Shown here: positions 1-64,000 of the stretch, piece by piece
How the letters are laid out: the number at the start of each line of letters is the position of its first letter
Position numbering within the stretch: the stretch's first letter is position 1
DNA from: SAR202 cluster bacterium
GTDB taxonomy: Bacteria > Chloroflexota > Dehalococcoidia > Lucifugimonadales > UBA826
Direction: 5' to 3'
NCBI GenBank assembly: GCA_009392815.1
Contig: VFFS01000058.1
Span: forward strand, 464-64,463
Length of the DNA stretch: 64,000 nucleotides
Position numbers and translations under genes: made by a program
The notes under the pieces: generated by a model
The model's input: the letters and a program-made list of their open reading frames with translations, nothing else
Told to the model about the DNA's origin: nothing
The model's database searches: none

Positions 1-24
1 TTTGTTGTACAGCAATCTAAAACT

Positions 25-630
25 TCACAAAACCACATTCTCGGCGCCAGACAGTGATTCTCTAATCTTTGTAGAGGTCTCAAAGTATTCTTGATCCGAC
101 AATACCGGCTGAGTCTCCAGGGTCGGAATATGGTCATCCAGTTCTACCCAAGATTTGCATCCCGAAAACGCTGGGGTTCGTGGCACAGTCATTTTCCCTT
201 CTAACTTGAATAATCTCAATAACGCTACGGTTAGTGCTTGAGATGGTCTCCAATGGAAGCGTGACTTTACATATTCTTCTGTCCAATGATGAAAAGAGGA
301 AATTTTTGATAGCGTTTCTGAATCTCTTAACTCATATACATCCGTGACTTTCGCCCAGTATTGAAATTCAATTTCGTTGGCATTAAAAGAGTCCTCTAGC
401 GGAGTTATCAAATCCTTTTGCACAGAAGGCTTTAATAGATCGAGCTTCTGATGTTCGTAGGTTGGAAACAATAAAAAGCTGGGATGTATGATCCTGAACT
501 CTTTATCGTCTTGGTGAATGCCGCCTTTCCGTACTATTATAATTTGGTCACCAAGAGCCATCGCTCTTATTGTCACCGCCCATTCTTTAAGCGCCACATT
601 GCAAGAAGTTGAAACGTTGACCATATCCAC
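25..630 (-). CDS. conserved hypothetical protein, DUF1802-like
   Basis: 201-aa ORF. The N-terminal pattern LKEWAV..IIVRKGGI..FLLFPTYEHQ matches my recollection of the DUF1802 family. No catalytic motif recognised. Confidence 0.5.
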   Translation of the reverse strand: MDMVNVSTSCNVALKEWAVTIRAMALGDQIIIVRKGGIHQDDKEFRIIHPSFLLFPTYEHQKLDLLKPSVQKDLITPLEDSFNANEIEFQYWAKVTDVYELRDSETLSKISSFHHWTEEYVKSRFHWRPSQALTVALLRLFKLEGKMTVPRTPAFSGCKSWVELDDHIPTLETQPVLSDQEYFETSTKIRESLSGAENVVL

Positions 631-717
631 ACTCCAAAAAAATCACAACCTAGTAGACTCTATTGAACATTCCTACACACTGATATCATACCAATAGATC
701 TTTAGGGAGTTATTTCT

Positions 718-2184
718 ATGTCCGAATCTGATCCGATTTCAAGTCAACACGATACATTAATTAAAGGCGGCCTAGTGGTCGATGGAGCACGTACACAAAA
801 GTTAGATGTTGCTATCAAAGCAGAAAAGATTTCTGCAGTGGAATCCCACCCTTCGGAATTGCGGGCAGCCAAAGAGATCGATGCCTCGGGATATTTCGTT
901 ATCCCAGGGATTATCGATGCACATAATCATCCTATCAATCTAGATAAGATGGATACATTTACGCTCAGTTCCGCATTCGGTGGAGTAACAACTGTAATCC
1001 CGTTCATGCAGAATATGAGAAGCAGAGGTATCGCAGGCACTACTTCTGAAACGATAGAACGTTTTATAGAGGAATCTTCGGATATCTCCTACCTTGACTT
1101 CGGGGTACATGCAATTCTCTTCGGCGACGATGACGTTACTACTGAAGTTCCGAAATTAATTGATATGGGTGTCATATCATTCAAGATGTACATGACATAT
1201 CCCAAACGGGGCATGATGATGCCAGATGAAAAAATGCTGGAAGCAATGTCGATCGCATCCGATATGGGTGGAATAGCAATGGTACACGCGGAAAATGGTT
1301 ACTGTATCGATTATCTGACAGAGGCTTTCATAGAATCAGGAAAGACAGGTAGAGAATATTATGCGAAATCACAGCCTCGTATCTTGGAGGTAGAAGCCGC
1401 CAACAGGGCTGCAACATATGCTAGCGTGACAAACTGCCCATTGTACGTTGTACATTTAAGTGCTAGAGAAGTCCTGAGTGTAATTGACCAGTACAAGATG
1501 AAAGGATTGGATATCTTTGGAGAGACCTGTCCTCAGTATCTGGATTTGACAAACCAAATGGTTCTGGAACATGGTGCTCTTGCTAAAATAGGGCCTCCTC
1601 TCAGAACTTCAGAAGACAATGAGGCAATGTGGTCAGGCCTAAAATCTGGTGTCATCGATACCGTCGCAAGTGATTTCTGTGGATTCAGTAAGTCACAAAA
1701 ATATTCTGGCGGGCGCAGCACAGGTTCTATTGAAGAGTCTGAAGATATCGATCCCAACGCAAGTATATTTGATGCCAGCTTCGGGGGTAACTGGACCGAA
1801 CAGATGCTCCCAGTTGTATACGAGGAAGGGGTAAATAGAGGCAGAATCACTGTGAACAAGCTGGTTCAAGTTATGTGTGAAAATCCGGCTAAAATATTCG
1901 GCATATACCCTCGAAAGGGAGTCATATCTGTAGGTTCTGATGCAGACATAGTATTATTCGACCCTGCGGCACAACACACTCTCTCCGCCGATGCCCAACA
2001 TTGCAATGCAGATTTCACTATGTTTGAGGGAAAGGAAATCTTGGGCAAACCAATTTTCTCTATGCAGCGCGGTAACGTGGTCATTGAAAATGGAAAGATC
2101 CATTCGAAGCAAGGGTCCGCTGTTTATCTCACAGGTGACGTGAATCTAACTGCATCCGCCCCAAACGGTCACAAAATAATTTGA
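718..2184 (+). CDS. cyclic amidohydrolase (D-hydantoinase / dihydropyrimidinase family)
   Basis: 488 aa. Metal-binding IIDAHNHP (HxH), SFKMYMTY (carbamylated-Lys region), VHAENG, YVVHLS and ASDF Asp are typical of hydantoinase/dihydropyrimidinase TIM-barrel amidohydrolases. Confidence 0.8.
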   Translation: MSESDPISSQHDTLIKGGLVVDGARTQKLDVAIKAEKISAVESHPSELRAAKEIDASGYFVIPGIIDAHNHPINLDKMDTFTLSSAFGGVTTVIPFMQNMRSRGIAGTTSETIERFIEESSDISYLDFGVHAILFGDDDVTTEVPKLIDMGVISFKMYMTYPKRGMMMPDEKMLEAMSIASDMGGIAMVHAENGYCIDYLTEAFIESGKTGREYYAKSQPRILEVEAANRAATYASVTNCPLYVVHLSAREVLSVIDQYKMKGLDIFGETCPQYLDLTNQMVLEHGALAKIGPPLRTSEDNEAMWSGLKSGVIDTVASDFCGFSKSQKYSGGRSTGSIEESEDIDPNASIFDASFGGNWTEQMLPVVYEEGVNRGRITVNKLVQVMCENPAKIFGIYPRKGVISVGSDADIVLFDPAAQHTLSADAQHCNADFTMFEGKEILGKPIFSMQRGNVVIENGKIHSKQGSAVYLTGDVNLTASAPNGHKII

Positions 2185-2200
2185 TTTCCGAGGTGTAGAA

Positions 2201-3262
2201 ATGTCTGTAAAGCACTCCCACGACGATATAAAGCTTACCAGCCTAGCTTCGTGTGCTGGTTGAGCGTCCAAACTAAGTCCTAAAGACCTGTCGCACGTGC
2301 TGCGACAGCTACCAGACATGTCACACCCTAACCTTCTGGTGGGGACATCTACAAATGACGATGCTGCAGTGTACAAGATTTCCAAGGATCTGGCTGCGGT
2401 CATGACTGTGGACTTCTTCCCACCTATCGTGGACGACCCGTACATATTCGGCGAAATCGCCGCAACAAATTCATTATCTGATATCTATGCAATGGGGGCC
2501 GAGCCCATTGTTGCCCTGAACATCGTAGGATTCCCTGCAGACTTGGATATCTCCATCTTGGCTGAAATCCTCAAGGGAGGGGCCGCCAAAGCACTAGAAG
2601 CCGGAATAGTCATTGCTGGAGGACATACAGTAGCTGACGAAGAGCCTAAATATGGATTATCAGTAACTGGTCTAGTGCGTCCAGGTGAGGAGGTGGGTAA
2701 TTCTAACTCTCAACCAGGTGACTATCTTGTTCTGACGAAACCCATCGGAACTGGGATAATTACTACTGCTGGAAAACAAGGAGTTGTGTCACAGAAAGTT
2801 ATTGATCAAGCAATATCTATTATGTCTGCCCTCAATAAAAATGCCTCAGAGGCTATGATTGAAGTAGGAGTTAATGCCTGTTCTGATATAACCGGATTCG
2901 GTTTGATTGGCCATTTAAAAGAAATGATTGAAGGATCCGGTACATCTGCTGAGATACAACTTTCATCCATTCCTGTCATAGAGGGAACCAGGAATTTACT
3001 TGCAAAGGGCATCGTGCCAGGAGGCACGTTAAGAAACCTAGATTCCGTAGAAGACAACGTGTTATGGAGTGAAGAAATTTCTGAAGATGACAAACTCCTA
3101 CTATGTGATGCTCAAACATCGGGAGGTCTCCTTATATCCGTTCCAGAACCAAAACTAGAAACTTTGTTAAAGAATCTTTCTGACAAAAATGTTGACTGTG
3201 GTGCGGTAGTAGGGAAAATAGTGGAAACGAATGAAAGAAATGTAATTGAGGTGAAAATGTAA
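2201..3262 (+). CDS. selD: selenide, water dikinase (selenophosphate synthetase), Sec-containing form; TGA at 2261-2263 read as selenocysteine
   Basis: The ORF track starts at GTG 2297, but the same frame is open from ATG 2201 apart from one TGA. The N-terminus MSVKHSHDDIKLTSLASCAGUASKLSPKDLSHVL aligns with the E. coli SelD loop [23 protein letters not shown], placing U at the Cys17 position with the Lys conserved. The rest carries SelD/AIR-synthase-like motifs (DDAAVY, TVDFF, GGHT, DITGFGL, CDAQTSGGLL). A GAGGTG SD lies 7 nt upstream of 2201. Confidence 0.85.
2288..2308 (+). promoter_or_regulatory. SECIS-like hairpin downstream of the selD UGA
   Basis: Perfect 8-bp stem CUGUCGCA / UGCGACAG with a 5-nt loop CGUGC (contains GU). 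It begins 24 nt after the UGA codon, within the spacing typical of bacterial SECIS elements. Confidence 0.55.
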
Positions 3263-3336
3263 CCGGATTGCACCGATAACATTTGAGCCCCATGCCAGTT
3301 ACCTTCCATTAAATTAATTAACTCTGGAGTTTCTTA

Positions 3337-5010
3337 TTGACTAGAGCGTCAGAAATAGTAAGCCGGGACCTGTTGAAGGCCTTTGATTCCGCCATAGAAA
3401 AAGGGGACCTCCCCAGAACAAATATATCGGACGCCGCAATAGAACGGCCTCAAAATACTGATCATGGGGACTTCGCTACCAGTCTACCGTTGAAATTAGC
3501 CAGCGATATGAAAATGAGCCCCATGGTCATCGCAGAAATATTATCCAGGCACTTACCTAAAGAAAGCATAATTTCGGAATCACAGGTCGCACCGCCAGGA
3601 TTTCTCAATTTAACACTGGACCCTAAGTGGCTATTTTCACAAATTCATCTAATTCGAAATGCAAAAACCGCGTATGGCAATCTGAACCTGTCCAAAAGAA
3701 AAAAGATTCAGATTGAATATGTGAGTGCAAATCCAACCGGACGTTTGCACGTAGCACACGCCAGAGGGGCTGTAATAGGAAGTGCATTAGCCAACCTATT
3801 AAAAGCCGCAGGACATACAGTAGAGGAAGAATATTATTTAAACGATGCTGGTAATCAAATAGAAAAATTTAATAAATCTTTGCTGGTTAGATATAAACAA
3901 ATAGCAGGACTCGATATAGAACTGCCGGAAGACTCATATCCAGGCGAAGACATATCTGATGTGGCAAAAACTATATGGGATGAAGAGGGTGACCGGTATC
4001 TACAGCTTGATGAAAGCGAAGCGGAAATATCAATAGGTTCAAAAGGCATCCCCAAAATGATAGAGGGGATAAAAGAGGACCTAGAGTCCTTAAGAGTGCA
4101 ATTTGACGAGTGGTTTAGCGAGACAAGCCTGTACACACAAGGGCAATTTGAAACCTGTATGAAGTCATTAAAGAATAAGGGGCTCACTACAGATAGAGAT
4201 GGTGCCAAGTGGCTAATTTCAACAAAACTTGGTGAAGAAAAAGACAACGTTCTGATTAGAACTTCTGGAACACCAACATATTTCGCATCAGATATTGCCT
4301 ATCATTTCAATAAATTCCACCAGCGAAATTTCGCTGAGGTAATCGACGTTTGGGGTGCAGATCATCAAGGGCAGATAGGGCGATTGCGCTCAGCTCTTGA
4401 TGCCTTGGAAATTGATTCAACAAAACTAAAGATCATACTCGTTCAGATGGTCCGGTTTAAAAAGGGTGAAACATCAGAAAAGCTATCTAAAAGAAAGGGT
4501 AACGTAATACCTCTAATAGACCTTGTAAATGAAATAGGCGTTGATGCATGTCGTTTTTTATTCCTTTCAAGATCGAATGAGAGCCAACTAGAATTTGACT
4601 TAGACCTAGCTAAACAACAATCGTCTGAGAATCCTGTTTACTACGTGCAATATGGGCACGCGAGGATTTGCAGCATACTTAGGTTAGCTGAAGAAAGAAA
4701 CATAGATTTCAGCAGCGGCGACGTATCTATTTTGAGAGATCCAACAGAGCTTTCCCTAATAAATAAAATGCTAGAACTGCCAGATGTTATTGAGACATCT
4801 GTTGGAAATTTAGAAGCGCACCACCTTCCCCACTACTCCATGGAGTTAGCAACGGCATTTCACACGTTTTATCAAAATTGCCGAGTAGTATCCTCGGAAA
4901 AATCCGATCTCCCCATATCAAAGGCGCGACTACTTCTTGTCGACGCTGCCAGATTGGTCCTCGGAAGATGCCTGAAATTAATGAATATGACCGCTCCTGA
5001 CAAAATGTAA
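3337..5010 (+). CDS. argS: arginine--tRNA ligase
   Basis: 557 aa, TTG start. Class I signature ANPTGRLHVAHARG, KMSK-like LSKRKG, and a C-terminal DALR-type anticodon-binding region (YYVQYGHARI). Confidence 0.95.
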   Translation: MTRASEIVSRDLLKAFDSAIEKGDLPRTNISDAAIERPQNTDHGDFATSLPLKLASDMKMSPMVIAEILSRHLPKESIISESQVAPPGFLNLTLDPKWLFSQIHLIRNAKTAYGNLNLSKRKKIQIEYVSANPTGRLHVAHARGAVIGSALANLLKAAGHTVEEEYYLNDAGNQIEKFNKSLLVRYKQIAGLDIELPEDSYPGEDISDVAKTIWDEEGDRYLQLDESEAEISIGSKGIPKMIEGIKEDLESLRVQFDEWFSETSLYTQGQFETCMKSLKNKGLTTDRDGAKWLISTKLGEEKDNVLIRTSGTPTYFASDIAYHFNKFHQRNFAEVIDVWGADHQGQIGRLRSALDALEIDSTKLKIILVQMVRFKKGETSEKLSKRKGNVIPLIDLVNEIGVDACRFLFLSRSNESQLEFDLDLAKQQSSENPVYYVQYGHARICSILRLAEERNIDFSSGDVSILRDPTELSLINKMLELPDVIETSVGNLEAHHLPHYSMELATAFHTFYQNCRVVSSEKSDLPISKARLLLVDAARLVLGRCLKLMNMTAPDKM

Positions 5011-5040
5011 ACTTAGATTACTTTACAGGAGAAAAACTTA

Positions 5041-6231
5041 ATGAAGATCACCGAAACAAAAATCCGACAATTGCACGGAGTGATGGACCATGAAGAACCA
5101 TTCTGGGAAGAGCGCCTTGTTAGACCAATAGACATCTACCCCGAACATAGAGATCGCAGTAATGACATGGATAAAATCAGCGATGGGCGCTATTCCATGA
5201 CATCTAACTATTTAGAAATACATACCGACGACGGCATTACAGGCTTATCTGGACCTTTTTCACTACTTGAAGCATTTTTAATACACACTCAACTTAGCTC
5301 AATTTTGATTGGACAAAATCCTCTTGCTATAGAAAAGCTTTGGGACCAGATGTACAGGCATAGCATACATGGTCGTAAAGGAGAAACCATGATGGCTATA
5401 AGCGTAGTAGATTGTGCGCTCTGGGATTTAAAAGGAAAAGCCTTTAATAGTCCTGTATATTCTCTTCTTGGCGGGCCAACAAGAGAAACCATACAGGCAT
5501 ACGCAAGCTGCCTTCAATTTTCTGTAGAGCCTCAAAAAGCTCATGACCGTATCAAAGATGTGGTAGGAGACGGATATCAAGCCACAAAATGGTTCTTCCG
5601 ACATGGGCCTGGTAGCGGACGAGATGGGATGAGGGCCAACATAGGTTTAGTGGAAGCACTTCGTGACGGGGCGGGAGAGGACGTCGAGATAATGATGGAT
5701 GCCTGGAGCAGTTGGAATATACCTTACACATTAAAAATGGCAAACCAAATAGCAAAATATGATATTAAATGGATAGAAGAACCTGTATTGGCTGACAAAA
5801 TAGACAGTTACGTTGAGTTGCAGCGTAATTCCCCAATTTCTATATCAGGTGGGGAACACGAATATACGAGATGGGGATTTCGGCAAATCGTAGAAAAAAA
5901 AGCAATGGACTACCTTCAACCAGATATTTACTGGGCTGGGGGCATGAGTGAACTAGTAAAAATTTGTGCTTTAGCATCCACTTTTGATATGCCAGTTATT
6001 CCACATGGACATTCTGCGCAGGCTACTGCGCACCTAATTGCCTCACAGCCCCCCTCCGTATGTCCAATCCAAGAACATTTAATCAAATGGAATCAAGTCC
6101 ATCAATTCTTTCTTAAAGACCCTCTCATTCCCATAAATGGTGAAATAGAAGTATCCAAGCTAAATAATCCTGGAATGGGAATAGAAATAGATACTGACAA
6201 AATTAACTCTGAACAAATACTCTCCTGGTAA
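5041..6231 (+). CDS. enolase-superfamily enzyme (mandelate racemase/muconate lactonizing family, rhamnonate-dehydratase-like)
   Basis: 396 aa. Motifs VDCALWDLKGK, MMDAW, KWIEEP, GGEHEYT and LQPD, the metal-ligand and barrel motifs of acid-sugar dehydratases in the enolase superfamily. Confidence 0.8.
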   Translation: MKITETKIRQLHGVMDHEEPFWEERLVRPIDIYPEHRDRSNDMDKISDGRYSMTSNYLEIHTDDGITGLSGPFSLLEAFLIHTQLSSILIGQNPLAIEKLWDQMYRHSIHGRKGETMMAISVVDCALWDLKGKAFNSPVYSLLGGPTRETIQAYASCLQFSVEPQKAHDRIKDVVGDGYQATKWFFRHGPGSGRDGMRANIGLVEALRDGAGEDVEIMMDAWSSWNIPYTLKMANQIAKYDIKWIEEPVLADKIDSYVELQRNSPISISGGEHEYTRWGFRQIVEKKAMDYLQPDIYWAGGMSELVKICALASTFDMPVIPHGHSAQATAHLIASQPPSVCPIQEHLIKWNQVHQFFLKDPLIPINGEIEVSKLNNPGMGIEIDTDKINSEQILSW

Positions 6232-6268
6232 CAAATTGATCCTAGTAATAGAGCAGGCGGACTAAAAT

Positions 6269-7375
6269 ATGAAAATAGTAAATATCGAGACCACAGCCCT
6301 TTACTACCCGCACGGAAAATCAATACAAGATGCAACAATTCATCCTCCCGCTCAAGAGGAATCTGGAAGGGGCCAACTTTTCGTACATATTTATACTGAC
6401 GAAGGTATAGAAGGCCTAGGAATGACCTACCTCTCTCCAGGAACCAGAGATGTAATAGAAAGCGCACTTAAGAAGATCCTGATTGGTAAAAACCCTCTCG
6501 ACATAGAAAGATTATGGGACGAAATGTACTGGGAAGTCAGAGGATACGGTAGAAAAGGAATAGCATTTTGTGCAATCTCTGCGGTAGATATCGGACTCTG
6601 GGATCTCAAAGCAAAATCAGTAAATCTACCCTTGTACAAACTTCTCGGAGCTTATACGGAATCCGTACCAATTTATGGGAGTGGGGGATGGACAAATTTC
6701 TCCGAACAAGAGTTGTTAAAAGAAATGACAGACTACGTTGAATCAGGTATTCAAAAAATAAAAATGAAAGTGGGAAAAAACTTCGGACAATCTGAAAGGG
6801 AAGATATACAAAGGGTGGCGTCAGTTAGAAAAGCAGTAGGAGACAATGTAGCAATCTACATTGATGCCAATAACGGCTACTACCGCAAGCAAGCAATATA
6901 CATGGCTAAGGAATTTGAGCAATACCAAGTCGGTTGGTTTGAAGAACCTTTAATACCTGATGACATTGAAGGAATGTCAGAAATCGCCAAAGCGACCTCA
7001 ATTCCAATTGCCACAGGCGAGCACGAATACACAAAATACGGGTTTCGCGAATTAATAGAAAGAGGAGCTGCTGACATAGTGCAGCCAGATATAGGAAGGG
7101 TGGGTGGAGTCACGGAATGGCTAAAAGTAGCCCACCTAGCCCATGCATTTAATTTACCTGTAGCTCCACACGCCCTACAGCTTGCTCACCTTCATGTAGC
7201 CTGTTCTACACCCAACCTGAAAGTCGTTGAATATATGAATGTGTCCTTAGAAGGGGATGCCGTATGGTACACAGAATTCCCGAAGCAAGAAAATGGAGTA
7301 TGGGCTCCCTTTCATGACAAGCCAGGTCTCGGATTAGAACTGGACCACTACGCAGTTTCCAAGTATTCGATCTAA
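6269..7375 (+). CDS. enolase-superfamily enzyme (mandelate racemase/muconate lactonizing family)
   Basis: 368 aa. Motifs VDIGLWDLKAK, KMKVG, IYIDAN, WFEEP, TGEHEYT and VQPD. A paralogue of the preceding gene. Confidence 0.8.
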   Translation: MKIVNIETTALYYPHGKSIQDATIHPPAQEESGRGQLFVHIYTDEGIEGLGMTYLSPGTRDVIESALKKILIGKNPLDIERLWDEMYWEVRGYGRKGIAFCAISAVDIGLWDLKAKSVNLPLYKLLGAYTESVPIYGSGGWTNFSEQELLKEMTDYVESGIQKIKMKVGKNFGQSEREDIQRVASVRKAVGDNVAIYIDANNGYYRKQAIYMAKEFEQYQVGWFEEPLIPDDIEGMSEIAKATSIPIATGEHEYTKYGFRELIERGAADIVQPDIGRVGGVTEWLKVAHLAHAFNLPVAPHALQLAHLHVACSTPNLKVVEYMNVSLEGDAVWYTEFPKQENGVWAPFHDKPGLGLELDHYAVSKYSI

Positions 7376-8514
7376 GCAATCAATGCTGGGAGCTTTTTAA
7401 GCTCATTTATGTTCCTGGAAGAGGCAAACACGTCAACGAATGGAACCGAGGCTTCCAATGTCCGGGTCGCTTGTTCATAATCACCAGATCCTATAAGTGG
7501 ATTTAGCCAAACTAATTTTTTCACAGTCCTCTTTACAATTGCTAGCTTTCGACCTACATCCTCAGGATCCCCAGTATCCCAACCGTCGCTCACTAAAACA
7601 AAAGTAGTGTCCCTGTCTAGTGCAAAACTGAATTCTGTAGAAAGTTGCGTCAGACAGTCTCCTATTCGTGTACCTCCCGACCAGTGTGCCACGTGCCCAC
7701 TTATTTTATTAAGAGCCTCTGTCATAGTTTTAGATTTCATTTCCCTGGTCACTTCACTGACTTCGGTACTAAAAACGAACACTTTGACCTGGCTAGTTTT
7801 CCTGCACGTTTCATAAGCCAAATGAAGTAAATTACGAGAGTGCTTATCCATTGAACCGCTAACATCTAACATGAAAACTACATTAGGCAATCTGGGCTTA
7901 CGGGATTTTAGAGGTATCCTGTATGGCTCCCCCCCCGCCCTAAAACTTTCCCTAAGCAGACTCCTCAAGTCTATTTTTCGCCCGCGGCGACTGCTTCGGT
8001 ATCTCCGCCCCGGTTTATCGGCCATAGAGCGCACAAAATTGGAAGCTATTTTAGATATCTCTCCCGAGTTAGTTTCTGCCAAGTAAGTGACATCCCTATA
8101 TTCTTGAGAGCTTCTGGAACTAGCACCAACAATATTGGGTTGGAAAAGTACGTTGCCAGAGGAAGAATCATGTTCAGGAAGTATTGATTCAGTCTTTCGC
8201 CTACTAAATTTTTTCCCTCCGGTGAACAAGTCCGATTTATATTCCTGCACTTCGTTGCTATTAAAATATTCAAACGTCCAAAACCTTCTAAAGGCCTGAT
8301 CGAACATATCGATTTCAGGAAATCTGGTCACAAATAAACTTCTCAAACACCAATATACTGACGCGCGATTCATAATCCCTTGATTAATAAATACATTCAT
8401 AGCATCCGAAATCTCAGTAGGACCTATCATAAGACCATAGGTCCGCAAATTACGCACGAATCTGGTCAGATGCGTTTCAAAATCATAATCCGAAACGTTA
8501 TCTACATTAGGCAT
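7372..8514 (-). CDS. VWA domain protein, CoxE-like
   Basis: 380 aa. MIDAS-type MLDVSGSM, WSGGTRIG, VLVSDGWDTGDP and C-terminal WLNPL..Y.. match the VWA_CoxE family pattern. The start abuts the stop of the upstream hydrolase gene (8515). Confidence 0.7.
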   Translation of the reverse strand: MPNVDNVSDYDFETHLTRFVRNLRTYGLMIGPTEISDAMNVFINQGIMNRASVYWCLRSLFVTRFPEIDMFDQAFRRFWTFEYFNSNEVQEYKSDLFTGGKKFSRRKTESILPEHDSSSGNVLFQPNIVGASSRSSQEYRDVTYLAETNSGEISKIASNFVRSMADKPGRRYRSSRRGRKIDLRSLLRESFRAGGEPYRIPLKSRKPRLPNVVFMLDVSGSMDKHSRNLLHLAYETCRKTSQVKVFVFSTEVSEVTREMKSKTMTEALNKISGHVAHWSGGTRIGDCLTQLSTEFSFALDRDTTFVLVSDGWDTGDPEDVGRKLAIVKRTVKKLVWLNPLIGSGDYEQATRTLEASVPFVDVFASSRNINELKKLPALIA

Positions 8515-9375
8515 TTACGTAAGAGAACCAGTTCCCTCTCCAAAATCACGGGTTTCCCATCTCCCTTGCTGCACCAATCCTAAAAACTCTGAAATGACTC
8601 GATTGAAAAGGTCAGGCTCTTCTAGGTTGATAGCATGTCCTGACCTAGGAAATACAGCCAGTCCGGAAGTGGCAATATGTTGCTTCATAAAAAGGGATGG
8701 GTTAATACAGGGGTCATCTTCGTCACCGGTCATGATAAGGGTGGGGATCTCGATAGAACGGAGCTTACGTTCAAGTTCGAAGATTGGTGGGCGCTTCGAC
8801 AAGACACCTTCAAACGTGTTAGCCGATCCTTCAGCTGAATGCTCCATAAATTGATTTCTAAACAATTCATATTCCTTTGGAGATTTGTTCTCCAACTGAA
8901 CTCTGGCTGGGCCAGACACGTAGCTAGACATAAAATCCATTCCATTTTCTCTCATTCCATCAGCCATAGCTAAAACTCTCTCACGAAATATAAGAGGGTC
9001 ATCAGATCCCGTTCCTGTACCAGCGATAACCAGCGATGAGGCCATATCTGGGTTTGCAATACCAAAATTTAAAGCTACATTGCCGCCCATAGATAAACCC
9101 ACGATATGAGCTTTATCAATACTCAAAAACTTCATCAAGCCTTTCAAGTCATCTACAGATTGTTCTTGTCCATAAGAAGTGACGGATTTGGGGATATCTG
9201 AGGGCGGGTAACCTCTTGCGCAATAAGTGATCACCTCGTACAAGCGACTAAAATGTCCTACCTGCAAATCCCATGACCGATAATCACCGGCGAACTCATG
9301 GCAAAATATCACAGGATAACCAGATCCTGTCTTTTCATAAAATAACTTGACTCCATTTACATCAGCTAACGGCAT
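8515..9375 (-). CDS. alpha/beta-fold hydrolase
   Basis: 286 aa. Nucleophile elbow GLSMGG, a HEF..D oxyanion region near the N-terminus, and a C-terminal SGH catalytic His context. Confidence 0.8.
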   Translation of the reverse strand: MPLADVNGVKLFYEKTGSGYPVIFCHEFAGDYRSWDLQVGHFSRLYEVITYCARGYPPSDIPKSVTSYGQEQSVDDLKGLMKFLSIDKAHIVGLSMGGNVALNFGIANPDMASSLVIAGTGTGSDDPLIFRERVLAMADGMRENGMDFMSSYVSGPARVQLENKSPKEYELFRNQFMEHSAEGSANTFEGVLSKRPPIFELERKLRSIEIPTLIMTGDEDDPCINPSLFMKQHIATSGLAVFPRSGHAINLEEPDLFNRVISEFLGLVQQGRWETRDFGEGTGSLT

Positions 9376-9542
9376 ATCGTCGCTCCCAATTATTCTTTTT
9401 ATTCAGTCAAATGGTTATATCACACACCTTACCCTTTCCACATATTTCCGGACCTACAATAAAAATGGAATAAGCTTCGATTAGTGGCTATATAATTGTC
9501 AGGACAGCCACCCAACTAGACCCAATATAGCAGGAGACAATT

Positions 9543-9884
9543 TTGGCCAAAGTCAGAGTTATGTACTGGAAAGAAGTTCCGGTACAAGTACAAGCGAGTG
9601 ATGAAAACGGTACTGTGTCCGTTCCTTTAGATGGAAGATTTCAAGAGGCTGCAGACGCTCTTTCTATGATGGATGGCAGCGCTGGAACAGATCAATATCT
9701 AATGGCTTGGGAATGGGGCGATTACATTTGTGAGAATGGAAGTGCGGTTGATCTATCCCGTCAAACTGCAGATAGAATTAATACAGGAATGCCGACTGAC
9801 TTTGTTGCACGGATTCGAGACCTAGAAAATAATGGGAAAAGAATCCCCAGACCGGGAGCAATCGATATTTGGATAAAGGAATAG
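9543..9884 (+). CDS. small conserved protein, possibly the 'virulence factor'-type domain (PF13769) seen beside split methionine-synthase genes
   Basis: 113 aa, TTG start with AGGAG 7 nt upstream. The N-terminus MAKVRVMYWKEVPVQV resembles my recollection of that family (M..L.IVYWRDIPAQV). It is the first gene of the corrinoid cluster. Confidence 0.45.
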   Translation: MAKVRVMYWKEVPVQVQASDENGTVSVPLDGRFQEAADALSMMDGSAGTDQYLMAWEWGDYICENGSAVDLSRQTADRINTGMPTDFVARIRDLENNGKRIPRPGAIDIWIKE

Positions 9885-9897
9885 TTGCGACAGCATA

Positions 9898-10803
9898 ATG
9901 GATAAAGAAAAACCTGAGACAAAAAATGATGCTCTGCAAAGGATAAATTCAGGAGAGACTTTGATATCCGATGGGGCAACAGGAACTTTCCTACAACAAA
10001 ACGGACTTGAACCAGGTGGAGACCCTGAAGAATTTAATGCCACTCGACCAGATGTTGTCAAAAAGATGGCAAGAGAATATTTTGAGTCGGGGTCAGACTT
10101 AGTCCTAACCAATTCTTTTGGTGGAACCAAATATCGACAGGGTCACTATGGCTTTGGAGACAGGGTGACTGAGTTCAATAAGCTAGCTGCTGAACATGCA
10201 AAGAGTCAAGCTGCCGATGACAAATTCGTATTTGGTTCTGTTGGCCCCACCGGAGAATTCCTACAACCACTAGGGACGGTCTCAGAGGATGAAATGTATG
10301 AAGCATTTAAGGTTCAGATAGTAGCTTTAGAAACTGGAGGAGCGGACGGCGTTGTAATTGAGACTATGACTGCTATGGAGGAAGCATCTTTAGCAATAAG
10401 AGCAGCCAAAGAAAACACCAGATTAACTGTCGCCGCCACAATGACTTTCGACAAAGGTCCTAGGGGCTATTTTACAATGATGGGAATAACACCTGAGCAA
10501 GCCGCAGTTGGTTTAGGCGAATCCGGGGCGGATATAGTAGGAACCAACTGTGGAAATGGGATCGACAACATGATAGAAATCGCTCAGCGCATGAGAGAAT
10601 CAACCGCCCTGCCGCTCCTTGTACATTCAAACGCCGGTATACCAGGAATGGAGAAAGGTGAAATACTCTACCCAGAATCTCCAGACTTTATGGCAGAGCG
10701 GTTCCTTCGACTGAAAGAAGTAGGGGTAAACATAATAGGCGGCTGCTGTGGAACCGGTCCTTCCCACATAAAAGCCCTCGCGAAAGTTTTGGGAAAGGGG
10801 TAA
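9898..10803 (+). CDS. homocysteine S-methyltransferase-domain protein (MetH N-terminal / BHMT / MmuM family, zinc-thiol methyltransferase)
   Basis: 301 aa. LISDGATGT at the N-terminus and Zn-ligand cysteines in GTNCGNG and GGCCGTGP, the Cys / Cys-Cys triad of the family. Confidence 0.8.
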   Translation: MDKEKPETKNDALQRINSGETLISDGATGTFLQQNGLEPGGDPEEFNATRPDVVKKMAREYFESGSDLVLTNSFGGTKYRQGHYGFGDRVTEFNKLAAEHAKSQAADDKFVFGSVGPTGEFLQPLGTVSEDEMYEAFKVQIVALETGGADGVVIETMTAMEEASLAIRAAKENTRLTVAATMTFDKGPRGYFTMMGITPEQAAVGLGESGADIVGTNCGNGIDNMIEIAQRMRESTALPLLVHSNAGIPGMEKGEILYPESPDFMAERFLRLKEVGVNIIGGCCGTGPSHIKALAKVLGKG

Positions 10804-10807
10804 CAAT

Positions 10808-11482
10808 ATGGCTTTAACCGATTTTGAAGGCTTGCGACCATCAGAAGTGATATCACGGTATGGGAGATGTATTGAACTAGTTCCTTTAGATAAACACTTT
10901 AACGACATTTCTGTCGGCCTTTATCTAAAAGAGTCTATATTTACAGTCTGGACTTTTAGTAACAAACCGAACACTTCAGACAGGATAAAAGCTATAAGAA
11001 ACCAACTTATTGCCATCGGAGGTATGTCAGAAGTCCCAGGCACTGACAACCAGGTTAGATTTGAATGTGGTTCACTACATGAACGACCGGTGAAGTTCTT
11101 GCTCAATCAATCCGTTGGTAAGGCTCCAGACTTTGCCCCCTCAAGTGGTGAACTAGTGATAAAAGACAGCAAATCAGATTTGATGATAAATGCAGCACCT
11201 TTTCTACGGGAAGGTAGCTGGTTTTACAGAATCACAACAACAGGAAAAGCAAAAAATCCATCTATGAGACTGAGAATGATATTGGCTGGATTTTCTCGTT
11301 ACGGTGAAATGGACAAAATAGGGGACGATGAAGTTGCATTTGAATGTAGAGACCAACATGACGGGCTGATGAGATTATTGATGCCATATTCTAGAAATAT
11401 TAGTAGCGTTGAAACAATGATGGCCGCCGAAGATATGAGAGGCCAAATGACAACAAGTACACTGGGATTCAGTCAAACGTAG
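10808..11482 (+). CDS. hypothetical protein, internally duplicated (two ~75-aa halves, each with an FEC-x3-H motif)
   Basis: 224 aa, starting 4 nt after the preceding stop. The halves align to each other (..VRFECGSLHERPVKFLL.. versus ..VAFECRDQHDGLMRLLM..). No family recognised. Confidence 0.6.
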   Translation: MALTDFEGLRPSEVISRYGRCIELVPLDKHFNDISVGLYLKESIFTVWTFSNKPNTSDRIKAIRNQLIAIGGMSEVPGTDNQVRFECGSLHERPVKFLLNQSVGKAPDFAPSSGELVIKDSKSDLMINAAPFLREGSWFYRITTTGKAKNPSMRLRMILAGFSRYGEMDKIGDDEVAFECRDQHDGLMRLLMPYSRNISSVETMMAAEDMRGQMTTSTLGFSQT

Positions 11483-11497
11483 GGAGGCTTAAACACC

Positions 11498-12541
11498 ATG
11501 ACTACTAGCAAAAATGAAACTATGACTCCAAAGCAGCGGGTTATGAATGCTCTAGCAGGCAACCCAGTAGACAGAACCCCTGTGGCAAACCCCACGAATG
11601 TAGCGACAGTGGAACTAATGGACTTAGTAGATGCTCCCTTCCCAGAAGCATGTCAAAATCCTGAACTGGCTGCCAGATTAGCCGCGACGGGATACACAGA
11701 ATTAGGTTTCGATAGTATTTCCCCCTATTTCAGCATAATTCAAGAGTCCTCTGCCTTAGGCTGTGAAATGCAATGGGAAGAAAAAGACAACTGGCCTACC
11801 GTACGAATGTATAACCCTGTTTGGAAAGATGCTGACGACATACATATTCCCAGCAATTTTCTAGAACACAGGGACGTGAAGGCCATAACAGAGTCCATAA
11901 AAATACTAAAACAGGAATACGGAGATGAAGTAGCCATTATTGGAAAAACAATGGGACCATGGACTCTTGCTTACCATGTTTTTGGAGTAGAGAGATTCCT
12001 CCTCGGTACTGTGGATAATCCAGACGAAACAATGAGAGCACTTGAAAAACTCACTGAAATCTCCGTACTTTTTGGGGAAGCCCAAATTGATGCGGGAGCA
12101 GACGTTTTAACGTTCCCTGACCATGCTACCGGTGACCTAGTAAGCGGAGAGTACTATAAGAGATTTTTGCAGGATATTCATACTGACATGGTTGAAGCGT
12201 TGCCCGTACCGTTAATCCTTCACATATGCGGCAGAACAGTGGACCGGATGCCTTATATTTCTCAAACAGGCATGGCCTCGTTTCATTTCGATTCTAAAAA
12301 CGACCCGCAAGAAGCTATGGATGCTGTCAATGGAGAGATTGGGTTAGTAGGCAATATAAACAATCCGGAAACACTTTACGCTCGAGGGTCTGAAGAAGTC
12401 AGGCAAGAGGTATATAAGTGCCTCGAGGCGGGGGTACAAATGATAGCGCCAGAATGCGCGGTGCCTCTGGCAACAAAAATACAAAATCTTATGGAAATCC
12501 CTCTTGCAGTTAAAGATTGGACAGCTGAACGAAATAGTTAA
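11498..12541 (+). CDS. MtaA/MtbA/CmuA-type methyltransferase (UroD-fold, zinc-dependent methylcobamide methyltransferase family)
   Basis: 347 aa. The N-terminus VMNALAGNPVDRTPVANPTNVATVELMDLVDAPFPEACQNPELAARLA aligns closely with Methanosarcina MtaA (LLAALKGEPVDKVPV...VELMDVVGAPWPEAHTNPELMAKLA). It has the Zn motif LHICG plus a later APECA Cys, and lacks the HemE RQAGR motif. Confidence 0.8.
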   Translation: MTTSKNETMTPKQRVMNALAGNPVDRTPVANPTNVATVELMDLVDAPFPEACQNPELAARLAATGYTELGFDSISPYFSIIQESSALGCEMQWEEKDNWPTVRMYNPVWKDADDIHIPSNFLEHRDVKAITESIKILKQEYGDEVAIIGKTMGPWTLAYHVFGVERFLLGTVDNPDETMRALEKLTEISVLFGEAQIDAGADVLTFPDHATGDLVSGEYYKRFLQDIHTDMVEALPVPLILHICGRTVDRMPYISQTGMASFHFDSKNDPQEAMDAVNGEIGLVGNINNPETLYARGSEEVRQEVYKCLEAGVQMIAPECAVPLATKIQNLMEIPLAVKDWTAERNS

Positions 12542-12654
12542 TAGTTCAACTCTCCTTTACTGGCCTTATAATTATAATTTGCATCTTTATTACAAAACTT
12601 GACCAAACACAAATAGAAGAATTGTTTAAAAATACAATCTCATAAGGAATACAA

Positions 12655-13407
12655 ATGCCGGTTGTTAATGAGGATCTTGAAAAAGAATTAACATACGTGA
12701 CTAATCCCTCAGAGGAGTCTCATATCCGATCGCTCTGGGATAATGCTGATCCACTAATGCAGAAAATTTCCGTGAACCTTATACACGGAAATAACAACGA
12801 AGTATACGAGTTGACCAAGGAAGCGTTAGATAAAGGATTCAGCGCGAACACCGTGCTAGATGATGGTCTGATCGCAGGAATGGCTATAGTAGGAGTCAAA
12901 TTCAGAGACAACATAATCTTTGTACCTGAAGTACTTGTTGCTGCCAGGGCCATGAAAGCTGGAATGGAGCATGTTGAGCCTATTCTTTCCGCTTCCGGAG
13001 TAGAACCTATGGGTACTATAATCATGGGAACTGTCAAAGGCGATCTCCATGATATCGGTAAAAACCTTTGCATAATGATGCTTAGAGGAGCAGGATTTAC
13101 AGTCGTTGACCTCGGAGTTGATACCTCTGCAGATGAATTTATTGAGGCCTTAGAAGAAAATGATGCAAGTGTTCTAGGAATGTCGGCTCTGTTAACTACG
13201 ACCATGCCTAATATGGGAAGAACCATCGAAGCCATAGAGGAAGTGGAAATGAGAGACTTGGTCAAAGTAATGGTTGGAGGGGCCCCGCTTTCACAGGAGT
13301 TCGCAGATGACATGGGAGCGGACGGTTACGGAAAAGACGCTATAGAATGCGTTGATTTAGCAAAATCATTTCTGGGCCTTGGGCAAGAAACTGGCGTCGC
13401 TTCCTAA
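12655..13407 (+). CDS. cobalamin-binding corrinoid protein (MtaC/MtmC/MetH-B12-domain type)
   Basis: 250 aa. N-terminal helical cap domain, the base-off/His-on motif GDLHDIGKN (DxHxxG), then SALLTT and a GG..L Rossmann-like B12-binding domain. Confidence 0.85.
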   Translation: MPVVNEDLEKELTYVTNPSEESHIRSLWDNADPLMQKISVNLIHGNNNEVYELTKEALDKGFSANTVLDDGLIAGMAIVGVKFRDNIIFVPEVLVAARAMKAGMEHVEPILSASGVEPMGTIIMGTVKGDLHDIGKNLCIMMLRGAGFTVVDLGVDTSADEFIEALEENDASVLGMSALLTTTMPNMGRTIEAIEEVEMRDLVKVMVGGAPLSQEFADDMGADGYGKDAIECVDLAKSFLGLGQETGVAS

Positions 13408-13425
13408 ACAAAAAGGACTCATAAA

Positions 13426-13704
13426 GTGCCAGACAATATCGGCGATAACGAGCCACAGTTTGACAAGGAAAAATATGCTGCCAGCCTAACAAGACTGGAC
13501 AGCATATTTAGAAATATATCTAAATCCGTTACCGAAATCTCCAAGTCTCGCTGCCCCTACAAAAATGTGCAGGACAGATGCACAGCAAAATTTGGCTGCA
13601 GAAACCAAAATATAAAGGTTCCGCCTGGAGAGATGTATATTTGCGTGGGTAGTGATGATTTAGATTATCGTGATGCTTGGGAGTCTGAAACACCGATAGT
13701 TTGA
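13426..13704 (+). CDS. small Cys-rich hypothetical protein
   Basis: 92 aa, GTG start 18 nt after the corrinoid protein stop. Cys pattern C-x8-C-x5-C-x14-C (SRCPYKNVQDRCTAKFGCRN...YICVG). No family recognised. Confidence 0.45.
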   Translation: MPDNIGDNEPQFDKEKYAASLTRLDSIFRNISKSVTEISKSRCPYKNVQDRCTAKFGCRNQNIKVPPGEMYICVGSDDLDYRDAWESETPIV

Positions 13705-13837
13705 GTTATATCACCTCTAATCAAACTAACAATGTGTACCGTGGTTGTTCGCCATTCTATAAGCAGGTTCCTCGACTTTTCCCTTCATCAATCTGTATTC
13801 TCAATTTATTATTGATTTCATTTGTTAGGATTGAGTC

Positions 13838-15469
13838 ATGTCTCCAGTAATAGCTGATGGCCGAAAGGTCCAATATAAAGAGAAAAATACTTTATTTGAT
13901 TACGCGGACTCCCTTGATGTCCGGGTACCCACCTCATGCGGACGAACAGGAGAATGTCACGAATGCATAGTTGAGATCAAAAAAGGTATGAACTCATTAA
14001 ATCCCATTACCAAGCATGAGGAGTTTCTTAGGGGTAACTATAGACTTGCCTGTAGAACTAGGTTGGAGGACCCACACGCAACAGTGGAATTTGCCACACT
14101 TAGAAGACAGCCACGCATTTTGTCTGAAAGCATAAATAGAAAAGTCCCACTAGATACCAGGGTAATCAAAGAGAACGATAATGTTGTTTTGGACGGGAAA
14201 ATCATCGATAGATACAGAGGAGGTATCTATGGAATAGCTGGAGACATAGGTACTACAACAGTCGTTTTAAACTTGGTTGACTTGGAATCAGGTGAAATAA
14301 TTCAAACCTCCTCATTTGAAAATCCCCAGAGATTTGGGGGAGGCGACGTTATGAACCGTATCTCTTATGATGGAGGAGCGTTTCATGGAGAATTAAAGCA
14401 AGTAATGCTCTCATCTATCAATTTCGAAATTGGTGCGATGACTCGAAATCCTAATTGGAAATCCCTTCATAGACGATGCATTTATGACGTAGTACTGGTA
14501 GGAAACACAACAATGAGGGACCTGCTATATGGGATAGACGTCCAACCTGTCGGCCAAAAACCTTATAAATCATTAATTCAAACGGAATTTGAAAACAAGG
14601 AGCGTGATTCCACAGCAATAGAATGCTCAGCTGCCGACATCGGTTTAAGAGTACACCCCAAAGCGAATGTATACAGTGGACCGCTAGTAGGATCGCATGT
14701 TGGAACTGATGTAGCAGCCGATATGTTGGCTATTGGAATGGATAAAGCAAAATCTCCAAGAATGCTCGTAGACATTGGCACAAATACTGAGGTCGTTATC
14801 GGAGATAATTCCGGGATGGTAACTGCCTCCTGCCCTGCTGGCCCCGCTTTTGAAGGTGGGGAGGTAACCTACGGTATGCCCGGATACGATGGAGCAGTGG
14901 AAGCAGTTACCATTCATGAAGGGAAGGTAAGTATCTCCACTATCGGCGATGTGGAAGTAGAAGGTATCTGTGGCTCCGGGCTAGTAGATCTCCTTTCTGA
15001 ATTACGTAGAACGGAAACTATGGACGAACTTGGAAAATATTCAAATGATTCCAATCAATTCGCCTTCGCTGCTGACCGAGAAATGTACCTTTATAGATCC
15101 GACATAAGTGCTTTAGCCCAGGCTAAATCTGCGAATTATTCAGGACAGTTCATAGCCATGAGGCATTTCGGAAAATCAATAGAAGACTTAGAAGCTCTAT
15201 ATCTTGCGGGGGGATTTGCAAACTATATAAATGCTGATAACGCGAAAGCGATTGGATTCATAGCAGACTTCCCCACAGAAAAGATATCCAAAGTGGGGAA
15301 TGCCTCACTGGAAGGAGCAACCATTATGCTCAAATCCGTCTCCTCAAGACGGTCCATAGAAAAACTGGTAAGAAAAGTTGAACACATAGAATTGGAAACA
15401 ACACCTGACTTTTTTGATATTTTTGTCGAAGGATGTTTGTTCAAACCCATGCCACAAGAAATTTTTTGA
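13838..15469 (+). CDS. corrinoid reductive activase (RACo-like: N-terminal [2Fe-2S] ferredoxin domain plus ASKHA ATPase domain)
   Basis: 543 aa. Plant-type ferredoxin Cys motif SCGRTGECHECIV...LACRT, then ASKHA-type phosphate loops GIAGDIGTTT and LVDIGTNTE and a later GICGSG. Confidence 0.8.
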   Translation: MSPVIADGRKVQYKEKNTLFDYADSLDVRVPTSCGRTGECHECIVEIKKGMNSLNPITKHEEFLRGNYRLACRTRLEDPHATVEFATLRRQPRILSESINRKVPLDTRVIKENDNVVLDGKIIDRYRGGIYGIAGDIGTTTVVLNLVDLESGEIIQTSSFENPQRFGGGDVMNRISYDGGAFHGELKQVMLSSINFEIGAMTRNPNWKSLHRRCIYDVVLVGNTTMRDLLYGIDVQPVGQKPYKSLIQTEFENKERDSTAIECSAADIGLRVHPKANVYSGPLVGSHVGTDVAADMLAIGMDKAKSPRMLVDIGTNTEVVIGDNSGMVTASCPAGPAFEGGEVTYGMPGYDGAVEAVTIHEGKVSISTIGDVEVEGICGSGLVDLLSELRRTETMDELGKYSNDSNQFAFAADREMYLYRSDISALAQAKSANYSGQFIAMRHFGKSIEDLEALYLAGGFANYINADNAKAIGFIADFPTEKISKVGNASLEGATIMLKSVSSRRSIEKLVRKVEHIELETTPDFFDIFVEGCLFKPMPQEIF

Positions 15470-15497
15470 AGCTGCCAGTCATAAAAGGGGTTATCTC

Positions 15498-16499
15498 ATG
15501 AGTTGGAAGGTATTAATAACAGATCATGTCTGGCCGAATACAGATCCAGAAAGAAAAGTGCTAGAGGCTGCAGGTGCGGAAGTTTTGATATCGCCAGATG
15601 GTGAGGAAAGTACGCTTATTGAACTTTCAAAAGATGTTGATGCAATTATGACATGCTTCGCTCAAGTTACCGAAAATGTTGTACGAGCAGCTACAAAATG
15701 TGTTGTTATAGGAAGATTTGGGGTTGGAACAGATAACATCGCTGTTGATACAGCCACAGAGCTAGGTATAGCGGTAACCTACGTACCCGATTATTGTATT
15801 GATGAGGTTTCAGACCATGTCATAGCCATGATGAACACCTGGAACAGAAAAATCAGTTTATTTGACCAGTCTGTTAAGAGAGACGGATGGGGACATCTAG
15901 GTTTAACGATGCGAATCATGCGACTAAGAGGAAAAACAATTGGAATAGTCGGATTTGGAAGAATCGGTCAGGCAGTGGCGCAAAAAGCCGCGGCCTTCGG
16001 AATGAACATACTAGCATCTGATCCGGTTATATCTAAAGCAACAGCTGAAGAACATGGAGCGAGATTAGTTGACATGCAGGAACTACTCACAAGTTCGGAC
16101 TTCGTGACTTTACATGCACCTTTGATTCCCTCAACACACCACCTTATCGGAGAATCAGAACTGAACTCAATGAAAGAAGAGGCTTTTTTGATTAACGCCG
16201 CCAGGGGGCCTTTGATTGATGAACAGGCCCTACACAAAGCACTGAACGACGGAAGTATCGCTGGTGCAGGCCTTGATGTGATGGAAGATAATGTACCTCC
16301 CAAAGACCATCCTCTTCTACAACTCGATAACGTAATAGTAACCCCGCACACAGCATTTTTTTCCCAAGAATCAACTCTGGAGCTTGAAGAACGCGCAGCT
16401 TCTGAAGTTGTGAATGTTTACCAGGGACTGATGCCAGATAACCTTTTTAATGGGGACGTCCTAGACCATCCATCACCCCGCAGAAAATTACAGGAATAA
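15498..16499 (+). CDS. D-isomer-specific 2-hydroxyacid dehydrogenase family protein
   Basis: The ORF-track start at 15414 overlaps the previous gene. ATG 15498 has AAAGGGG upstream and gives MSWKVLITD. NAD-binding GIVGFGRIGQAVA, then NAARG and TPH catalytic-His context. Confidence 0.85.
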   Translation: MSWKVLITDHVWPNTDPERKVLEAAGAEVLISPDGEESTLIELSKDVDAIMTCFAQVTENVVRAATKCVVIGRFGVGTDNIAVDTATELGIAVTYVPDYCIDEVSDHVIAMMNTWNRKISLFDQSVKRDGWGHLGLTMRIMRLRGKTIGIVGFGRIGQAVAQKAAAFGMNILASDPVISKATAEEHGARLVDMQELLTSSDFVTLHAPLIPSTHHLIGESELNSMKEEAFLINAARGPLIDEQALHKALNDGSIAGAGLDVMEDNVPPKDHPLLQLDNVIVTPHTAFFSQESTLELEERAASEVVNVYQGLMPDNLFNGDVLDHPSPRRKLQE

Positions 16500-16540
16500 T
16501 TTATTCTTTTGATTTCTGTACTAGCATGGATCCCATGAGG

Positions 16541-17030
16541 TCAAAGTGAAGTTGTGAATAGCACAACAGAATTATATTGGCTGGTAAATCTGTTTTTTAC
16601 GAACTCTACAATTGTGTCTAAAGCTATAGTACTGGCCTGAACAAAGGGATATCCATACGCTCCTGTACTGATACTGGGGAAAGCTATGCTCTTAATAGCA
16701 TGGTCTTTTGCCAAGTTAAGAGAGTTTCTATAGCAGGATTGAAGTAGCTGAGCTTCTCCGTCATTGCCTCCCATCCACACAGGTCCCACCGTGTGAATTA
16801 TCATGTTGGCCCTCAGTTTATACCCTTTGGTATGCCTCGCTTCGCCAACCGAACAACCACCAAGTGATTTACATTCATACAATAGCTCTGGACCAGCTTC
16901 GCGATGTATTGCGCCATCGACACTTCCCTCCGAGGAGGGAAGTGTTAGCCGCGTTTACTATGGCATAGACTTCTAACTCTGTGATATTTCCGAGGGTAAC
17001 TTGAACTCGTTTACTAATCGACTGATTCAT
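16541..17030 (-). pseudogene. macro-domain protein (YmdB/O-acetyl-ADP-ribose deacetylase-like) disrupted by a frameshift, or a sequencing error
   Basis: From ATG 17030, frame 1 encodes MNQSISKRVQVTLGNITELEVYAIVNAANTSLLGG and then stops. The next frame continues (G)SVDGAIHREAGPELLYECKSLGG...HTVGPVW...FPSISTGAYGYP, the tracked ORF 16541-16882. The total length of 490 nt is not a multiple of three. The shift maps to about 16923-16931. Confidence 0.75.
16920..16945. repeat. perfect 11-bp inverted repeat (ACACTTCCCTC cgag GAGGGAAGTGT) at the macro-domain frameshift site
   Basis: Read directly from the sequence. The arms are 16920-16930 and 16935-16945, with a 4-nt spacer. Confidence 0.9.
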
Positions 17031-17049
17031 ATATATGACGGCCTGCAAG

Positions 17050-17826
17050 CTATATCATCGAAATACTTTGTCCACCGTCAATGACAATACATGAGCCTGT
17101 TATTAACCCAGACCTATTTGAAGCCAAGAATGCGACAAGATCTCCCAATGGTTCCGGCCATCCAAACCTACCCATTGGCAAGTTATCGCTGATAAAGCCC
17201 TCCACCACATCAGGAGAATTTTCATTCTGGAATCTCTCCCAACTCCCTTCAGGAACTTCGATCGAACCGGGAGCAATGGAATTCACCAATATTCCATCTT
17301 TAGCCAAAGAAATAGCAGAATGCTTCGTGGCAGCTATTAACGCGGCCTTTGCGGACATATAGGAAATATTACCTCCATACTCCCTTCCGTATATCGAGGC
17401 AATATTTATGATTCGACCCCAATTATTTTCCTTCATTTGAGGTATGACAAGTTTCATTAACTCAAATCCCCCAAACAGATTAAGATCAAAAGTTTTTTTG
17501 TAGTCTTCAAGACTTGTGCCTTCAATATCTTCTCTTGATAGGGACCCTCCAGCATTGTTGACGAGTATATCTACGGCACCAAGTGATTCACAGACCTCAC
17601 TATGTAAGGACCCAATATCGGCTGATTCGGTAACGTCAGCGATGATACCTAACGAGTTAACACCGAGTTTCTTAATTTCAGTGACCGTTGAGCTTAATGA
17701 CCTTTCTGTCCTGCCACAAATAGCTACATCTACACCCTCATGTGCAAGCGCCAAGGCACTTTGCCTCCCAAGTCCCCTGCTCCCGCCTGTAATCAGCGCC
17801 ACTTTACCTTTTATACCTAGATCCAT
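17050..17826 (-). CDS. SDR-family oxidoreductase
   Basis: 258 aa. Motifs TGGSRGLG, NNAG and catalytic YMSAKAA (YxxxK). Confidence 0.85.
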   Translation of the reverse strand: MDLGIKGKVALITGGSRGLGRQSALALAHEGVDVAICGRTERSLSSTVTEIKKLGVNSLGIIADVTESADIGSLHSEVCESLGAVDILVNNAGGSLSREDIEGTSLEDYKKTFDLNLFGGFELMKLVIPQMKENNWGRIINIASIYGREYGGNISYMSAKAALIAATKHSAISLAKDGILVNSIAPGSIEVPEGSWERFQNENSPDVVEGFISDNLPMGRFGWPEPLGDLVAFLASNRSGLITGSCIVIDGGQSISMI

Positions 17827-17981
17827 TTAACAATCTCCTTCTACTCGAAAATGATCTCCGTCAGGATGAGTCTATCTGAAGCAAACCATATATCCAAGAA
17901 TAGCCATTCTGGCACTCTAAAAAATTCCAATTTGCACGAAATTCATAGACTTGAAAGCTTATACTTCGTCAAACTTATTTC

Positions 17982-18010
17982 TTGACTGAATAATCTTACT
18001 AACCTAGTAT
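17982..18010 (+). promoter_or_regulatory. candidate sigma70-type promoter for the PHP gene (TTGACT-17 nt-TAGTAT)
   Basis: -35 at 17982-17987 and -10 at 18005-18010, with ATG at 18021 and no SD between them. This implies a very short or absent leader. Based on the pattern match only. Confidence 0.3.
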
Positions 18011-18020
18011 TTATTGCTAT

Positions 18021-18674
18021 ATGTTGTTGGATCTCCACACTCACTCAATCGCCTCAGACGACTCCAGAGCCAGTGTTGAACAATACGTTCGCTGGGTTGG
18101 GGTGCTTCGCAAGAAAGGCCACTGCATCGACGGGTTCGTACTTACTGAGCACCGGCAATTCAATCACGATGTGGATTACTCAACGTTATCAGAGGCAAAT
18201 GAAATTCTAATTCTCAAAGGATCAGAATTAGATACTGATTGCGGTCACTTTTTGGTTTACGGTGTTACAAAAGAGATTACTGAACAAATAGATTTCTCTA
18301 ACGTAAATATGCATGCCGAAGATCTCGTGGAAATTTGTGACCAGATGGGGGCAATAGCCATACCAGCTCATCCTGGAAGAAGCGGCATAGGCTTTGCAGA
18401 ATATTTAGCTGGTGGACGTAAAGGATTTGACACAATCGAGATAGTTGAAGGATTGAATGGATCAAACCGTCCAGGTGAAGGAGAAAAAGCACAAGATCTA
18501 ATCAAAAGCAAAGGGTATAAATCAATCGGTGGAAGTGATGCGCATATAGTCAGTGCAATAGGAACTTGTATGACTAGGTTCACCGAGGATGTTAAGGATG
18601 AATCCGATCTTGTAAATAAGCTTCGTGAAGGTTTATTTAGACCAGTGCGATTGGAAGAATCTAAGGAACAATAA
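18021..18674 (+). CDS. PHP-domain metal-dependent phosphoesterase
   Basis: 217 aa. N-terminal DLHTHS, later TEH, and IPAHPGR and GGSDAH His clusters typical of the PHP fold. Confidence 0.75.
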   Translation: MLLDLHTHSIASDDSRASVEQYVRWVGVLRKKGHCIDGFVLTEHRQFNHDVDYSTLSEANEILILKGSELDTDCGHFLVYGVTKEITEQIDFSNVNMHAEDLVEICDQMGAIAIPAHPGRSGIGFAEYLAGGRKGFDTIEIVEGLNGSNRPGEGEKAQDLIKSKGYKSIGGSDAHIVSAIGTCMTRFTEDVKDESDLVNKLREGLFRPVRLEESKEQ

Positions 18675-18702
18675 ACAAAAATCTCCACAAGGGGAGCGAA
18701 CT

Positions 18703-19155
18703 ATGACAACTGATGAGGGTATCAAGTATGACCGAAGCCTTTTAGGAGTAGAGCATCCCATTGGGACATTCGATGTGACAAAAAAAATGATAGTGGGATT
18801 TGCGAGGTCGACAGGTGAAACCGATACGAAATTCATCGGAACCCCTGACGGCACTGGAGAGGTTGTTGCTCCATCCACGATATGTAATATCTTTGTAAAC
18901 GGAGTAACAAGGCCTGACATAAATCTGGAATTCGGTGATCTAAGTTTTTTCGCTGGACAATCCATCGAATGCAAATCGGAGATTAAACCTGGAGACACTC
19001 TCTCAGCGACGACGCGACTAGAAGAGGTCTATGCAAAAACCGGCAGATCGGGAAAAATGGTGTTTGCTGTATGGCAAACAACGTTTAGTAACCAGAATGA
19101 TGAAATTGTAGCGCTCGTAAATGAGTCATTTGTACGGAGGAATCGTAGCAAGTGA
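18703..19155 (+). CDS. hotdog-fold protein, MaoC-dehydratase N-terminal-like subunit
   Basis: The ORF-track start at 18625 overlaps the PHP gene. ATG 18703 has GGGGAG upstream. It resembles the non-catalytic N-terminal half of MaoC/FAS1-type dehydratases (IVGFARSTGE...). Its stop overlaps the next gene's start by 4 nt. Confidence 0.6.
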   Translation: MTTDEGIKYDRSLLGVEHPIGTFDVTKKMIVGFARSTGETDTKFIGTPDGTGEVVAPSTICNIFVNGVTRPDINLEFGDLSFFAGQSIECKSEIKPGDTLSATTRLEEVYAKTGRSGKMVFAVWQTTFSNQNDEIVALVNESFVRRNRSK

Positions 19156-19589
19156 GCAAAAAAAATATCTACTTTGAAGACGTCGAACTTGGTGACGATA
19201 TAGGGCCTGTCACGAGAACGGTAAAAAGTGATCAAGTATTCGAATTTGTGTCACTGAGGGAACCTGACCCAAATCCATCTCGGTTTACATCTGAGGAAGC
19301 TGCAAAAAAGGAAGGACTTCCTAATGCAATAGTACCTGGGGCCATGAACATTGCTCTAATGTCACAGATACTCACAGATTGGTCCCCAACTGTTTGCCTG
19401 AAGAAAATCGATGTGGTCTTCAGGGGGATGGTTCCACATGAGAAGTCTCTTGTTTTCAGCGGAATCGTTACTGATAAAGATGAATCTGGCGACAGTACCG
19501 ACCTTGAATGTGACATTGTTATGGAAAATCAAGAAGGCGTTAGACTTGTAATAGGGCATGCAGAATTCGCCCTTCCCAGCAGACCGTAA
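19152..19589 (+). CDS. hotdog-fold MaoC-like (R)-hydratase subunit with a degenerate hydratase-2 motif
   Basis: 145 aa, GTG start. It has DPNPSR where the canonical motif is D-x-N-P-[LIV]-H, followed by FTSEEAAKKEGLPNAIVPG. Confidence 0.6.
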   Translation: MSKKNIYFEDVELGDDIGPVTRTVKSDQVFEFVSLREPDPNPSRFTSEEAAKKEGLPNAIVPGAMNIALMSQILTDWSPTVCLKKIDVVFRGMVPHEKSLVFSGIVTDKDESGDSTDLECDIVMENQEGVRLVIGHAEFALPSRP

Positions 19590-19608
19590 ACTCGGTTACG
19601 ATTGCCAT

Positions 19609-22254
19609 ATGATCTCCATACAATTTGAAAAAAGGACTCTTTCAAACGGACTTGACGTGATAGTCCACACAGATAATTCCGTACCCATGGTAGCTGTTAA
19701 TGTGTGGTACCACGTGGGAGCAAAAAACGAAGAACCTGGCAAAACAGGATTCGCCCACCTTTTTGAACATGTCATGTTTGAAGGGTCTAAAAACCACAAT
19801 AAAGATTATTTTGAGCCTCTCCAAAAAATAGGTGCCAACATAAATGGCTCCACCACAAGTGACCGAACCAACTACTGGGAAACACTGCCTTCAAACTATA
19901 TGGATCTAGCTCTCTGGCTAGAATCTGACCGAATGGGGTTCTTACTTGAAGCACTTGACCAGGAAAGATTCGACCTCCAAAGGGACGTGGTCAAAAATGA
20001 GCGGAGGCAAAGCTACGAAAATAGGCCATATGGACTAGCATCACTCCAACTTCAAGGCTTATTATTCCCAGCCCCTCATCCATACAGCTGGCCCGTAATC
20101 GGTTCCCAAGAAGACCTTGATGCGGCAAGCTTAGATGACGTGAAAGACTTCTTTCGTAGACATTACCATCCTTCGAACGCAAGTCTAACTATCGCTGGAG
20201 ATGTAAACTCTGAGGAAGCCTTCAGCAGTGTCGAGAAGTATTTCAGCGATATTAGACCAGGTGAAGTTGCCCCTAAACTTCATGAAATACGTTCACCGCT
20301 TGTAGGGACAACCTCTGTCACTTTAGAGGACTCCGTTCAACTTCCACGACTATACATGGTGTGGCCCTCCCCAGCTGACTTTACAAATGAACAAGCTGCG
20401 CTCGATGTGTTATCTGTGATATTGGCCGACGGAAGAAGTTCCAGGCTTGAAAAAAACCTAGTGTATGAGGCCCAAAAAGCCCATGACGTCAGTGCATTCA
20501 ATCACGGTCAAGAAATAGCCGGTGAATTTCATTTGATAGCCACAGCAGCACCTGGCACTGAACTCGAAGACATCGAGATTGATTTGCTAAATCATGTTCG
20601 AAATATATCCATAACCCCTCCAAGTCAAAATGAGATGGAACGAGCCAGGAATAGAATTGAGAGCTACCACACTCGACAACTCGAAAAAATAGGAGGCTTT
20701 GGAGGTAGAGCAGACCAGCTAAATTTTTATAGTGTTCTCGGGGGTGATCCAGAACTAATAAACAATGACATAGAACGATACAGATCGATAACACCTGACG
20801 ATGTTTCAAAAGCCGCTCTTTCGTTGGGTAACGATATGGTAAGAATGGCAGTCATGCCTAGGACAAGTAAAACTATCTCGGTTTCCAGTCTGGATAGAAC
20901 CAAAATACCAAAAGAGTCCGGTGTAATATCCTTTTCACCACCGAAGCCCGAAAGAGTAAAACTCTCAAATGGGGACCAAATTCTTTATTTAAATAAGCCT
21001 CAACTCCCTATTACAAGCATCGGGGTTCTACTTGGAAATGGAGGCATCAGTGACCCACAAAACACACCAGGCCTCACCAGGTTTACAACAACAATGCTCG
21101 GTGAAGGCACTGGAACAAGAAGCAGCTCTCAAATAGCAGAGGAAATTGAATTTTTAGGTTCCAGCCTCTCTCATCGTACTAGTCGAGAATACTCAATAGC
21201 CTCGGTCAGTGGCCTATCAAGCCATTTAGGAACAGGAATTGAAATCCTAGCGGATATAATCACTAACTCAACATTCCCTGATAAAGAACTGGAAAGAGTT
21301 CGAAATGAAAAAGTGGCTGACCTTAGCACTTTCAAAGATAATGCCGACTTAATTGCTGATATAGCTAGTATGGGAATACTCTTTGGTCAGAATTCCCCCT
21401 ACGGACACTCAATGTCTGGTTCTGAAAATTCCGTATCACGCGTAACCAAAAAAGATCTCCAGAAACACTACAGGCAAGACATTAGTGAAAATCGAAAATT
21501 ATTTGTGGCAGTAGGTAGCGAAAAACTTGAGGCAGTCGTAGAAAAAATTGAGACCTCTTTTGCCAACGGAAAAAAACAACCGCCTAAAAATATCTTCGAT
21601 AACGAAAGTGAAACACACGGGGAACCAGGTATATACATAATAGATAGGCCTGGTGCTCCTCAATCGGTCATACGCGCTGGACACTTAACAGTACCCAGAG
21701 ATCACAAAGATTTCTTCGCACTCTCATTTGTGAATTATGTTTTAGGTGGAGACTATACAAGTCGACTTAATCTGAACTTGAGACAAGATAAAGGCTATAG
21801 CTATGGCTTTTATTCCAGAATCGAGTGGTTGCGAAAAAGATCGGTATGGCTTGCCCGGGGAAGCGTACAAACTGAAGTGACTAAAGAAGCTGTTCAAGAA
21901 ATTATCGGTGAGTTCTCCAATCTGCATTCAGACAGACCAATTGAAGAAGGTGAGTTTGATAGAGCTAAAGAGGGAATATTGAAAGGGATGCCTTCAAACT
22001 TCGAAACCATCTCCCAGATGATGTCTTCTCTGGTTGGAATGGCAGCACATGATCTTCAAGATGACTATTTTCACCAAAGTCTTGAATCAATCACGTCTCT
22101 TGGCAGAAGTGAGACATTGGATGCAGCTATATCCCATGTGGACCCCAAAAGCCTCATTATTGTGGTGGTAGGAGATAAAGCTAACATAGAAAAAGGATTA
22201 TCTGAAATAAAGCTTCCTATCACGACGTGTGATATGTATGGTAATCCACTCTAG
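19609..22254 (+). CDS. M16-family zinc peptidase, double-length (pitrilysin/insulinase-like)
   Basis: ATG 19609 gives MISIQFEKRTLSNGL. Inverted zinc motif HLFEHVMFEG (HxxEH) and a second inactive M16 unit in the C-terminal half. Confidence 0.85.
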   Translation: MISIQFEKRTLSNGLDVIVHTDNSVPMVAVNVWYHVGAKNEEPGKTGFAHLFEHVMFEGSKNHNKDYFEPLQKIGANINGSTTSDRTNYWETLPSNYMDLALWLESDRMGFLLEALDQERFDLQRDVVKNERRQSYENRPYGLASLQLQGLLFPAPHPYSWPVIGSQEDLDAASLDDVKDFFRRHYHPSNASLTIAGDVNSEEAFSSVEKYFSDIRPGEVAPKLHEIRSPLVGTTSVTLEDSVQLPRLYMVWPSPADFTNEQAALDVLSVILADGRSSRLEKNLVYEAQKAHDVSAFNHGQEIAGEFHLIATAAPGTELEDIEIDLLNHVRNISITPPSQNEMERARNRIESYHTRQLEKIGGFGGRADQLNFYSVLGGDPELINNDIERYRSITPDDVSKAALSLGNDMVRMAVMPRTSKTISVSSLDRTKIPKESGVISFSPPKPERVKLSNGDQILYLNKPQLPITSIGVLLGNGGISDPQNTPGLTRFTTTMLGEGTGTRSSSQIAEEIEFLGSSLSHRTSREYSIASVSGLSSHLGTGIEILADIITNSTFPDKELERVRNEKVADLSTFKDNADLIADIASMGILFGQNSPYGHSMSGSENSVSRVTKKDLQKHYRQDISENRKLFVAVGSEKLEAVVEKIETSFANGKKQPPKNIFDNESETHGEPGIYIIDRPGAPQSVIRAGHLTVPRDHKDFFALSFVNYVLGGDYTSRLNLNLRQDKGYSYGFYSRIEWLRKRSVWLARGSVQTEVTKEAVQEIIGEFSNLHSDRPIEEGEFDRAKEGILKGMPSNFETISQMMSSLVGMAAHDLQDDYFHQSLESITSLGRSETLDAAISHVDPKSLIIVVVGDKANIEKGLSEIKLPITTCDMYGNPL

Positions 22255-22285
22255 AAATACGGCTAAAATCCCCCCGATCAGTCTT

Positions 22286-22978
22286 TCAACTTCTCACCTC
22301 AAAATTACTATCTTGTGACCCATCCAAGTGTGTTGCATCATTGAGAGATAATACAGACCACCCGCTTTTGTCGAAAACAAACCGTGATATGGAAGTGTTT
22401 CCAATTCCTAATCGGTAGGTTAATCTATCATCAAATCCCATAATGTATTGAAAAATAGCCCTACTGGTGTTTCCATGGCCAACTATGGCAACTTTCAAAG
22501 AAATAGGTTTCGAAGCCAATTCCCTGTTGTAAATTAACTCATCTTCCAACCAATTCGTAGCTCGCCTCTGAACTTCCCTAATAGATTCTCCATCCGGCCC
22601 CACAAAATCTCTTCCCTTTGTTGACATATATGCTCTAACTTCATTAGTCATCACCTCGGATATTGGTTTCCCTCTCCAGCCAGCCACTTGCTGCTCGATT
22701 ATGGCATCCACTTTATGGAATGATCTGTCTTTTTGTCCCATACCTTCAAGCATCAACTTTGTTGTATGTACAGTTCTGGCAAGACTAGAACTATAGATAC
22801 GATCAAATTCCCATTCCTGTCTCTTTATCTTTTCCCCAAGAAGATAAGCTTGCTGCTGACCACGAGGCGTTAGTGGAGCATCATAATTGGAACCAGCTGC
22901 CATACCTGGCGTAGCGTTGGATTCTGATTCTCCATGCCTAATAAAAAATAAATCACATTTGAAATCTTGATGAATCAT
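22286..22978 (-). CDS. histidine phosphatase family protein (phosphoglycerate-mutase-like)
   Basis: RHGESESN catalytic motif and a later VGHGN. The second ATG (22978) is preferred because GGAGAGG lies 7 nt upstream. The ORF track starts at 22999. Confidence 0.8.
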   Translation of the reverse strand: MIHQDFKCDLFFIRHGESESNATPGMAAGSNYDAPLTPRGQQQAYLLGEKIKRQEWEFDRIYSSSLARTVHTTKLMLEGMGQKDRSFHKVDAIIEQQVAGWRGKPISEVMTNEVRAYMSTKGRDFVGPDGESIREVQRRATNWLEDELIYNRELASKPISLKVAIVGHGNTSRAIFQYIMGFDDRLTYRLGIGNTSISRFVFDKSGWSVLSLNDATHLDGSQDSNFEVRS

Positions 22979-23128
22979 ATAAAGGCCTCTCCAGTTCATA
23001 ACTTGAATACAAAGGGGGTTGTCACCCTATAATGTCGCAGAACAAACCCCAACTGGAACATCTAGTGCCAGCCACTAGAAAAGATACGCTTTGTTGAAAT
23101 ATTTGTAAAAGCAAGGAGACATTTAGAT

Positions 23129-24052
23129 ATGGGAAACAGGTTGGAAGGCAAGGTGGCCATAGTAACTGGAGGTGGTAGAGGAATTGGGAAAGGAATATCA
23201 AAGCTTCTCTCCGAAGAGGGTGCTGCTGTCGTCGTCAATGATAAAGGTACAGAAGTGGACGGGACTGGGTCGTCCAATACGCCTGCCGATATGGTAGTTG
23301 AAGAAATAAAGTCTAGCGGAGGCACTGCTGTTCCAAATTATGACGATGTTTCTTTGATGGAAGGCGGAGAATCGGTGGTACAAACTGCCGTCGACGCTTT
23401 TGGTAAGGTAGATATCCTTGTCAACTCCGCTGGCTCTCTCAGAGACAGAATGATTTACCAAATGACACCAGAGGATTTTGACTCTGTTGTCAGGAATAAT
23501 GCAAAAAGTGCATTCACAACAACAAAATTTGCAGCGATTCTGTTCCGGCAACAAAGAAGCGGAAGAATCGTAAACATGACTGCAGATTCTGGACTGGGAG
23601 ACGTAGGACGTTCAAACTATGCTGCCGCTTCAGAAGCAATTATTGGTCTAACGAGGACGACTGCCAAAGACCTTGGCAAATATGGTGTGACTGCTAATGC
23701 GATATCTCCCCTTGCAGAAACTCGTCTATACCCTGGGTCAGTCGAGGAGAAACGCACTAGTGTAGTCGTAGGACCAACAAGAGATCAGAGAGCCGGTATA
23801 GGGCCGTCCCCTGAGATCGAAATATGGGAGGGAGATGGATATCCTGACCATCCAGAAAATGTAGCTCCCCTGGCGGTATACCTTTGCACTGACGGGTCCC
23901 CGAATATCAATGGATACGTATTAGGTGTAAGAGGGGGAAGTTTATACGTATACTCCAACCCTCAAATTGAAAAAGTTGTTAATAAATGGGGCAATTTCAC
24001 CATGGAAGAAATGGACACATTGTTTCCCAAAATGATGGGTACTGGATTTTAA
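23129..24052 (+). CDS. SDR, MFE-2 (3R)-hydroxyacyl-CoA dehydrogenase-like, lacking the catalytic Lys
   Basis: 307 aa. TGGGRGIG, VVVNDKG..DG.GSS..PAD.VV.EI as in the HSD17B4 dehydrogenase domain, and NSAG. The active site reads NYAAAS instead of YxxxK. Confidence 0.75.
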   Translation: MGNRLEGKVAIVTGGGRGIGKGISKLLSEEGAAVVVNDKGTEVDGTGSSNTPADMVVEEIKSSGGTAVPNYDDVSLMEGGESVVQTAVDAFGKVDILVNSAGSLRDRMIYQMTPEDFDSVVRNNAKSAFTTTKFAAILFRQQRSGRIVNMTADSGLGDVGRSNYAAASEAIIGLTRTTAKDLGKYGVTANAISPLAETRLYPGSVEEKRTSVVVGPTRDQRAGIGPSPEIEIWEGDGYPDHPENVAPLAVYLCTDGSPNINGYVLGVRGGSLYVYSNPQIEKVVNKWGNFTMEEMDTLFPKMMGTGF

Positions 24053-24119
24053 TTGGAACATTTGTAAGCGTTCGAACACCATCAATACTTAAAATGCACT
24101 AATAACGGAGAAACAAACA

Positions 24120-25061
24120 ATGGGTGAGAGAGTAAAAGAAAGAGTAGCTATAGTGACAGGCTCTGGAAGAGGAATTGGTCGAGAGGTAGCCTTATGGTTG
24201 GCCAGAGACGGGGCAAAAATAGTTGTCAACGACCTAGGGGGATCAGTAGACGGAAGTGGAGACTCAGCAACTCCTGCAGATCAAGTAGTGGAAGAGATAA
24301 AGGCACTGGGAGGGGAAGCAGTGGCATGTTATGACTCTGTTGCGGATTATGAGGGAGCACAAAATATTGTTAAAACCGCAGTGGATAACTTCGGGGGAAT
24401 AGATATTCTTTGTCACCCCGCTGGAATCTTAAGAGACAGAATGATATTTAACATGACTGAAGAAGAGTGGGATGCTGTTCTTCAGGTACATCTTTACGGG
24501 GCTTTTAACATGGTTAGAAGCGTGGCCCCGCATATGGTGAAACAAAATTATGGACGGATCGTACTCTTCTCATCAGGATCTGGACTAGGAGCTTCAGGAC
24601 AGGCAAATTACGCTGCCGCCAAAGAGGGAATGGTAGGTTTCACCAGGGCGGTAGCTAAAGAACTACATCCGTACGGAATTATGGTAAACGCAGTATATCC
24701 AGGTGGCGCTACCAGAATGACCGATACGGTGCCACAAAGCACAACCGAGCTAAGGCAGGCCCAAAGAGAGGCGGCTGGACTACCACCCCAAACAAGACCT
24801 ACTGAACTGCCCGAAGAAAGTAGAGACCCCGCAAACAACGCCCCCAAAGTTGTTTACTTGTCTTCGGAAGCTGCAGAGGGAATATCTGGCCAAGTATTTG
24901 GCACGAGTGGTTGGGCCCTTTCGTTATATTCGCCAAGACATGTCATAAAAAGTATCCATAAGAACGGAAGGTGGACCCTAGATGAATTAGATGACTTGGT
25001 TCCGTTTTCTCTGGCAGATGGACTGATAAACCCTGTGCCTGCAGAGCAACCAAGAACATAG
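24120..25061 (+). CDS. SDR, MFE-2 (3R)-hydroxyacyl-CoA dehydrogenase-like (canonical active site)
   Basis: 313 aa. TGSGRGIG, VVNDLGGSVDGSGDSATPADQVVEEI, and a canonical Ser...YAAAK. Confidence 0.8.
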   Translation: MGERVKERVAIVTGSGRGIGREVALWLARDGAKIVVNDLGGSVDGSGDSATPADQVVEEIKALGGEAVACYDSVADYEGAQNIVKTAVDNFGGIDILCHPAGILRDRMIFNMTEEEWDAVLQVHLYGAFNMVRSVAPHMVKQNYGRIVLFSSGSGLGASGQANYAAAKEGMVGFTRAVAKELHPYGIMVNAVYPGGATRMTDTVPQSTTELRQAQREAAGLPPQTRPTELPEESRDPANNAPKVVYLSSEAAEGISGQVFGTSGWALSLYSPRHVIKSIHKNGRWTLDELDDLVPFSLADGLINPVPAEQPRT

Positions 25062-25149
25062 AAATCCATAGCCTTTTTACACAATATTGAAAAATATCGA
25101 GGTACTATGTATCTGGATGGCAGTTAACCTATGCTAGACTCTGGCTAAT

Positions 25150-25773
25150 ATGAATTGGCTTGACGTAATAATAATCATATGCGTTGCGATATCCGTGTTT
25201 TGGGGTATTCGCAACGGTCTATTAGGAACTTCATTATTCTTCCTTGGAATGTTGATTGGCTGGTTTATTGCCGGAAGGGTTTCCGAGATGGTTGGAGACT
25301 CCTTAAAACTATCCAAAAGTATGGATGCGAGCATAACTGTACTAACGTATTTACTCATCATAAGTATCTCAATAGTACTCACACGTTCGGCCATTAGATT
25401 GATAAAACCAGTCTCAACAGTTGTTGACATAGCAACGCTTGGAATTAATAGATTGGCTGGAGTGGCAATAGGACTCCTAACAGGAATCATCATAGGAGCT
25501 GTTATTGTTATAGTGATGGCTAGGTTCAGCTATGAATTCGATTTACATGATTCGGTATCTGGGATGGCTCCTGGTCCTACGGCTTTAATTATCAATTCAG
25601 GTTCTGTGGTAGCAAGCCTAGAAAACACAAAAAATGTCACCGACAAAGCTCTGACCAAGTCCACAATTGCAGGAGCGTACGTCAAGCTATTTACCACGCT
25701 TCCAGGCAATTCCCTCGGTTTCCTACCTGGAGATTTTATGGCTGCGCTTGAAATAATGGATTCGAGGCGGTAG
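25150..25773 (+). CDS. cvpA: CvpA-family membrane protein
   Basis: 207 aa. N-terminal MNWLDVIIII..VFWGIRNGLL and four predicted TM helices, typical of the colicin V production protein family. Confidence 0.7.
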   Translation: MNWLDVIIIICVAISVFWGIRNGLLGTSLFFLGMLIGWFIAGRVSEMVGDSLKLSKSMDASITVLTYLLIISISIVLTRSAIRLIKPVSTVVDIATLGINRLAGVAIGLLTGIIIGAVIVIVMARFSYEFDLHDSVSGMAPGPTALIINSGSVVASLENTKNVTDKALTKSTIAGAYVKLFTTLPGNSLGFLPGDFMAALEIMDSRR

Positions 25774-25778
25774 AAAAT

Positions 25779-26306
25779 ATGACTGCTTCAGCTATGAGTA
25801 CAATCGATTCACCAGTGTTGGTACTGAATCAAAATTACCAGCCGCTGAATATTTGCAGTGCTCGCCGTGCATTGATTCTGATGGGCCGAGGAAAAGCAGA
25901 ACCAATAATAAACGGCTCCGGCGAAGTACGGAGTGTGGCTGACATATTCCCACTTCCTTCAGTAGTCCGACTTTACTACATGGTAAAAAAACCATTGGTC
26001 AGAAGAAAATTATCTAGGCAAGCACTCTTTTACAGGGACAATTTTACCTGCCAATACTGTGGAAAAGGAACAAAAAAACTAACAATCGACCACATACAGC
26101 CGAGGTGCAAGGGTGGTAAGCACACTTGGGAAAATGTAGTCAGTGCATGCAGTAAATGCAACCATAAAAAAGCAGGTCTAACTCCAGCAGAAGCCAGTAT
26201 GAGACTCAGAACCCATCCTAAAGCCCCCAGCCCCAATCCTTACTACATTTTTTATCATAGGAAACTGGAAGATGAATGGCGCCAATTCATCCCTTGGGAA
26301 AATTAG
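25779..26306 (+). CDS. HNH endonuclease-domain protein
   Basis: 175 aa. Motif CQYCG...DHIQPRCKGGKHTWENVVSACSKCNHKK (a Cys4 zinc site plus the H-N-H core). Confidence 0.85.
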   Translation: MTASAMSTIDSPVLVLNQNYQPLNICSARRALILMGRGKAEPIINGSGEVRSVADIFPLPSVVRLYYMVKKPLVRRKLSRQALFYRDNFTCQYCGKGTKKLTIDHIQPRCKGGKHTWENVVSACSKCNHKKAGLTPAEASMRLRTHPKAPSPNPYYIFYHRKLEDEWRQFIPWEN

Positions 26307-26358
26307 CTGGAAAGAGCATCCGTCATTGGCAACGTTACTTAATACACCCAAAACGGTT

Positions 26359-27405
26359 TTATAGGGCTGAGATCGCAACCACTGGAAGTTTCAGCATGAG
26401 GTTGTCACAAACAAGTCGAGGACTCACGTTCTTTTGAAGATTATCGACGGCTATTCTTATTTGGGATATTGCTTTTACAATCTGCGTTGTCGTGAGTGAA
26501 TTCAATATTAATTTCATTGTTTCTATTCTAGAAATATTAACTATTCCCTCATCATTATCTACACTCAGCATCAATAAATCTCGCCACCAAGTCAGCATCA
26601 GGTCCATGTCATGAATTACTACTCTTCTATCCTCACGAAATCTCATTGAAACCATACGTGAAAATTCAAATTTTTCCTCAAGTGAGCCCATAACCGCAGA
26701 TTCAAGCGAATCAAGATATTTTTCTATGTCTTCAACAACAGTGGAGTCAATTGAGGCTCTTATAGCCCATCCAATCCTACCTCTAGAAAGCCTTGCTATC
26801 TCTTTTTTTTCGATTTCTGTTGAAAACTCCCGATTCTCTATAGCCTCCATTACTTTTCTAGTACTAACCGGCTTAAGTTGGAGAAGCTGACACCTAGAAA
26901 CGATCGTCTCAAGTAAGTTTTCCGTTCCTGACGCCAAAAGAATTATTATCGTATCGTCAGGAGGCTCCTCCAAAGTTTTAAGTAATATGTTTGACTGTTC
27001 GGATCTCATCAAGTCAGCCGACGTGATGATAAACACCCTGGTTCGACCCTCAAAGGGCTTTCTGTGTATTTGTTTGAGGAAATCTTCCCTAAGTTGCTCC
27101 ATCGTAATCGTAGTCGATAGATTCCCACTCGCGTCCTCTCTCCTCTCTAAATCATATGTGAATACATCGGTATGATGACCCAACTCGATTCGTCGGCACT
27201 GAGAACATTCACCACAAGGTCTTATTATTACTTCGAGCGTTTCGCAATTTGCTGCTTTGGCTATATCAAGGGCAAGTGTCATCTTACCCACACCTTCCAC
27301 TCCAGTGATAAGGAATGAGTGCGACAATCTATCCTGTTCTACAGCTTTACCAACCACTTCCATTATTAGATCGTGTCCTAAAGTGGCCCAGTTCCGAGTA
27401 TTCAT
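26359..27405 (-). CDS. holB: DNA polymerase III delta-prime subunit
   Basis: 348 aa. LSHSFLITGVEGVGKMT, zinc module CGECSQCRRI, HTDV, and a sensor region LKTLEEPP. Confidence 0.85.
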   Translation of the reverse strand: MNTRNWATLGHDLIMEVVGKAVEQDRLSHSFLITGVEGVGKMTLALDIAKAANCETLEVIIRPCGECSQCRRIELGHHTDVFTYDLERREDASGNLSTTITMEQLREDFLKQIHRKPFEGRTRVFIITSADLMRSEQSNILLKTLEEPPDDTIIILLASGTENLLETIVSRCQLLQLKPVSTRKVMEAIENREFSTEIEKKEIARLSRGRIGWAIRASIDSTVVEDIEKYLDSLESAVMGSLEEKFEFSRMVSMRFREDRRVVIHDMDLMLTWWRDLLMLSVDNDEGIVNISRIETMKLILNSLTTTQIVKAISQIRIAVDNLQKNVSPRLVCDNLMLKLPVVAISAL

Positions 27406-27557
27406 TAATTTCCATTGGTATGAATATTGTTAAAGGAATAAAATAGATACTATCAGAGGTTGTTCAGTTAACAACCAAAACATCTCATTTTGGCAAGCTA
27501 TAATTAAGGGAATTGAATCGACTCCTATAATCCTCTAGAAATCTTTTAATCCTCAAT

Positions 27558-28508
27558 GTGAGTAGAAATCTTATGAATGAACGCGGTAAAGCAATAGGAA
27601 AAGACTACGGGCTTACTGCCAGAATGATATTTACTGGGTTCATGCTTGCACTTACATACGTTGCCCTATTTGGAATCCTACTTATAAGTGGTCTGCCTTT
27701 CGAACTCGTAATTATTATGGGTATTGGAATGGTGTTTTTTCAATATTTTTTCTCCGACAAGTTAGTTCTCAAAACAACAGGGGCTAAAGTTGTTAGCAAC
27801 ACTGAAGAGCCTAAGCTACATGAGATAATGGAACGTTTGTCGAGAGAGGCCGGAATACCAAAACCCAAGAACATCGCTGTTATGGAGATAGATGTACCAA
27901 ATGCATTTGCCACGGGGCGAAGCCCAAAACATGCCACAGTTGCAGTGACCAGAGGATTGATAAACAGGTTAAATGGAGAAGAACTTGAAGCAGTCCTTGG
28001 GCATGAATTGGCACACGTGAAAAATAGAGATGTTGCAGTTATGACATGGGCCAGCTTGATCGTGGTGATTGCTGGATATTTAATGCAGATGATGTTCTGG
28101 ATGAGTTTGTTCGGAGGATTTGGAGGAGGACATCGAAGAGAAGGTGGAGGCCAAATTTGGGCCATGCTGATGATGGCCTATGTTGGGATAATCATCATAT
28201 ATTTTGTAAGTCAAATGCTGACAATGGCCTTGTCTAGATATCGGGAATATGCCGCCGACCGAGATGGAGCAATAATCACCGGGACACCTCAGGCGCTAGC
28301 GTCTGCTCTCCAAAAAATAAGTGGCCAAATAGCAATGATACCTGAAAAAGATCTTAGGCAAGTTGAGCACGCTAACGCTTTTTTTATAGTGCCGGCACTT
28401 CAAGGAATGTCTATTGCTTCAATGATGTCCAGCCATCCATCAACAGAAAGCCGAGTTGAACGCCTGATGGAAATTCAACGAAATAACTGGCATATACTTT
28501 CAAGATAA
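27558..28508 (+). CDS. htpX: M48-family zinc protease HtpX
   Basis: 316 aa. HELAHVKNRD (HExxH), four TM segments, and C-terminal SSHPSTESRV. The start is uncertain (GTG 27558 or ATG 27573). Confidence 0.85.
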   Translation: MSRNLMNERGKAIGKDYGLTARMIFTGFMLALTYVALFGILLISGLPFELVIIMGIGMVFFQYFFSDKLVLKTTGAKVVSNTEEPKLHEIMERLSREAGIPKPKNIAVMEIDVPNAFATGRSPKHATVAVTRGLINRLNGEELEAVLGHELAHVKNRDVAVMTWASLIVVIAGYLMQMMFWMSLFGGFGGGHRREGGGQIWAMLMMAYVGIIIIYFVSQMLTMALSRYREYAADRDGAIITGTPQALASALQKISGQIAMIPEKDLRQVEHANAFFIVPALQGMSIASMMSSHPSTESRVERLMEIQRNNWHILSR

Positions 28509-28534
28509 CCAAAAGGTAAGTTGAATAAAGGTAT

Positions 28535-29125
28535 ATGTCTTTCCTAAAATCATTGTTTTCCAAGACCCAAAAACTGACAGCCACGGAAATACTTGAAAAA
28601 TTGTCATCATTTGTAGCCATTGAAGGTAATCTTGTAACCCCGGAGACAAAAGCAGCCATATTACTGAGCCCAGATGATCAGGAATTTTTCAATAATTTTT
28701 GTAGTAGGGTGACTCACATGATGGATCAATTGGAGGATCCTCCAAAATTCACATTAAATGCTGATGATCATGGCACAAAATGGATTATTCTGGAGAAATA
28801 TCCGTTTCAGAGTTTGGTCAAGACAGTGGACCGCGTAAGTGCGGAATTATCGATACAGAAAGTCGGAGACCGCATGATTGCAGCGATATTCAAAGGCCGG
28901 TTTAAAAAGGAAGACACCTACTGGATTTGCAACTATAGAACGTCAAATTTCTATCCTTTTGTTCCCCAAAAAGAAACTGGGTCAAATAGAGATCACGGTA
29001 TCCCTGAAGGCTCTAGAAGCAGAAATCATGAAAAAGAAATGGAACTTGGAAAACTATTTAAATTGAGAGGCCTCCCCGTAGAAGCACCTGAAAACTGGTT
29101 CGCTTTGTGGGATGCTCCATTTTAA
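28535..29125 (+). CDS. conserved hypothetical protein, possibly PspAB-like (PspA-associated protein B family)
   Basis: 196 aa, immediately after htpX. The C-terminal pattern Y..NYRTSNFYPFVP....RD...E.EL......L..E..E.WF.LWDAPF resembles my recollection of actinobacterial PspAB proteins. Confidence 0.4.
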   Translation: MSFLKSLFSKTQKLTATEILEKLSSFVAIEGNLVTPETKAAILLSPDDQEFFNNFCSRVTHMMDQLEDPPKFTLNADDHGTKWIILEKYPFQSLVKTVDRVSAELSIQKVGDRMIAAIFKGRFKKEDTYWICNYRTSNFYPFVPQKETGSNRDHGIPEGSRSRNHEKEMELGKLFKLRGLPVEAPENWFALWDAPF

Positions 29126-29319
29126 TCAGCAGTATCGAAAAGCCTTCTTGAGATAACAATTGTAATTGGAATTAATATAATTACTATTAATAAAACTATT
29201 GAGATGGTGGTCAAGTCTCCTCCAAACACGTGGGTGAGCTTGTCTATCAGCCATGCCATAAGGTCAGGGTCGGCTGCTTCAGAATGATGTAGTGGGAAGG
29301 AAAGTAGAAACCCTGGCAA
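29122..29319 (-). CDS. possible small membrane protein
   Basis: 65 aa with one strongly hydrophobic C-terminal segment (ISIVLLIVIILIPITIVI). No homology recognised and it may be spurious. Confidence 0.25.
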   Translation of the reverse strand: MPGFLLSFPLHHSEAADPDLMAWLIDKLTHVFGGDLTTISIVLLIVIILIPITIVISRRLFDTAD

Positions 29320-29449
29320 ATTAAGAGCCTCCTAACGGCCACTGGCTGAGAACTATTAATTTTTCTACGACATCGGATGTTAATGGTATCAATATAAAAA
29401 GCTTTGATAACATTACGGAATCTAACTTGAATAATATAGTACAAACAAA

Positions 29450-31354
29450 ATGGCTGTAATAGGCGCTTCCCAACTCGGACTTCACTACGCTGAAATGGAA
29501 ATATTCAGCGATATAACTCTGCAAGTAAACGAAAAGGCACGGATCGGTATCGTTGGACCAAACGGTAGCGGAAAGACATCCCTTCTGAGAGTTCTACTTG
29601 GAGAGCAAGATTACGATAAGGGCGATATATTCCGTTCTGACCATCTACGTGTAGGATACGTGCCTCAAACTGCCATGCAGTCGGGCTCAGGCACGTTGCG
29701 TGAACAAGTTACAGAAACTTTTCGCCATTTGATGGATCTAGAAAACCAGATGGCAGAAAGTGCACTTGCTATTCAACAAAACAAAGGGACTGAACGCAAA
29801 AAATCAGAGCGAATATACTCCTCTTTGGTTGACAGATACGAGTCAGAGGGGGGCTACGATTACCATAACGCAATTGAGCGTGTAGTTGATGGCGTAGGAC
29901 TGTCTGCAGACATCCTCGACACACTTACTGAAGATGCTAGTGGTGGAGAGAGAACCCGAACTGCCTTGGCCACAGCCTTGCTTGGCGAACCAGATTTGTT
30001 GGTTTTGGATGAGCCAACAAACTATCTTGACTTCAACGGTCTGGAGTGGCTTGAGGGATTTCTCTCAACCTTCCGCAATGCCTTCATAGTCGTCTCTCAC
30101 GACAGGTATTTTCTAGACCGGGTGGTAACTGAGATTTGGGAAATAGACAAAACAAGGATGAAAAGTTACCCAGGTAATTACTCGAAATATAAAATTCTAA
30201 AATCAGAGGAAGATGAGCGACTTTCAAGAGAATACCGAAAACAGCAAGAACACATCCGTAGAGAAGAATCCTTTATAGCACGTTACCACGCGGGCCAACG
30301 GTCAAAAGAAGCTAGAGGTAGAGCTAGAAGACTCGATAAAATTGACATCATTGATGCGCCAACCGTAGAAGACACAGTAGCGATCAGATCTTCTGAAGCA
30401 AGTAGGACAGGTGAAATAGTCATCAGCACCACCGGTTTGAAAGTAGGCTACGCCGACAGTGATGGCAAAAAAGTACAGCTATGTGAAGTGCCCGACGTGA
30501 CAATCAATAGGGGAAGTACAACTGCGATCATCGGGAATAACGGGATAGGCAAAACGACACTTCTAAAAACATTGCTCAGTGATATTCCTGCTCTTGAAGG
30601 AACATCACATCTAGGACACAACGTGAAAACAGGTTACTTTCGTCAGGGATCTGACGAAATACCTCCAAATCTGACAGTGATGGAAGCCCTTCTTCAAATA
30701 AAAAATATTCCGATAGGCGAAGCTCGTAGCTTTCTAGCACGGTTTTTGTTTAAAGGAGAAGACACATTAGATAAGGTTTCTTCCCTTAGTGGTGGAGAGA
30801 GGGGAAGGCTTGCGCTGGCACGCTTACTCCTACTCAGACCAAACGTACTAGTTTTAGACGAACCGACTACCCATTTAGATATCCAGAGTAGAGAAGCTCT
30901 AGAGGAAATGCTCAAAGATTTTAAAGGGACCATATTATTTGTATCCCATGACAGGCATCTAATATCCCTTTTGGCTGACAATCTTTGGATTATCGACAAT
31001 GGCAAAGTTGATGCTTTTAAAGGTTCATATCAAGAATGGCAAAAGTACAACAATCAGAAAAACGTACAGTCAAAGGTTTCTAAATCGGAATTACAAGACG
31101 AGAAAATACGAATTCCTGAAAGAAGCAACCCGAAAAAGAAAAAGGCAAAAAAGAAGATCCAAGCCAAAAAAGAAGATATTGGGCCCAACCGGGAAGAAAT
31201 AATAGATCGACTTGAAAGACGAGTTCAAGAAATCGAGATGGAACTCAATGATTCTACTGCACATTCCGATCTTGAGCGAATCAGAAAACTTGGAACTGAA
31301 CACAGTAAACTAAGCGCTGAATTACAAGACGCTTTAGATCAGTGGGGAAATTAA
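29450..31354 (+). CDS. ABC-F family ATPase (Uup/EttA-like translation factor type)
   Basis: 634 aa. Two Walker A sites (GPNGSGKT, GNNGIGKT), two signatures (SGGERTR, SGGERGR), no TM domain, and a Lys-rich coiled-coil C-terminus. Confidence 0.9.
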   Translation: MAVIGASQLGLHYAEMEIFSDITLQVNEKARIGIVGPNGSGKTSLLRVLLGEQDYDKGDIFRSDHLRVGYVPQTAMQSGSGTLREQVTETFRHLMDLENQMAESALAIQQNKGTERKKSERIYSSLVDRYESEGGYDYHNAIERVVDGVGLSADILDTLTEDASGGERTRTALATALLGEPDLLVLDEPTNYLDFNGLEWLEGFLSTFRNAFIVVSHDRYFLDRVVTEIWEIDKTRMKSYPGNYSKYKILKSEEDERLSREYRKQQEHIRREESFIARYHAGQRSKEARGRARRLDKIDIIDAPTVEDTVAIRSSEASRTGEIVISTTGLKVGYADSDGKKVQLCEVPDVTINRGSTTAIIGNNGIGKTTLLKTLLSDIPALEGTSHLGHNVKTGYFRQGSDEIPPNLTVMEALLQIKNIPIGEARSFLARFLFKGEDTLDKVSSLSGGERGRLALARLLLLRPNVLVLDEPTTHLDIQSREALEEMLKDFKGTILFVSHDRHLISLLADNLWIIDNGKVDAFKGSYQEWQKYNNQKNVQSKVSKSELQDEKIRIPERSNPKKKKAKKKIQAKKEDIGPNREEIIDRLERRVQEIEMELNDSTAHSDLERIRKLGTEHSKLSAELQDALDQWGN

Positions 31355-31364
31355 AACACCTATA

Positions 31365-31961
31365 TTAGTCGGCATAAAGAGATAGTGCCTTCTGATAGTC
31401 TTCATAAGTATTGAGGTCAAGATGTATCCGTGAGTCCGAGAATTGCACTTCGTTCACAACATTCCTGTACTCATTAAATATTTTTCGTAACCCTCCATCC
31501 ACCTCATCTAAAGAGAGAATCTCTTTCCTTAATTGAGAAGAAAAAATAACCGGGTGTCCGCCCTTATTCTCAAATCTTGGAGAGGTTATAAGAGCTCCTG
31601 TTTCTATATGACTTTCTACTAATTTTGCTATTACGTCATGGGTCCTAGGCTGATCAACACCGAGCAGAACATAGCAATCAGCCTCTTGCGACGCAGATTG
31701 AACGCCACACTTGATTGAAGAAACCCTACCTGTCTTATAGTCGACATTTTTGGTCAGGGTTACATTTTGCCCAGAAAGCTCGCCACAAACATCATTGGAT
31801 CTATGACCAAGAACAACCACAATCTCAGAACATCCGCCCTTACGCAGTGAATTTATCTGGTGTCTTATCAGAGAAATGCCATTCCACGGTAGAAGAGCCT
31901 TCATTTGACCCATCCTGCTCGAATATCCAGCGGCAGTTAATATAGCTGCTATATTTGGCAC
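31365..31961 (-). CDS. mocA: molybdenum cofactor cytidylyltransferase (MocA-type nucleotidyltransferase)
   Basis: 198 aa. N-terminal AAILTAAGYSSRMG..KALL, and located directly downstream of xdhC. Confidence 0.7.
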   Translation of the reverse strand: MPNIAAILTAAGYSSRMGQMKALLPWNGISLIRHQINSLRKGGCSEIVVVLGHRSNDVCGELSGQNVTLTKNVDYKTGRVSSIKCGVQSASQEADCYVLLGVDQPRTHDVIAKLVESHIETGALITSPRFENKGGHPVIFSSQLRKEILSLDEVDGGLRKIFNEYRNVVNEVQFSDSRIHLDLNTYEDYQKALSLYAD

Positions 31962-31967
31962 TTTTAA

Positions 31968-33122
31968 CTACAGATTAATTGGTTGACCGAAAGGTTTTTC
32001 AGGTGTGGCTGCTACTTTCTTTTCAATCCTCTCAAGTTGAGAATCATCTAATTTCATTGGTGATCCAGTGCCACCAAGTCTGAACATTAATATTTCTGAC
32101 ATTATGCTTATGGCTATTTCTTCGGGTGTTCTTGCTCTAATATCGAGTCCGATGGGTGAGCGAATCTCTTTGATCCTGTCCTTAGTCAATTCGCTTCGCA
32201 TTAAATCTTCATAAATTAGTATGGTCTTTCTCTTACTACCCATTAACCCTACATATTTGGCAGAAGTTTTAGCTGCGGCAAGGAGAGCTGTATTGTCATA
32301 TCTATGTCCCCTCGTTGCCACAACAATAAATGTATTCGGATTTATAGGAAGAGTAGGTAATGCATCTTCAGGTTTGTCATTTACAACAATGTCCGCCTCA
32401 GGGAATCTATTTTGGTTTGCAAATTCCTCCCTATCGTCCGTTATAAACAATCTGAATTCCAAAGGTTTGGCCAGTGAAGCTAGGGCTCTAGACACATGTC
32501 CACCGCCACAAATCACAAGCTGAGGAGGAGTCGTGTAGGCCTCAATGAAATATTCGGCTCCAGTAGCCGTGATCACATATTCATTACGCCCATGCACCAT
32601 CAATTCAAAAGCCTTGTCAATTGCCGCTACATCAATATCTTTGCTTCCCAGGGATCCTTCAGTATCTCCATTTTCGCGAATGAATAATTTGTCCCCAATG
32701 ACTGAAATACCATCATCTCCTGACTTAATAACAGTTGCTACTGCTACTGCCCCTTTCCCGTTATAAGCATCTGAAATTTCCTCTGCGTAGGGAAGGTAGT
32801 CTTCGGGACTGTAAACTGGATCGATTAGAAAATACATAGTCCCCCCGCATACGAGTCCATCCTCGGCAGCGAGTTCTTCATTGAGTTCGTATTCCTTGTA
32901 CTCTGCTGACCCCCCATCTTGCATAAGTTGCTTTGCAGCAAACCATATATCTCCTTCGACGCATCCTCCCCCCAGAGTCCCTACTCCAGACCCATCCTGT
33001 CTCACTAAAAGCTTTGCCCCGGGCTTTTGTGGTGTTGATCCTTTCGTCCTGATTACAGTAGCCAAGACTACAGGTTCACCGTTACCAAGCTTATCTACAG
33101 CGTCTTCAAATACCTCTTTCAT
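31968..33122 (-). CDS. xdhC: XdhC/CoxI-family molybdenum hydroxylase maturation protein
   Basis: 384 aa. N-terminal XdhC_CoxI pattern (VLATVIRTKGSTPQKPGAKLLV..DG...GTLGGGCVE) and a C-terminal Rossmann-like XdhC_C (VICGGGHVS). Confidence 0.8.
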   Translation of the reverse strand: MKEVFEDAVDKLGNGEPVVLATVIRTKGSTPQKPGAKLLVRQDGSGVGTLGGGCVEGDIWFAAKQLMQDGGSAEYKEYELNEELAAEDGLVCGGTMYFLIDPVYSPEDYLPYAEEISDAYNGKGAVAVATVIKSGDDGISVIGDKLFIRENGDTEGSLGSKDIDVAAIDKAFELMVHGRNEYVITATGAEYFIEAYTTPPQLVICGGGHVSRALASLAKPLEFRLFITDDREEFANQNRFPEADIVVNDKPEDALPTLPINPNTFIVVATRGHRYDNTALLAAAKTSAKYVGLMGSKRKTILIYEDLMRSELTKDRIKEIRSPIGLDIRARTPEEIAISIMSEILMFRLGGTGSPMKLDDSQLERIEKKVAATPEKPFGQPINL

Positions 33123-33306
33123 AAGGCCAACTCCTAAACGATCTAGGCAATATAATACCTTGTTTATGTAGGCTTCATATAATTACCCTTCACCACTAGG
33201 GTACCAAGTGATACATTACTGTCAAACTTAAAAACACACACAATGTAGATCTCTAGCTTACATTGCATTTACTAAAAGTATCCCCAGACAGAGGGTTTGG
33301 CTAAGA

Positions 33307-33957
33307 ATGACAACAGAAATGAGAAATCTCCCTCTTTTCCCTCTACACACAGTTCTTTTCCCAGGAGCGACTATACCCCTTCAAATATTTGAGGATCGAT
33401 ATAAGAAGATGATTAATTACTGTCTTGAATCCGATTCGATGTTTGGAATCGTTCTGATCAAGGAAGGTGATGAGGTGGGAGGCCCTGCAATTCCACACAA
33501 TGTAGGAACTGTTGCGAAAATAACAAATACCAGAGAAATTTCGGGCGGCCGAATATACATTTCTGTATTAGGAACCAAACGCTTCAGAATAAACGAAATA
33601 GTGCAAGATACTCCATATCTTGTTGCCGAAGTTGAGGTTGGGGAGCCTGAAGATGATCCATACATTCCAGAAGATGAACTATCCTCAATTAAAAAAGCAA
33701 CATCGGAATACGTTGAACATCTTTTGAGTATTAGGGGGGGATGGGCTACTGATACCCCGACTCCTCCTAACCCAGTTGAACTCTCCTATTTCCTGGCCCA
33801 ACTCCTACAGATTGACATGACCAAGAGGCAAGACATCCTAGGAAACAACTCATGCCGCGACCGACTTGATGCTTGCAAGAAATACCTGGAACAAGCAAAC
33901 GCTTCACTCTCGATTCAAACTAGATTAGAAGTAAACCTTAAATTCAGCAGGCACTAA
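33307..33957 (+). CDS. LON N-terminal (substrate-binding) domain protein
   Basis: 216 aa. LPLFPLHTVLFPGATIPLQIFEDRYKKMI is the canonical start of the LON/PUA-like N domain. No ATPase or protease domain. Confidence 0.8.
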   Translation: MTTEMRNLPLFPLHTVLFPGATIPLQIFEDRYKKMINYCLESDSMFGIVLIKEGDEVGGPAIPHNVGTVAKITNTREISGGRIYISVLGTKRFRINEIVQDTPYLVAEVEVGEPEDDPYIPEDELSSIKKATSEYVEHLLSIRGGWATDTPTPPNPVELSYFLAQLLQIDMTKRQDILGNNSCRDRLDACKKYLEQANASLSIQTRLEVNLKFSRH

Positions 33958-33966
33958 TAAAGTTTG

Positions 33967-35160
33967 CTAGGATTGCAGGGCTCCTTCCTTGGCAAGAAAA
34001 TCTCCCAGTTTAGCAATCCCTTCTTCTATTTCCTCCGGCTTATTGTATCCATAGCATAGTCTGATGTAATTTCTACCGCTAACACCATCTGGGGAATAGT
34101 TAGTGCCCGGGTGGAAACCAACATCTATTTCTTCTAAAGCTTTGCTACTCAATGAAACCATGTCTGCATCATCATTCAACTTCATCCAAATGTATAGTCC
34201 ACCGTCTGGGTCACTCCATTCAGCGCCAGTTCCAAAATTTTCACCAAGTGCTGCTAGCATCGCATCCCGTTTAACACGTTGGATATTATTGATCTTCTCA
34301 ACGTGAGCATCCAGATACTTACGTGCATACTTTTCGACTGCCATAGCAGTAAATTCACTTATGCGTCCGCTCTTAACCATCATTGCACGATCCAAAATCT
34401 CCCCGGGAGCTGTCATGTATCCCAAGCTCATTCCAGGAGCAATAATTTTTGAGAATGAACCCACGTACATCACGCTGTTCTGATCATCCATGTTATACAT
34501 CGACGTGACCTGATCTCCACCATACCTGTTGTCAGCATAGCAATCATCCTCAAGAATAGGCACTCCATGCTTGTGAGTTACTTTCAACAATTGCTCTCTA
34601 CGGTTTCTCGAGATCGTGAACCCTTGAGGATTTTGAAAAGTAGCAATTAGGTACACGTATTTTGGTCTCTTCCCTTCCTGCACCGCCTTTGATATTTCAA
34701 AGTCCAGAGCATCTGGGTCCATACCCTCTTCGTCAGAAGAGACTCCACGTATGTCGGCTGAATGCCTTCTCAAGGTATTCAGGGTACCGCCATATACCCA
34801 TTCATCAGTTATGACTACATCTCCAGGGTTGACTAATATGGCAGATATCATGTCAATGGGTTGACCAGATCCGTTTCCAAGTATGATGTCATCCGCAGTA
34901 GCGGAGATATCTCTTTCACGTCTAATTTTCTCGGCAACATATTCCCTCAAAGGCGTGTTACCTTGCGGATGAGGATAAACCGCTAACTCATCACCAGTTT
35001 CAGACAACGCCTCCCTGAGACACTCCATTATCTCGTCATGTGGCAAAGACACTGGATCAGGGTAGGCTACCGCGAAATCGTACTTTCCTCTGCGTGGGCG
35101 AGCTCCCCTGCCTCCATCTGGGATGTGGTCAGCGAGAAGTGAACGGAAATCGAGTGCCAT
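33967..35160 (-). CDS. PLP-dependent aminotransferase, class I/II fold
   Basis: ATG 35160 has AAGGAG upstream and gives MALDFRSLL. PLP-Lys motif SFSKIIAPG. The ORF-track start at 35223 is probably a 5' over-extension. Confidence 0.8.
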   Translation of the reverse strand: MALDFRSLLADHIPDGGRGARPRRGKYDFAVAYPDPVSLPHDEIMECLREALSETGDELAVYPHPQGNTPLREYVAEKIRRERDISATADDIILGNGSGQPIDMISAILVNPGDVVITDEWVYGGTLNTLRRHSADIRGVSSDEEGMDPDALDFEISKAVQEGKRPKYVYLIATFQNPQGFTISRNRREQLLKVTHKHGVPILEDDCYADNRYGGDQVTSMYNMDDQNSVMYVGSFSKIIAPGMSLGYMTAPGEILDRAMMVKSGRISEFTAMAVEKYARKYLDAHVEKINNIQRVKRDAMLAALGENFGTGAEWSDPDGGLYIWMKLNDDADMVSLSSKALEEIDVGFHPGTNYSPDGVSGRNYIRLCYGYNKPEEIEEGIAKLGDFLAKEGALQS

Positions 35161-35307
35161 GAATTTCTCCTTGCGATTAAATATCTCGGATATTCGAAGG
35201 ATTCTATATCTATAACACGACATTCTTCAAGGTTAAGCTCCGACATTTGGGTGATAGAATCACCTAGGACAGAGTACTCATATAGCTATGTTTAAAGGGC
35301 GGTAATT

Positions 35308-38187
35308 TTGGCGTCGAGTGGATTAGCAAAAAATATAATCGTTAAAGGTGCTAGGGAACATAACCTCAAAAATGTTGACGTCATAATCCCTAGAAACAAG
35401 CTAGTCGTTATTACTGGGGTTTCAGGTTCCGGTAAAAGTTCTCTGGCTTTCGACACCATCTACGCTGAGGGTCAGCGCAGGTATGTTGAATCCCTTTCCT
35501 CATATGCACGGCAGTTTCTTGGAAGGATGGATAAACCTGAGGTTGACTACATAGAGGGTCTTTCTCCAGCTATTTCAATTGACCAAAAGGGAACTTCCCA
35601 CAACCCTAGATCAACGGTTGGAACAGTTACAGAAATTTACGACTATCTTAGACTTTTATTTGCCCGAATAGGCACACCTCATTGCTACAAATGTGGACGT
35701 GTGATCCAGAAACAAACGGTGCAGCAAATAGCCGATTCAATTCTTTCGCTTCCTGAGGAGAGCAAGATTCAAATACTTGCACCTGTTGTCAGAAGGAGAA
35801 AAGGTGAACACAAAGAAGTCTTTGAATCGGCAAGACGTGCTGGATTCGTAAGGGTTCGTGTTAACGGGGAAACGCGTGATTTGTCAGAAACATTCGACCT
35901 AGACAAACAGAAATGGCACAACATAGATGTGGTAGTTGACAGATTAGTTATTAATTCAGATGTGGACAGTGGGAGGGTGACGGAAAGTGCAGAGGCAGCA
36001 CTATCTCAATCAGATGGTCTAGTTATGGTTGACGTTCAAGGCGGAGATGAACTGATATTCTCTGAAGACTTTGCGTGTGTCCATTGCAATGTAGGTTTAG
36101 GAGAATTGGAACCGCGTACTTTCAGTTTCAACAACCCACATGGTGCTTGCAACACCTGCACAGGCCTAGGATTTAAACTGGTAGTAGACCCTGATCTTGT
36201 CATACCGGACAAATCCCGTTCAATAACGGACGGCGGTATAGTCGGATGGGCGCGTTCTGGATCAATGTCACCGTGGTATTCAAGTCAATTACTATCCCTA
36301 GCAGACTCAATAGGATTTGACCCCGACGTCCCAATAAACAAATTAACCGAAGATCATCTCAACATCATTTTGAACGGTACCGGCAGTAAAAGAATCCAGG
36401 TGAATCACAAAACAAGAAGGGGCAGAACTTACCGGTGGAGGACAAAATTCGAGGGAGTGATTAATAACCTGGAAAGACGACACACTGAAACGGAATCTGA
36501 AAGCGTTAGAAAAGAGATCGAACGTTACATGACCTCGCTACCATGTCAAAGTTGTCAAGGACAAAGACTAAGACCTGAAGCTCTAGCAGTCACTATAAAC
36601 GAAAGCACGATAATGAACGTCACAGAGTTGTCGATAAGAGCATGCTATCAATGGACAATCGATTTATCTGATAATGCTGTATTAACCGACAGGCAATTAT
36701 CCATTGCATCCCAAATCCTGAAAGAAATCAGTGCTCGCCTAGAATTTCTATTAAACGTAGGTCTCGATTATCTGACTCTAAGTAGGACAGCATCGACTTT
36801 AAGTGGAGGGGAGGCTCAAAGGATCCGCCTAGCAACTCAAATAGGTTCGGGTTTGATGGGAGTACTTTATGTCTGCGATGAACCCTCCATAGGCCTTCAC
36901 CCAGCAGACGATGATCGTCTTATCAACACATTAAAAGGACTTCGAGATGTCGGAAATACTGTGCTAATAGTGGAACATGATGAGGCAATAATGAGGGCCG
37001 CTGACCATATTGTGGATTTGGGGCCGGGGGCAGGGGAACATGGAGGCCAGATAGTCGCATCAGGAACACCCAAAAAAGTAATGTCAAACACAAAATCACT
37101 TACGGGGCAATACCTATCGGGCAAAAAAAAGATAGCCATCCCAACTCATAGAAGGACCACCAACGGATCTAGTATCACAATAAAGGGAGCTTCACAAAAT
37201 AATCTCAAGAATATAGACATAGAAATCCCGTTAGGTATATTTGTTTGCATCACAGGTGTGTCTGGTTCGGGTAAAAGTACGCTTATAAATGAGATCCTTC
37301 ACAAGAAACTCGCTCAACACTTTTACGGCTCTCGCGATAGACCTGGATCTTTCGAAGAAATTGATGGGATAGACAATCTCGATAAGGTTGTAAACATAGA
37401 TCAATCACCGATTGGTAGGACCCCAAGGAGTAACCCAGCAACCTATACCGGTACCTTTACGCCCATTAGGGAACTTTTTTCCCAAGTACCTGAAGCCAGA
37501 AGTAGAGGATATAAACCCGGCAGATTTTCGTTTAATGTAAAAGGAGGACGATGCGAAGCCTGTTCAGGTGATGGACAAATAAATATTGAAATGCAATTTC
37601 TTCCGGACGTCAGTGTACCTTGCGAAGAATGCGACGGAAACAGGTATAACAGGGAAGCTCTTGAAATTCTTTACAGGGGATTTAGCATAGCTGATGTACT
37701 CTCTATGACTGTTACGGAAGCGGTTGAACTATTCTCAAATATCCCAAGAATCAGTAATAAATTGCAGACATTAAAGGATGTAGGGTTGGGGTACATCAAG
37801 TTGGGACAACCAGCAACTCAATTAAGTGGTGGAGAAGCCCAGAGAGTTAAACTCGCTACCGAACTCTCTAAAAGAGCCACAGGACAAACGCTCTATATAC
37901 TGGACGAGCCGACAACAGGATTATCATTCGAAGATTGTGCCCACTTATTGAAGGTTATGCACCGCTTGGTCGATTCTGGTAATTCGGTAGTTCTAATAGA
38001 ACATCATTTAGATCTGATCAAAAACGCGGATTGGCTCATTGATATGGGTCCTGGGGCTGGGGACAGAGGAGGGGAAATAGTTTGCGTGGGAACTCCCGAA
38101 GAAGTATCCCAGATTAAAACCTCTCACACAGGGTACTATCTACACTCATTGCTGACTGATATCCCAGTGGGTGCCGTGGCAGATTGA
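35308..38187 (+). CDS. uvrA: excinuclease ABC subunit A
   Basis: 959 aa, TTG start. GVSGSGKSS twice, LSGGEAQR twice, and zinc modules (CxxC pairs). Confidence 0.97.
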
Positions 38188-38272
38188 CCTGGGACATCTC
38201 GATCACAGAGATAAAGATGTTTATGCCATCCTATCCCATACCAATGTAGTGACTAATCAGGTTTATTGTTCA

Positions 38273-38337
38273 CCTTTATCCCATATGTTAGACTGATCCG
38301 GCAAATCGGGCTGTCATATGGGGATAAGTCCGATTGC
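38273..38337 (+). other. imperfect 13-bp hairpin plus a competing 8-9-bp pairing in the leader of the Mo-hydroxylase operon
   Basis: 38275-38287 pairs with 38315-38328 (one bulged G). 38301-38309 pairs with 38330-37 (one bulged A). The TATCCCATA motif occurs at 38232 and 38277, and inverted (TATCCCCATA) at 38317-38326. Confidence 0.5.
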
Positions 38338-38436
38338 TTAGCCCATTGAAGTGCATTGCTTTAGTAATAAACATAAAAATGGACAATTAAGCGTGCGTAA
38401 CGCATATTTCAGACGCAGTATTAAGGAGGCAGGCTT

Positions 38437-39315
38437 TTGAAGTGGATAGATTTTGAGAAACCAAAGACCGTAGAAGATGCTGTCAAGCTTCTTTCAGATT
38501 CTGGTGGAAATGCCAGACCAATGGCAGGTGGAACCGACCTAATAGTTCAATTAAGGGTGGGAGACCCACGGGTCAATGCTGACGTTGTCGTAGACATAAA
38601 AAGCATTCCTGAGCTTAATGAACTCAGTTACAGCAGTAGCAAGGGTTTGACTATTGGAGCAGCAGTGGAATGTTACAAGATATATGGCGATGCCAATGTA
38701 AACAGCCATTTTTCAGCTCTAAATGACTCTGCCACACTTATAGGTGGAACTCAGATTCAAGGTCGTGCATCATTCGGTGGAAATCTCTGCAACGCCGCTC
38801 CCAGTGGAGACTCGATCCCGAATATGATTGCGCACGGTGCGGTTGCCACAATCGCTGGTCCATCTGGCACAAGAGAGGTACCCGTAGAGGATATTTGCAC
38901 GGGTCCTAGACAAACACTAATTGGAGACGACGAATTACTGGTATCAATTAACTTCCCCAGCAATGGAAGTGGATTTGGTGCTAACTACATTCGATTCATC
39001 CCAAGAAACGAGATGGATATTGCTGTCGCAGGCGTAGGAGCATCGGTAACGATTGAGGACGGCAAATTTACGTCGGCGAAAGTTAGCCTCGCTTCTGTTG
39101 CACCTACACCGCTCTTGGTAAAAGAAGCAGGAGAGTCTCTTGTTGGAGAAACAGTCAGCGAGGAAGCAATCCAAAATGCTGCAAATCTTGCAAAAGCTGC
39201 AGCTAAACCAATATCGGATATGAGAGGCACTGCGGACTACCGTAAACATCTCTGCGATGTACTAACAAGACGTGCCCTTAACACAGCAGTAGAGAGAGCA
39301 CAGGGAGCAAGCTAA
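38437..39315 (+). CDS. molybdenum hydroxylase FAD-binding (medium) subunit
   Basis: 292 aa, TTG start with AAGGAGG upstream. AGGTDL FAD_binding_5 pattern and a C-terminal CO-dehydrogenase-flavoprotein-like domain (DMRGTADYR). Confidence 0.85.
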   Translation: MKWIDFEKPKTVEDAVKLLSDSGGNARPMAGGTDLIVQLRVGDPRVNADVVVDIKSIPELNELSYSSSKGLTIGAAVECYKIYGDANVNSHFSALNDSATLIGGTQIQGRASFGGNLCNAAPSGDSIPNMIAHGAVATIAGPSGTREVPVEDICTGPRQTLIGDDELLVSINFPSNGSGFGANYIRFIPRNEMDIAVAGVGASVTIEDGKFTSAKVSLASVAPTPLLVKEAGESLVGETVSEEAIQNAANLAKAAAKPISDMRGTADYRKHLCDVLTRRALNTAVERAQGAS

Positions 39316-39795
39316 ATGCCAGCAAAAACTTACGTACAAACAACTATAAATGGGGAACACGTTGATTTCCTGTGTGAACCTAGACAAAGTCTACTTGAAT
39401 GCTTGAGGGACGAAATAGGACTCACAGGCACAAAGGAAGGCTGTAACGACGGGAACTGTGGCGCTTGTACAGTTAACATAGACGGCCGTATAGTTACTTC
39501 ATGTCTAGTACTCGGTGTGGAAGCTGAAGGCGCCGATATAGAGACAATTGAAGGGGTAGCCGACGGCAGCAATCTTCATCCGCTTCAGCTCGCGTTTCTA
39601 GAAAATGCTGCCCTACAATGCGGGATCTGTACACCAGGCTTCATCATTTCATCCAAAGCCCTACTAGAACAGAATCCAAACCCGAGCGAACATGAAATAA
39701 GATTCTGGCTAGCAAACAATCTATGCCGATGCACAGGCTACGACAAAATTGTTAGAGCAGTCCAAGACGCCGCAAAAAGACTACAGGAGGCCTAG
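39316..39795 (+). CDS. molybdenum hydroxylase [2Fe-2S] (small) subunit
   Basis: 159 aa. Motifs CNDGNCGACTV, then CGICTPG and CRCTGY. Confidence 0.9.
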   Translation: MPAKTYVQTTINGEHVDFLCEPRQSLLECLRDEIGLTGTKEGCNDGNCGACTVNIDGRIVTSCLVLGVEAEGADIETIEGVADGSNLHPLQLAFLENAALQCGICTPGFIISSKALLEQNPNPSEHEIRFWLANNLCRCTGYDKIVRAVQDAAKRLQEA

Positions 39796-39801
39796 GTAAT
39801 T

Positions 39802-42057
39802 ATGACAACAGCCGACTATGAAAGGAATATGGTCCTGGCTACCGATACCGACTACAAAGTGATCGGGACGAGGCCTGTAAGGCACGACGGTGCGGACAAG
39901 GTGACGGGTCGAGCAATCTATGGGGCCGACTTTGATGCTGCAGGATTGCTACACGGAAAAATTCTAAGAAGCCCGCATGCCCACGCCAAGATAATCTCCA
40001 TCGATACCAGCAAGGCTGAAAAATTAGATGGAGTGAAGGCTGTCGTTACTTCGAAGGATTTTCCGCAGAGTGAAAGTCGTAAAGACCAATGGCTCAAGGA
40101 CAACATCCTTGCTAGTGACAAGGCGTTATATGCAGGACAAGCTATCGCAGGAGTAGCAGCCTCAAATCCTCATGTTGCGGAATCAGCCCTTGGGCTCATC
40201 GAAGTAGAATATGAAGTGCTTCCGCCGGTATTAACCACGCAGGAAGCCATGGCATCCAACGCATCGATACTACACGACTCACTCACCACAGAAGAACTCG
40301 GTGAAGATACCGGAGTGGTAAGTAATGTTGCCTCTCACTCTCAGCATGTGAAAGGTGACATCTCAAAGGGTTTTGAAGATGCAGATGTAATCATTGAGCG
40401 AGAATACAACACAAAAACAGTTCATCAGGGCTATATAGAGCCCCATAACGCCACTGCGCTGTGGAGCCCCGATGGGAGACTACACGTGTGGTGTAGTACC
40501 CAGGGATCCTTTGTTGTTAGGGACAGCCTCGCTGAACTACTCGACCTACCTGTGTCGATGGTAAGAGTAACTCCTACTGAAATCGGGGGTGGATTTGGTG
40601 GAAAAATCCCGATTTACGTAGAACCAGTAGCTGCCCTTCTGTCTCGAAAAACCGGAGCTCCCGTTAAGATTGTAATGAGTAGAAGAGAGACTTTCGAAGC
40701 ATCAGGGCCTACGCCAGGCTCCCAGATAAAAATTAAGATAGGAGCCAAACACGACGGGACACTGACTGCTGCATATGCTTGGATGGCAATGGAAGCAGGA
40801 GCATATCCGGGGTCACCAGTGGGAGCAGCTGTTCAATGTGTTTTCTCCACCTACGATGTTGAAAACTCCACAATAGACGGATTTGACGTAGTCGTTAACA
40901 AACCTAAAACAGCTGCATACAGAGCACCCGGGGCACCGAATGCCGCATTTGGAGCTGAACAGGCAATTAATGAACTGGCCGAAAAACTTGGAATGGACCC
41001 GATAGAACTACGTCTAAAAAACGTCGCAAAAGAAGGAACGAGAAGACCCGATGGACCTGTGTTTGGGAAAATAGGCGCTAAGGAAGTGCTAGAAGCCATG
41101 CGCGATCATCCTCACTACCAGTCTGATAAAGCAGAGGGTACCGGGAGAGGAGTATCTATAGGATTTTGGTTCAACATAGGCTTCGACTCGGCCTGTAACA
41201 TCGCCGTGAACAAAGATGGCTCAGTCAATCTGACAGAGGGTTCCACAGATATTGGCGGATCGAGAACTTCGATAGCAATGCATGCCGCCGAAGTCCTTGG
41301 AATTCCAGTCGAAGATGTTAGACCTTCCGTCGTGGATACGGACACAATCGGTTTCACAGCGGTCACAGGTGGCAGTAGAACAACATTTGCCACCGGTTGG
41401 GCAGCCTATGAAGCGGCCCAAGACGTGAAGAAACAATGTATTGAGAGAGCTGCCAAAATATGGGACGTAGATGCCAACGGCCTCCAGATGGAGGATGGCG
41501 TCATAAGCTCCAAAAGTGACTCAGAACTTAGAATGACCTTCAAGGAACTCGCAGAACAGCTTAGCGACACTGGCGGTGGAATCTCAGGGTCAGCCTCCGT
41601 CAATCCTTCAGGGGTTGGAGGATCGTTTGCAGGTAACATCGCCGATGTATCTGTGGACCCGGAGACCGGGAAAACTACCGTAGAGAGATTCACGTGCGTT
41701 CAAGACGTGGGCAAGGCAATCCACCCAAGTTATGTCGAAGGACAAATGCAAGGTGGAAGCGTTCAGGGAATTGGCTGGGCGTTGAACGAAGAGTACTTCA
41801 TGAATGATGAAGGCACTATGACAAACTCTAGCCTGCTCGACTACAGAATGCCAACGTCACTGGACCTACCTATGATAGACACAGTTATAGTAGAAGTGGC
41901 CAATCCTGGGCATCCTTTTGGTGTCAGAGGGGTCGGAGAAGCCAATATAGTTCCTCCCACACCAACGATCGCAAATGCCATATACGATGCAACTGGAAAG
42001 CGTATGACCCAACTCCCAATGAGTCCTGGAGCTATACTGTCTGTGAGTCCGGAATAG
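39802..42057 (+). CDS. molybdenum hydroxylase molybdopterin-binding (large) subunit, xanthine dehydrogenase/aldehyde oxidase family, not CODH-type
   Basis: 751 aa. The active-site loop reads TAAYRAPGAP rather than the CoxL form I signature AYxCSFR or the form II signature AYRGAGR. GGGFGGK present. Confidence 0.85.
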   Translation: MTTADYERNMVLATDTDYKVIGTRPVRHDGADKVTGRAIYGADFDAAGLLHGKILRSPHAHAKIISIDTSKAEKLDGVKAVVTSKDFPQSESRKDQWLKDNILASDKALYAGQAIAGVAASNPHVAESALGLIEVEYEVLPPVLTTQEAMASNASILHDSLTTEELGEDTGVVSNVASHSQHVKGDISKGFEDADVIIEREYNTKTVHQGYIEPHNATALWSPDGRLHVWCSTQGSFVVRDSLAELLDLPVSMVRVTPTEIGGGFGGKIPIYVEPVAALLSRKTGAPVKIVMSRRETFEASGPTPGSQIKIKIGAKHDGTLTAAYAWMAMEAGAYPGSPVGAAVQCVFSTYDVENSTIDGFDVVVNKPKTAAYRAPGAPNAAFGAEQAINELAEKLGMDPIELRLKNVAKEGTRRPDGPVFGKIGAKEVLEAMRDHPHYQSDKAEGTGRGVSIGFWFNIGFDSACNIAVNKDGSVNLTEGSTDIGGSRTSIAMHAAEVLGIPVEDVRPSVVDTDTIGFTAVTGGSRTTFATGWAAYEAAQDVKKQCIERAAKIWDVDANGLQMEDGVISSKSDSELRMTFKELAEQLSDTGGGISGSASVNPSGVGGSFAGNIADVSVDPETGKTTVERFTCVQDVGKAIHPSYVEGQMQGGSVQGIGWALNEEYFMNDEGTMTNSSLLDYRMPTSLDLPMIDTVIVEVANPGHPFGVRGVGEANIVPPTPTIANAIYDATGKRMTQLPMSPGAILSVSPE

Positions 42058-42070
42058 GCCAACGTCTGTA

Positions 42071-42334
42071 ATGGCACTGGTTTTCATCCCTTCACTGATG
42101 CAGAATCTCTCCAATGGAGAGCAGAGAGTGTCAGTGGAGGGTGCTAACGTGAGACAGATCATAGACAATCTGGATTCAATGTTCCCAGGGTTTAAAAATC
42201 GATTAGTGGAAGACGGAAGAGTCAAACCCAATATATCTGTCGCAATCGACGGTGAAATAACCCCTCTCGGAATGATCGAAAAAGTTACAGAAGATAGTGA
42301 AGTTCACTTCCTACCCGCGATCTCAGGAGGATGA
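42071..42334 (+). CDS. MoaD/ThiS-family ubiquitin-like small protein ending in Gly-Gly
   Basis: 87 aa. The C-terminus ...HFLPAISGG is directly followed by the stop. It is a paralogue of 53471-53749. Its stop overlaps the next start (ATGA). Confidence 0.75.
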   Translation: MALVFIPSLMQNLSNGEQRVSVEGANVRQIIDNLDSMFPGFKNRLVEDGRVKPNISVAIDGEITPLGMIEKVTEDSEVHFLPAISGG

Positions 42335-43176
42335 AACTCAAAAGTCATTTTGTCGACTTAGATGATCATAGGGCACATTACACACAGACAGGAACAGGGG
42401 ATAAGTCAGTACTTCTAATACATGGCGACATGAGAACGTCCAGAAGTTTTGACTCCTTATCTCGCAAATTAGCCCCTACCCACTCGGTCGCCGCTATTGA
42501 TCTCTTCGGACATGGTGACAGCGACTGGCCATGTTCGGGATATAAATTTATCGAACGTTCACAAAACATCGAGCAATTTGTCAATAAGGTTTTTAATGGT
42601 CATATTGACACAGTTATAGCGCACTCAACAGGAGCAATCGCTTTAGCCCTTTATGCTTCCCGTAAACAGAGTGTTTTTAAGTTCATCGTCCTGATGGAAC
42701 CTATGATAGTGGTGGACGAAAAATTTCAAAGAATGGTCTCATCTCGGGCAACTCGACCTAGAACTACATGGGCGAACAAAAAAGAACTAACCCAATTATT
42801 GTCAGTACATAATGTAACCAAAAAATGGACATCAGAAGTAATTGAGGACGTGGTTGAGCATGAAACATATGTCAATGAAAATGGCAGACTTGACATGAAA
42901 TGGGCAACTCAGACTATGAGTTGGAAAGACCGTAAGGATGATTATCTTGACTTACTTCCGACCCTAGAAACATTGGAGGTTCCAACACTTTTTGTGGCAA
43001 GCGAAGCCCGACAAGACATATTTAAACCGATTGAAAACCTCTCGCAGATTAAAAATAACATTCACTTCTGTACCGTCATTAACACTGGTCATAATATTTA
43101 TATGGAGCGCCCAGATACAGTCGCAATGCTCACAAAAACCCTTCAATCTGGAAAACCTATTCCAAAACAGGTTTAG
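42331..43176 (+). CDS. alpha/beta-fold hydrolase
   Basis: 281 aa. LLIHG, nucleophile motif AHSTGA, and C-terminal TGHN. Confidence 0.75.
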   Translation: MKLKSHFVDLDDHRAHYTQTGTGDKSVLLIHGDMRTSRSFDSLSRKLAPTHSVAAIDLFGHGDSDWPCSGYKFIERSQNIEQFVNKVFNGHIDTVIAHSTGAIALALYASRKQSVFKFIVLMEPMIVVDEKFQRMVSSRATRPRTTWANKKELTQLLSVHNVTKKWTSEVIEDVVEHETYVNENGRLDMKWATQTMSWKDRKDDYLDLLPTLETLEVPTLFVASEARQDIFKPIENLSQIKNNIHFCTVINTGHNIYMERPDTVAMLTKTLQSGKPIPKQV

Positions 43177-43352
43177 ATGGATGGTAACCCGAAAGTCCAT
43201 TCAGAAGGTGTATTACCCCTAGATCCGTGTCCTGATCTAATACCTTTCCACGGGTGAGCCTTGGCGACCTCCTCATTGATATCGGCACCCCATCCTGGCC
43301 CTGACGGTACAGTCATATAACCGTCAATTATTTCCGGCTTAAAATAAAAATT
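43173..43352 (-). pseudogene. 3'-terminal remnant of an enolase-superfamily gene
   Basis: The minus-strand frame reads KPEIIDGYMTVPSGPGWGADINEEVAKAHPWKGIRSGH...*. This matches only the last ~50 residues of mandelate racemase / acid-sugar dehydratase proteins. The frame is closed by a stop at 43353-43355 and the upstream sequence is AT-rich non-coding. Confidence 0.6.
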
Positions 43353-43406
43353 TCAATATTAATAATTTTTATTTACGTGTTCCTTCATAAATGCATCAAT
43401 TAAAAT

Positions 43407-44969
43407 TTATTTTTCTATAGGGTAGCTATGACTCTCCCTCAAAACTCTTTTCAAGACTTTGCCTAGCGGATTTCTTGGTAGCTCATGGACTACCACCACC
43501 GACTCTGGTTTCTTAAAACTGGAAAGCCGAGATCTACAATATTCAATCACTTCGTTCCCATCTATTGTCTCTCCATCTTTGGCTACCACAATCGCACGTA
43601 CCCGCTCTCCCCAATCAACATCGGGCACACCAATGATTGCCGCTTCATCGATAGAGGGATGAGAGTGAAGAACTTGTTCCACCTCCTCCGGAGAAACCAT
43701 CTCCCCTCCCCTTTTGATGAAGTCTTTGGCTCTACCAGACAGAAAAATATAGCCATCCTCATCAAAGTACCCAAGATCTCCCGTGTAGAGCCATCCACCT
43801 CTTAGAGCTTCAGCTGTGGCTTCCTCTTGTTTCCAATATCCTTTCATCAACCGTGACCCTCGGGCGACAATCTCACCCGTTTCACCTAAAGCAACCGCAT
43901 CACCATCTTCACTCACGATCCTAACCTCTACGTCATCCAATGGTTTTCCAATGGAAGTCAATCTTTTCAACTTTATCTCTACTTCCTCACTGGAACCCTC
44001 CAGGATATGGTCCTCAGGAGGTAACATAGTTATAGTTGCTGCTGTCTCAGTTTGCCCAAAAGCGTTAATAAAAAATGTCCCTGGTAGCATCTCTATTGCC
44101 CTGCGAATTACTTCTAGTGGCATAGGAGCAGCCCCATATGTGATCACTTCTAGGCTTGATAGATCATGATTCGGAAATTCCTCATGATCTAAAAGCATCT
44201 TCAGCATAGTAGGCACCATCATTGCCCTATTGGCTTTTTCATCTTCAACCAACGCCATCCACTCAACAGGTTCAAATTGTCTTTGAATGATGAGTGTCCT
44301 TCCTCCGTAAATAGCAGCCATTACTGCTTGTACCCCTGCGATATGGTAAAGGGGAACGGTTAATATATTTTTCTCCTCCACTTCCATGTCAGGTGGGGAA
44401 ACATTGCTGAGGATATAAGAAGAAAAACTATCATGGCTTAACATAACGCCCTTGGGAGAGCCAGTGGTCCCAGCGGTAAACATCAGCATCGTCAGGTCGT
44501 CATCGTCTGACTCAGGAAACATCTCATCGTCCCGATCGGAATTAACCATCTGGTCGTATGTGTGCCACCCATCAGCAGACCCGTCTATAACAATTAACAC
44601 TTTCAAGCTATCAATTTTAGTGGAGATAGGCCCAATCATGTCGGTATATCTGGATCCCGCAAGTAACACAGTAGGAGAGGAATCATTGAGCATGTATTCG
44701 AGCTCTGACTCAGTGGCTCTAAAATTTATCGGAACGTATATCGCGTCTAACTTAGCAGCTGCAAAATATGCCTCAATGTGTTCATTACAATTCACTTCCA
44801 TAGTGGCAATTCGGTCACCACTCTTTACTCCCAGGTCCCGAAGCGCATTTGCAAGTCTAGCCACTCTCAACGCTAGTTCAGAATAGCTAATTCTCTTACC
44901 ATCAAAAATAATCGCAGTCCGATCCGGAACGATTAAAGACGTTATATTTAGAAACTCAGATGTATTCAT
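43407..44969 (-). CDS. AMP-dependent acyl-CoA synthetase/ligase
   Basis: 520 aa. AMP-binding motif MFTAGTTGSPKGV, then YGQTE-like FGQTE, GDLGYFDEDGY, and a C-terminal GKVLKR. Confidence 0.9.
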   Translation of the reverse strand: MNTSEFLNITSLIVPDRTAIIFDGKRISYSELALRVARLANALRDLGVKSGDRIATMEVNCNEHIEAYFAAAKLDAIYVPINFRATESELEYMLNDSSPTVLLAGSRYTDMIGPISTKIDSLKVLIVIDGSADGWHTYDQMVNSDRDDEMFPESDDDDLTMLMFTAGTTGSPKGVMLSHDSFSSYILSNVSPPDMEVEEKNILTVPLYHIAGVQAVMAAIYGGRTLIIQRQFEPVEWMALVEDEKANRAMMVPTMLKMLLDHEEFPNHDLSSLEVITYGAAPMPLEVIRRAIEMLPGTFFINAFGQTETAATITMLPPEDHILEGSSEEVEIKLKRLTSIGKPLDDVEVRIVSEDGDAVALGETGEIVARGSRLMKGYWKQEEATAEALRGGWLYTGDLGYFDEDGYIFLSGRAKDFIKRGGEMVSPEEVEQVLHSHPSIDEAAIIGVPDVDWGERVRAIVVAKDGETIDGNEVIEYCRSRLSSFKKPESVVVVHELPRNPLGKVLKRVLRESHSYPIEK

Positions 44970-45258
44970 CCCTGAGTAAAACTCCCCTCATAGAATCCAA
45001 CGAGTAATTTAACATCTGCCAAGAAGTATCGCCACGTTTATCACTTGTTCAACTACCTGACAGAAATTTTCTACCACCCAGCCAGAACCTATCATAAAAG
45101 CTGATCATAACCTATCTGATTAACCTGATGTGAACATTTGAACTGAGCCACATAATCCAGTTTGTTATACCCTATTAACCAAGTGGGTCGTTGACAGAGA
45201 AGTAGCCTGCTTTGCTACCATGGTTGTTGGATTAACGTGAAATTAGGGAGGATCTGCC

Positions 45259-46074
45259 TTGGCTAACGACGAAACTACTAAACTTCTACCGGCCGTCGGG
45301 ACCTACACAGAAGGTTTAAAAGATAAAGACAAAACCCCAGCAGCCGTAAGAGAACTAAACAGATTCGTTAAACATTTTCAAGGGGAGACTGACCTGACAA
45401 CAATAACTCCTTCTCAAATTGGCACTTACGCCGAGGAAGCATGCAAAAATAGTAGTGCCCCAGAGGCACTTGAAGGACTTCAGTCTGTAAGAAAATTTTT
45501 AAAATTTGCCTTTGACAACAGTAAGACACAGGTAAATCTTTCGACTCATTTTAGAATCAGAAAGCCACGAAATTCTCTTGATTCCAGAGGCGATGATGGA
45601 TCCGGCCGTGGAAGCGGTCAGCAAATGACACAAGAAGGCTACAATCAACTCATCTCTGAAAAAGAAGGTTTAGAATCTAATCGAGTCGCAATTAGTGAAG
45701 CAATTCACACCGCCGCCTCAGACGGCGATGTAAGGGAAAACGCTCCTCTCGAGGCGGCGAGAGAACAACAAGGACGCGAAGAGGCAAGAATAAAAGAAAT
45801 TGATTCAATGCTTCGAACAGCAATTATCGTGGATGGAACTGGAAAAGGAACGAAAAGTGTCCGGGTAGGAACTACTATACGGGTAGACGACGTCTCAAAA
45901 AAGAAGAAGTCAAAATACACTTTAGTTAGCCCATCAGAAGCCAATCCCCTGGAAGGAAAAATCTCTGATGCATCTCCCTTGGGTAAAGCGTTTATAGGTA
46001 AAAGAGTCGGACAAATCGCAGAGGCCGATACCCCGAAAGGAAAGGCAACCTTCAAGATATTAGATATATCGTAA
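45259..46074 (+). CDS. GreA/GreB-family factor with a ~120-aa N-terminal extension
   Basis: 271 aa, TTG start with AGGGAGG upstream. Residues ~123-271 form a complete GreA (MTQEGYNQL...GDVRENAPLEAAREQQ...RIKEID coiled coil plus a C-terminal ISDASPLGKAFIGKRVGQ domain). The extension has a core-binding/SAM-like helical pattern. Confidence 0.7.
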   Translation: MANDETTKLLPAVGTYTEGLKDKDKTPAAVRELNRFVKHFQGETDLTTITPSQIGTYAEEACKNSSAPEALEGLQSVRKFLKFAFDNSKTQVNLSTHFRIRKPRNSLDSRGDDGSGRGSGQQMTQEGYNQLISEKEGLESNRVAISEAIHTAASDGDVRENAPLEAAREQQGREEARIKEIDSMLRTAIIVDGTGKGTKSVRVGTTIRVDDVSKKKKSKYTLVSPSEANPLEGKISDASPLGKAFIGKRVGQIAEADTPKGKATFKILDIS

Positions 46075-46246
46075 TTAGATTAACCTGTATCTCCTTTAAT
46101 CCTAATTTGCCAAATATGAATAGTCACATTGTGGTTTTGAAAGTTAATCCCCAAACGACTGCAAAATTAGTGCCGTCCTTGTGCTAGTCTTTAGAGGGTT
46201 TCAACTCACATAATTGCCACGTCGTCCCGGAGGTAAATCCTAGTCT

Positions 46247-49144
46247 ATGACAGTACAAGCTAGCGCTTCAGATACTCGGCAATTAGTCGATGAGCTCAAT
46301 CTCCAAGTACAAGGAGAAGTAAGATTCGACAAAATGTCCAGAGCTCTCTGGAGCACCGATGCCAGCATCTACCAAATTGAACCAGTAGGTGTCGTACTAC
46401 CTAAGACGAAAGATGACATCATAGCAGTACTAGAAACTGCCCAAAAATACGGAGTCTCAGTTCTTCCTAGAGGAGGAGGAACAAGCCTAGCAGGTCAAAC
46501 AGTCGGAGAATCGATAGTTCTAGATTTTTCCAGGTATATGAGGGATGTTGTTGAAATAAACCCGGAAGAGGGCTGGGTACGCACTCAGCCAGGGATAATC
46601 CTAGATGAGCTGAACAGGATATTAGCACCCCACAACGTACTATTTGCTCCAGACCCCAGCACAAGTAGCAGAGGGAATGTAGGTGGAGCCCTAGGAAATA
46701 ATTCGTGCGGAGCCCACTCAATTATGTGGGGGAAAACCGTAGATAACGTTCATGAACTTGACGTTATTCTCTCTAACGGAGACACGACAACATTTGGTCA
46801 GTTAAGTGGAGACTCTCTAGAGGCCAAAATGCGTGGATCAGGTTTTGAAGGCGATATATATAGATCGCTCTTTGAGATAGGTGAGGGTAACAGAGACGAA
46901 ATCCTTTCCAGATATCCCAAAATACAAAGACGAGTATCTGGCTACAACTTGGATGAATTTGTCAGTGGCAGCAATTTCAATATGGCCAGATTTGTGGTTG
47001 GTTCCGAAGGTACTTTGGTTACGATTACAGAGGCAAAATTAAGGGTTGTTCCTGTACCAAAATATAAGGGACTAGCAGTTTTGCACTGCATGGAACTAAT
47101 TGAGTCTATGGAGGCCACTGTAGCAGCTTTAGACCTAGACCCATCTGCGATAGAACTGATTGGGAGCATGATTATTCGTCAAGCACAATCCAATCTGTCA
47201 TATTCTCGAATAACCGACTTCATTGAAGGTGAACCAGAAGCTCTGTTGGCTATTGAATTGGTCGCAAACTCGGAGAAAGAACTGGCTCACAAATTTGACT
47301 TACTGAAAGAGATGATAAGCAAGGGTGGATGGGGATATTCTTTGGTCTGGCTTACAAAGGACGCCGACCAGGAAAAAGTCTGGGATGTAAGAAAAGCTGG
47401 CCTGGGCCTGATGATGAATGTTCCTGGCGATGCAAAACCTCTCCCATTCGTTGAAGACACAGCCGTATCACCTCATGTGCTCCCAGATTTTGTAAGGAGA
47501 TTCGACTCAATAGTACGAAAACATGGTACAGAAGCGGGATATTATGGGCATGCAAGTGTTGGGTGCCTCCACATCCGACCGCTCATCAATCTGAAAAACC
47601 AAGAGGGTATAGACCGCATGGTCGCAATCTCTGACGAAATCAGTGATCTTGTCCTCGAATTTGGTGGATCTATGAGTGGAGAACATGGAGACGGGTTAGT
47701 CCGGAGTGGCTACAACGAAAAGATGTTCGGAAGTCAAATCTACCAAGCCTTCAGGGATGTCAAAACTGCTTTTGACCCCAAGAAGATAATGAATCCCGGA
47801 AAGATAGTCGATTCACCACCGATGACAGATAATCTTCGTTACGGATCAACGTATGGAACTCTATCGCCACAAACAGGTTTTGCATTCGCAGAAGAAGGAA
47901 GTTTTGCGACAGCGATAGAGATGTGTAACGGGCAAGGCGCGTGTAGAAAGGTACATGGTGGAACAATGTGCCCTTCATACATGGCAACTCGTGACGAAGA
48001 ACACTCTACTAGGGGACGTGCAAATGCCTTGAGAGCTGCTATGTCCGGTGCTATTCCCACTGACATGCTAACCAGTGAACGACTTTACCAAGTTATGGAT
48101 TTATGCCTAGAGTGTAAAGCTTGTAAAGCCGAATGCCCATCAAACGTCGATATGGCTAAATTAAAATATGAGTTTCTGAATATATACCACCAAGAAAATG
48201 GCTATGGATTAAATAACCGGTTCTTTGGCAACGTGGATCTTCTAAGTAAGATGGGAGCCTTCTTTGCGCCTATTTCCAACTGGATGATGAACACGTCATT
48301 TTCGAAACAACTTCTAGAAAAAACCATCGGCATAGATAAGAGACGACAGTTACCCAACTTTGCCCCTCAAACTTTTCAGCAATGGTTTAGATCTCGAGTC
48401 GATACAGAAACACCCAAAAACCCGAAAGGTATGGTCGTTCTGTTTCCTGACACTACAACTAATTACAATCACCCAGAACTGGGAATTGCGACCGTCAATA
48501 TTTTGGAAAAACTGGGATATGAAGTAATCCTCCCGAATTCCCGTTGCTGCGGAAGACCAATGCTTTCTAATGGAATGATGTCTCAAGCAAAAGCGAACGT
48601 AGATTTCAACATATCCTCTATTTATCCTTTCGTGGAAAAAGGAGCCAAGCTAGTTGGAATAGAACCAAGTTGTGCCCTTGGCTTTATAAGTGACTTTTCT
48701 GACCTTGCATCCGAACCAGAAAAGGCGAAAGAAATCTCTGAAAACACCATGTTAATAGAGGATTTTTTTCTATACGCGACCAAAGAAGAAGACTTTCAAT
48801 TTACGAACCCACCCCAAAACCAGAAGGTAGTGTTTCACGGTCACTGCCATCAAAAAGCTCTTGTTGGGACAACCTCTGCCATGGAGGTACTTAAAACAAT
48901 TCCCGGATTGGAGCCTGTAGAAATAAAATCCGGCTGCTGCGGAATGGCGGGGTCTTTCGGTTTTTATAAGGACCACTTCGACATCTCCATGCAAATTGGT
49001 GAAGACACTCTTTTCCCAGCCATAAGGGAAGAAAATGACGATGTGATCGTGGTGAGTGAAGGGGTCTCATGCAGGCAACAGATTGAACAGGGAACTCAAA
49101 GAAAAACAAAACATCTAGTTGAACTGTTGTCAGACTATATTTAA
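46247..49144 (+). CDS. FAD-linked oxidase fused to Fe-S and CCG domains (YdiJ / GlcD-GlcF fusion type)
   Basis: 965 aa. FAD_binding_4 motif RGGGTSLAG, ferredoxin-like CLECKACKAECPSNV, and two CCG motifs (CCGRP, CCGMAGSFG). Confidence 0.85.
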   Translation: MTVQASASDTRQLVDELNLQVQGEVRFDKMSRALWSTDASIYQIEPVGVVLPKTKDDIIAVLETAQKYGVSVLPRGGGTSLAGQTVGESIVLDFSRYMRDVVEINPEEGWVRTQPGIILDELNRILAPHNVLFAPDPSTSSRGNVGGALGNNSCGAHSIMWGKTVDNVHELDVILSNGDTTTFGQLSGDSLEAKMRGSGFEGDIYRSLFEIGEGNRDEILSRYPKIQRRVSGYNLDEFVSGSNFNMARFVVGSEGTLVTITEAKLRVVPVPKYKGLAVLHCMELIESMEATVAALDLDPSAIELIGSMIIRQAQSNLSYSRITDFIEGEPEALLAIELVANSEKELAHKFDLLKEMISKGGWGYSLVWLTKDADQEKVWDVRKAGLGLMMNVPGDAKPLPFVEDTAVSPHVLPDFVRRFDSIVRKHGTEAGYYGHASVGCLHIRPLINLKNQEGIDRMVAISDEISDLVLEFGGSMSGEHGDGLVRSGYNEKMFGSQIYQAFRDVKTAFDPKKIMNPGKIVDSPPMTDNLRYGSTYGTLSPQTGFAFAEEGSFATAIEMCNGQGACRKVHGGTMCPSYMATRDEEHSTRGRANALRAAMSGAIPTDMLTSERLYQVMDLCLECKACKAECPSNVDMAKLKYEFLNIYHQENGYGLNNRFFGNVDLLSKMGAFFAPISNWMMNTSFSKQLLEKTIGIDKRRQLPNFAPQTFQQWFRSRVDTETPKNPKGMVVLFPDTTTNYNHPELGIATVNILEKLGYEVILPNSRCCGRPMLSNGMMSQAKANVDFNISSIYPFVEKGAKLVGIEPSCALGFISDFSDLASEPEKAKEISENTMLIEDFFLYATKEEDFQFTNPPQNQKVVFHGHCHQKALVGTTSAMEVLKTIPGLEPVEIKSGCCGMAGSFGFYKDHFDISMQIGEDTLFPAIREENDDVIVVSEGVSCRQQIEQGTQRKTKHLVELLSDYI

Positions 49145-49157
49145 CTAATGTCCCTGT

Positions 49158-49445
49158 TTATACAGGCCCTTGTTCTGGAATAATTCTGTCAATACTCACC
49201 GCCTTATACCCCCTGGTAGATCTTATCCTCAAGTTTTCTCCTATCATCAAAATACCAAAAGTGTATGGATCAACTTCTACCCGTTTAGATGATATGTATA
49301 TGACAGTCCTTTCATTATCATCCAACACTTCTTTTCCTTCCAGAAGTCCCTCTATATAAACGTATGGGGGGCATGAATCCACGAATGAGATCGCCGCATG
49401 TGCAAATTTAATAAATGGGAACAAGAAAAAACGAACAACCGACAT
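49158..49445 (-). CDS. hypothetical protein
   Basis: 95-aa ORF, convergent with the oxidase gene. No motif recognised. Confidence 0.35.
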   Translation of the reverse strand: MSVVRFFLFPFIKFAHAAISFVDSCPPYVYIEGLLEGKEVLDDNERTVIYISSKRVEVDPYTFGILMIGENLRIRSTRGYKAVSIDRIIPEQGPV

Positions 49446-49644
49446 ATCTAGAATATAAAACCTCCATCACGCTACAAAGAACGGGTATATCTTCCTTTTT
49501 AATTTCTTAACTTCTAACACAATTAGCCTATTTCTATACTCATGCAATTTTTGACGTGTAAGCAATAATATCTCAAGTAAAGTAAAGTTCTATGGTCATA
49601 TTGGATTCTTAATTACCAAATCAGCAAAACGGAGAATAGTAACT

Positions 49645-50538
49645 ATGAAAGTCGGTTTTATTGGCGTTGGGTTCATGGGAAAACATATGGCTAGACACAT
49701 TATTGAGGGAGGTCATGAACTGACTATATATGACATCTCCGAAACTGCCGCTAAAGATTTGGTGGATTTAGGAGCGAAATGGGCCAATAGTCCTAGCATA
49801 GTTGCTACTAACAGCGAAGTTATATTCACATCCCTTCCAACTCCACAGGATGTTGAACAAGTGGTGATTGGAGAGGGAGGACTATTAGATGGAGCAATAG
49901 AAGGAACAACGTTTTTCGATTTAAGTACCACTGATCCTGAAACGATAACACGTATTTCTGAGTCAACTTCACAAAAAGGGGTAACCCTTCTCGATGCCCC
50001 CGTAAGTGGCGGCACAACAGGTGCCGAAGAGGGAACATTATGTGTAATGGTCGGGGGTGACAAAAGTAAGTATGACAAATATAAGTCTGTATTAGATCTT
50101 ATTGGAACCCAGGTTGTGTATTGCGGCAATTTAGGTGCGGGCGCTGTCTGCAAGATTGTTAATAACTTAATCGGTATGACTCTTGGGGTTGTATTGTCAG
50201 AGGCGTTCAGTCTAGGGGTTAAAGCTGGAGTAGACCCTATGACTCTCTACAATGCCGTCTCAATGAGCTCTGGCGAAACAAGGCAAATGCATACATTTCC
50301 AACTGGGTTATTCGAAGGAAATTTCGAACCCGGTTTTAAACTTGACCTAGGTTCAAAAGACGTAGGCCTTGCCACTAATTTAGGAAGAAGTCTGAGGGTC
50401 CCAATGGAAGTCTCAAATTTAGTGCACCAAAAATATGTTGAAGCACAAAACAAGGGGTGGGGAGGACAATCAACAACAGCAATTGCTAAACTGCAAGAAG
50501 AACGTGCTGGAGTAGAAATTAGAAGCCTTGGACTCTAA
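49645..50538 (+). CDS. NAD(P)-dependent 3-hydroxyisobutyrate/6-phosphogluconate dehydrogenase-family oxidoreductase
   Basis: 297 aa. GFIGVGFMGKHMA dinucleotide fold, DAPVSGG, and K-containing KIVNN. Confidence 0.85.
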   Translation: MKVGFIGVGFMGKHMARHIIEGGHELTIYDISETAAKDLVDLGAKWANSPSIVATNSEVIFTSLPTPQDVEQVVIGEGGLLDGAIEGTTFFDLSTTDPETITRISESTSQKGVTLLDAPVSGGTTGAEEGTLCVMVGGDKSKYDKYKSVLDLIGTQVVYCGNLGAGAVCKIVNNLIGMTLGVVLSEAFSLGVKAGVDPMTLYNAVSMSSGETRQMHTFPTGLFEGNFEPGFKLDLGSKDVGLATNLGRSLRVPMEVSNLVHQKYVEAQNKGWGGQSTTAIAKLQEERAGVEIRSLGL

Positions 50539-51811
50539 ATCAGAGAAGCTAAAGAGAAATGTTAAAAAAGACATTCTCAGCAACGGATTGACGATAATTA
50601 CGGAAGAAATCCCTTATGTCGAATCAATCTCCATCAACATGGGTGTTAGATGTGGGTCAAGACATGAGGCCCCCGGACTAGAAGGCATGGCCCACTTGGT
50701 TGAACACATGCTATTTAAGGGAACGAAAAGCATCCCAAGTCCTTCGAAAATAAGTGAACTCATCGAAATAAGTGGGGGTTCACTTAATGCTGCCACGGAC
50801 TACGAAACCACCGTTTATTGGTGCCGTGTCTTATCAGAAAAAGCAGAAGAAAGCCTCCAACTACTTTTTCAGTTAATTACAGAGCCTCTCCTCAGACCTG
50901 TTGACTTAGAACTAGAACGTAAAGTAATTATTGAAGAAATTAATAGTGTTAACGACTTTCCAAATTCAAGAGCTGATGTACTACTGGATGAACTAATGTG
51001 GCCCGGAACGTCCCTCGGAAGAGATATCGCTGGAACGATTGAGACTGTATCCAACCTATCTCATGAATCCCTAGTGAGATTTATAAAGGAGAAATATAAC
51101 TCAAATAGCGTGGTAATAAGTGCGGCCGGCAACTTGAATCATAATGAAGTCATAGACATAGTAGGACCCATGTCTGAAACACTTAATGTTAGCTCAGACA
51201 ATATATTTAACAAAATTAATTATACAAGTAACAAGCCAACATTCATTAGAGAAGATCGAGTTACAGAGCAGGCACATATTTCAATAGGTTTCCCAGGAAC
51301 AAGTAGGGACAACGAAGCTCGTTATGCTCTGGATCTTCTTATTGCAATACTCGGGGAGGGAATGAGCAGCCGATTGTTTCAAGAAATTCGGGAAAAAAGA
51401 GGATTGGCTTATGACATAGGCGCAGGGACAAGTCATCATGCTGATACAGGAGTAGTAAATATATATGCAGCAGTGGACAGTAAAAAATATAATGACGCTG
51501 TACACGTGATATCAGAAGAAGTCCAGAAATTAAAAACCAACACGCATATTGAAGAGCTCGATAAAGTAAAGTCACTATATAAAGGGCGAATGAAGTTGAA
51601 TATGGAGAATACAAGATCAGTAGCAACGTGGAACTGCAATCAACTACTCCATGGCAGCGCCAGCGGTTTTCAGTCCCCCGAAGAGTTTATAGAGAAAATT
51701 TCACAGGTAGACCTGGAAAATATAAGGAACGTTGCATCCCAATACCTATCTGAAGAAGATATGAATGTCGCAGTAGTCGGGCCAGTCAACCCCCATGATG
51801 ACCCATACTAA
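50528..51811 (+). CDS. M16-family zinc peptidase
   Basis: 427 aa, TTG start. HLVEHMLFKG (HxxEH) and a downstream Glu region. Confidence 0.85.
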   Translation: MDSKSEKLKRNVKKDILSNGLTIITEEIPYVESISINMGVRCGSRHEAPGLEGMAHLVEHMLFKGTKSIPSPSKISELIEISGGSLNAATDYETTVYWCRVLSEKAEESLQLLFQLITEPLLRPVDLELERKVIIEEINSVNDFPNSRADVLLDELMWPGTSLGRDIAGTIETVSNLSHESLVRFIKEKYNSNSVVISAAGNLNHNEVIDIVGPMSETLNVSSDNIFNKINYTSNKPTFIREDRVTEQAHISIGFPGTSRDNEARYALDLLIAILGEGMSSRLFQEIREKRGLAYDIGAGTSHHADTGVVNIYAAVDSKKYNDAVHVISEEVQKLKTNTHIEELDKVKSLYKGRMKLNMENTRSVATWNCNQLLHGSASGFQSPEEFIEKISQVDLENIRNVASQYLSEEDMNVAVVGPVNPHDDPY

Positions 51812-51834
51812 ATATAGTAATGGCAATTATTTCC

Positions 51835-51864
51835 TTGACACTCTTGTAAGCCCATTGCTAACAT
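51835..51864 (+). promoter_or_regulatory. candidate sigma70-type promoter (TTGACA-18 nt-TAACAT) upstream of the thrC-like gene
   Basis: Based on the pattern match only. It is followed by a 13-bp palindrome TATCGGaCCGATA at 51884-51896. Confidence 0.3.
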
Positions 51865-51934
51865 TTTTCTCTGATTCAAAGGGTATCGGACCGATATCCA
51901 TATAAATGCCGTTTCCAGTCATAGGAGCGATCAG

Positions 51935-53167
51935 TTGCCACACGTAAAGTGTCTAAGGTGCCGTGAATGTGGTAGCGAGTACCCAATAGAACCGCTTAAT
52001 GCTTGCGAGTATTGCTTTGGCCCTCTCGAGGTCGAGTATGACTACGAGTCTATTGCAAAAGCTGTGAGTAGAAAGTCTATTTCAAACGGGCCCGACACAA
52101 TGTGGAGATATCACGATTTCCTACCTGTCGAAAAGGAGTCAGCGGTTGATATTTCAACTGGGTTTACTCCGCTAATCCACGCCAAAAATTTGGGAAATCA
52201 GCTAGGTCTCGACAACCTTTACATCAAAAATGATAGCGTGAACCCAACTTATTCTTTCAAGGATCGTCCAGTTTCTGTAACAACTACAAAAGCTTTGGAA
52301 TTCGAATTTGAAGTCCTTGCCTGCGTATCAACGGGAAACCTAATGGGTTCTGTGGCCGCTCACGGAGCAAAAGCGGGTATGAAAACAATGGTTTTTTATC
52401 CAGCGGATCTCGAACAAGGCAAAATCCAGGGCGCGGCTGTATATGGCCCGACAATGGTCGCCGTCACAGGTAATTACGACCACGCTAACAGGTTTTGTAG
52501 TGAGCTTGCCGATAACCACCGTTGGGCTTTCGTCAATATAAACATGAGGCCATTTTACGCTGAAGGGAGTAAAACTTTAGGATACGAAGTCGCGGAGCAG
52601 CTCGGTTGGAAAGCTCCCGATCATTGCGTCGTTCCAGGTGCATCTGGGGAATTACACACCAAAATATGGAAAGGTTTACAGGAATTTAATGACCTCGGAC
52701 TAATAGAAAACCTCAAAACCAAAATGCACCTAGCCCAGCCAGAAGGATGTTCGCCAATCGTAGGAGCATTTGAAACCGGGGCCGGCCATGTGACTCCGGT
52801 AAGGCCGGAAACGATAGCAAAGTCACTGGCAATTGGTAATCCAGCAGCAGGACCATATTCCTTGGAAGTGTTAAGGGAAACAAAAGGAACAGGAGTTTCG
52901 GCGGAGGAAAACACCATAATAGACGGAATAAGACTCCTCGCAGAGACAGAAGGAATCTTCACCGAAACTGCTGGGGGAGTAGTTATATCTAGTTTGAAAA
53001 AGCTAGTAGAACATGGAAAGATCAAGAAAGATGAAGTTACTGTGGCATACGTAACAGGAAATGGCTTAAAAACTATGGAGGCCATGGGGGACTTTGTGAC
53101 ACCTATTGAGACCACACCGGACTATGAAACTTTTCAAACTGCCTTGGCAGCATTCCAGAAGATGTAA
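51935..53167 (+). CDS. threonine synthase-family PLP enzyme with an N-terminal zinc ribbon (ThrC or a ThrC-like thiol-forming enzyme)
   Basis: 410 aa, TTG start with AGGAG upstream. It has CLRCRECG...CEYCFG, the PLP-Lys motif PTYSFKDR, and GNL/GN.. loops typical of the ThrC fold. Confidence 0.8.
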   Translation: MPHVKCLRCRECGSEYPIEPLNACEYCFGPLEVEYDYESIAKAVSRKSISNGPDTMWRYHDFLPVEKESAVDISTGFTPLIHAKNLGNQLGLDNLYIKNDSVNPTYSFKDRPVSVTTTKALEFEFEVLACVSTGNLMGSVAAHGAKAGMKTMVFYPADLEQGKIQGAAVYGPTMVAVTGNYDHANRFCSELADNHRWAFVNINMRPFYAEGSKTLGYEVAEQLGWKAPDHCVVPGASGELHTKIWKGLQEFNDLGLIENLKTKMHLAQPEGCSPIVGAFETGAGHVTPVRPETIAKSLAIGNPAAGPYSLEVLRETKGTGVSAEENTIIDGIRLLAETEGIFTETAGGVVISSLKKLVEHGKIKKDEVTVAYVTGNGLKTMEAMGDFVTPIETTPDYETFQTALAAFQKM

Positions 53168-53178
53168 GATATATCCAA

Positions 53179-53421
53179 ATGACAACTAAAAGAGTACGAT
53201 TTACGTTCCCATCAGAGTTGATAAAAGAACCCGTAATCTACAAGCTTGGAATTGATTTTGAAATCGTCACTAACATAAGAAGAGCTGATGTACGAGATTC
53301 AATGGGTTGGGTCATCTTAGAATTGGAAGGCGCCGACGACGTCATACAAAAAGGTTTAGACTGGGTTTCTTCAACTGGTGTAAGAGTGGACCCTGTTGGT
53401 GGGGACATCATAGAAGGCTAG
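53179..53421 (+). CDS. NIL-domain protein
   Basis: 80 aa. The pattern VRFTFPSELIKEPVIYKLGIDFEIVTNIRRADV...GWVILELEG......L.W....GVRV matches the NIL (MetN C-terminal-like) domain. Confidence 0.7.
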   Translation: MTTKRVRFTFPSELIKEPVIYKLGIDFEIVTNIRRADVRDSMGWVILELEGADDVIQKGLDWVSSTGVRVDPVGGDIIEG

Positions 53422-53470
53422 TTTTACCCCCTCCCCGTAATATGCATAACTTAATAGAGAGGATAAGAAA

Positions 53471-53749
53471 ATGAGTGCTACTGTCAGAATTCCGACACCG
53501 CTTCGGAAGGTTACTAATGGAGAGGATAAAGCCTCTGTAGACGCTGGAACTATGGTAGAAGTAGTGGAATCACTAGAGGAACAATTCCCTGGTCTCAAAG
53601 CTCGTATATGCGACGACGATGGGGAATTGAGAAGTTTTGTAAACGTGTATGTAAACGGAGAAGATATTCGTTTTCTAGATGGAATGGGCAGCGCAATATC
53701 TTCAGGGGATGAAATAAGCATCGTCCCAGCCGTGGCTGGAGGATCCTGA
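53471..53749 (+). CDS. CysO/MoaD-type ubiquitin-like sulfur-carrier protein with a one-residue extension after Gly-Gly
   Basis: 92 aa. It aligns along its length with M. tuberculosis CysO (V.IPT.LR..T.G...V......V..V...LE..FPG...R......L..FVN.YVN.ED.RF..G....I..GD...I.PAVAGG). It ends in AGGS. Confidence 0.75.
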   Translation: MSATVRIPTPLRKVTNGEDKASVDAGTMVEVVESLEEQFPGLKARICDDDGELRSFVNVYVNGEDIRFLDGMGSAISSGDEISIVPAVAGGS

Positions 53750-53777
53750 CAGTAAATTCACCTCCACAGTCATCTCT

Positions 53778-54932
53778 CTAATCGGATGATTTCAGCCATT
53801 TTTCTCTTTCCTTGGCACGCACGGCCTCATCTGCCACACGATAATTGTCCAAAAACCCTTTCCTATATTCCGAAAAGGATCCATTGGATATAGCTGTGCG
53901 CATTTCCTCCATCAATCTGATCACAAACCTGAGATTATGTATGGTAGCAAGGCGATACGCGAGGTATTCCTTAGCCTTAAAAAGATGATGAATATAAGCT
54001 GCCGAAAATCGAATACATGTAGAGCAGTCACACTCGATATCAATAGGGTCGTCAACATTTTTAAATCTGGATGATGTGATATTAAATCTACCCATCTTCG
54101 TATAAAGAGCACCATTTCGGGCAACTCTGCTAGGAAGAACACAGTCAAACATATCCACTCCTACCGCCACACATTCGACCAAATCTTCAGGAGATCCCAC
54201 ACCCATGAGATATCTAGGTTTATTTTCTGGCAGTAAATCGGCTGTAAATCCGGCAGTGGAATATAGTTGGTTTTTAGGTTCACCAACGCTTAGTCCTCCA
54301 ATTGAATACCCAGGCATATCTAAAGATATCATTTGGTCAATAGATTCCCTGCGCAAATCTTCATATATACCTCCCTGAACTATTCCAAAAAGGACCTGAT
54401 TCTCTCCTTTACGAGCATTCTTGCATCTTTGCACCCAATCGAAAGTAGTCTCTATCCCGTCCGATACAGATGTATAAGCCGCATCTGAGGGAAGACAAAC
54501 ATCCAGAGGCATAGCTATATCTGACCCGAGGTTAGCTTGGATTTTCATTATCGATTCTGGAGTCAGTGTATGCGTACTTCCGTCTATGTGCGATCTAAAA
54601 GTAATCCCATCCTTATGCAAATCTCTCAGATGCTCCAAACTAAATCCTTGAAATCCACCACTATCTGTCAGTATAGGTCCATCCCAACCCATAAATTTGT
54701 GAAGGCCTCCCAAGCCATATATCAACTCATCACCTGGTCTCAAGTAAAGGTGATACGCATTCCCCAACACAATCTCTGTCCCAAGTTCTGTTAAATCCTG
54801 TGGATCCAGGGCTTTTACAGAACCTTGAGTGGCTACGGGCATAAACAAAGGAGTCGCTAATTTGCCACGTGCAGTACTAATGAAACCAGATCTGGCCGAA
54901 CCTGAAAGTGCGTTAATATCGAAAAAAACCAT
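53778..54932 (-). CDS. tgt: tRNA-guanine transglycosylase (queuine tRNA-ribosyltransferase)
   Basis: 384 aa. TDSGGFQ, GLSVGE, and the zinc site CDCSTC...H. Confidence 0.95.
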   Translation of the reverse strand: MVFFDINALSGSARSGFISTARGKLATPLFMPVATQGSVKALDPQDLTELGTEIVLGNAYHLYLRPGDELIYGLGGLHKFMGWDGPILTDSGGFQGFSLEHLRDLHKDGITFRSHIDGSTHTLTPESIMKIQANLGSDIAMPLDVCLPSDAAYTSVSDGIETTFDWVQRCKNARKGENQVLFGIVQGGIYEDLRRESIDQMISLDMPGYSIGGLSVGEPKNQLYSTAGFTADLLPENKPRYLMGVGSPEDLVECVAVGVDMFDCVLPSRVARNGALYTKMGRFNITSSRFKNVDDPIDIECDCSTCIRFSAAYIHHLFKAKEYLAYRLATIHNLRFVIRLMEEMRTAISNGSFSEYRKGFLDNYRVADEAVRAKEREKWLKSSD

Positions 54933-54943
54933 AATTTACGTAG

Positions 54944-55849
54944 TTAGTGCGTTCCTGCAAAAATAAAAGTTGAAGGCCATAACCCCTGCAAGATCAACTG
55001 TATTCCCATTATCATTACCACCGCTAAGAGTATCCTCAGAATAACAACTCCCTTAACTATCTCCACCAGCCGTGCACCAATTTGGCCTCCTATAATTAAC
55101 CCCAATCCAGACCAGACCAGCGCAGGATACCAGTCTACATGGCCAAGATAAATGTGAACTATTGCACCTACGGTCGCGTATATTGAAAGAGCGAATATAG
55201 AGGTGGCCACAGCTACTTGCACAGGAAACCCAAAAATAGATACCAAAATCGGTGTTCTAAGGAATCCCCCTCCCGTTCCGAAAAAACTGGAAATGAAACC
55301 TAATATCAGATTGAAAAGAACTGAAAGTGATTCGTTGAAAGTATATCTATATGTATTCTCTCTTTTTGTGACAATTAACCTATCTGTTAGGGTGAAGTTC
55401 AACCAAGTAGGAAGCACATTCATTACATTGTGATCATGAGTAATATCGAGTGAATCTGAGGGCGCTTCCGTTTCTCGGTATTGTGGTCTCAAAAGAATAA
55501 TAACTGCCAACAACAATAACAACAGGCCAAATAATATTTTAAAAAGTGTAGGGGAGGCAGAATCCAATACCATCGGTGCAATGATTGATCCTGGAACGGC
55601 TGACAAAGCAAATACCCAGCCACTCCTTATATCGATAAGGCCACTTCTTTTATACGCAACTGTGCCTGAAATGCTGTTTATTGAGACCAAAGCAAGGGAT
55701 GTACCGGCCGCAACGGTAGCCTCTATACCAAAGAATATCATCAGAGCCGGAGCGAGAATTACCCCTCCTCCAGCTCCAACTAGTATCCCATAAACTCCTG
55801 TACCAACACCGAGGGCTAAATAAGGGATAGCCTCAGACAAGTGGTCCAA
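54944..55849 (-). CDS. TauE/SafE (TSUP, DUF81) family anion exporter
   Basis: 301 aa. A polytopic membrane protein with two repeated halves and G-rich motifs (GAGGGVI, GTGGGF). Confidence 0.7.
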   Translation of the reverse strand: MDHLSEAIPYLALGVGTGVYGILVGAGGGVILAPALMIFFGIEATVAAGTSLALVSINSISGTVAYKRSGLIDIRSGWVFALSAVPGSIIAPMVLDSASPTLFKILFGLLLLLLAVIILLRPQYRETEAPSDSLDITHDHNVMNVLPTWLNFTLTDRLIVTKRENTYRYTFNESLSVLFNLILGFISSFFGTGGGFLRTPILVSIFGFPVQVAVATSIFALSIYATVGAIVHIYLGHVDWYPALVWSGLGLIIGGQIGARLVEIVKGVVILRILLAVVMIMGIQLILQGLWPSTFIFAGTH

Positions 55850-56992
55850 TTAACAGCCTATCCCCAACTCGTCTTCCTCACTACTATCTTTCAGAACAAA
55901 ATCCAACGCTTCCATCACATAATCATCAGGAACACGATTATTAGTAACAGCATTACCTATTCCATCAAGCAACACCCAATTGATCTGGCCTCTAGAAGTT
56001 TTTTTATCTGACTTCATAGCTTCCAAAATATCTGCTGTATCGAGAGCCCCGACATTTATGGGTAATCCATAATTGGATAAAAGTGTTCTTTGTCTCTCAA
56101 CGTCTGAAGCCTCTAACAAACCCATTGATTTACTTATGGATGCTGCAGCCATCATACCTATGCTAACGGCTTCCCCGTGAAGGTACTGCGTATATTGTGT
56201 CGCTGATTCGATTGCATGACCTATCGTATGTCCATAATTTAGCAAAATACGAATGCCAAGTGTTTCCCTCTCATCTTGAGAGACAATATTAGCCTTAATA
56301 GCCACACTATCTCTGATTATTTGAGTTGCTATCTCTGGATCGAGTGATTTTATCTCCCTAATATTTTTCTCGAATGTGGCCAGCAATTCCTTATCTAAAA
56401 TTAGGCCATGCTTTATAGCTTCGGCCCATCCAGATGCTAATTCCCGGGCAGGTAACGTACCAAGTGTCTTAACATCAGACAGTACGAATCTGGGTTGATA
56501 AAAGGCACCTACTAAATTTTTACCTTGGGGCAGATCCACTGCCACTTTACCTCCAATTGCAGCATCCATCATGGCAAGCAGAGTGGTAGGAACCTGAGCG
56601 AATGGCATTCCACGTAGATAGGTTGCTGCAACAAAACCGGCTAAGTCACCTACAACTCCCCCTCCTACAGCCAAAATCATGTGCCCTCTTTCAGCCTTTC
56701 TGTCCGCAAGCCACTTGTACACATGTTGAACAGTTTCAAGATTCTTATTTGATTCCCCTGAGGGAATCATGAAGATGTGAGCGGGAATAGAGGCAGCTTC
56801 CAGAGCAACTTGAACCATCCTGGCATGTTCTGAAACTCGGTCGTCTGAAATGACATATACCGTTGGTGGCGTAAAGATATATTTTATCCTCTCCCCAATC
56901 TCCTCAATAATCCCCCAACCAACCCAAATGGGATGATCTCCACTAGAAGCTCTTACTCTGGCCGCCAGATCGCTATATTCTTTTGCTTTCAT
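55850..56992 (-). CDS. aroB: 3-dehydroquinate synthase
   Basis: 380 aa. Motifs GGGVVGDLAGF, metal-binding HGH..GHA and NYGHT. Confidence 0.9.
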   Translation of the reverse strand: MKAKEYSDLAARVRASSGDHPIWVGWGIIEEIGERIKYIFTPPTVYVISDDRVSEHARMVQVALEAASIPAHIFMIPSGESNKNLETVQHVYKWLADRKAERGHMILAVGGGVVGDLAGFVAATYLRGMPFAQVPTTLLAMMDAAIGGKVAVDLPQGKNLVGAFYQPRFVLSDVKTLGTLPARELASGWAEAIKHGLILDKELLATFEKNIREIKSLDPEIATQIIRDSVAIKANIVSQDERETLGIRILLNYGHTIGHAIESATQYTQYLHGEAVSIGMMAAASISKSMGLLEASDVERQRTLLSNYGLPINVGALDTADILEAMKSDKKTSRGQINWVLLDGIGNAVTNNRVPDDYVMEALDFVLKDSSEEDELGIGC

Positions 56993-57516
56993 AATTCAAG
57001 GACCTTAGAAATTTCATTAGCTATCATTCTAGGAGATTTATTCTCTGTATCAACAAGCACATCCGCTTGTTCATAAGATTCCCTTCTTATTTCCAATAAA
57101 TCTCGAATCCTCTCAGTCTGATTATCAGAAACTATCATGGGCCTATCTGCTTTTTCTCCGTCTGTAGCTGAGTGATGGGAGATACGTTGGGACAAAGTTT
57201 CCACACTGGCGATGAGACAAACAATTTTACCGGTACACCTCATTATCTTTACATTTTCAGGAATTGTTGGAACCCCCCCACCAGTTGAAACAATTTGATC
57301 TGTTTTTCTCGAAATACTATCCAACAGCCCTGTCTCTATACTTCTGAAAAAAGGTTCTCCGTGGTTTGTGAATATGCTAGGTATAGATTCATTCTGTAAC
57401 TTTTCAATCTCAGAATCCATATCAACAAAGTCTCTTTCTAGAAGTTGAGCTAATTCTTTACCAGAAGTGGATTTTCCAGAACCAGAAAACCCTGTTATGT
57501 AAACATTATTATTCAT
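56989..57516 (-). CDS. aroK: shikimate kinase
   Basis: 175 aa. Walker A GFSGSGKST and STGGG. Overlaps the aroB start by 4 nt. Confidence 0.9.
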   Translation of the reverse strand: MNNNVYITGFSGSGKSTSGKELAQLLERDFVDMDSEIEKLQNESIPSIFTNHGEPFFRSIETGLLDSISRKTDQIVSTGGGVPTIPENVKIMRCTGKIVCLIASVETLSQRISHHSATDGEKADRPMIVSDNQTERIRDLLEIRRESYEQADVLVDTENKSPRMIANEISKVLEL

Positions 57517-57646
57517 GTTGGAAAGCTTACAAATTACGGCACAATACGTATGGAATCTAAGTGAAAAACTACTAACCAGTCTACAACAAACGATTCATAA
57601 TGGTGTCATTGAAAAAGCACATAAACAATTCACCAAGGATATACCG

Positions 57647-58357
57647 ATGAGGATAGATGGTAGGAAAAATGACGAACTCCGCGCCGTTGACATACAGCGA
57701 GGACCAATGGAATATGCGGCCGGCTGCGTAATCATATCCACTGGAAACACGAAAGTCTTATGCTCAGCTAGCATAGATGAAAGAGTGCCTGGGTTCTTGT
57801 CTGGAAGCGGACAAGGTTGGATAACTGCAGAGTATTCAATGTTGCCTGGTTCGACAATACCACGTACCTCTCGTGAAAACAGAAGAAGGGGGAGATCCCA
57901 GGAAATCCAAAGACTCATTGGAAGATCACTTCGCGCAGGCGCAGATTTGTCTAAACTTGGAGAACGTACTGTAACCATAGATTGTGATGTTCTTCAAGCG
58001 GACGGTGGTACACGAACGGCTTCCATAACTGGTGGTTATGTGGCACTCCACTTTGCCATTCAGGAGTTGGTTGTAAAAGGGGTTCTTCCCAACACTTTAA
58101 TGCTAAAAAACGTAGCTGCAACAAGTATTGGCACATCCGGGGACCAAGTCTTACTTGACCTATGCTATGAAGAGGATGCAACAGCTGGAGCAGATTTCAA
58201 TGTAGTGATGGCTGAGGGTGGAGAATTCATAGAAATCCAGGGAGGAGCGGAACAAAGTACGTTTGATAGGGCTACCCTTGAAAAGGTCTTGGATTTAGGA
58301 GAAATCGGGATAGAAAAGCTATTTACATTGCAAAACAAAATGATCAGAGACATATAG
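57647..58357 (+). CDS. rph: ribonuclease PH
   Basis: ATG 57647 gives MRIDGRKNDELR, the canonical RNase PH start. Also TAEYSMLPGST and DCDVLQADGGTRTASITG. The ORF-track start at 57515 is a 5' over-extension into the divergent promoter region. Confidence 0.9.
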   Translation: MRIDGRKNDELRAVDIQRGPMEYAAGCVIISTGNTKVLCSASIDERVPGFLSGSGQGWITAEYSMLPGSTIPRTSRENRRRGRSQEIQRLIGRSLRAGADLSKLGERTVTIDCDVLQADGGTRTASITGGYVALHFAIQELVVKGVLPNTLMLKNVAATSIGTSGDQVLLDLCYEEDATAGADFNVVMAEGGEFIEIQGGAEQSTFDRATLEKVLDLGEIGIEKLFTLQNKMIRDI

Positions 58358-58465
58358 TCAATATTTATCACCTAAGTCTGATTGTTACTAAAAAGGAAAT
58401 TCATGTTCAATTGCAAAAATCACCTTCAATTATCTAGTGCAAATAGGTCGCAATAGACTTATTTA

Positions 58466-58912
58466 ATGAACAAACTTTTTAGTTACATAATGCTGGCTTT
58501 CATTTTGACATTAATAGTGGTGAGTATATATATCGCTATGACCAGACAAAGTGAACCTTTGAAAGAGGGCAGCCCAGAAAGAACGGTACAAATCTATATT
58601 GACAATATATTGAAAGATGAGCCTCTTAAAGCTTATGAATTAATATCCGAAGATATAAAAGATAATTGTCTTTATACGGAATTTAATAATACGTTTCACC
58701 ATTCATACAATCGCAGTGAGGTGGAGACAACTAACCTTGTGAAAGTAGAAATCGTAGACGGTGAAGCAATAGTAACTGTTGAAACCTCCTCAATAGAGAC
58801 ATCGATACCTTTAGGATCAACTGAGCGAAAGAGTAGGCATACATACGTTTTAGTAAAAGAAGATATGGAGTGGAAGATTGTTGAAACTTCTTTCCCAATT
58901 TATTGCTCATAA
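58466..58912 (+). CDS. membrane-anchored hypothetical protein (single N-terminal TM plus a small alpha/beta domain)
   Basis: 148 aa. N-terminal hydrophobic helix, then an NTF2/DUF4878-like pattern (PERTVQIYIDNILKDEPLKAYELIS). Confidence 0.5.
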   Translation: MNKLFSYIMLAFILTLIVVSIYIAMTRQSEPLKEGSPERTVQIYIDNILKDEPLKAYELISEDIKDNCLYTEFNNTFHHSYNRSEVETTNLVKVEIVDGEAIVTVETSSIETSIPLGSTERKSRHTYVLVKEDMEWKIVETSFPIYCS

Positions 58913-58966
58913 AAATCCAATTTGCGATATTCCTGGGCTCAACCTCAAACTTGTGAGGTGGCTTAA

Positions 58967-60739
58967 TTGATAGATTTTTTCGAACTTTTTCCTTTCCTGG
59001 TTATAGTCAGTGTTTCCGTTACATCGATATACCTCATATTTACTGACAGAGACAAAGGCGCGAGTGAAGGGACAGGGAAAATCCTTCAAAGGCTATATTT
59101 CTATTTAGTTTCCTTCGTGACATTAATTATGGTAGGAAGTGGTTCCACTATCCTCATCCAATTCGTCCTCCAAGAATTGTTCGCAGAGAATATTATGTCC
59201 TCTAGTACTGACAAAGTAGCTCTTGGAACCGCTCTAATGGTTGTGGGCATTCCTCTTTGGATTATCCATTGGAGGTTAATTCACCAGCAAATACAAAAAA
59301 GTTCCTGGGCGTTATCATCCCAAATAAGAAAAATATATAAATTTTTAGTATTGTCTGTAGCAATCAGCATTTTGGCCCATTCCTCAACTGGAATAATTCA
59401 ATTCCTTTTAAACGTAAAAGACTCTTCATGGTACCAAGTCGCGACTTTACTTCCTTTCACCTTGATATGGATATATCACTGGCGGATTAATGATCAAACA
59501 AGTAATTCCCATACAAAACCAATTATTCGAGATATCTACATATATTTCACAAGTCTAATTGGCCTAATTCTTGCCGCGAATGGTGTTGGTGCGATTCTTC
59601 ACCATATTTTCGAATATGCTTATCAAGCTATTACTAATGTCATGATAATAGTCGAACCCCAAAATCGAATCTTCTCCGATAGTGTTCGGGACAATTTATC
59701 TATTGCTGTCACCGGAATAGTTCTCTGGGGTTTACACTGGCTAGTATTGGACAATCGCAAACATGTTAGCAGGTTGAAATCTGCATATTTATACGGCTGG
59801 GCCATCCTTGGTGGGGGGGTAACAGGCCTAGTAGGAATATTAATGCTACTTTTCACATGTTTAGCATTTATATTCGGGGTTCAAAATGAGTCTAACGATA
59901 TTGGACCAGTCCCAGGTGGACTAACTCTACTGATAATCGGAGTAATTCTATTTGGCTACCACAGATATATAATTAGGTCACCTAGAAGAAATGAAATAAA
60001 CAACCAGAACGGACTTCAGGTATTAGATTATTCGTTTTGCTTTCTTAGTCTGATCATATCGGCGATAGGGATATCAACATTAACTCATCTCATACTAACC
60101 GCCATTACTGGCACTGGAAATGAGATCGTTTCCGAAGAGAACAGATGGAGAGTCACAACAGCCTTTGCATTATCAAGCTTGTTCGTAGGTGGTTCATTAT
60201 GGTGGTATACATGGAGATACAGAATACCTAAATTATTTTCTATCAAAGAAGAAACCAAAATAATTTTTTTCACCGGTGTGGTTGGCTTGGGAATACTGGC
60301 ATGTGTGCCTTCACTCGCATCAGTATTGTTCTTCTTTATTAAATCTATTTTATCGGCAGACACAATATTATCTGCCACAAATTCTTCGCGAATTCCTCTA
60401 TCAATCCTCTGCGCAGCATTTGTCATAGTGCCATATCACTGGTTAAATCTAAGAAAAGAAAAATCAACCCTAACAGAATCCTCTGAAGAGAATGTTTACC
60501 ACCAGATAAAAAATGTCACAGTGTTCACACCCATTAACAGTGAGTTCTTCATTGCAGCTCTTGAGGAAAACCTTGGATACAGAGTCTCATCCGTTGAATG
60601 GGCTGATCCAGGCTCAGAAAATGTTCTACTTAAAGAGGATTCCACGGAAGAAATTGCTGAAAGAATTCAATCCAGCAAAGGGGAATTTGTAGTGGTTCTC
60701 CCTGAACCAGGTGGAGTACGGATTTATTCCCATAACTAG
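58967..60739 (+). CDS. polytopic membrane protein built from six tandem 2-TM repeats plus a ~100-aa soluble C-terminal domain
   Basis: 590 aa, TTG start. Each repeat ends in a W-x2-(H/Y)-W-R-like motif (LWIIHWRL, LIWIYHWRI, VLWGLHWLV, ILFGYHRYI, LWWYTWRYR, VIVPYHWLN). It resembles DUF5671-type units from memory. Confidence 0.6.
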   Translation: MIDFFELFPFLVIVSVSVTSIYLIFTDRDKGASEGTGKILQRLYFYLVSFVTLIMVGSGSTILIQFVLQELFAENIMSSSTDKVALGTALMVVGIPLWIIHWRLIHQQIQKSSWALSSQIRKIYKFLVLSVAISILAHSSTGIIQFLLNVKDSSWYQVATLLPFTLIWIYHWRINDQTSNSHTKPIIRDIYIYFTSLIGLILAANGVGAILHHIFEYAYQAITNVMIIVEPQNRIFSDSVRDNLSIAVTGIVLWGLHWLVLDNRKHVSRLKSAYLYGWAILGGGVTGLVGILMLLFTCLAFIFGVQNESNDIGPVPGGLTLLIIGVILFGYHRYIIRSPRRNEINNQNGLQVLDYSFCFLSLIISAIGISTLTHLILTAITGTGNEIVSEENRWRVTTAFALSSLFVGGSLWWYTWRYRIPKLFSIKEETKIIFFTGVVGLGILACVPSLASVLFFFIKSILSADTILSATNSSRIPLSILCAAFVIVPYHWLNLRKEKSTLTESSEENVYHQIKNVTVFTPINSEFFIAALEENLGYRVSSVEWADPGSENVLLKEDSTEEIAERIQSSKGEFVVVLPEPGGVRIYSHN

Positions 60740-60777
60740 ATAATTTTAACAACAGCAACTTAGAGGACAACCTGATT

Positions 60778-61641
60778 ATGACATCAATACACGTACTAGG
60801 CGCCGGAACCCCAACTCCAACTCCAACCCGTTTTGGATCATCATTCGCGATGAAAATCGGGGATGATCAAATAATGCTTGACTGCGGGCCATCAACTACA
60901 CATAAGCTTGTGAAGGCCGGATTGTGGCCAACGGATATCAATCACTTATTTTTTACTCATCATCATTTTGATCACGATATCGACTACCCCTGTTTTCTAC
61001 TTTGTAGATGGGACCAAAGTACTGGTAAAGAAGATGTTTTAAAAGTGTTTGGCCCCACACTTACGGAAAAGATTACACATGGTATTCTGGATGAAAATGA
61101 TGGATTATTCGCTCACGACTGGATAGCTCGTGTGAATCATCCTCTGAGCCAGAAAATACATGTGAACAGGGGCGGAACACTTCCTCGAAAGCCTCCAGAG
61201 GTGATTGCAAAGGATGTCAGTCCCGGGAAAATTTATGAAGGCAAAAATTGGGAAGTCCATGCGGCTTCTGCGGAGCATGTACAACCCTATCTCGATTCCC
61301 TAGCCTACAGATTTGAAACCCCAGATGGGAGTATCGTTTTTACAGGAGATACGCAGCCTTGCGACTCAGTAACAACCCTAGCAAATAATGCTGACATGAT
61401 GCTTTGCATGTGTTGGGATGAACAATCAGTTATGAATGAAACTGGAGAAGCAAATGGGCAATGTGGCACAGAGGGAGCAGCTGCAATGGCGCAAGAAGCT
61501 GGGGTTAAACGACTAGTTTTGGTACATATAGGCCCACATCTTTCTCAGCAAGAAGTAAAAGATAGAACCATGAAGGACTTAAACAAAATATATGATGGCG
61601 AAATCTTGTTTTCAGACGAACTTATGACTATAAATTTCTAA
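60778..61641 (+). CDS. MBL-fold metallo-hydrolase
   Basis: 287 aa. THHHFDH metal motif, and later FTGDT and HIGP. Confidence 0.8.
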   Translation: MTSIHVLGAGTPTPTPTRFGSSFAMKIGDDQIMLDCGPSTTHKLVKAGLWPTDINHLFFTHHHFDHDIDYPCFLLCRWDQSTGKEDVLKVFGPTLTEKITHGILDENDGLFAHDWIARVNHPLSQKIHVNRGGTLPRKPPEVIAKDVSPGKIYEGKNWEVHAASAEHVQPYLDSLAYRFETPDGSIVFTGDTQPCDSVTTLANNADMMLCMCWDEQSVMNETGEANGQCGTEGAAAMAQEAGVKRLVLVHIGPHLSQQEVKDRTMKDLNKIYDGEILFSDELMTINF

Positions 61642-61670
61642 TCCGGCCAAAACAACTATAGACCACTCAT

Positions 61671-62267
61671 TCAGTCTTGCTTTTGATCTAGTAATTTATC
61701 AGGATCCCAGCCATCCCGAAGGACCTCCATAAGGACAAAATCTTGTCCACCTCTTCTAACGGGTCGCACTTCTGTGAACCCTGACTTTATGAATGAGGCT
61801 TGAGCACGATAGTTCCAAGCCAAGGTATGAAGATATATTCTTCTCAATTCCAAATCCGTAAATAGATAATTAATCAGCGTGACAACGATGTCGGTTCCGT
61901 ACCCTTTTCCCCAATAATCCTTATCACCAATCATTATCCCTAGTTCAGCCTCAGAATTCCTTTTGTTGAAGTCGTAGTACATGACATTTCCGATGTGTAA
62001 CCCGTCCAATGTATCAACAGCTAAACGCTTAGAGCGATAACTTTGAAACTGCATTTCTTCGCTTGTATATCGAAAAAAATCCTCATACGACATGGTGAGA
62101 GGTCTTGTCGCATCTAGACGAGACAATTCCTCATCCACTCTCCAAGAATATTCATCAGGTATATCCTCTGTTCGTTTCTCTCTAATTCGAACGAGAGTTC
62201 CAGAAATATCTACCTCAGGGAGTTCCTTTTGATCTTCTCTTGACCATGGAAAGGCCTTTTTGAACAA
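61671..62267 (-). CDS. GNAT-family N-acetyltransferase (RimJ/RimL-like)
   Basis: 198 aa. Acetyl-CoA-binding pattern WGKGYGT and overall acetyltransferase-3-like layout. The 5' end overlaps the NUDIX gene by 53 nt. Confidence 0.7.
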   Translation of the reverse strand: MFKKAFPWSREDQKELPEVDISGTLVRIREKRTEDIPDEYSWRVDEELSRLDATRPLTMSYEDFFRYTSEEMQFQSYRSKRLAVDTLDGLHIGNVMYYDFNKRNSEAELGIMIGDKDYWGKGYGTDIVVTLINYLFTDLELRRIYLHTLAWNYRAQASFIKSGFTEVRPVRRGGQDFVLMEVLRDGWDPDKLLDQKQD

Positions 62268-62670
62268 TGTCTACCTCGTTATCATAAGTTAGCGTCGACG
62301 ATATATTTATGTCTTTAACCCACTGTACGATATCAAACTCATTATCGTGTAGCGAAAAATCTCCTCCTACTGGACGCATAAGAAAGTAATACACCCTTTT
62401 AGGGGATTTCCCACTCGCCCCACCTTGGTTCACATCGTACTCTATGAAGCCGACGTATTCTAATATTTCTACTTTGAGTCCAGTTTCCTCTTCCACTTCT
62501 CTACTAGCGGTCTGCTCCAAGGTCTCTCCAGGGTCAGGGGTTCCTTTTGGTAAGTTATTAGAGAAGGGAACTTGCCTAGAACAAACCACAACCTGCAAGG
62601 ATTTTCCACAACATCTGTAGACTACACCACCCGCAGAAACGAGGCCAGAAAACATTTCTTCGGGAATCAT
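62215..62670 (-). CDS. NUDIX hydrolase
   Basis: 151 aa. Nudix box GTPDPGETLEQTASREVEEETGL. Confidence 0.85.
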   Translation of the reverse strand: MIPEEMFSGLVSAGGVVYRCCGKSLQVVVCSRQVPFSNNLPKGTPDPGETLEQTASREVEEETGLKVEILEYVGFIEYDVNQGGASGKSPKRVYYFLMRPVGGDFSLHDNEFDIVQWVKDINISSTLTYDNEVDIVQKGLSMVKRRSKGTP

Positions 62671-62777
62671 CGTTTTTCCTATTCACAATTTGGAACTAAC
62701 TAATGCCAGGGCCCATATAGTACATAAACTAACAACTATGCCCGAAATATAAATAACCATTATATTTTAGTAAACAG

Positions 62778-62807
62778 TTGAAGTATTTTGCCATATACGT
62801 GTAATAT
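62778..62807 (+). promoter_or_regulatory. candidate pyr operon promoter (TTGAAG-18 nt-TAATAT)
   Basis: Based on the pattern match only. Located ~20 nt upstream of the PyrR-binding-like motif. Confidence 0.3.
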
Positions 62808-62829
62808 CGATGCAGGTATTTTCACACCG

Positions 62830-62863
62830 TCCTTTAAGTTGGTCCAAGAGAGTCTGGCAAGGA
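62830..62863 (+). promoter_or_regulatory. PyrR-binding-loop-like RNA motif in the pyr leader
   Basis: UCCUUUAAGUUGGUCCAAGAGAGUCUGGCAAGGA resembles the conserved PyrR site (lower stem UCCUU/AAGGA, core GUCCAGAGAGGCUGG) with one extra nucleotide. It lies upstream of pyrR-pyrB. Confidence 0.55.
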
Positions 62864-62910
62864 AAGTGCAAGTGCTGGGGCGTTTTCCAATTGCGCCACA
62901 CCTGCAACTG

Positions 62911-62934
62911 CCTTCTGTCCAGAAACACAGGAGG
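62911..62934 (+). promoter_or_regulatory. hairpin that would sequester the AGGAGG Shine-Dalgarno site of the pyr leader
   Basis: CCUUCUGU (62911-18) pairs with ACAGGAGG (62927-34) in 8 bp including one G-U, with an 8-nt loop. Confidence 0.35.
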
Positions 62935-62996
62935 TTTATACGGATCATGTGCCCACTTTCAATCGGTATAAGCACTTTGTCATTTATGGTGTATTT

Positions 62997-63557
62997 GTGC
63001 CGTTAATTGAGAAACGCATACAGAATCCGGTCCAAATAGAAAGGGCATTAACACGTATTTCTCACGAAATACTTGAGAGAAACGGTGGCGTTGCCAATCT
63101 AGTTCTAGTTGGTATGCATTCAAGAGGTGTACCACTCGCTCATAGAATATCCTCAGCCATCGAGCGCTTTGAAGGCGTCAAAGTGCCAGTAGGCAAATTA
63201 GATATTGGTATGTATAGAGATGACATATCCGAAAAGGGTAGTCCCGTCATGAAACCAACCGATATCCCATCTGACATCAATGACAAAACCGTAGTAATCA
63301 TTGACGACGTTCTATACACCGGGAGATCTATCAGGGCAGCAATGGATGCCATAAGTGATTTCGGACGACCCAGCCAAATGCAACTAGGAGTTCTGGTCGA
63401 TAGAGGTCACAGAGAACTTCCGATAAGGGCCGACTATGTTGGTAAAAACGTACCAACTTCTAGAGAAGAAGACGTACAAGTACGACTGCAAGAAATAGAC
63501 GGAGAAGATGCGATTGTAATTACCAGCAACAGTGACAACACGGGAGATGTGATTTGA
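62997..63557 (+). CDS. pyrR: bifunctional pyrimidine operon regulator / uracil phosphoribosyltransferase PyrR
   Basis: It aligns with B. subtilis PyrR from (M)[28 protein letters not shown]. It has the PRPP motif [13 protein letters not shown] and [18 protein letters not shown]. The start is ambiguous: GTG 62997 fits the homologue length, while the ORF track uses GTG 62949. Confidence 0.85.
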
Positions 63558-64000
63558 CCTTGGAAACCACTGCTAGACAGACTTTTAGCCAACAAAATAT
63601 TCTTGACTTAGACAGCTTCACAAGTCAGGACATCACATATGTTTTAGACAATACATTGGCCATGGAACAGGTTTTGGACCGAGAAATAAGGAAGGTTCCC
63701 GCCCTCCGTGGCAAAACGGTTGTCACTCTATTTTATGAATCTAGCACTCGAACAAGAGTTTCTTTTGAGCAGGCTGCAAAGATTCTAAGCGCCGACGTTA
63801 TAAACGTAACGAGTGGAGGAAGCAGCAGTAAAAAGGGAGAGTCTCTTTACAACACGGCGCTGACAATACAAGCGATGCAGGCCGATATCATTATAGTAAG
63901 ACATCCTCATTCGGGTGCTCCTCACTTTCTAGCCCGGCAATTAGAAGCCAAAGTCATCAATGCAGGGGATGGAACCCATGCTCATCCCACCCAAAGTCTC
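63554..64000 (+). CDS. pyrB: aspartate carbamoyltransferase catalytic subunit (5' part, runs off the window)
   Basis: The frame is open from TTG 63554, overlapping the pyrR stop. Motifs: FYESSTRTR (carbamoyl-phosphate site), RHP, and [10 protein letters not shown]. Confidence 0.9.

Follow-up and report, generated by a model that had tools for sequence, protein, structure and literature searches.

SelD (selenide, water dikinase) constitutes the second most widespread selenoprotein family of prokaryotes (PMC13188914). It is among the top selenoproteins in ocean metagenomes (PMC2398784) and is often misannotated (PMC13326102). In the SelD protein of Escherichia coli, Cys17 is the selenide-binding residue and the C17S protein is inactive (PMC3956282). 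The catalytic residue of E. coli SelD being Cys, its synthesis requires no recoding of UGA and no SECIS element. Selenocysteine (Sec)-containing SelD proteins are exemplified by those of Haemophilus influenzae and Aquifex aeolicus, and we take the PDB entries 2zod and 2yye to be the A. aeolicus SelD enzyme. The prototype of the bacterial SECIS element (bSECIS) is that of E. coli fdhF. In the consensus model of bSECISearch, the element is a hairpin that lies within the coding sequence, directly downstream of the UGA codon (PMC13188914, Fig. 2A). Among single-domain Sec-SelDs from marine metagenomes, about 5.6% have a CxxU motif (PMC2398784). Thus, Sec-type SelD, its SECIS element and its misannotation are already documented (PMC13188914, PMC13326102, PMC2398784), while our literature search for SAR202 together with selenocysteine or selenoprotein found nothing specific.

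We analysed a 64-kb stretch of DNA from a marine SAR202 bacterium (Chloroflexota, Dehalococcoidia), hereafter the window, in which the original prediction, made from the sequence letters, had read selD as a selenoprotein gene. This reading is supported by the alignment with known SelD proteins, the conservation of the TGA codon, purifying selection around it, a covarying hairpin downstream of it and the agreement of this hairpin with the published bSECIS criteria. We therefore consider it very likely that the gene listed in Table 1 encodes the full-length, 353-residue SelD of this bacterium and that its catalytic residue 21 is selenocysteine specified by UGA.

Table 1. Features of the selD locus and its neighbours (positions in the window)
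Feature	Position	Strand	Basis or remark
Dihydropyrimidinase/hydantoinase-like amidohydrolase, co-directional	718..2184	+	TIGR02033, Pfam Amidohydro_1
99-aa antisense ORF, judged spurious	2146..2445	-	mechanical ORF list
Shine-Dalgarno-like GAGGTG	2190..2195	+	read directly; 5 nt before the predicted true start codon
selD (selenide, water dikinase), predicted full length	2201..3262	+	353 codons including Sec21, plus TAA stop
Active-site CxxU motif (C18-A19-G20-U21), N-terminal Gly-rich loop	2252..2263	+	translation
Predicted Sec-UGA codon (codon 21)	2261..2263	+	aligned with E. coli SelD Cys17
Lys24 codon (E. coli SelD Lys20 equivalent)	2270..2272	+	alignment to 3u0o
Putative bSECIS hairpin	2288..2308	+	stem 2288-2295/2301-2308, loop CGUGC 2296-2300
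GTG (Val33), predicted false start inside the SECIS loop	2297..2299	+	start in the mechanical ORF list
ATG (Met40), predicted false start of public gene callers	2318..2320	+	314-aa products, e.g. P0001
argS (arginyl-tRNA synthetase)	3337..5010	+	Pfam; conserved downstream neighbour of selD

The mechanical ORF list gives the gene as 2297..3262 (321 aa), with the GTG start that the original prediction had described. The window sequence also bears out the open frame that had been proposed upstream of this start: in the upstream direction the frame runs on until the TAA at 2177-2179, the earliest start codon that follows this TAA is ATG 2201, and the TGA at 2261-2263 is the sole interruption. Direct translation from ATG 2201 yields MSVKHSHDDIKLTSLASCAG*ASKLSPKDLSHVL..., and with the TGA read as U the N-terminal sequence is the one that had been predicted, the active-site loop being ...SCAGUASK.... 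The distance of 16 nt between the stop codon of the upstream hydantoinase ORF (718-2184) and the selD ATG was also as described. The Shine-Dalgarno (SD) sequence GAGGTG was indeed present; however, it ends 5 nt before the ATG and not 7 nt as had been noted.

Membership of the SelD family was examined with the 353-aa protein in which U was replaced by C. The protein scored 388.1 bits against TIGR00476 (cut-off 125) and 359.2 bits against NF002098 (cut-off 299). Position 1 of the TIGR00476 profile was matched at residue 11, and this match was obtained only when the N-terminal extension was included. In the alignment with PDB 3u0o, which is E. coli SelD (E = 1e-75, query residues 6-341, 336 residues), Cys17 and Lys20 are matched by U21 and K24, respectively, in agreement with the predicted correspondence to the E. 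coli active-site loop. The Lys codon is invariantly AAR (alignment A1, columns 10-12), and the TGA codon and the Cys codons of Sec- and Cys-type SelD genes are in register, as found when residues 1-40 were compared with both types as had been suggested. The PDB homologues have Cys at the position of Sec21. The AIRS (PF00586) and AIRS_C (PF02769) domain pair was present in the 99%-identical database protein P0001 and in all listed homologues, according to precomputed Pfam assignments. Thus, the SelD of the window and that of E. coli share the motif G-[C/U]-x-x-K, with the AIRS and AIRS_C domains in register, and differ at the catalytic position, where E. coli SelD has Cys whereas the window gene has UGA. 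The resemblance to the Sec-type SelD proteins of bacteria and archaea extends to the family, the domain order and the length, to the Gly-rich loop near the N-terminus, in which Sec is followed three residues later by the conserved Lys, and to the in-frame hairpin after the UGA; the alignment with 2yye covers query residues 10-349 (E = 1e-68). There is no difference in kind from these proteins, the window copy being one with the minority CxxU motif and coming from SAR202. The CxxU motif is kept in SAR202/Dehalococcoidia relatives.

At the position of codon 21, 27 distinct homologous sequences, which come from SAR202 and from other phyla, have TGA, and 8 others have TGC or TGT. These two groups were used to evaluate the hairpin located downstream of the TGA. 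The stem arms CTGTCGCA (2288-2295) and TGCGACAG (2301-2308) are perfect complements and form 8 bp around the loop CGTGC. The stem begins 24 nt past the TGA, so the hairpin is exactly the one that had been described. In the 27 TGA-type sequences, 79.8% of the cells were paired and 38 cells were compensatory, none of 500 shuffles was as good, and slid controls gave 30-50% pairing. RNAalifold independently predicted the same helix, with compensatory changes in 6 of the 8 pairs. In the 8 Cys-type sequences, 34.7% of the cells were paired and no cell was compensatory. These comparisons show that the covarying hairpin is specific to TGA-type genes and absent from Cys-type genes. The hairpin of the window differs in one point from those of most relatives, which have a GUN triloop closed by a ninth pair (G-C or A-U): positions 2296 and 2300 are C and C, so that there is no closing pair and the loop is 5 nt long.

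The published criteria for bSECIS are a stem of 4-16 bp with a loop of 3-9 nt, a G in the first two loop positions with a U after it, a spacing of 16-37 nt and a minimum free energy of -7.5 kcal/mol or lower (PMC13188914). The hairpin of the window lies within all four: the stem is 8 bp and the loop 5 nt long, G is at loop position 2 and is followed by U, 32 nt separate the UGA from the loop, and the hairpin alone has a dG of -11.2 kcal/mol. Together with the covariation and the absence of the hairpin from Cys-type genes, this supports the SECIS element that the original prediction had proposed. When the segment 2261-2320 was folded as had been proposed, the fold (-13.6 kcal/mol) was not statistically unusual (z = -1.24; 25 of 200 shuffles as good). 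A single-sequence fold of this kind therefore proves nothing by itself, and we did not use the z-score as evidence in either direction. Of the 2439 TGA triplets on both strands of the window, only 4 have downstream, within the SECIS distance range, a perfect hairpin with a stem of 8 bp or more, one of the four being the selD site and one its reverse complement; this speaks against a chance occurrence. With Rfam, the window gave no match at the gathering threshold, and the region 2150-2450 gave none at E <= 10. Bacterial SECIS elements resemble one another little (PMC13188914), so an Rfam match is not expected and its absence is not evidence against a bSECIS.

From these features the following course of expression may be proposed. 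Translation would start at ATG 2201 behind the GAGGTG ribosome-binding site. At the UGA, the mRNA hairpin 2288-2308 would recruit SelB-GTP-Sec-tRNA(Sec), and Sec would be inserted in place of termination. In the N-terminal loop of the product, the selenide-binding Sec would then correspond to Cys17 of E. coli SelD and the essential Lys to Lys20. Binding of SelB and actual insertion of Sec at the selD UGA are what we infer from the conserved codon and helix.

A lineage marked as a Sec user is expected to have other selenoprotein genes that are split or truncated by stop-based gene calls. The original prediction had anticipated such mis-called genes, and one was found: an OsmC-like gene, interrupted by TGA and called as two ORFs, is located about 7.3 kb beyond the window end on contigs that are 99.7-99.9% identical to the window and belong to the same population. 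In this gene, U falls at the catalytic, conserved Cys, and a hairpin of 8 bp with the loop GUA follows 20 nt after the UGA. Both the TGA and the hairpin are kept in homologues that are 63-69% identical. Two database entries, P0121 and P0122, render this TGA as W; the DNA has TGA, and the entries fail translation under table 11. Inside the window, scanning revealed no credible further TGA-interrupted gene. Candidate 49552 proved to be junk ahead of a dehydrogenase gene, the TGA of candidate 42332 truly terminates the gene of a ThiS/MoaD-like protein with Gly-Gly at its C-terminus, and that of candidate 16541 was the stop of a macro-domain gene. A small same-frame ORF pair in the flanking contig L001 (470-976, minus strand), which resembled a split selenoprotein gene, was also rejected, because the opposite strand holds a CofD gene that a scaffold gap interrupts. 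Apart from these candidates, a probable frameshift was observed in the macro-domain gene near 16920-16931.

The UGA of selD may be decoded as a residue other than Sec, for example as Cys by a tRNA-Sec-like tRNA(Cys) with SelB or as Trp or Gly through a reassigned code. Some bacteria have tRNA-Sec-like tRNAs that insert Cys at UGA, and W is given at the OsmC-like TGA in P0121 and P0122. However, no Trp codon underlies the W of these entries. Among the 52 genes of the window, 27 end in TAA, 15 in TAG and 10 in TGA, the last including the amidohydrolase gene immediately before selD; since TGA terminates these genes, the code is not reassigned. Moreover, the selenium donor is synthesized by the product of selD, the hairpin agrees with the bSECIS model, which is specific for Sec, and marine Dehalococcoidia are documented Sec users whose metagenome-assembled genomes have 46-49 selenoproteins (PMC13326102). 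Decoding of the selD UGA as something other than Sec is thus very unlikely.

Another possibility is that the TGA is the genuine stop of a 20-codon upstream ORF and that functional SelD starts at GTG 2297 or ATG 2318. This is the treatment that the TGA receives in the mechanical ORF list and in all public gene calls. The best 120 listed database proteins are all N-terminally truncated calls of 256-326 aa, P0001 (314 aa, 99% identical to the SelD of the window) among them, and the gene calls of L001-L003 begin at the equivalent of ATG 2318. Gene callers take UGA as a stop and restart at GTG 2297 or ATG 2318, and therefore the product they report is devoid of the active-site loop. A protein begun at GTG 2297 would be without the Sec/Lys catalytic loop, and Cys17 is the catalytic selenide site. 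The upstream DNA of L001-L003 is identical to that of the window, and every truncated call with sampled DNA has the TGA and the conserved extension upstream; the downstream GTG or Met is accordingly not the real start of the orthologues, a point on which the original prediction could have failed. No SD-like motif was found in the 15 nt before any of the in-frame starts that follow the TGA (GTG 2297, ATG 2318, GTG 2339 and GTG 2369), and the alignment reaches the first position of the SelD models only if the extension is included.

The 20 codons upstream of the TGA are conserved as SelD sequence, in the frame of the rest of the gene. Differences among relatives over 2201-2296 are mostly synonymous, and synonymous differences are near saturation. 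In close relatives, the 14 codons that precede the TGA had a dN/dS of 0.08-0.25, and the stretch from the TGA to the called start one of 0-0.30, so the codon-level conservation whose absence would have spoken against a selenoprotein is present. These values show purifying selection on either side of the TGA. The 99-aa antisense ORF over this region was rejected because the substitutions of the relatives follow the plus frame, with synonymous third-position changes.

The genuine-stop reading also draws on the lack of Sec machinery in the DNA examined. No tRNA-Sec was found in the window by ARAGORN or Rfam, and neither selA nor selB was found by Pfam/NCBIfam among 52 of its ORFs of at least 150 aa. 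The near-identical flanking contigs have housekeeping genes upstream (L001, 7.7 kb) and a pyrimidine operon downstream (L079-L081, 10 kb), and tRNA-Sec, selA and selB were not found there either. In other phyla, TGA-type selD adjoins tRNA-Sec, selA and/or selB. We infer that selA, selB and selC are present elsewhere in the SAR202 genome. In view of the conserved extension, termination at codon 21 is extremely unlikely. That selD is a pseudogene, or that its TGA is a sequencing or assembly error, is effectively refuted: TGA is one base from TGC/TGT and the macro-domain gene shows that at least one probable frameshift exists elsewhere in the window, but at least seven assemblies made independently from this population (L001-L003, L041-L044) have the identical TGA, as do 26 further distinct homologues with protein identities as low as 45%, strong purifying selection flanks it, and a covarying RNA helix follows it only in TGA-type genes.

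As a known selenoprotein family and a known annotation error are concerned, the Sec-type reading of selD amounts to a correction of annotation and not a discovery, and no concept is changed by it. In this abundant marine SAR202 population, SelD would be 353 aa long with Sec21, versus 314-321 aa as called, and the same truncation affects all of the best 120 listed database entries. This is a small addition to what is known of how deep-ocean Chloroflexota depend on selenium.

The selD gene of the window is the only selD seen in the DNA examined. If it is the only selenophosphate synthetase gene of the genome, use of selenium in this SAR202 lineage may be autocatalytic: the UGA and the SECIS may serve as a translational switch that senses selenium, and Cys18 and Sec21 may form a protective selenenylsulfide. 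Synthesis of full-length SelD would then require that the product of the enzyme is already present. We regard this idea as speculative and rather doubtful. Autoregulation of Sec-SelD was raised decades ago, and we know of no test of it in an abundant deep-ocean lineage.

The amidohydrolase encoded upstream of selD scored 377.7 bits against TIGR02033, slightly below the cut-off of 393, and has the Pfam Amidohydro_1 domain. No promoter-like or terminator-like site was found in the gap between the two genes, and they are probably co-transcribed. The window also holds a molybdenum (Mo)-hydroxylase cluster with XdhC and MocA-like maturation genes. The location of selD beside a hydantoinase-like amidohydrolase gene and the Mo-hydroxylase cluster in the window resemble the trait of orphan SelD and selenium-dependent Mo-hydroxylases (PMC2276186). 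However, the Mo-hydroxylase proteins scored far under the cut-offs of TIGR03311, TIGR03312 and TIGR03313, and neither YqeB nor YqeC was found among 52 annotated window ORFs of at least 150 aa (Pfam/NCBIfam). None of the Mo-hydroxylase proteins reaches the cut-off of a selenium-dependent equivalog, and a connection of selD and its hydantoinase neighbour with selenium-dependent Mo-hydroxylases is not supported. A Sec-containing SelD needs the Sec trait; it is therefore not an orphan SelD. On the downstream side, the order selD-argS is kept across SAR202 relatives (L001-L005, L071-L078).

The frame of selD, the selenophosphate synthetase gene, is open upstream of the mechanically called GTG start as far as an in-frame TAA at 2177-2179, and the first start codon thereafter is ATG 2201. 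The sole interruption is the TGA at 2261-2263, codon 21, giving the translation MSVKHSHDDIKLTSLASCAG*ASKLSPKDLSHVL. No Shine-Dalgarno-like motif is found ahead of the codons for Val33 (2297) or Met40 (2318), and SelD started at either residue would lack the N-terminal loop equivalent to Cys17/Lys20. The original prediction, made from this sequence alone, placed the start at ATG 2201 behind the hydantoinase stop, with one TGA in the frame. All of this was found as described, except that the gap between GAGGTG and the ATG is 5 nt, not 7 nt. The antisense ORF overlapping the start region of selD was judged spurious.

Positions of selD, its signals and other features (bare coordinates, window; L-numbers, homologous contigs)
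Feature	Position	Strand	Remark
Amidohydrolase (hydantoinase-like) gene preceding selD	718-2184	+	stop 16 nt ahead of ATG 2201
GAGGTG, Shine-Dalgarno-like	2190-2195	+	5 nt before ATG 2201
Mechanical ORF of selD	2297-3262	+	GTG start, 321 aa
Hairpin	2288-2295 / 2301-2308	+	arms CTGTCGCA / TGCGACAG, perfectly complementary; loop CGTGC
Antisense ORF	2146-2445		99 aa
OsmC-like gene	L080:18167-18676, also L079, L081	+	in-frame TGA L080 18380-18382
Mo-hydroxylase set	31365-33122	-	
Mo-hydroxylase set	38437-42057	+	
Mo-hydroxylase set	7372-8514	-	
Methyl-transfer cluster	9898-15469	+	
Macro-domain gene	16541-17030	-	apparent frameshift near 16920-16931
ThiS/MoaD-family ORF	42071-42334	+	87 aa
NUDIX gene	62215-62670		
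CofD gene, broken	L001:470-1139		upstream of window

The 353-aa protein, with U written as C, scored 388 bits against TIGR00476 (cut-off 125), the match beginning at profile position 1, residue 11 of full-length SelD, and 359 bits against NF002098 (cut-off 299), in which residues 7-351 correspond to profile positions 3-346. Its top match among solved structures was E. coli SelD (PDB 3u0o, E = 1e-75). In the alignment of the segment SHDDIKLTSLASCAGcASKLSPKDL with 3u0o, U21 falls opposite Cys17 and K24 opposite Lys20, as had been proposed. Cys17, in the N-terminal Gly-rich region of E. coli SelD, binds selenide, and the C17S protein is catalytically inactive (PMC3956282). Sec-type SelD is already known: it is described as ranking second among prokaryotic selenoprotein families in how widespread it is, and its Sec lies in the N-terminal loop that binds selenium (PMC13188914). 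The window SelD shares the CxxU motif with a minority (~5.6%) of single-domain Sec-SelDs (PMC2398784). In every membership test run, selD behaved both as SelD and as a bacterial selenoprotein gene. The observation is confirmed, and selD is very probably a Sec-UGA selenoprotein gene, as predicted. The value of this is a corrected annotation and a warning that selenoproteins are missed by SAR202 gene calls.

Among named genomes, a single-cell genome of the SAR202 cluster (L007, 82% identity) and an uncultured Chloroflexi MAG (L006, 81%) come closest, with Dehalococcoidia MAGs next at 58%; copies of selD 98-99% identical were found in several marine metagenome assemblies (L001-L003, L041-L044). 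The best 120 protein matches in a collection of 5.8 billion proteins were 256-326 aa long with at most 92% query coverage, and all 120 were N-terminally truncated calls. Where orthologues start had been put forward as a test: the calls do begin downstream, yet in a sample of them whose DNA upstream of the called start was inspected, every one had the same TGA behind a conserved SelD N-terminus. Among the loci whose DNA was fetched, the equivalent of codon 21 is TGA in 27 distinct sequences and TGC/TGT in 8. The TGA type came from SAR202, other Dehalococcoidia, Zixibacteria, Nitrospinota, Clostridia, Coprothermobacter and others.

When the window is compared with relatives whose protein identity is 58-82%, most differences in the 14 codons ahead of the TGA are synonymous, and the 18 codons past it follow the same pattern. 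In the 14 codons, the close relative L004 differs by 5 synonymous and 1 non-synonymous codons (dN/dS 0.08), and the relatives L005, L071, L074 and L008 gave dN/dS of 0.11-0.25, dS being close to saturation or past it; in two further loci (L077, L078) a serine codon is switched from TCG to AGC. The codon-level conservation sought in the N-terminal extension is therefore present (dN/dS 0.08-0.25), and the pattern is the signature expected of a single continuous coding frame through the TGA. The TGA might instead end a leader peptide ahead of an independent downstream start, or mark selD as a pseudogene; both are excluded by the synonymous bias on either side of it.

The predicted perfect 8-bp hairpin is present, its stem beginning 24 nt past the TGA, with 32 nt from TGA to loop and a dG of -11.2 kcal/mol for the hairpin alone. 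The bSECIS model describes an apical loop of 3-9 nt, an upper stem of 4-16 bp, a G at loop position 1 or 2, with G or U as the usual next base, a UGA-to-loop distance of 16-37 nt, and MFE <= -7.5 kcal/mol (PMC13188914); the window hairpin agrees with 4 of the 4 requirements of this model. Such a hairpin lies within SECIS distance range at 4 of the 2439 TGA triplets in the window, one being the selD site and another its reverse complement. Folding 2261-2320 as a single sequence, the suggested check, gave nothing unusual against shuffles (z = -1.24).

An alignment of 63 nt from the TGA on was gapless across the 27 TGA-type sequences, with helix columns 28-36/40-48. The helix has a standard pair in 79.8% of cells, 38 compensatory cells, both sides changed in 7 of 9 pairs and a covariation score of 0.446; none of 500 column shuffles matched the paired percentage, compensatory cells or covariation score, and pairing fell to 30-50% once the 3' arm was shifted by 1-3 columns. 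Pair 31/45 is U-A in the window, A-U in L071, G-U in L074 and G-C in L077, and at pair 33/43 G-C and U-A alternate among close relatives. The helix is kept while these changes alter residues (S-H..R versus A-Q..S or T-Q..S). RNAalifold, run without a supplied structure, also predicted this helix, and 6 of its 8 pairs were compensatory. Among the 8 Cys-type genes these columns are paired in only 34.7% of cells with no compensatory changes, so the claim of a SECIS-like element is upheld by a helix that covaries in TGA-type and not in Cys-type genes. In most relatives a G-C or A-U pair closes a GUN triloop, whereas the closing position is C-C in the window and C-U in L004 and L007, so that their loop is 5 nt.

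TGA terminates 10 of the 52 window genes; therefore, the genetic code is not reassigned in the window and TGA is a normal stop. There are no tRNA genes in the 64-kb window, no SelA or SelB among the 52 window ORFs of at least 150 aa scanned, and no sel genes in 7.7 kb upstream (L001) or 10 kb downstream (L079-L081, contigs near-identical to the window end). In other phyla, TGA-type selD adjoins tRNA-Sec (L010, L012, L021) and selA and/or selB (L010, L012, L015, L020, L022, L024 and others). In a 2026 database paper, 46-49 selenoprotein genes are listed for marine MAGs of Dehalococcoidia (PMC13326102). Together with an OsmC-like gene, TGA usage, these neighbours and these MAGs indirectly support the predicted Sec decoding by the organism.

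The OsmC-like gene lies ~7.3 kb past the window 3' end. The contigs carrying it match the final 11 kb of the window (52949-64000) at 99.7-99.9% identity. The gene consists of two same-frame small ORFs (71 and 87 aa), unannotated by gene callers, which joined across the TGA give a 169-aa OsmC-family protein with Pfam OsmC at residues 54-155; U72 aligns with a conserved Cys in three solved OsmC-like proteins. Beginning 20 nt past the UGA, UUGAAGCG-GUA-CGCUUCAA makes up an 8-bp stem with a GUA loop. Homologues at 63-69% identity retain TGA and hairpin, and their database entries had the TGA rendered as W. This is a predicted second selenoprotein gene. Two L001 ORFs (470-700 and 722-976, minus strand) were rejected as a split selenoprotein: they are antisense to a CofD gene broken by an N run with duplicated sequence on either side. 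The break is a scaffolding artefact, which is why the ORFs were called there.

The order selD-argS is conserved in SAR202 relatives. The hydantoinase-like gene (TIGR02033, 378 bits, slightly below cut-off) and a DUF1802 gene upstream of selD (25-2184) are limited to the window and L001-L004, which suggests a lineage-specific insertion of the pair rather than an operon tied to selenium; the more distant SAR202 relatives L005, L071 and L074 have an aldo-keto reductase gene immediately before selD. No promoter-like or terminator-like site was found between the hydantoinase gene and selD. Downstream of selD-argS, a corrinoid-dependent methyl-transfer cluster comprises an S-methyltransferase (PF02574), a 224-aa protein without family match, a URO-D/MtaA-like protein, a B12-binding corrinoid protein and a RACo-type reductive activator; its position is retained in SAR202 relatives ~68% identical (L072, L074).

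The CoxMSL-like cluster and the XdhC and MocA-like genes of the window raised the question of a link between selD and selenium-dependent molybdenum hydroxylases (PMC2276186). The Mo-hydroxylase set holds FAD, 2Fe-2S and Mo-binding subunits, an XdhC-family maturation factor, a MocA-like cytidylyltransferase and a CoxE-like VWA protein. The link was not supported: no Mo-hydroxylase subunit of the window reached an NCBIfam equivalog cut-off, including the selenium-specific ones, and no YqeB/YqeC markers were seen among the scanned window ORFs of 150 aa or more. Directly after the large-subunit gene (39802-42057) is a ThiS/MoaD-family ORF, below the 150-aa minimum of the ORF list, which ends in Gly-Gly and a TGA stop overlapping the next gene's start (ATGA).

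In the macro-domain gene, the N-terminal 35 residues (MNQS...SLLGG) lie in one frame and the remainder (SVDGAIHREAG...) in another; in the conceptually repaired 163-aa protein, Pfam Macro spans the junction (149 bits). Either a genuine pseudogene or a fault in the assembly may explain the frameshift. Within the NUDIX gene, window 62400-62650 (~250 nt) corresponds to ~100 nt in L079 (9601-9702), where no NUDIX gene is called; indel variation within the population or a difference in assembly may account for this.
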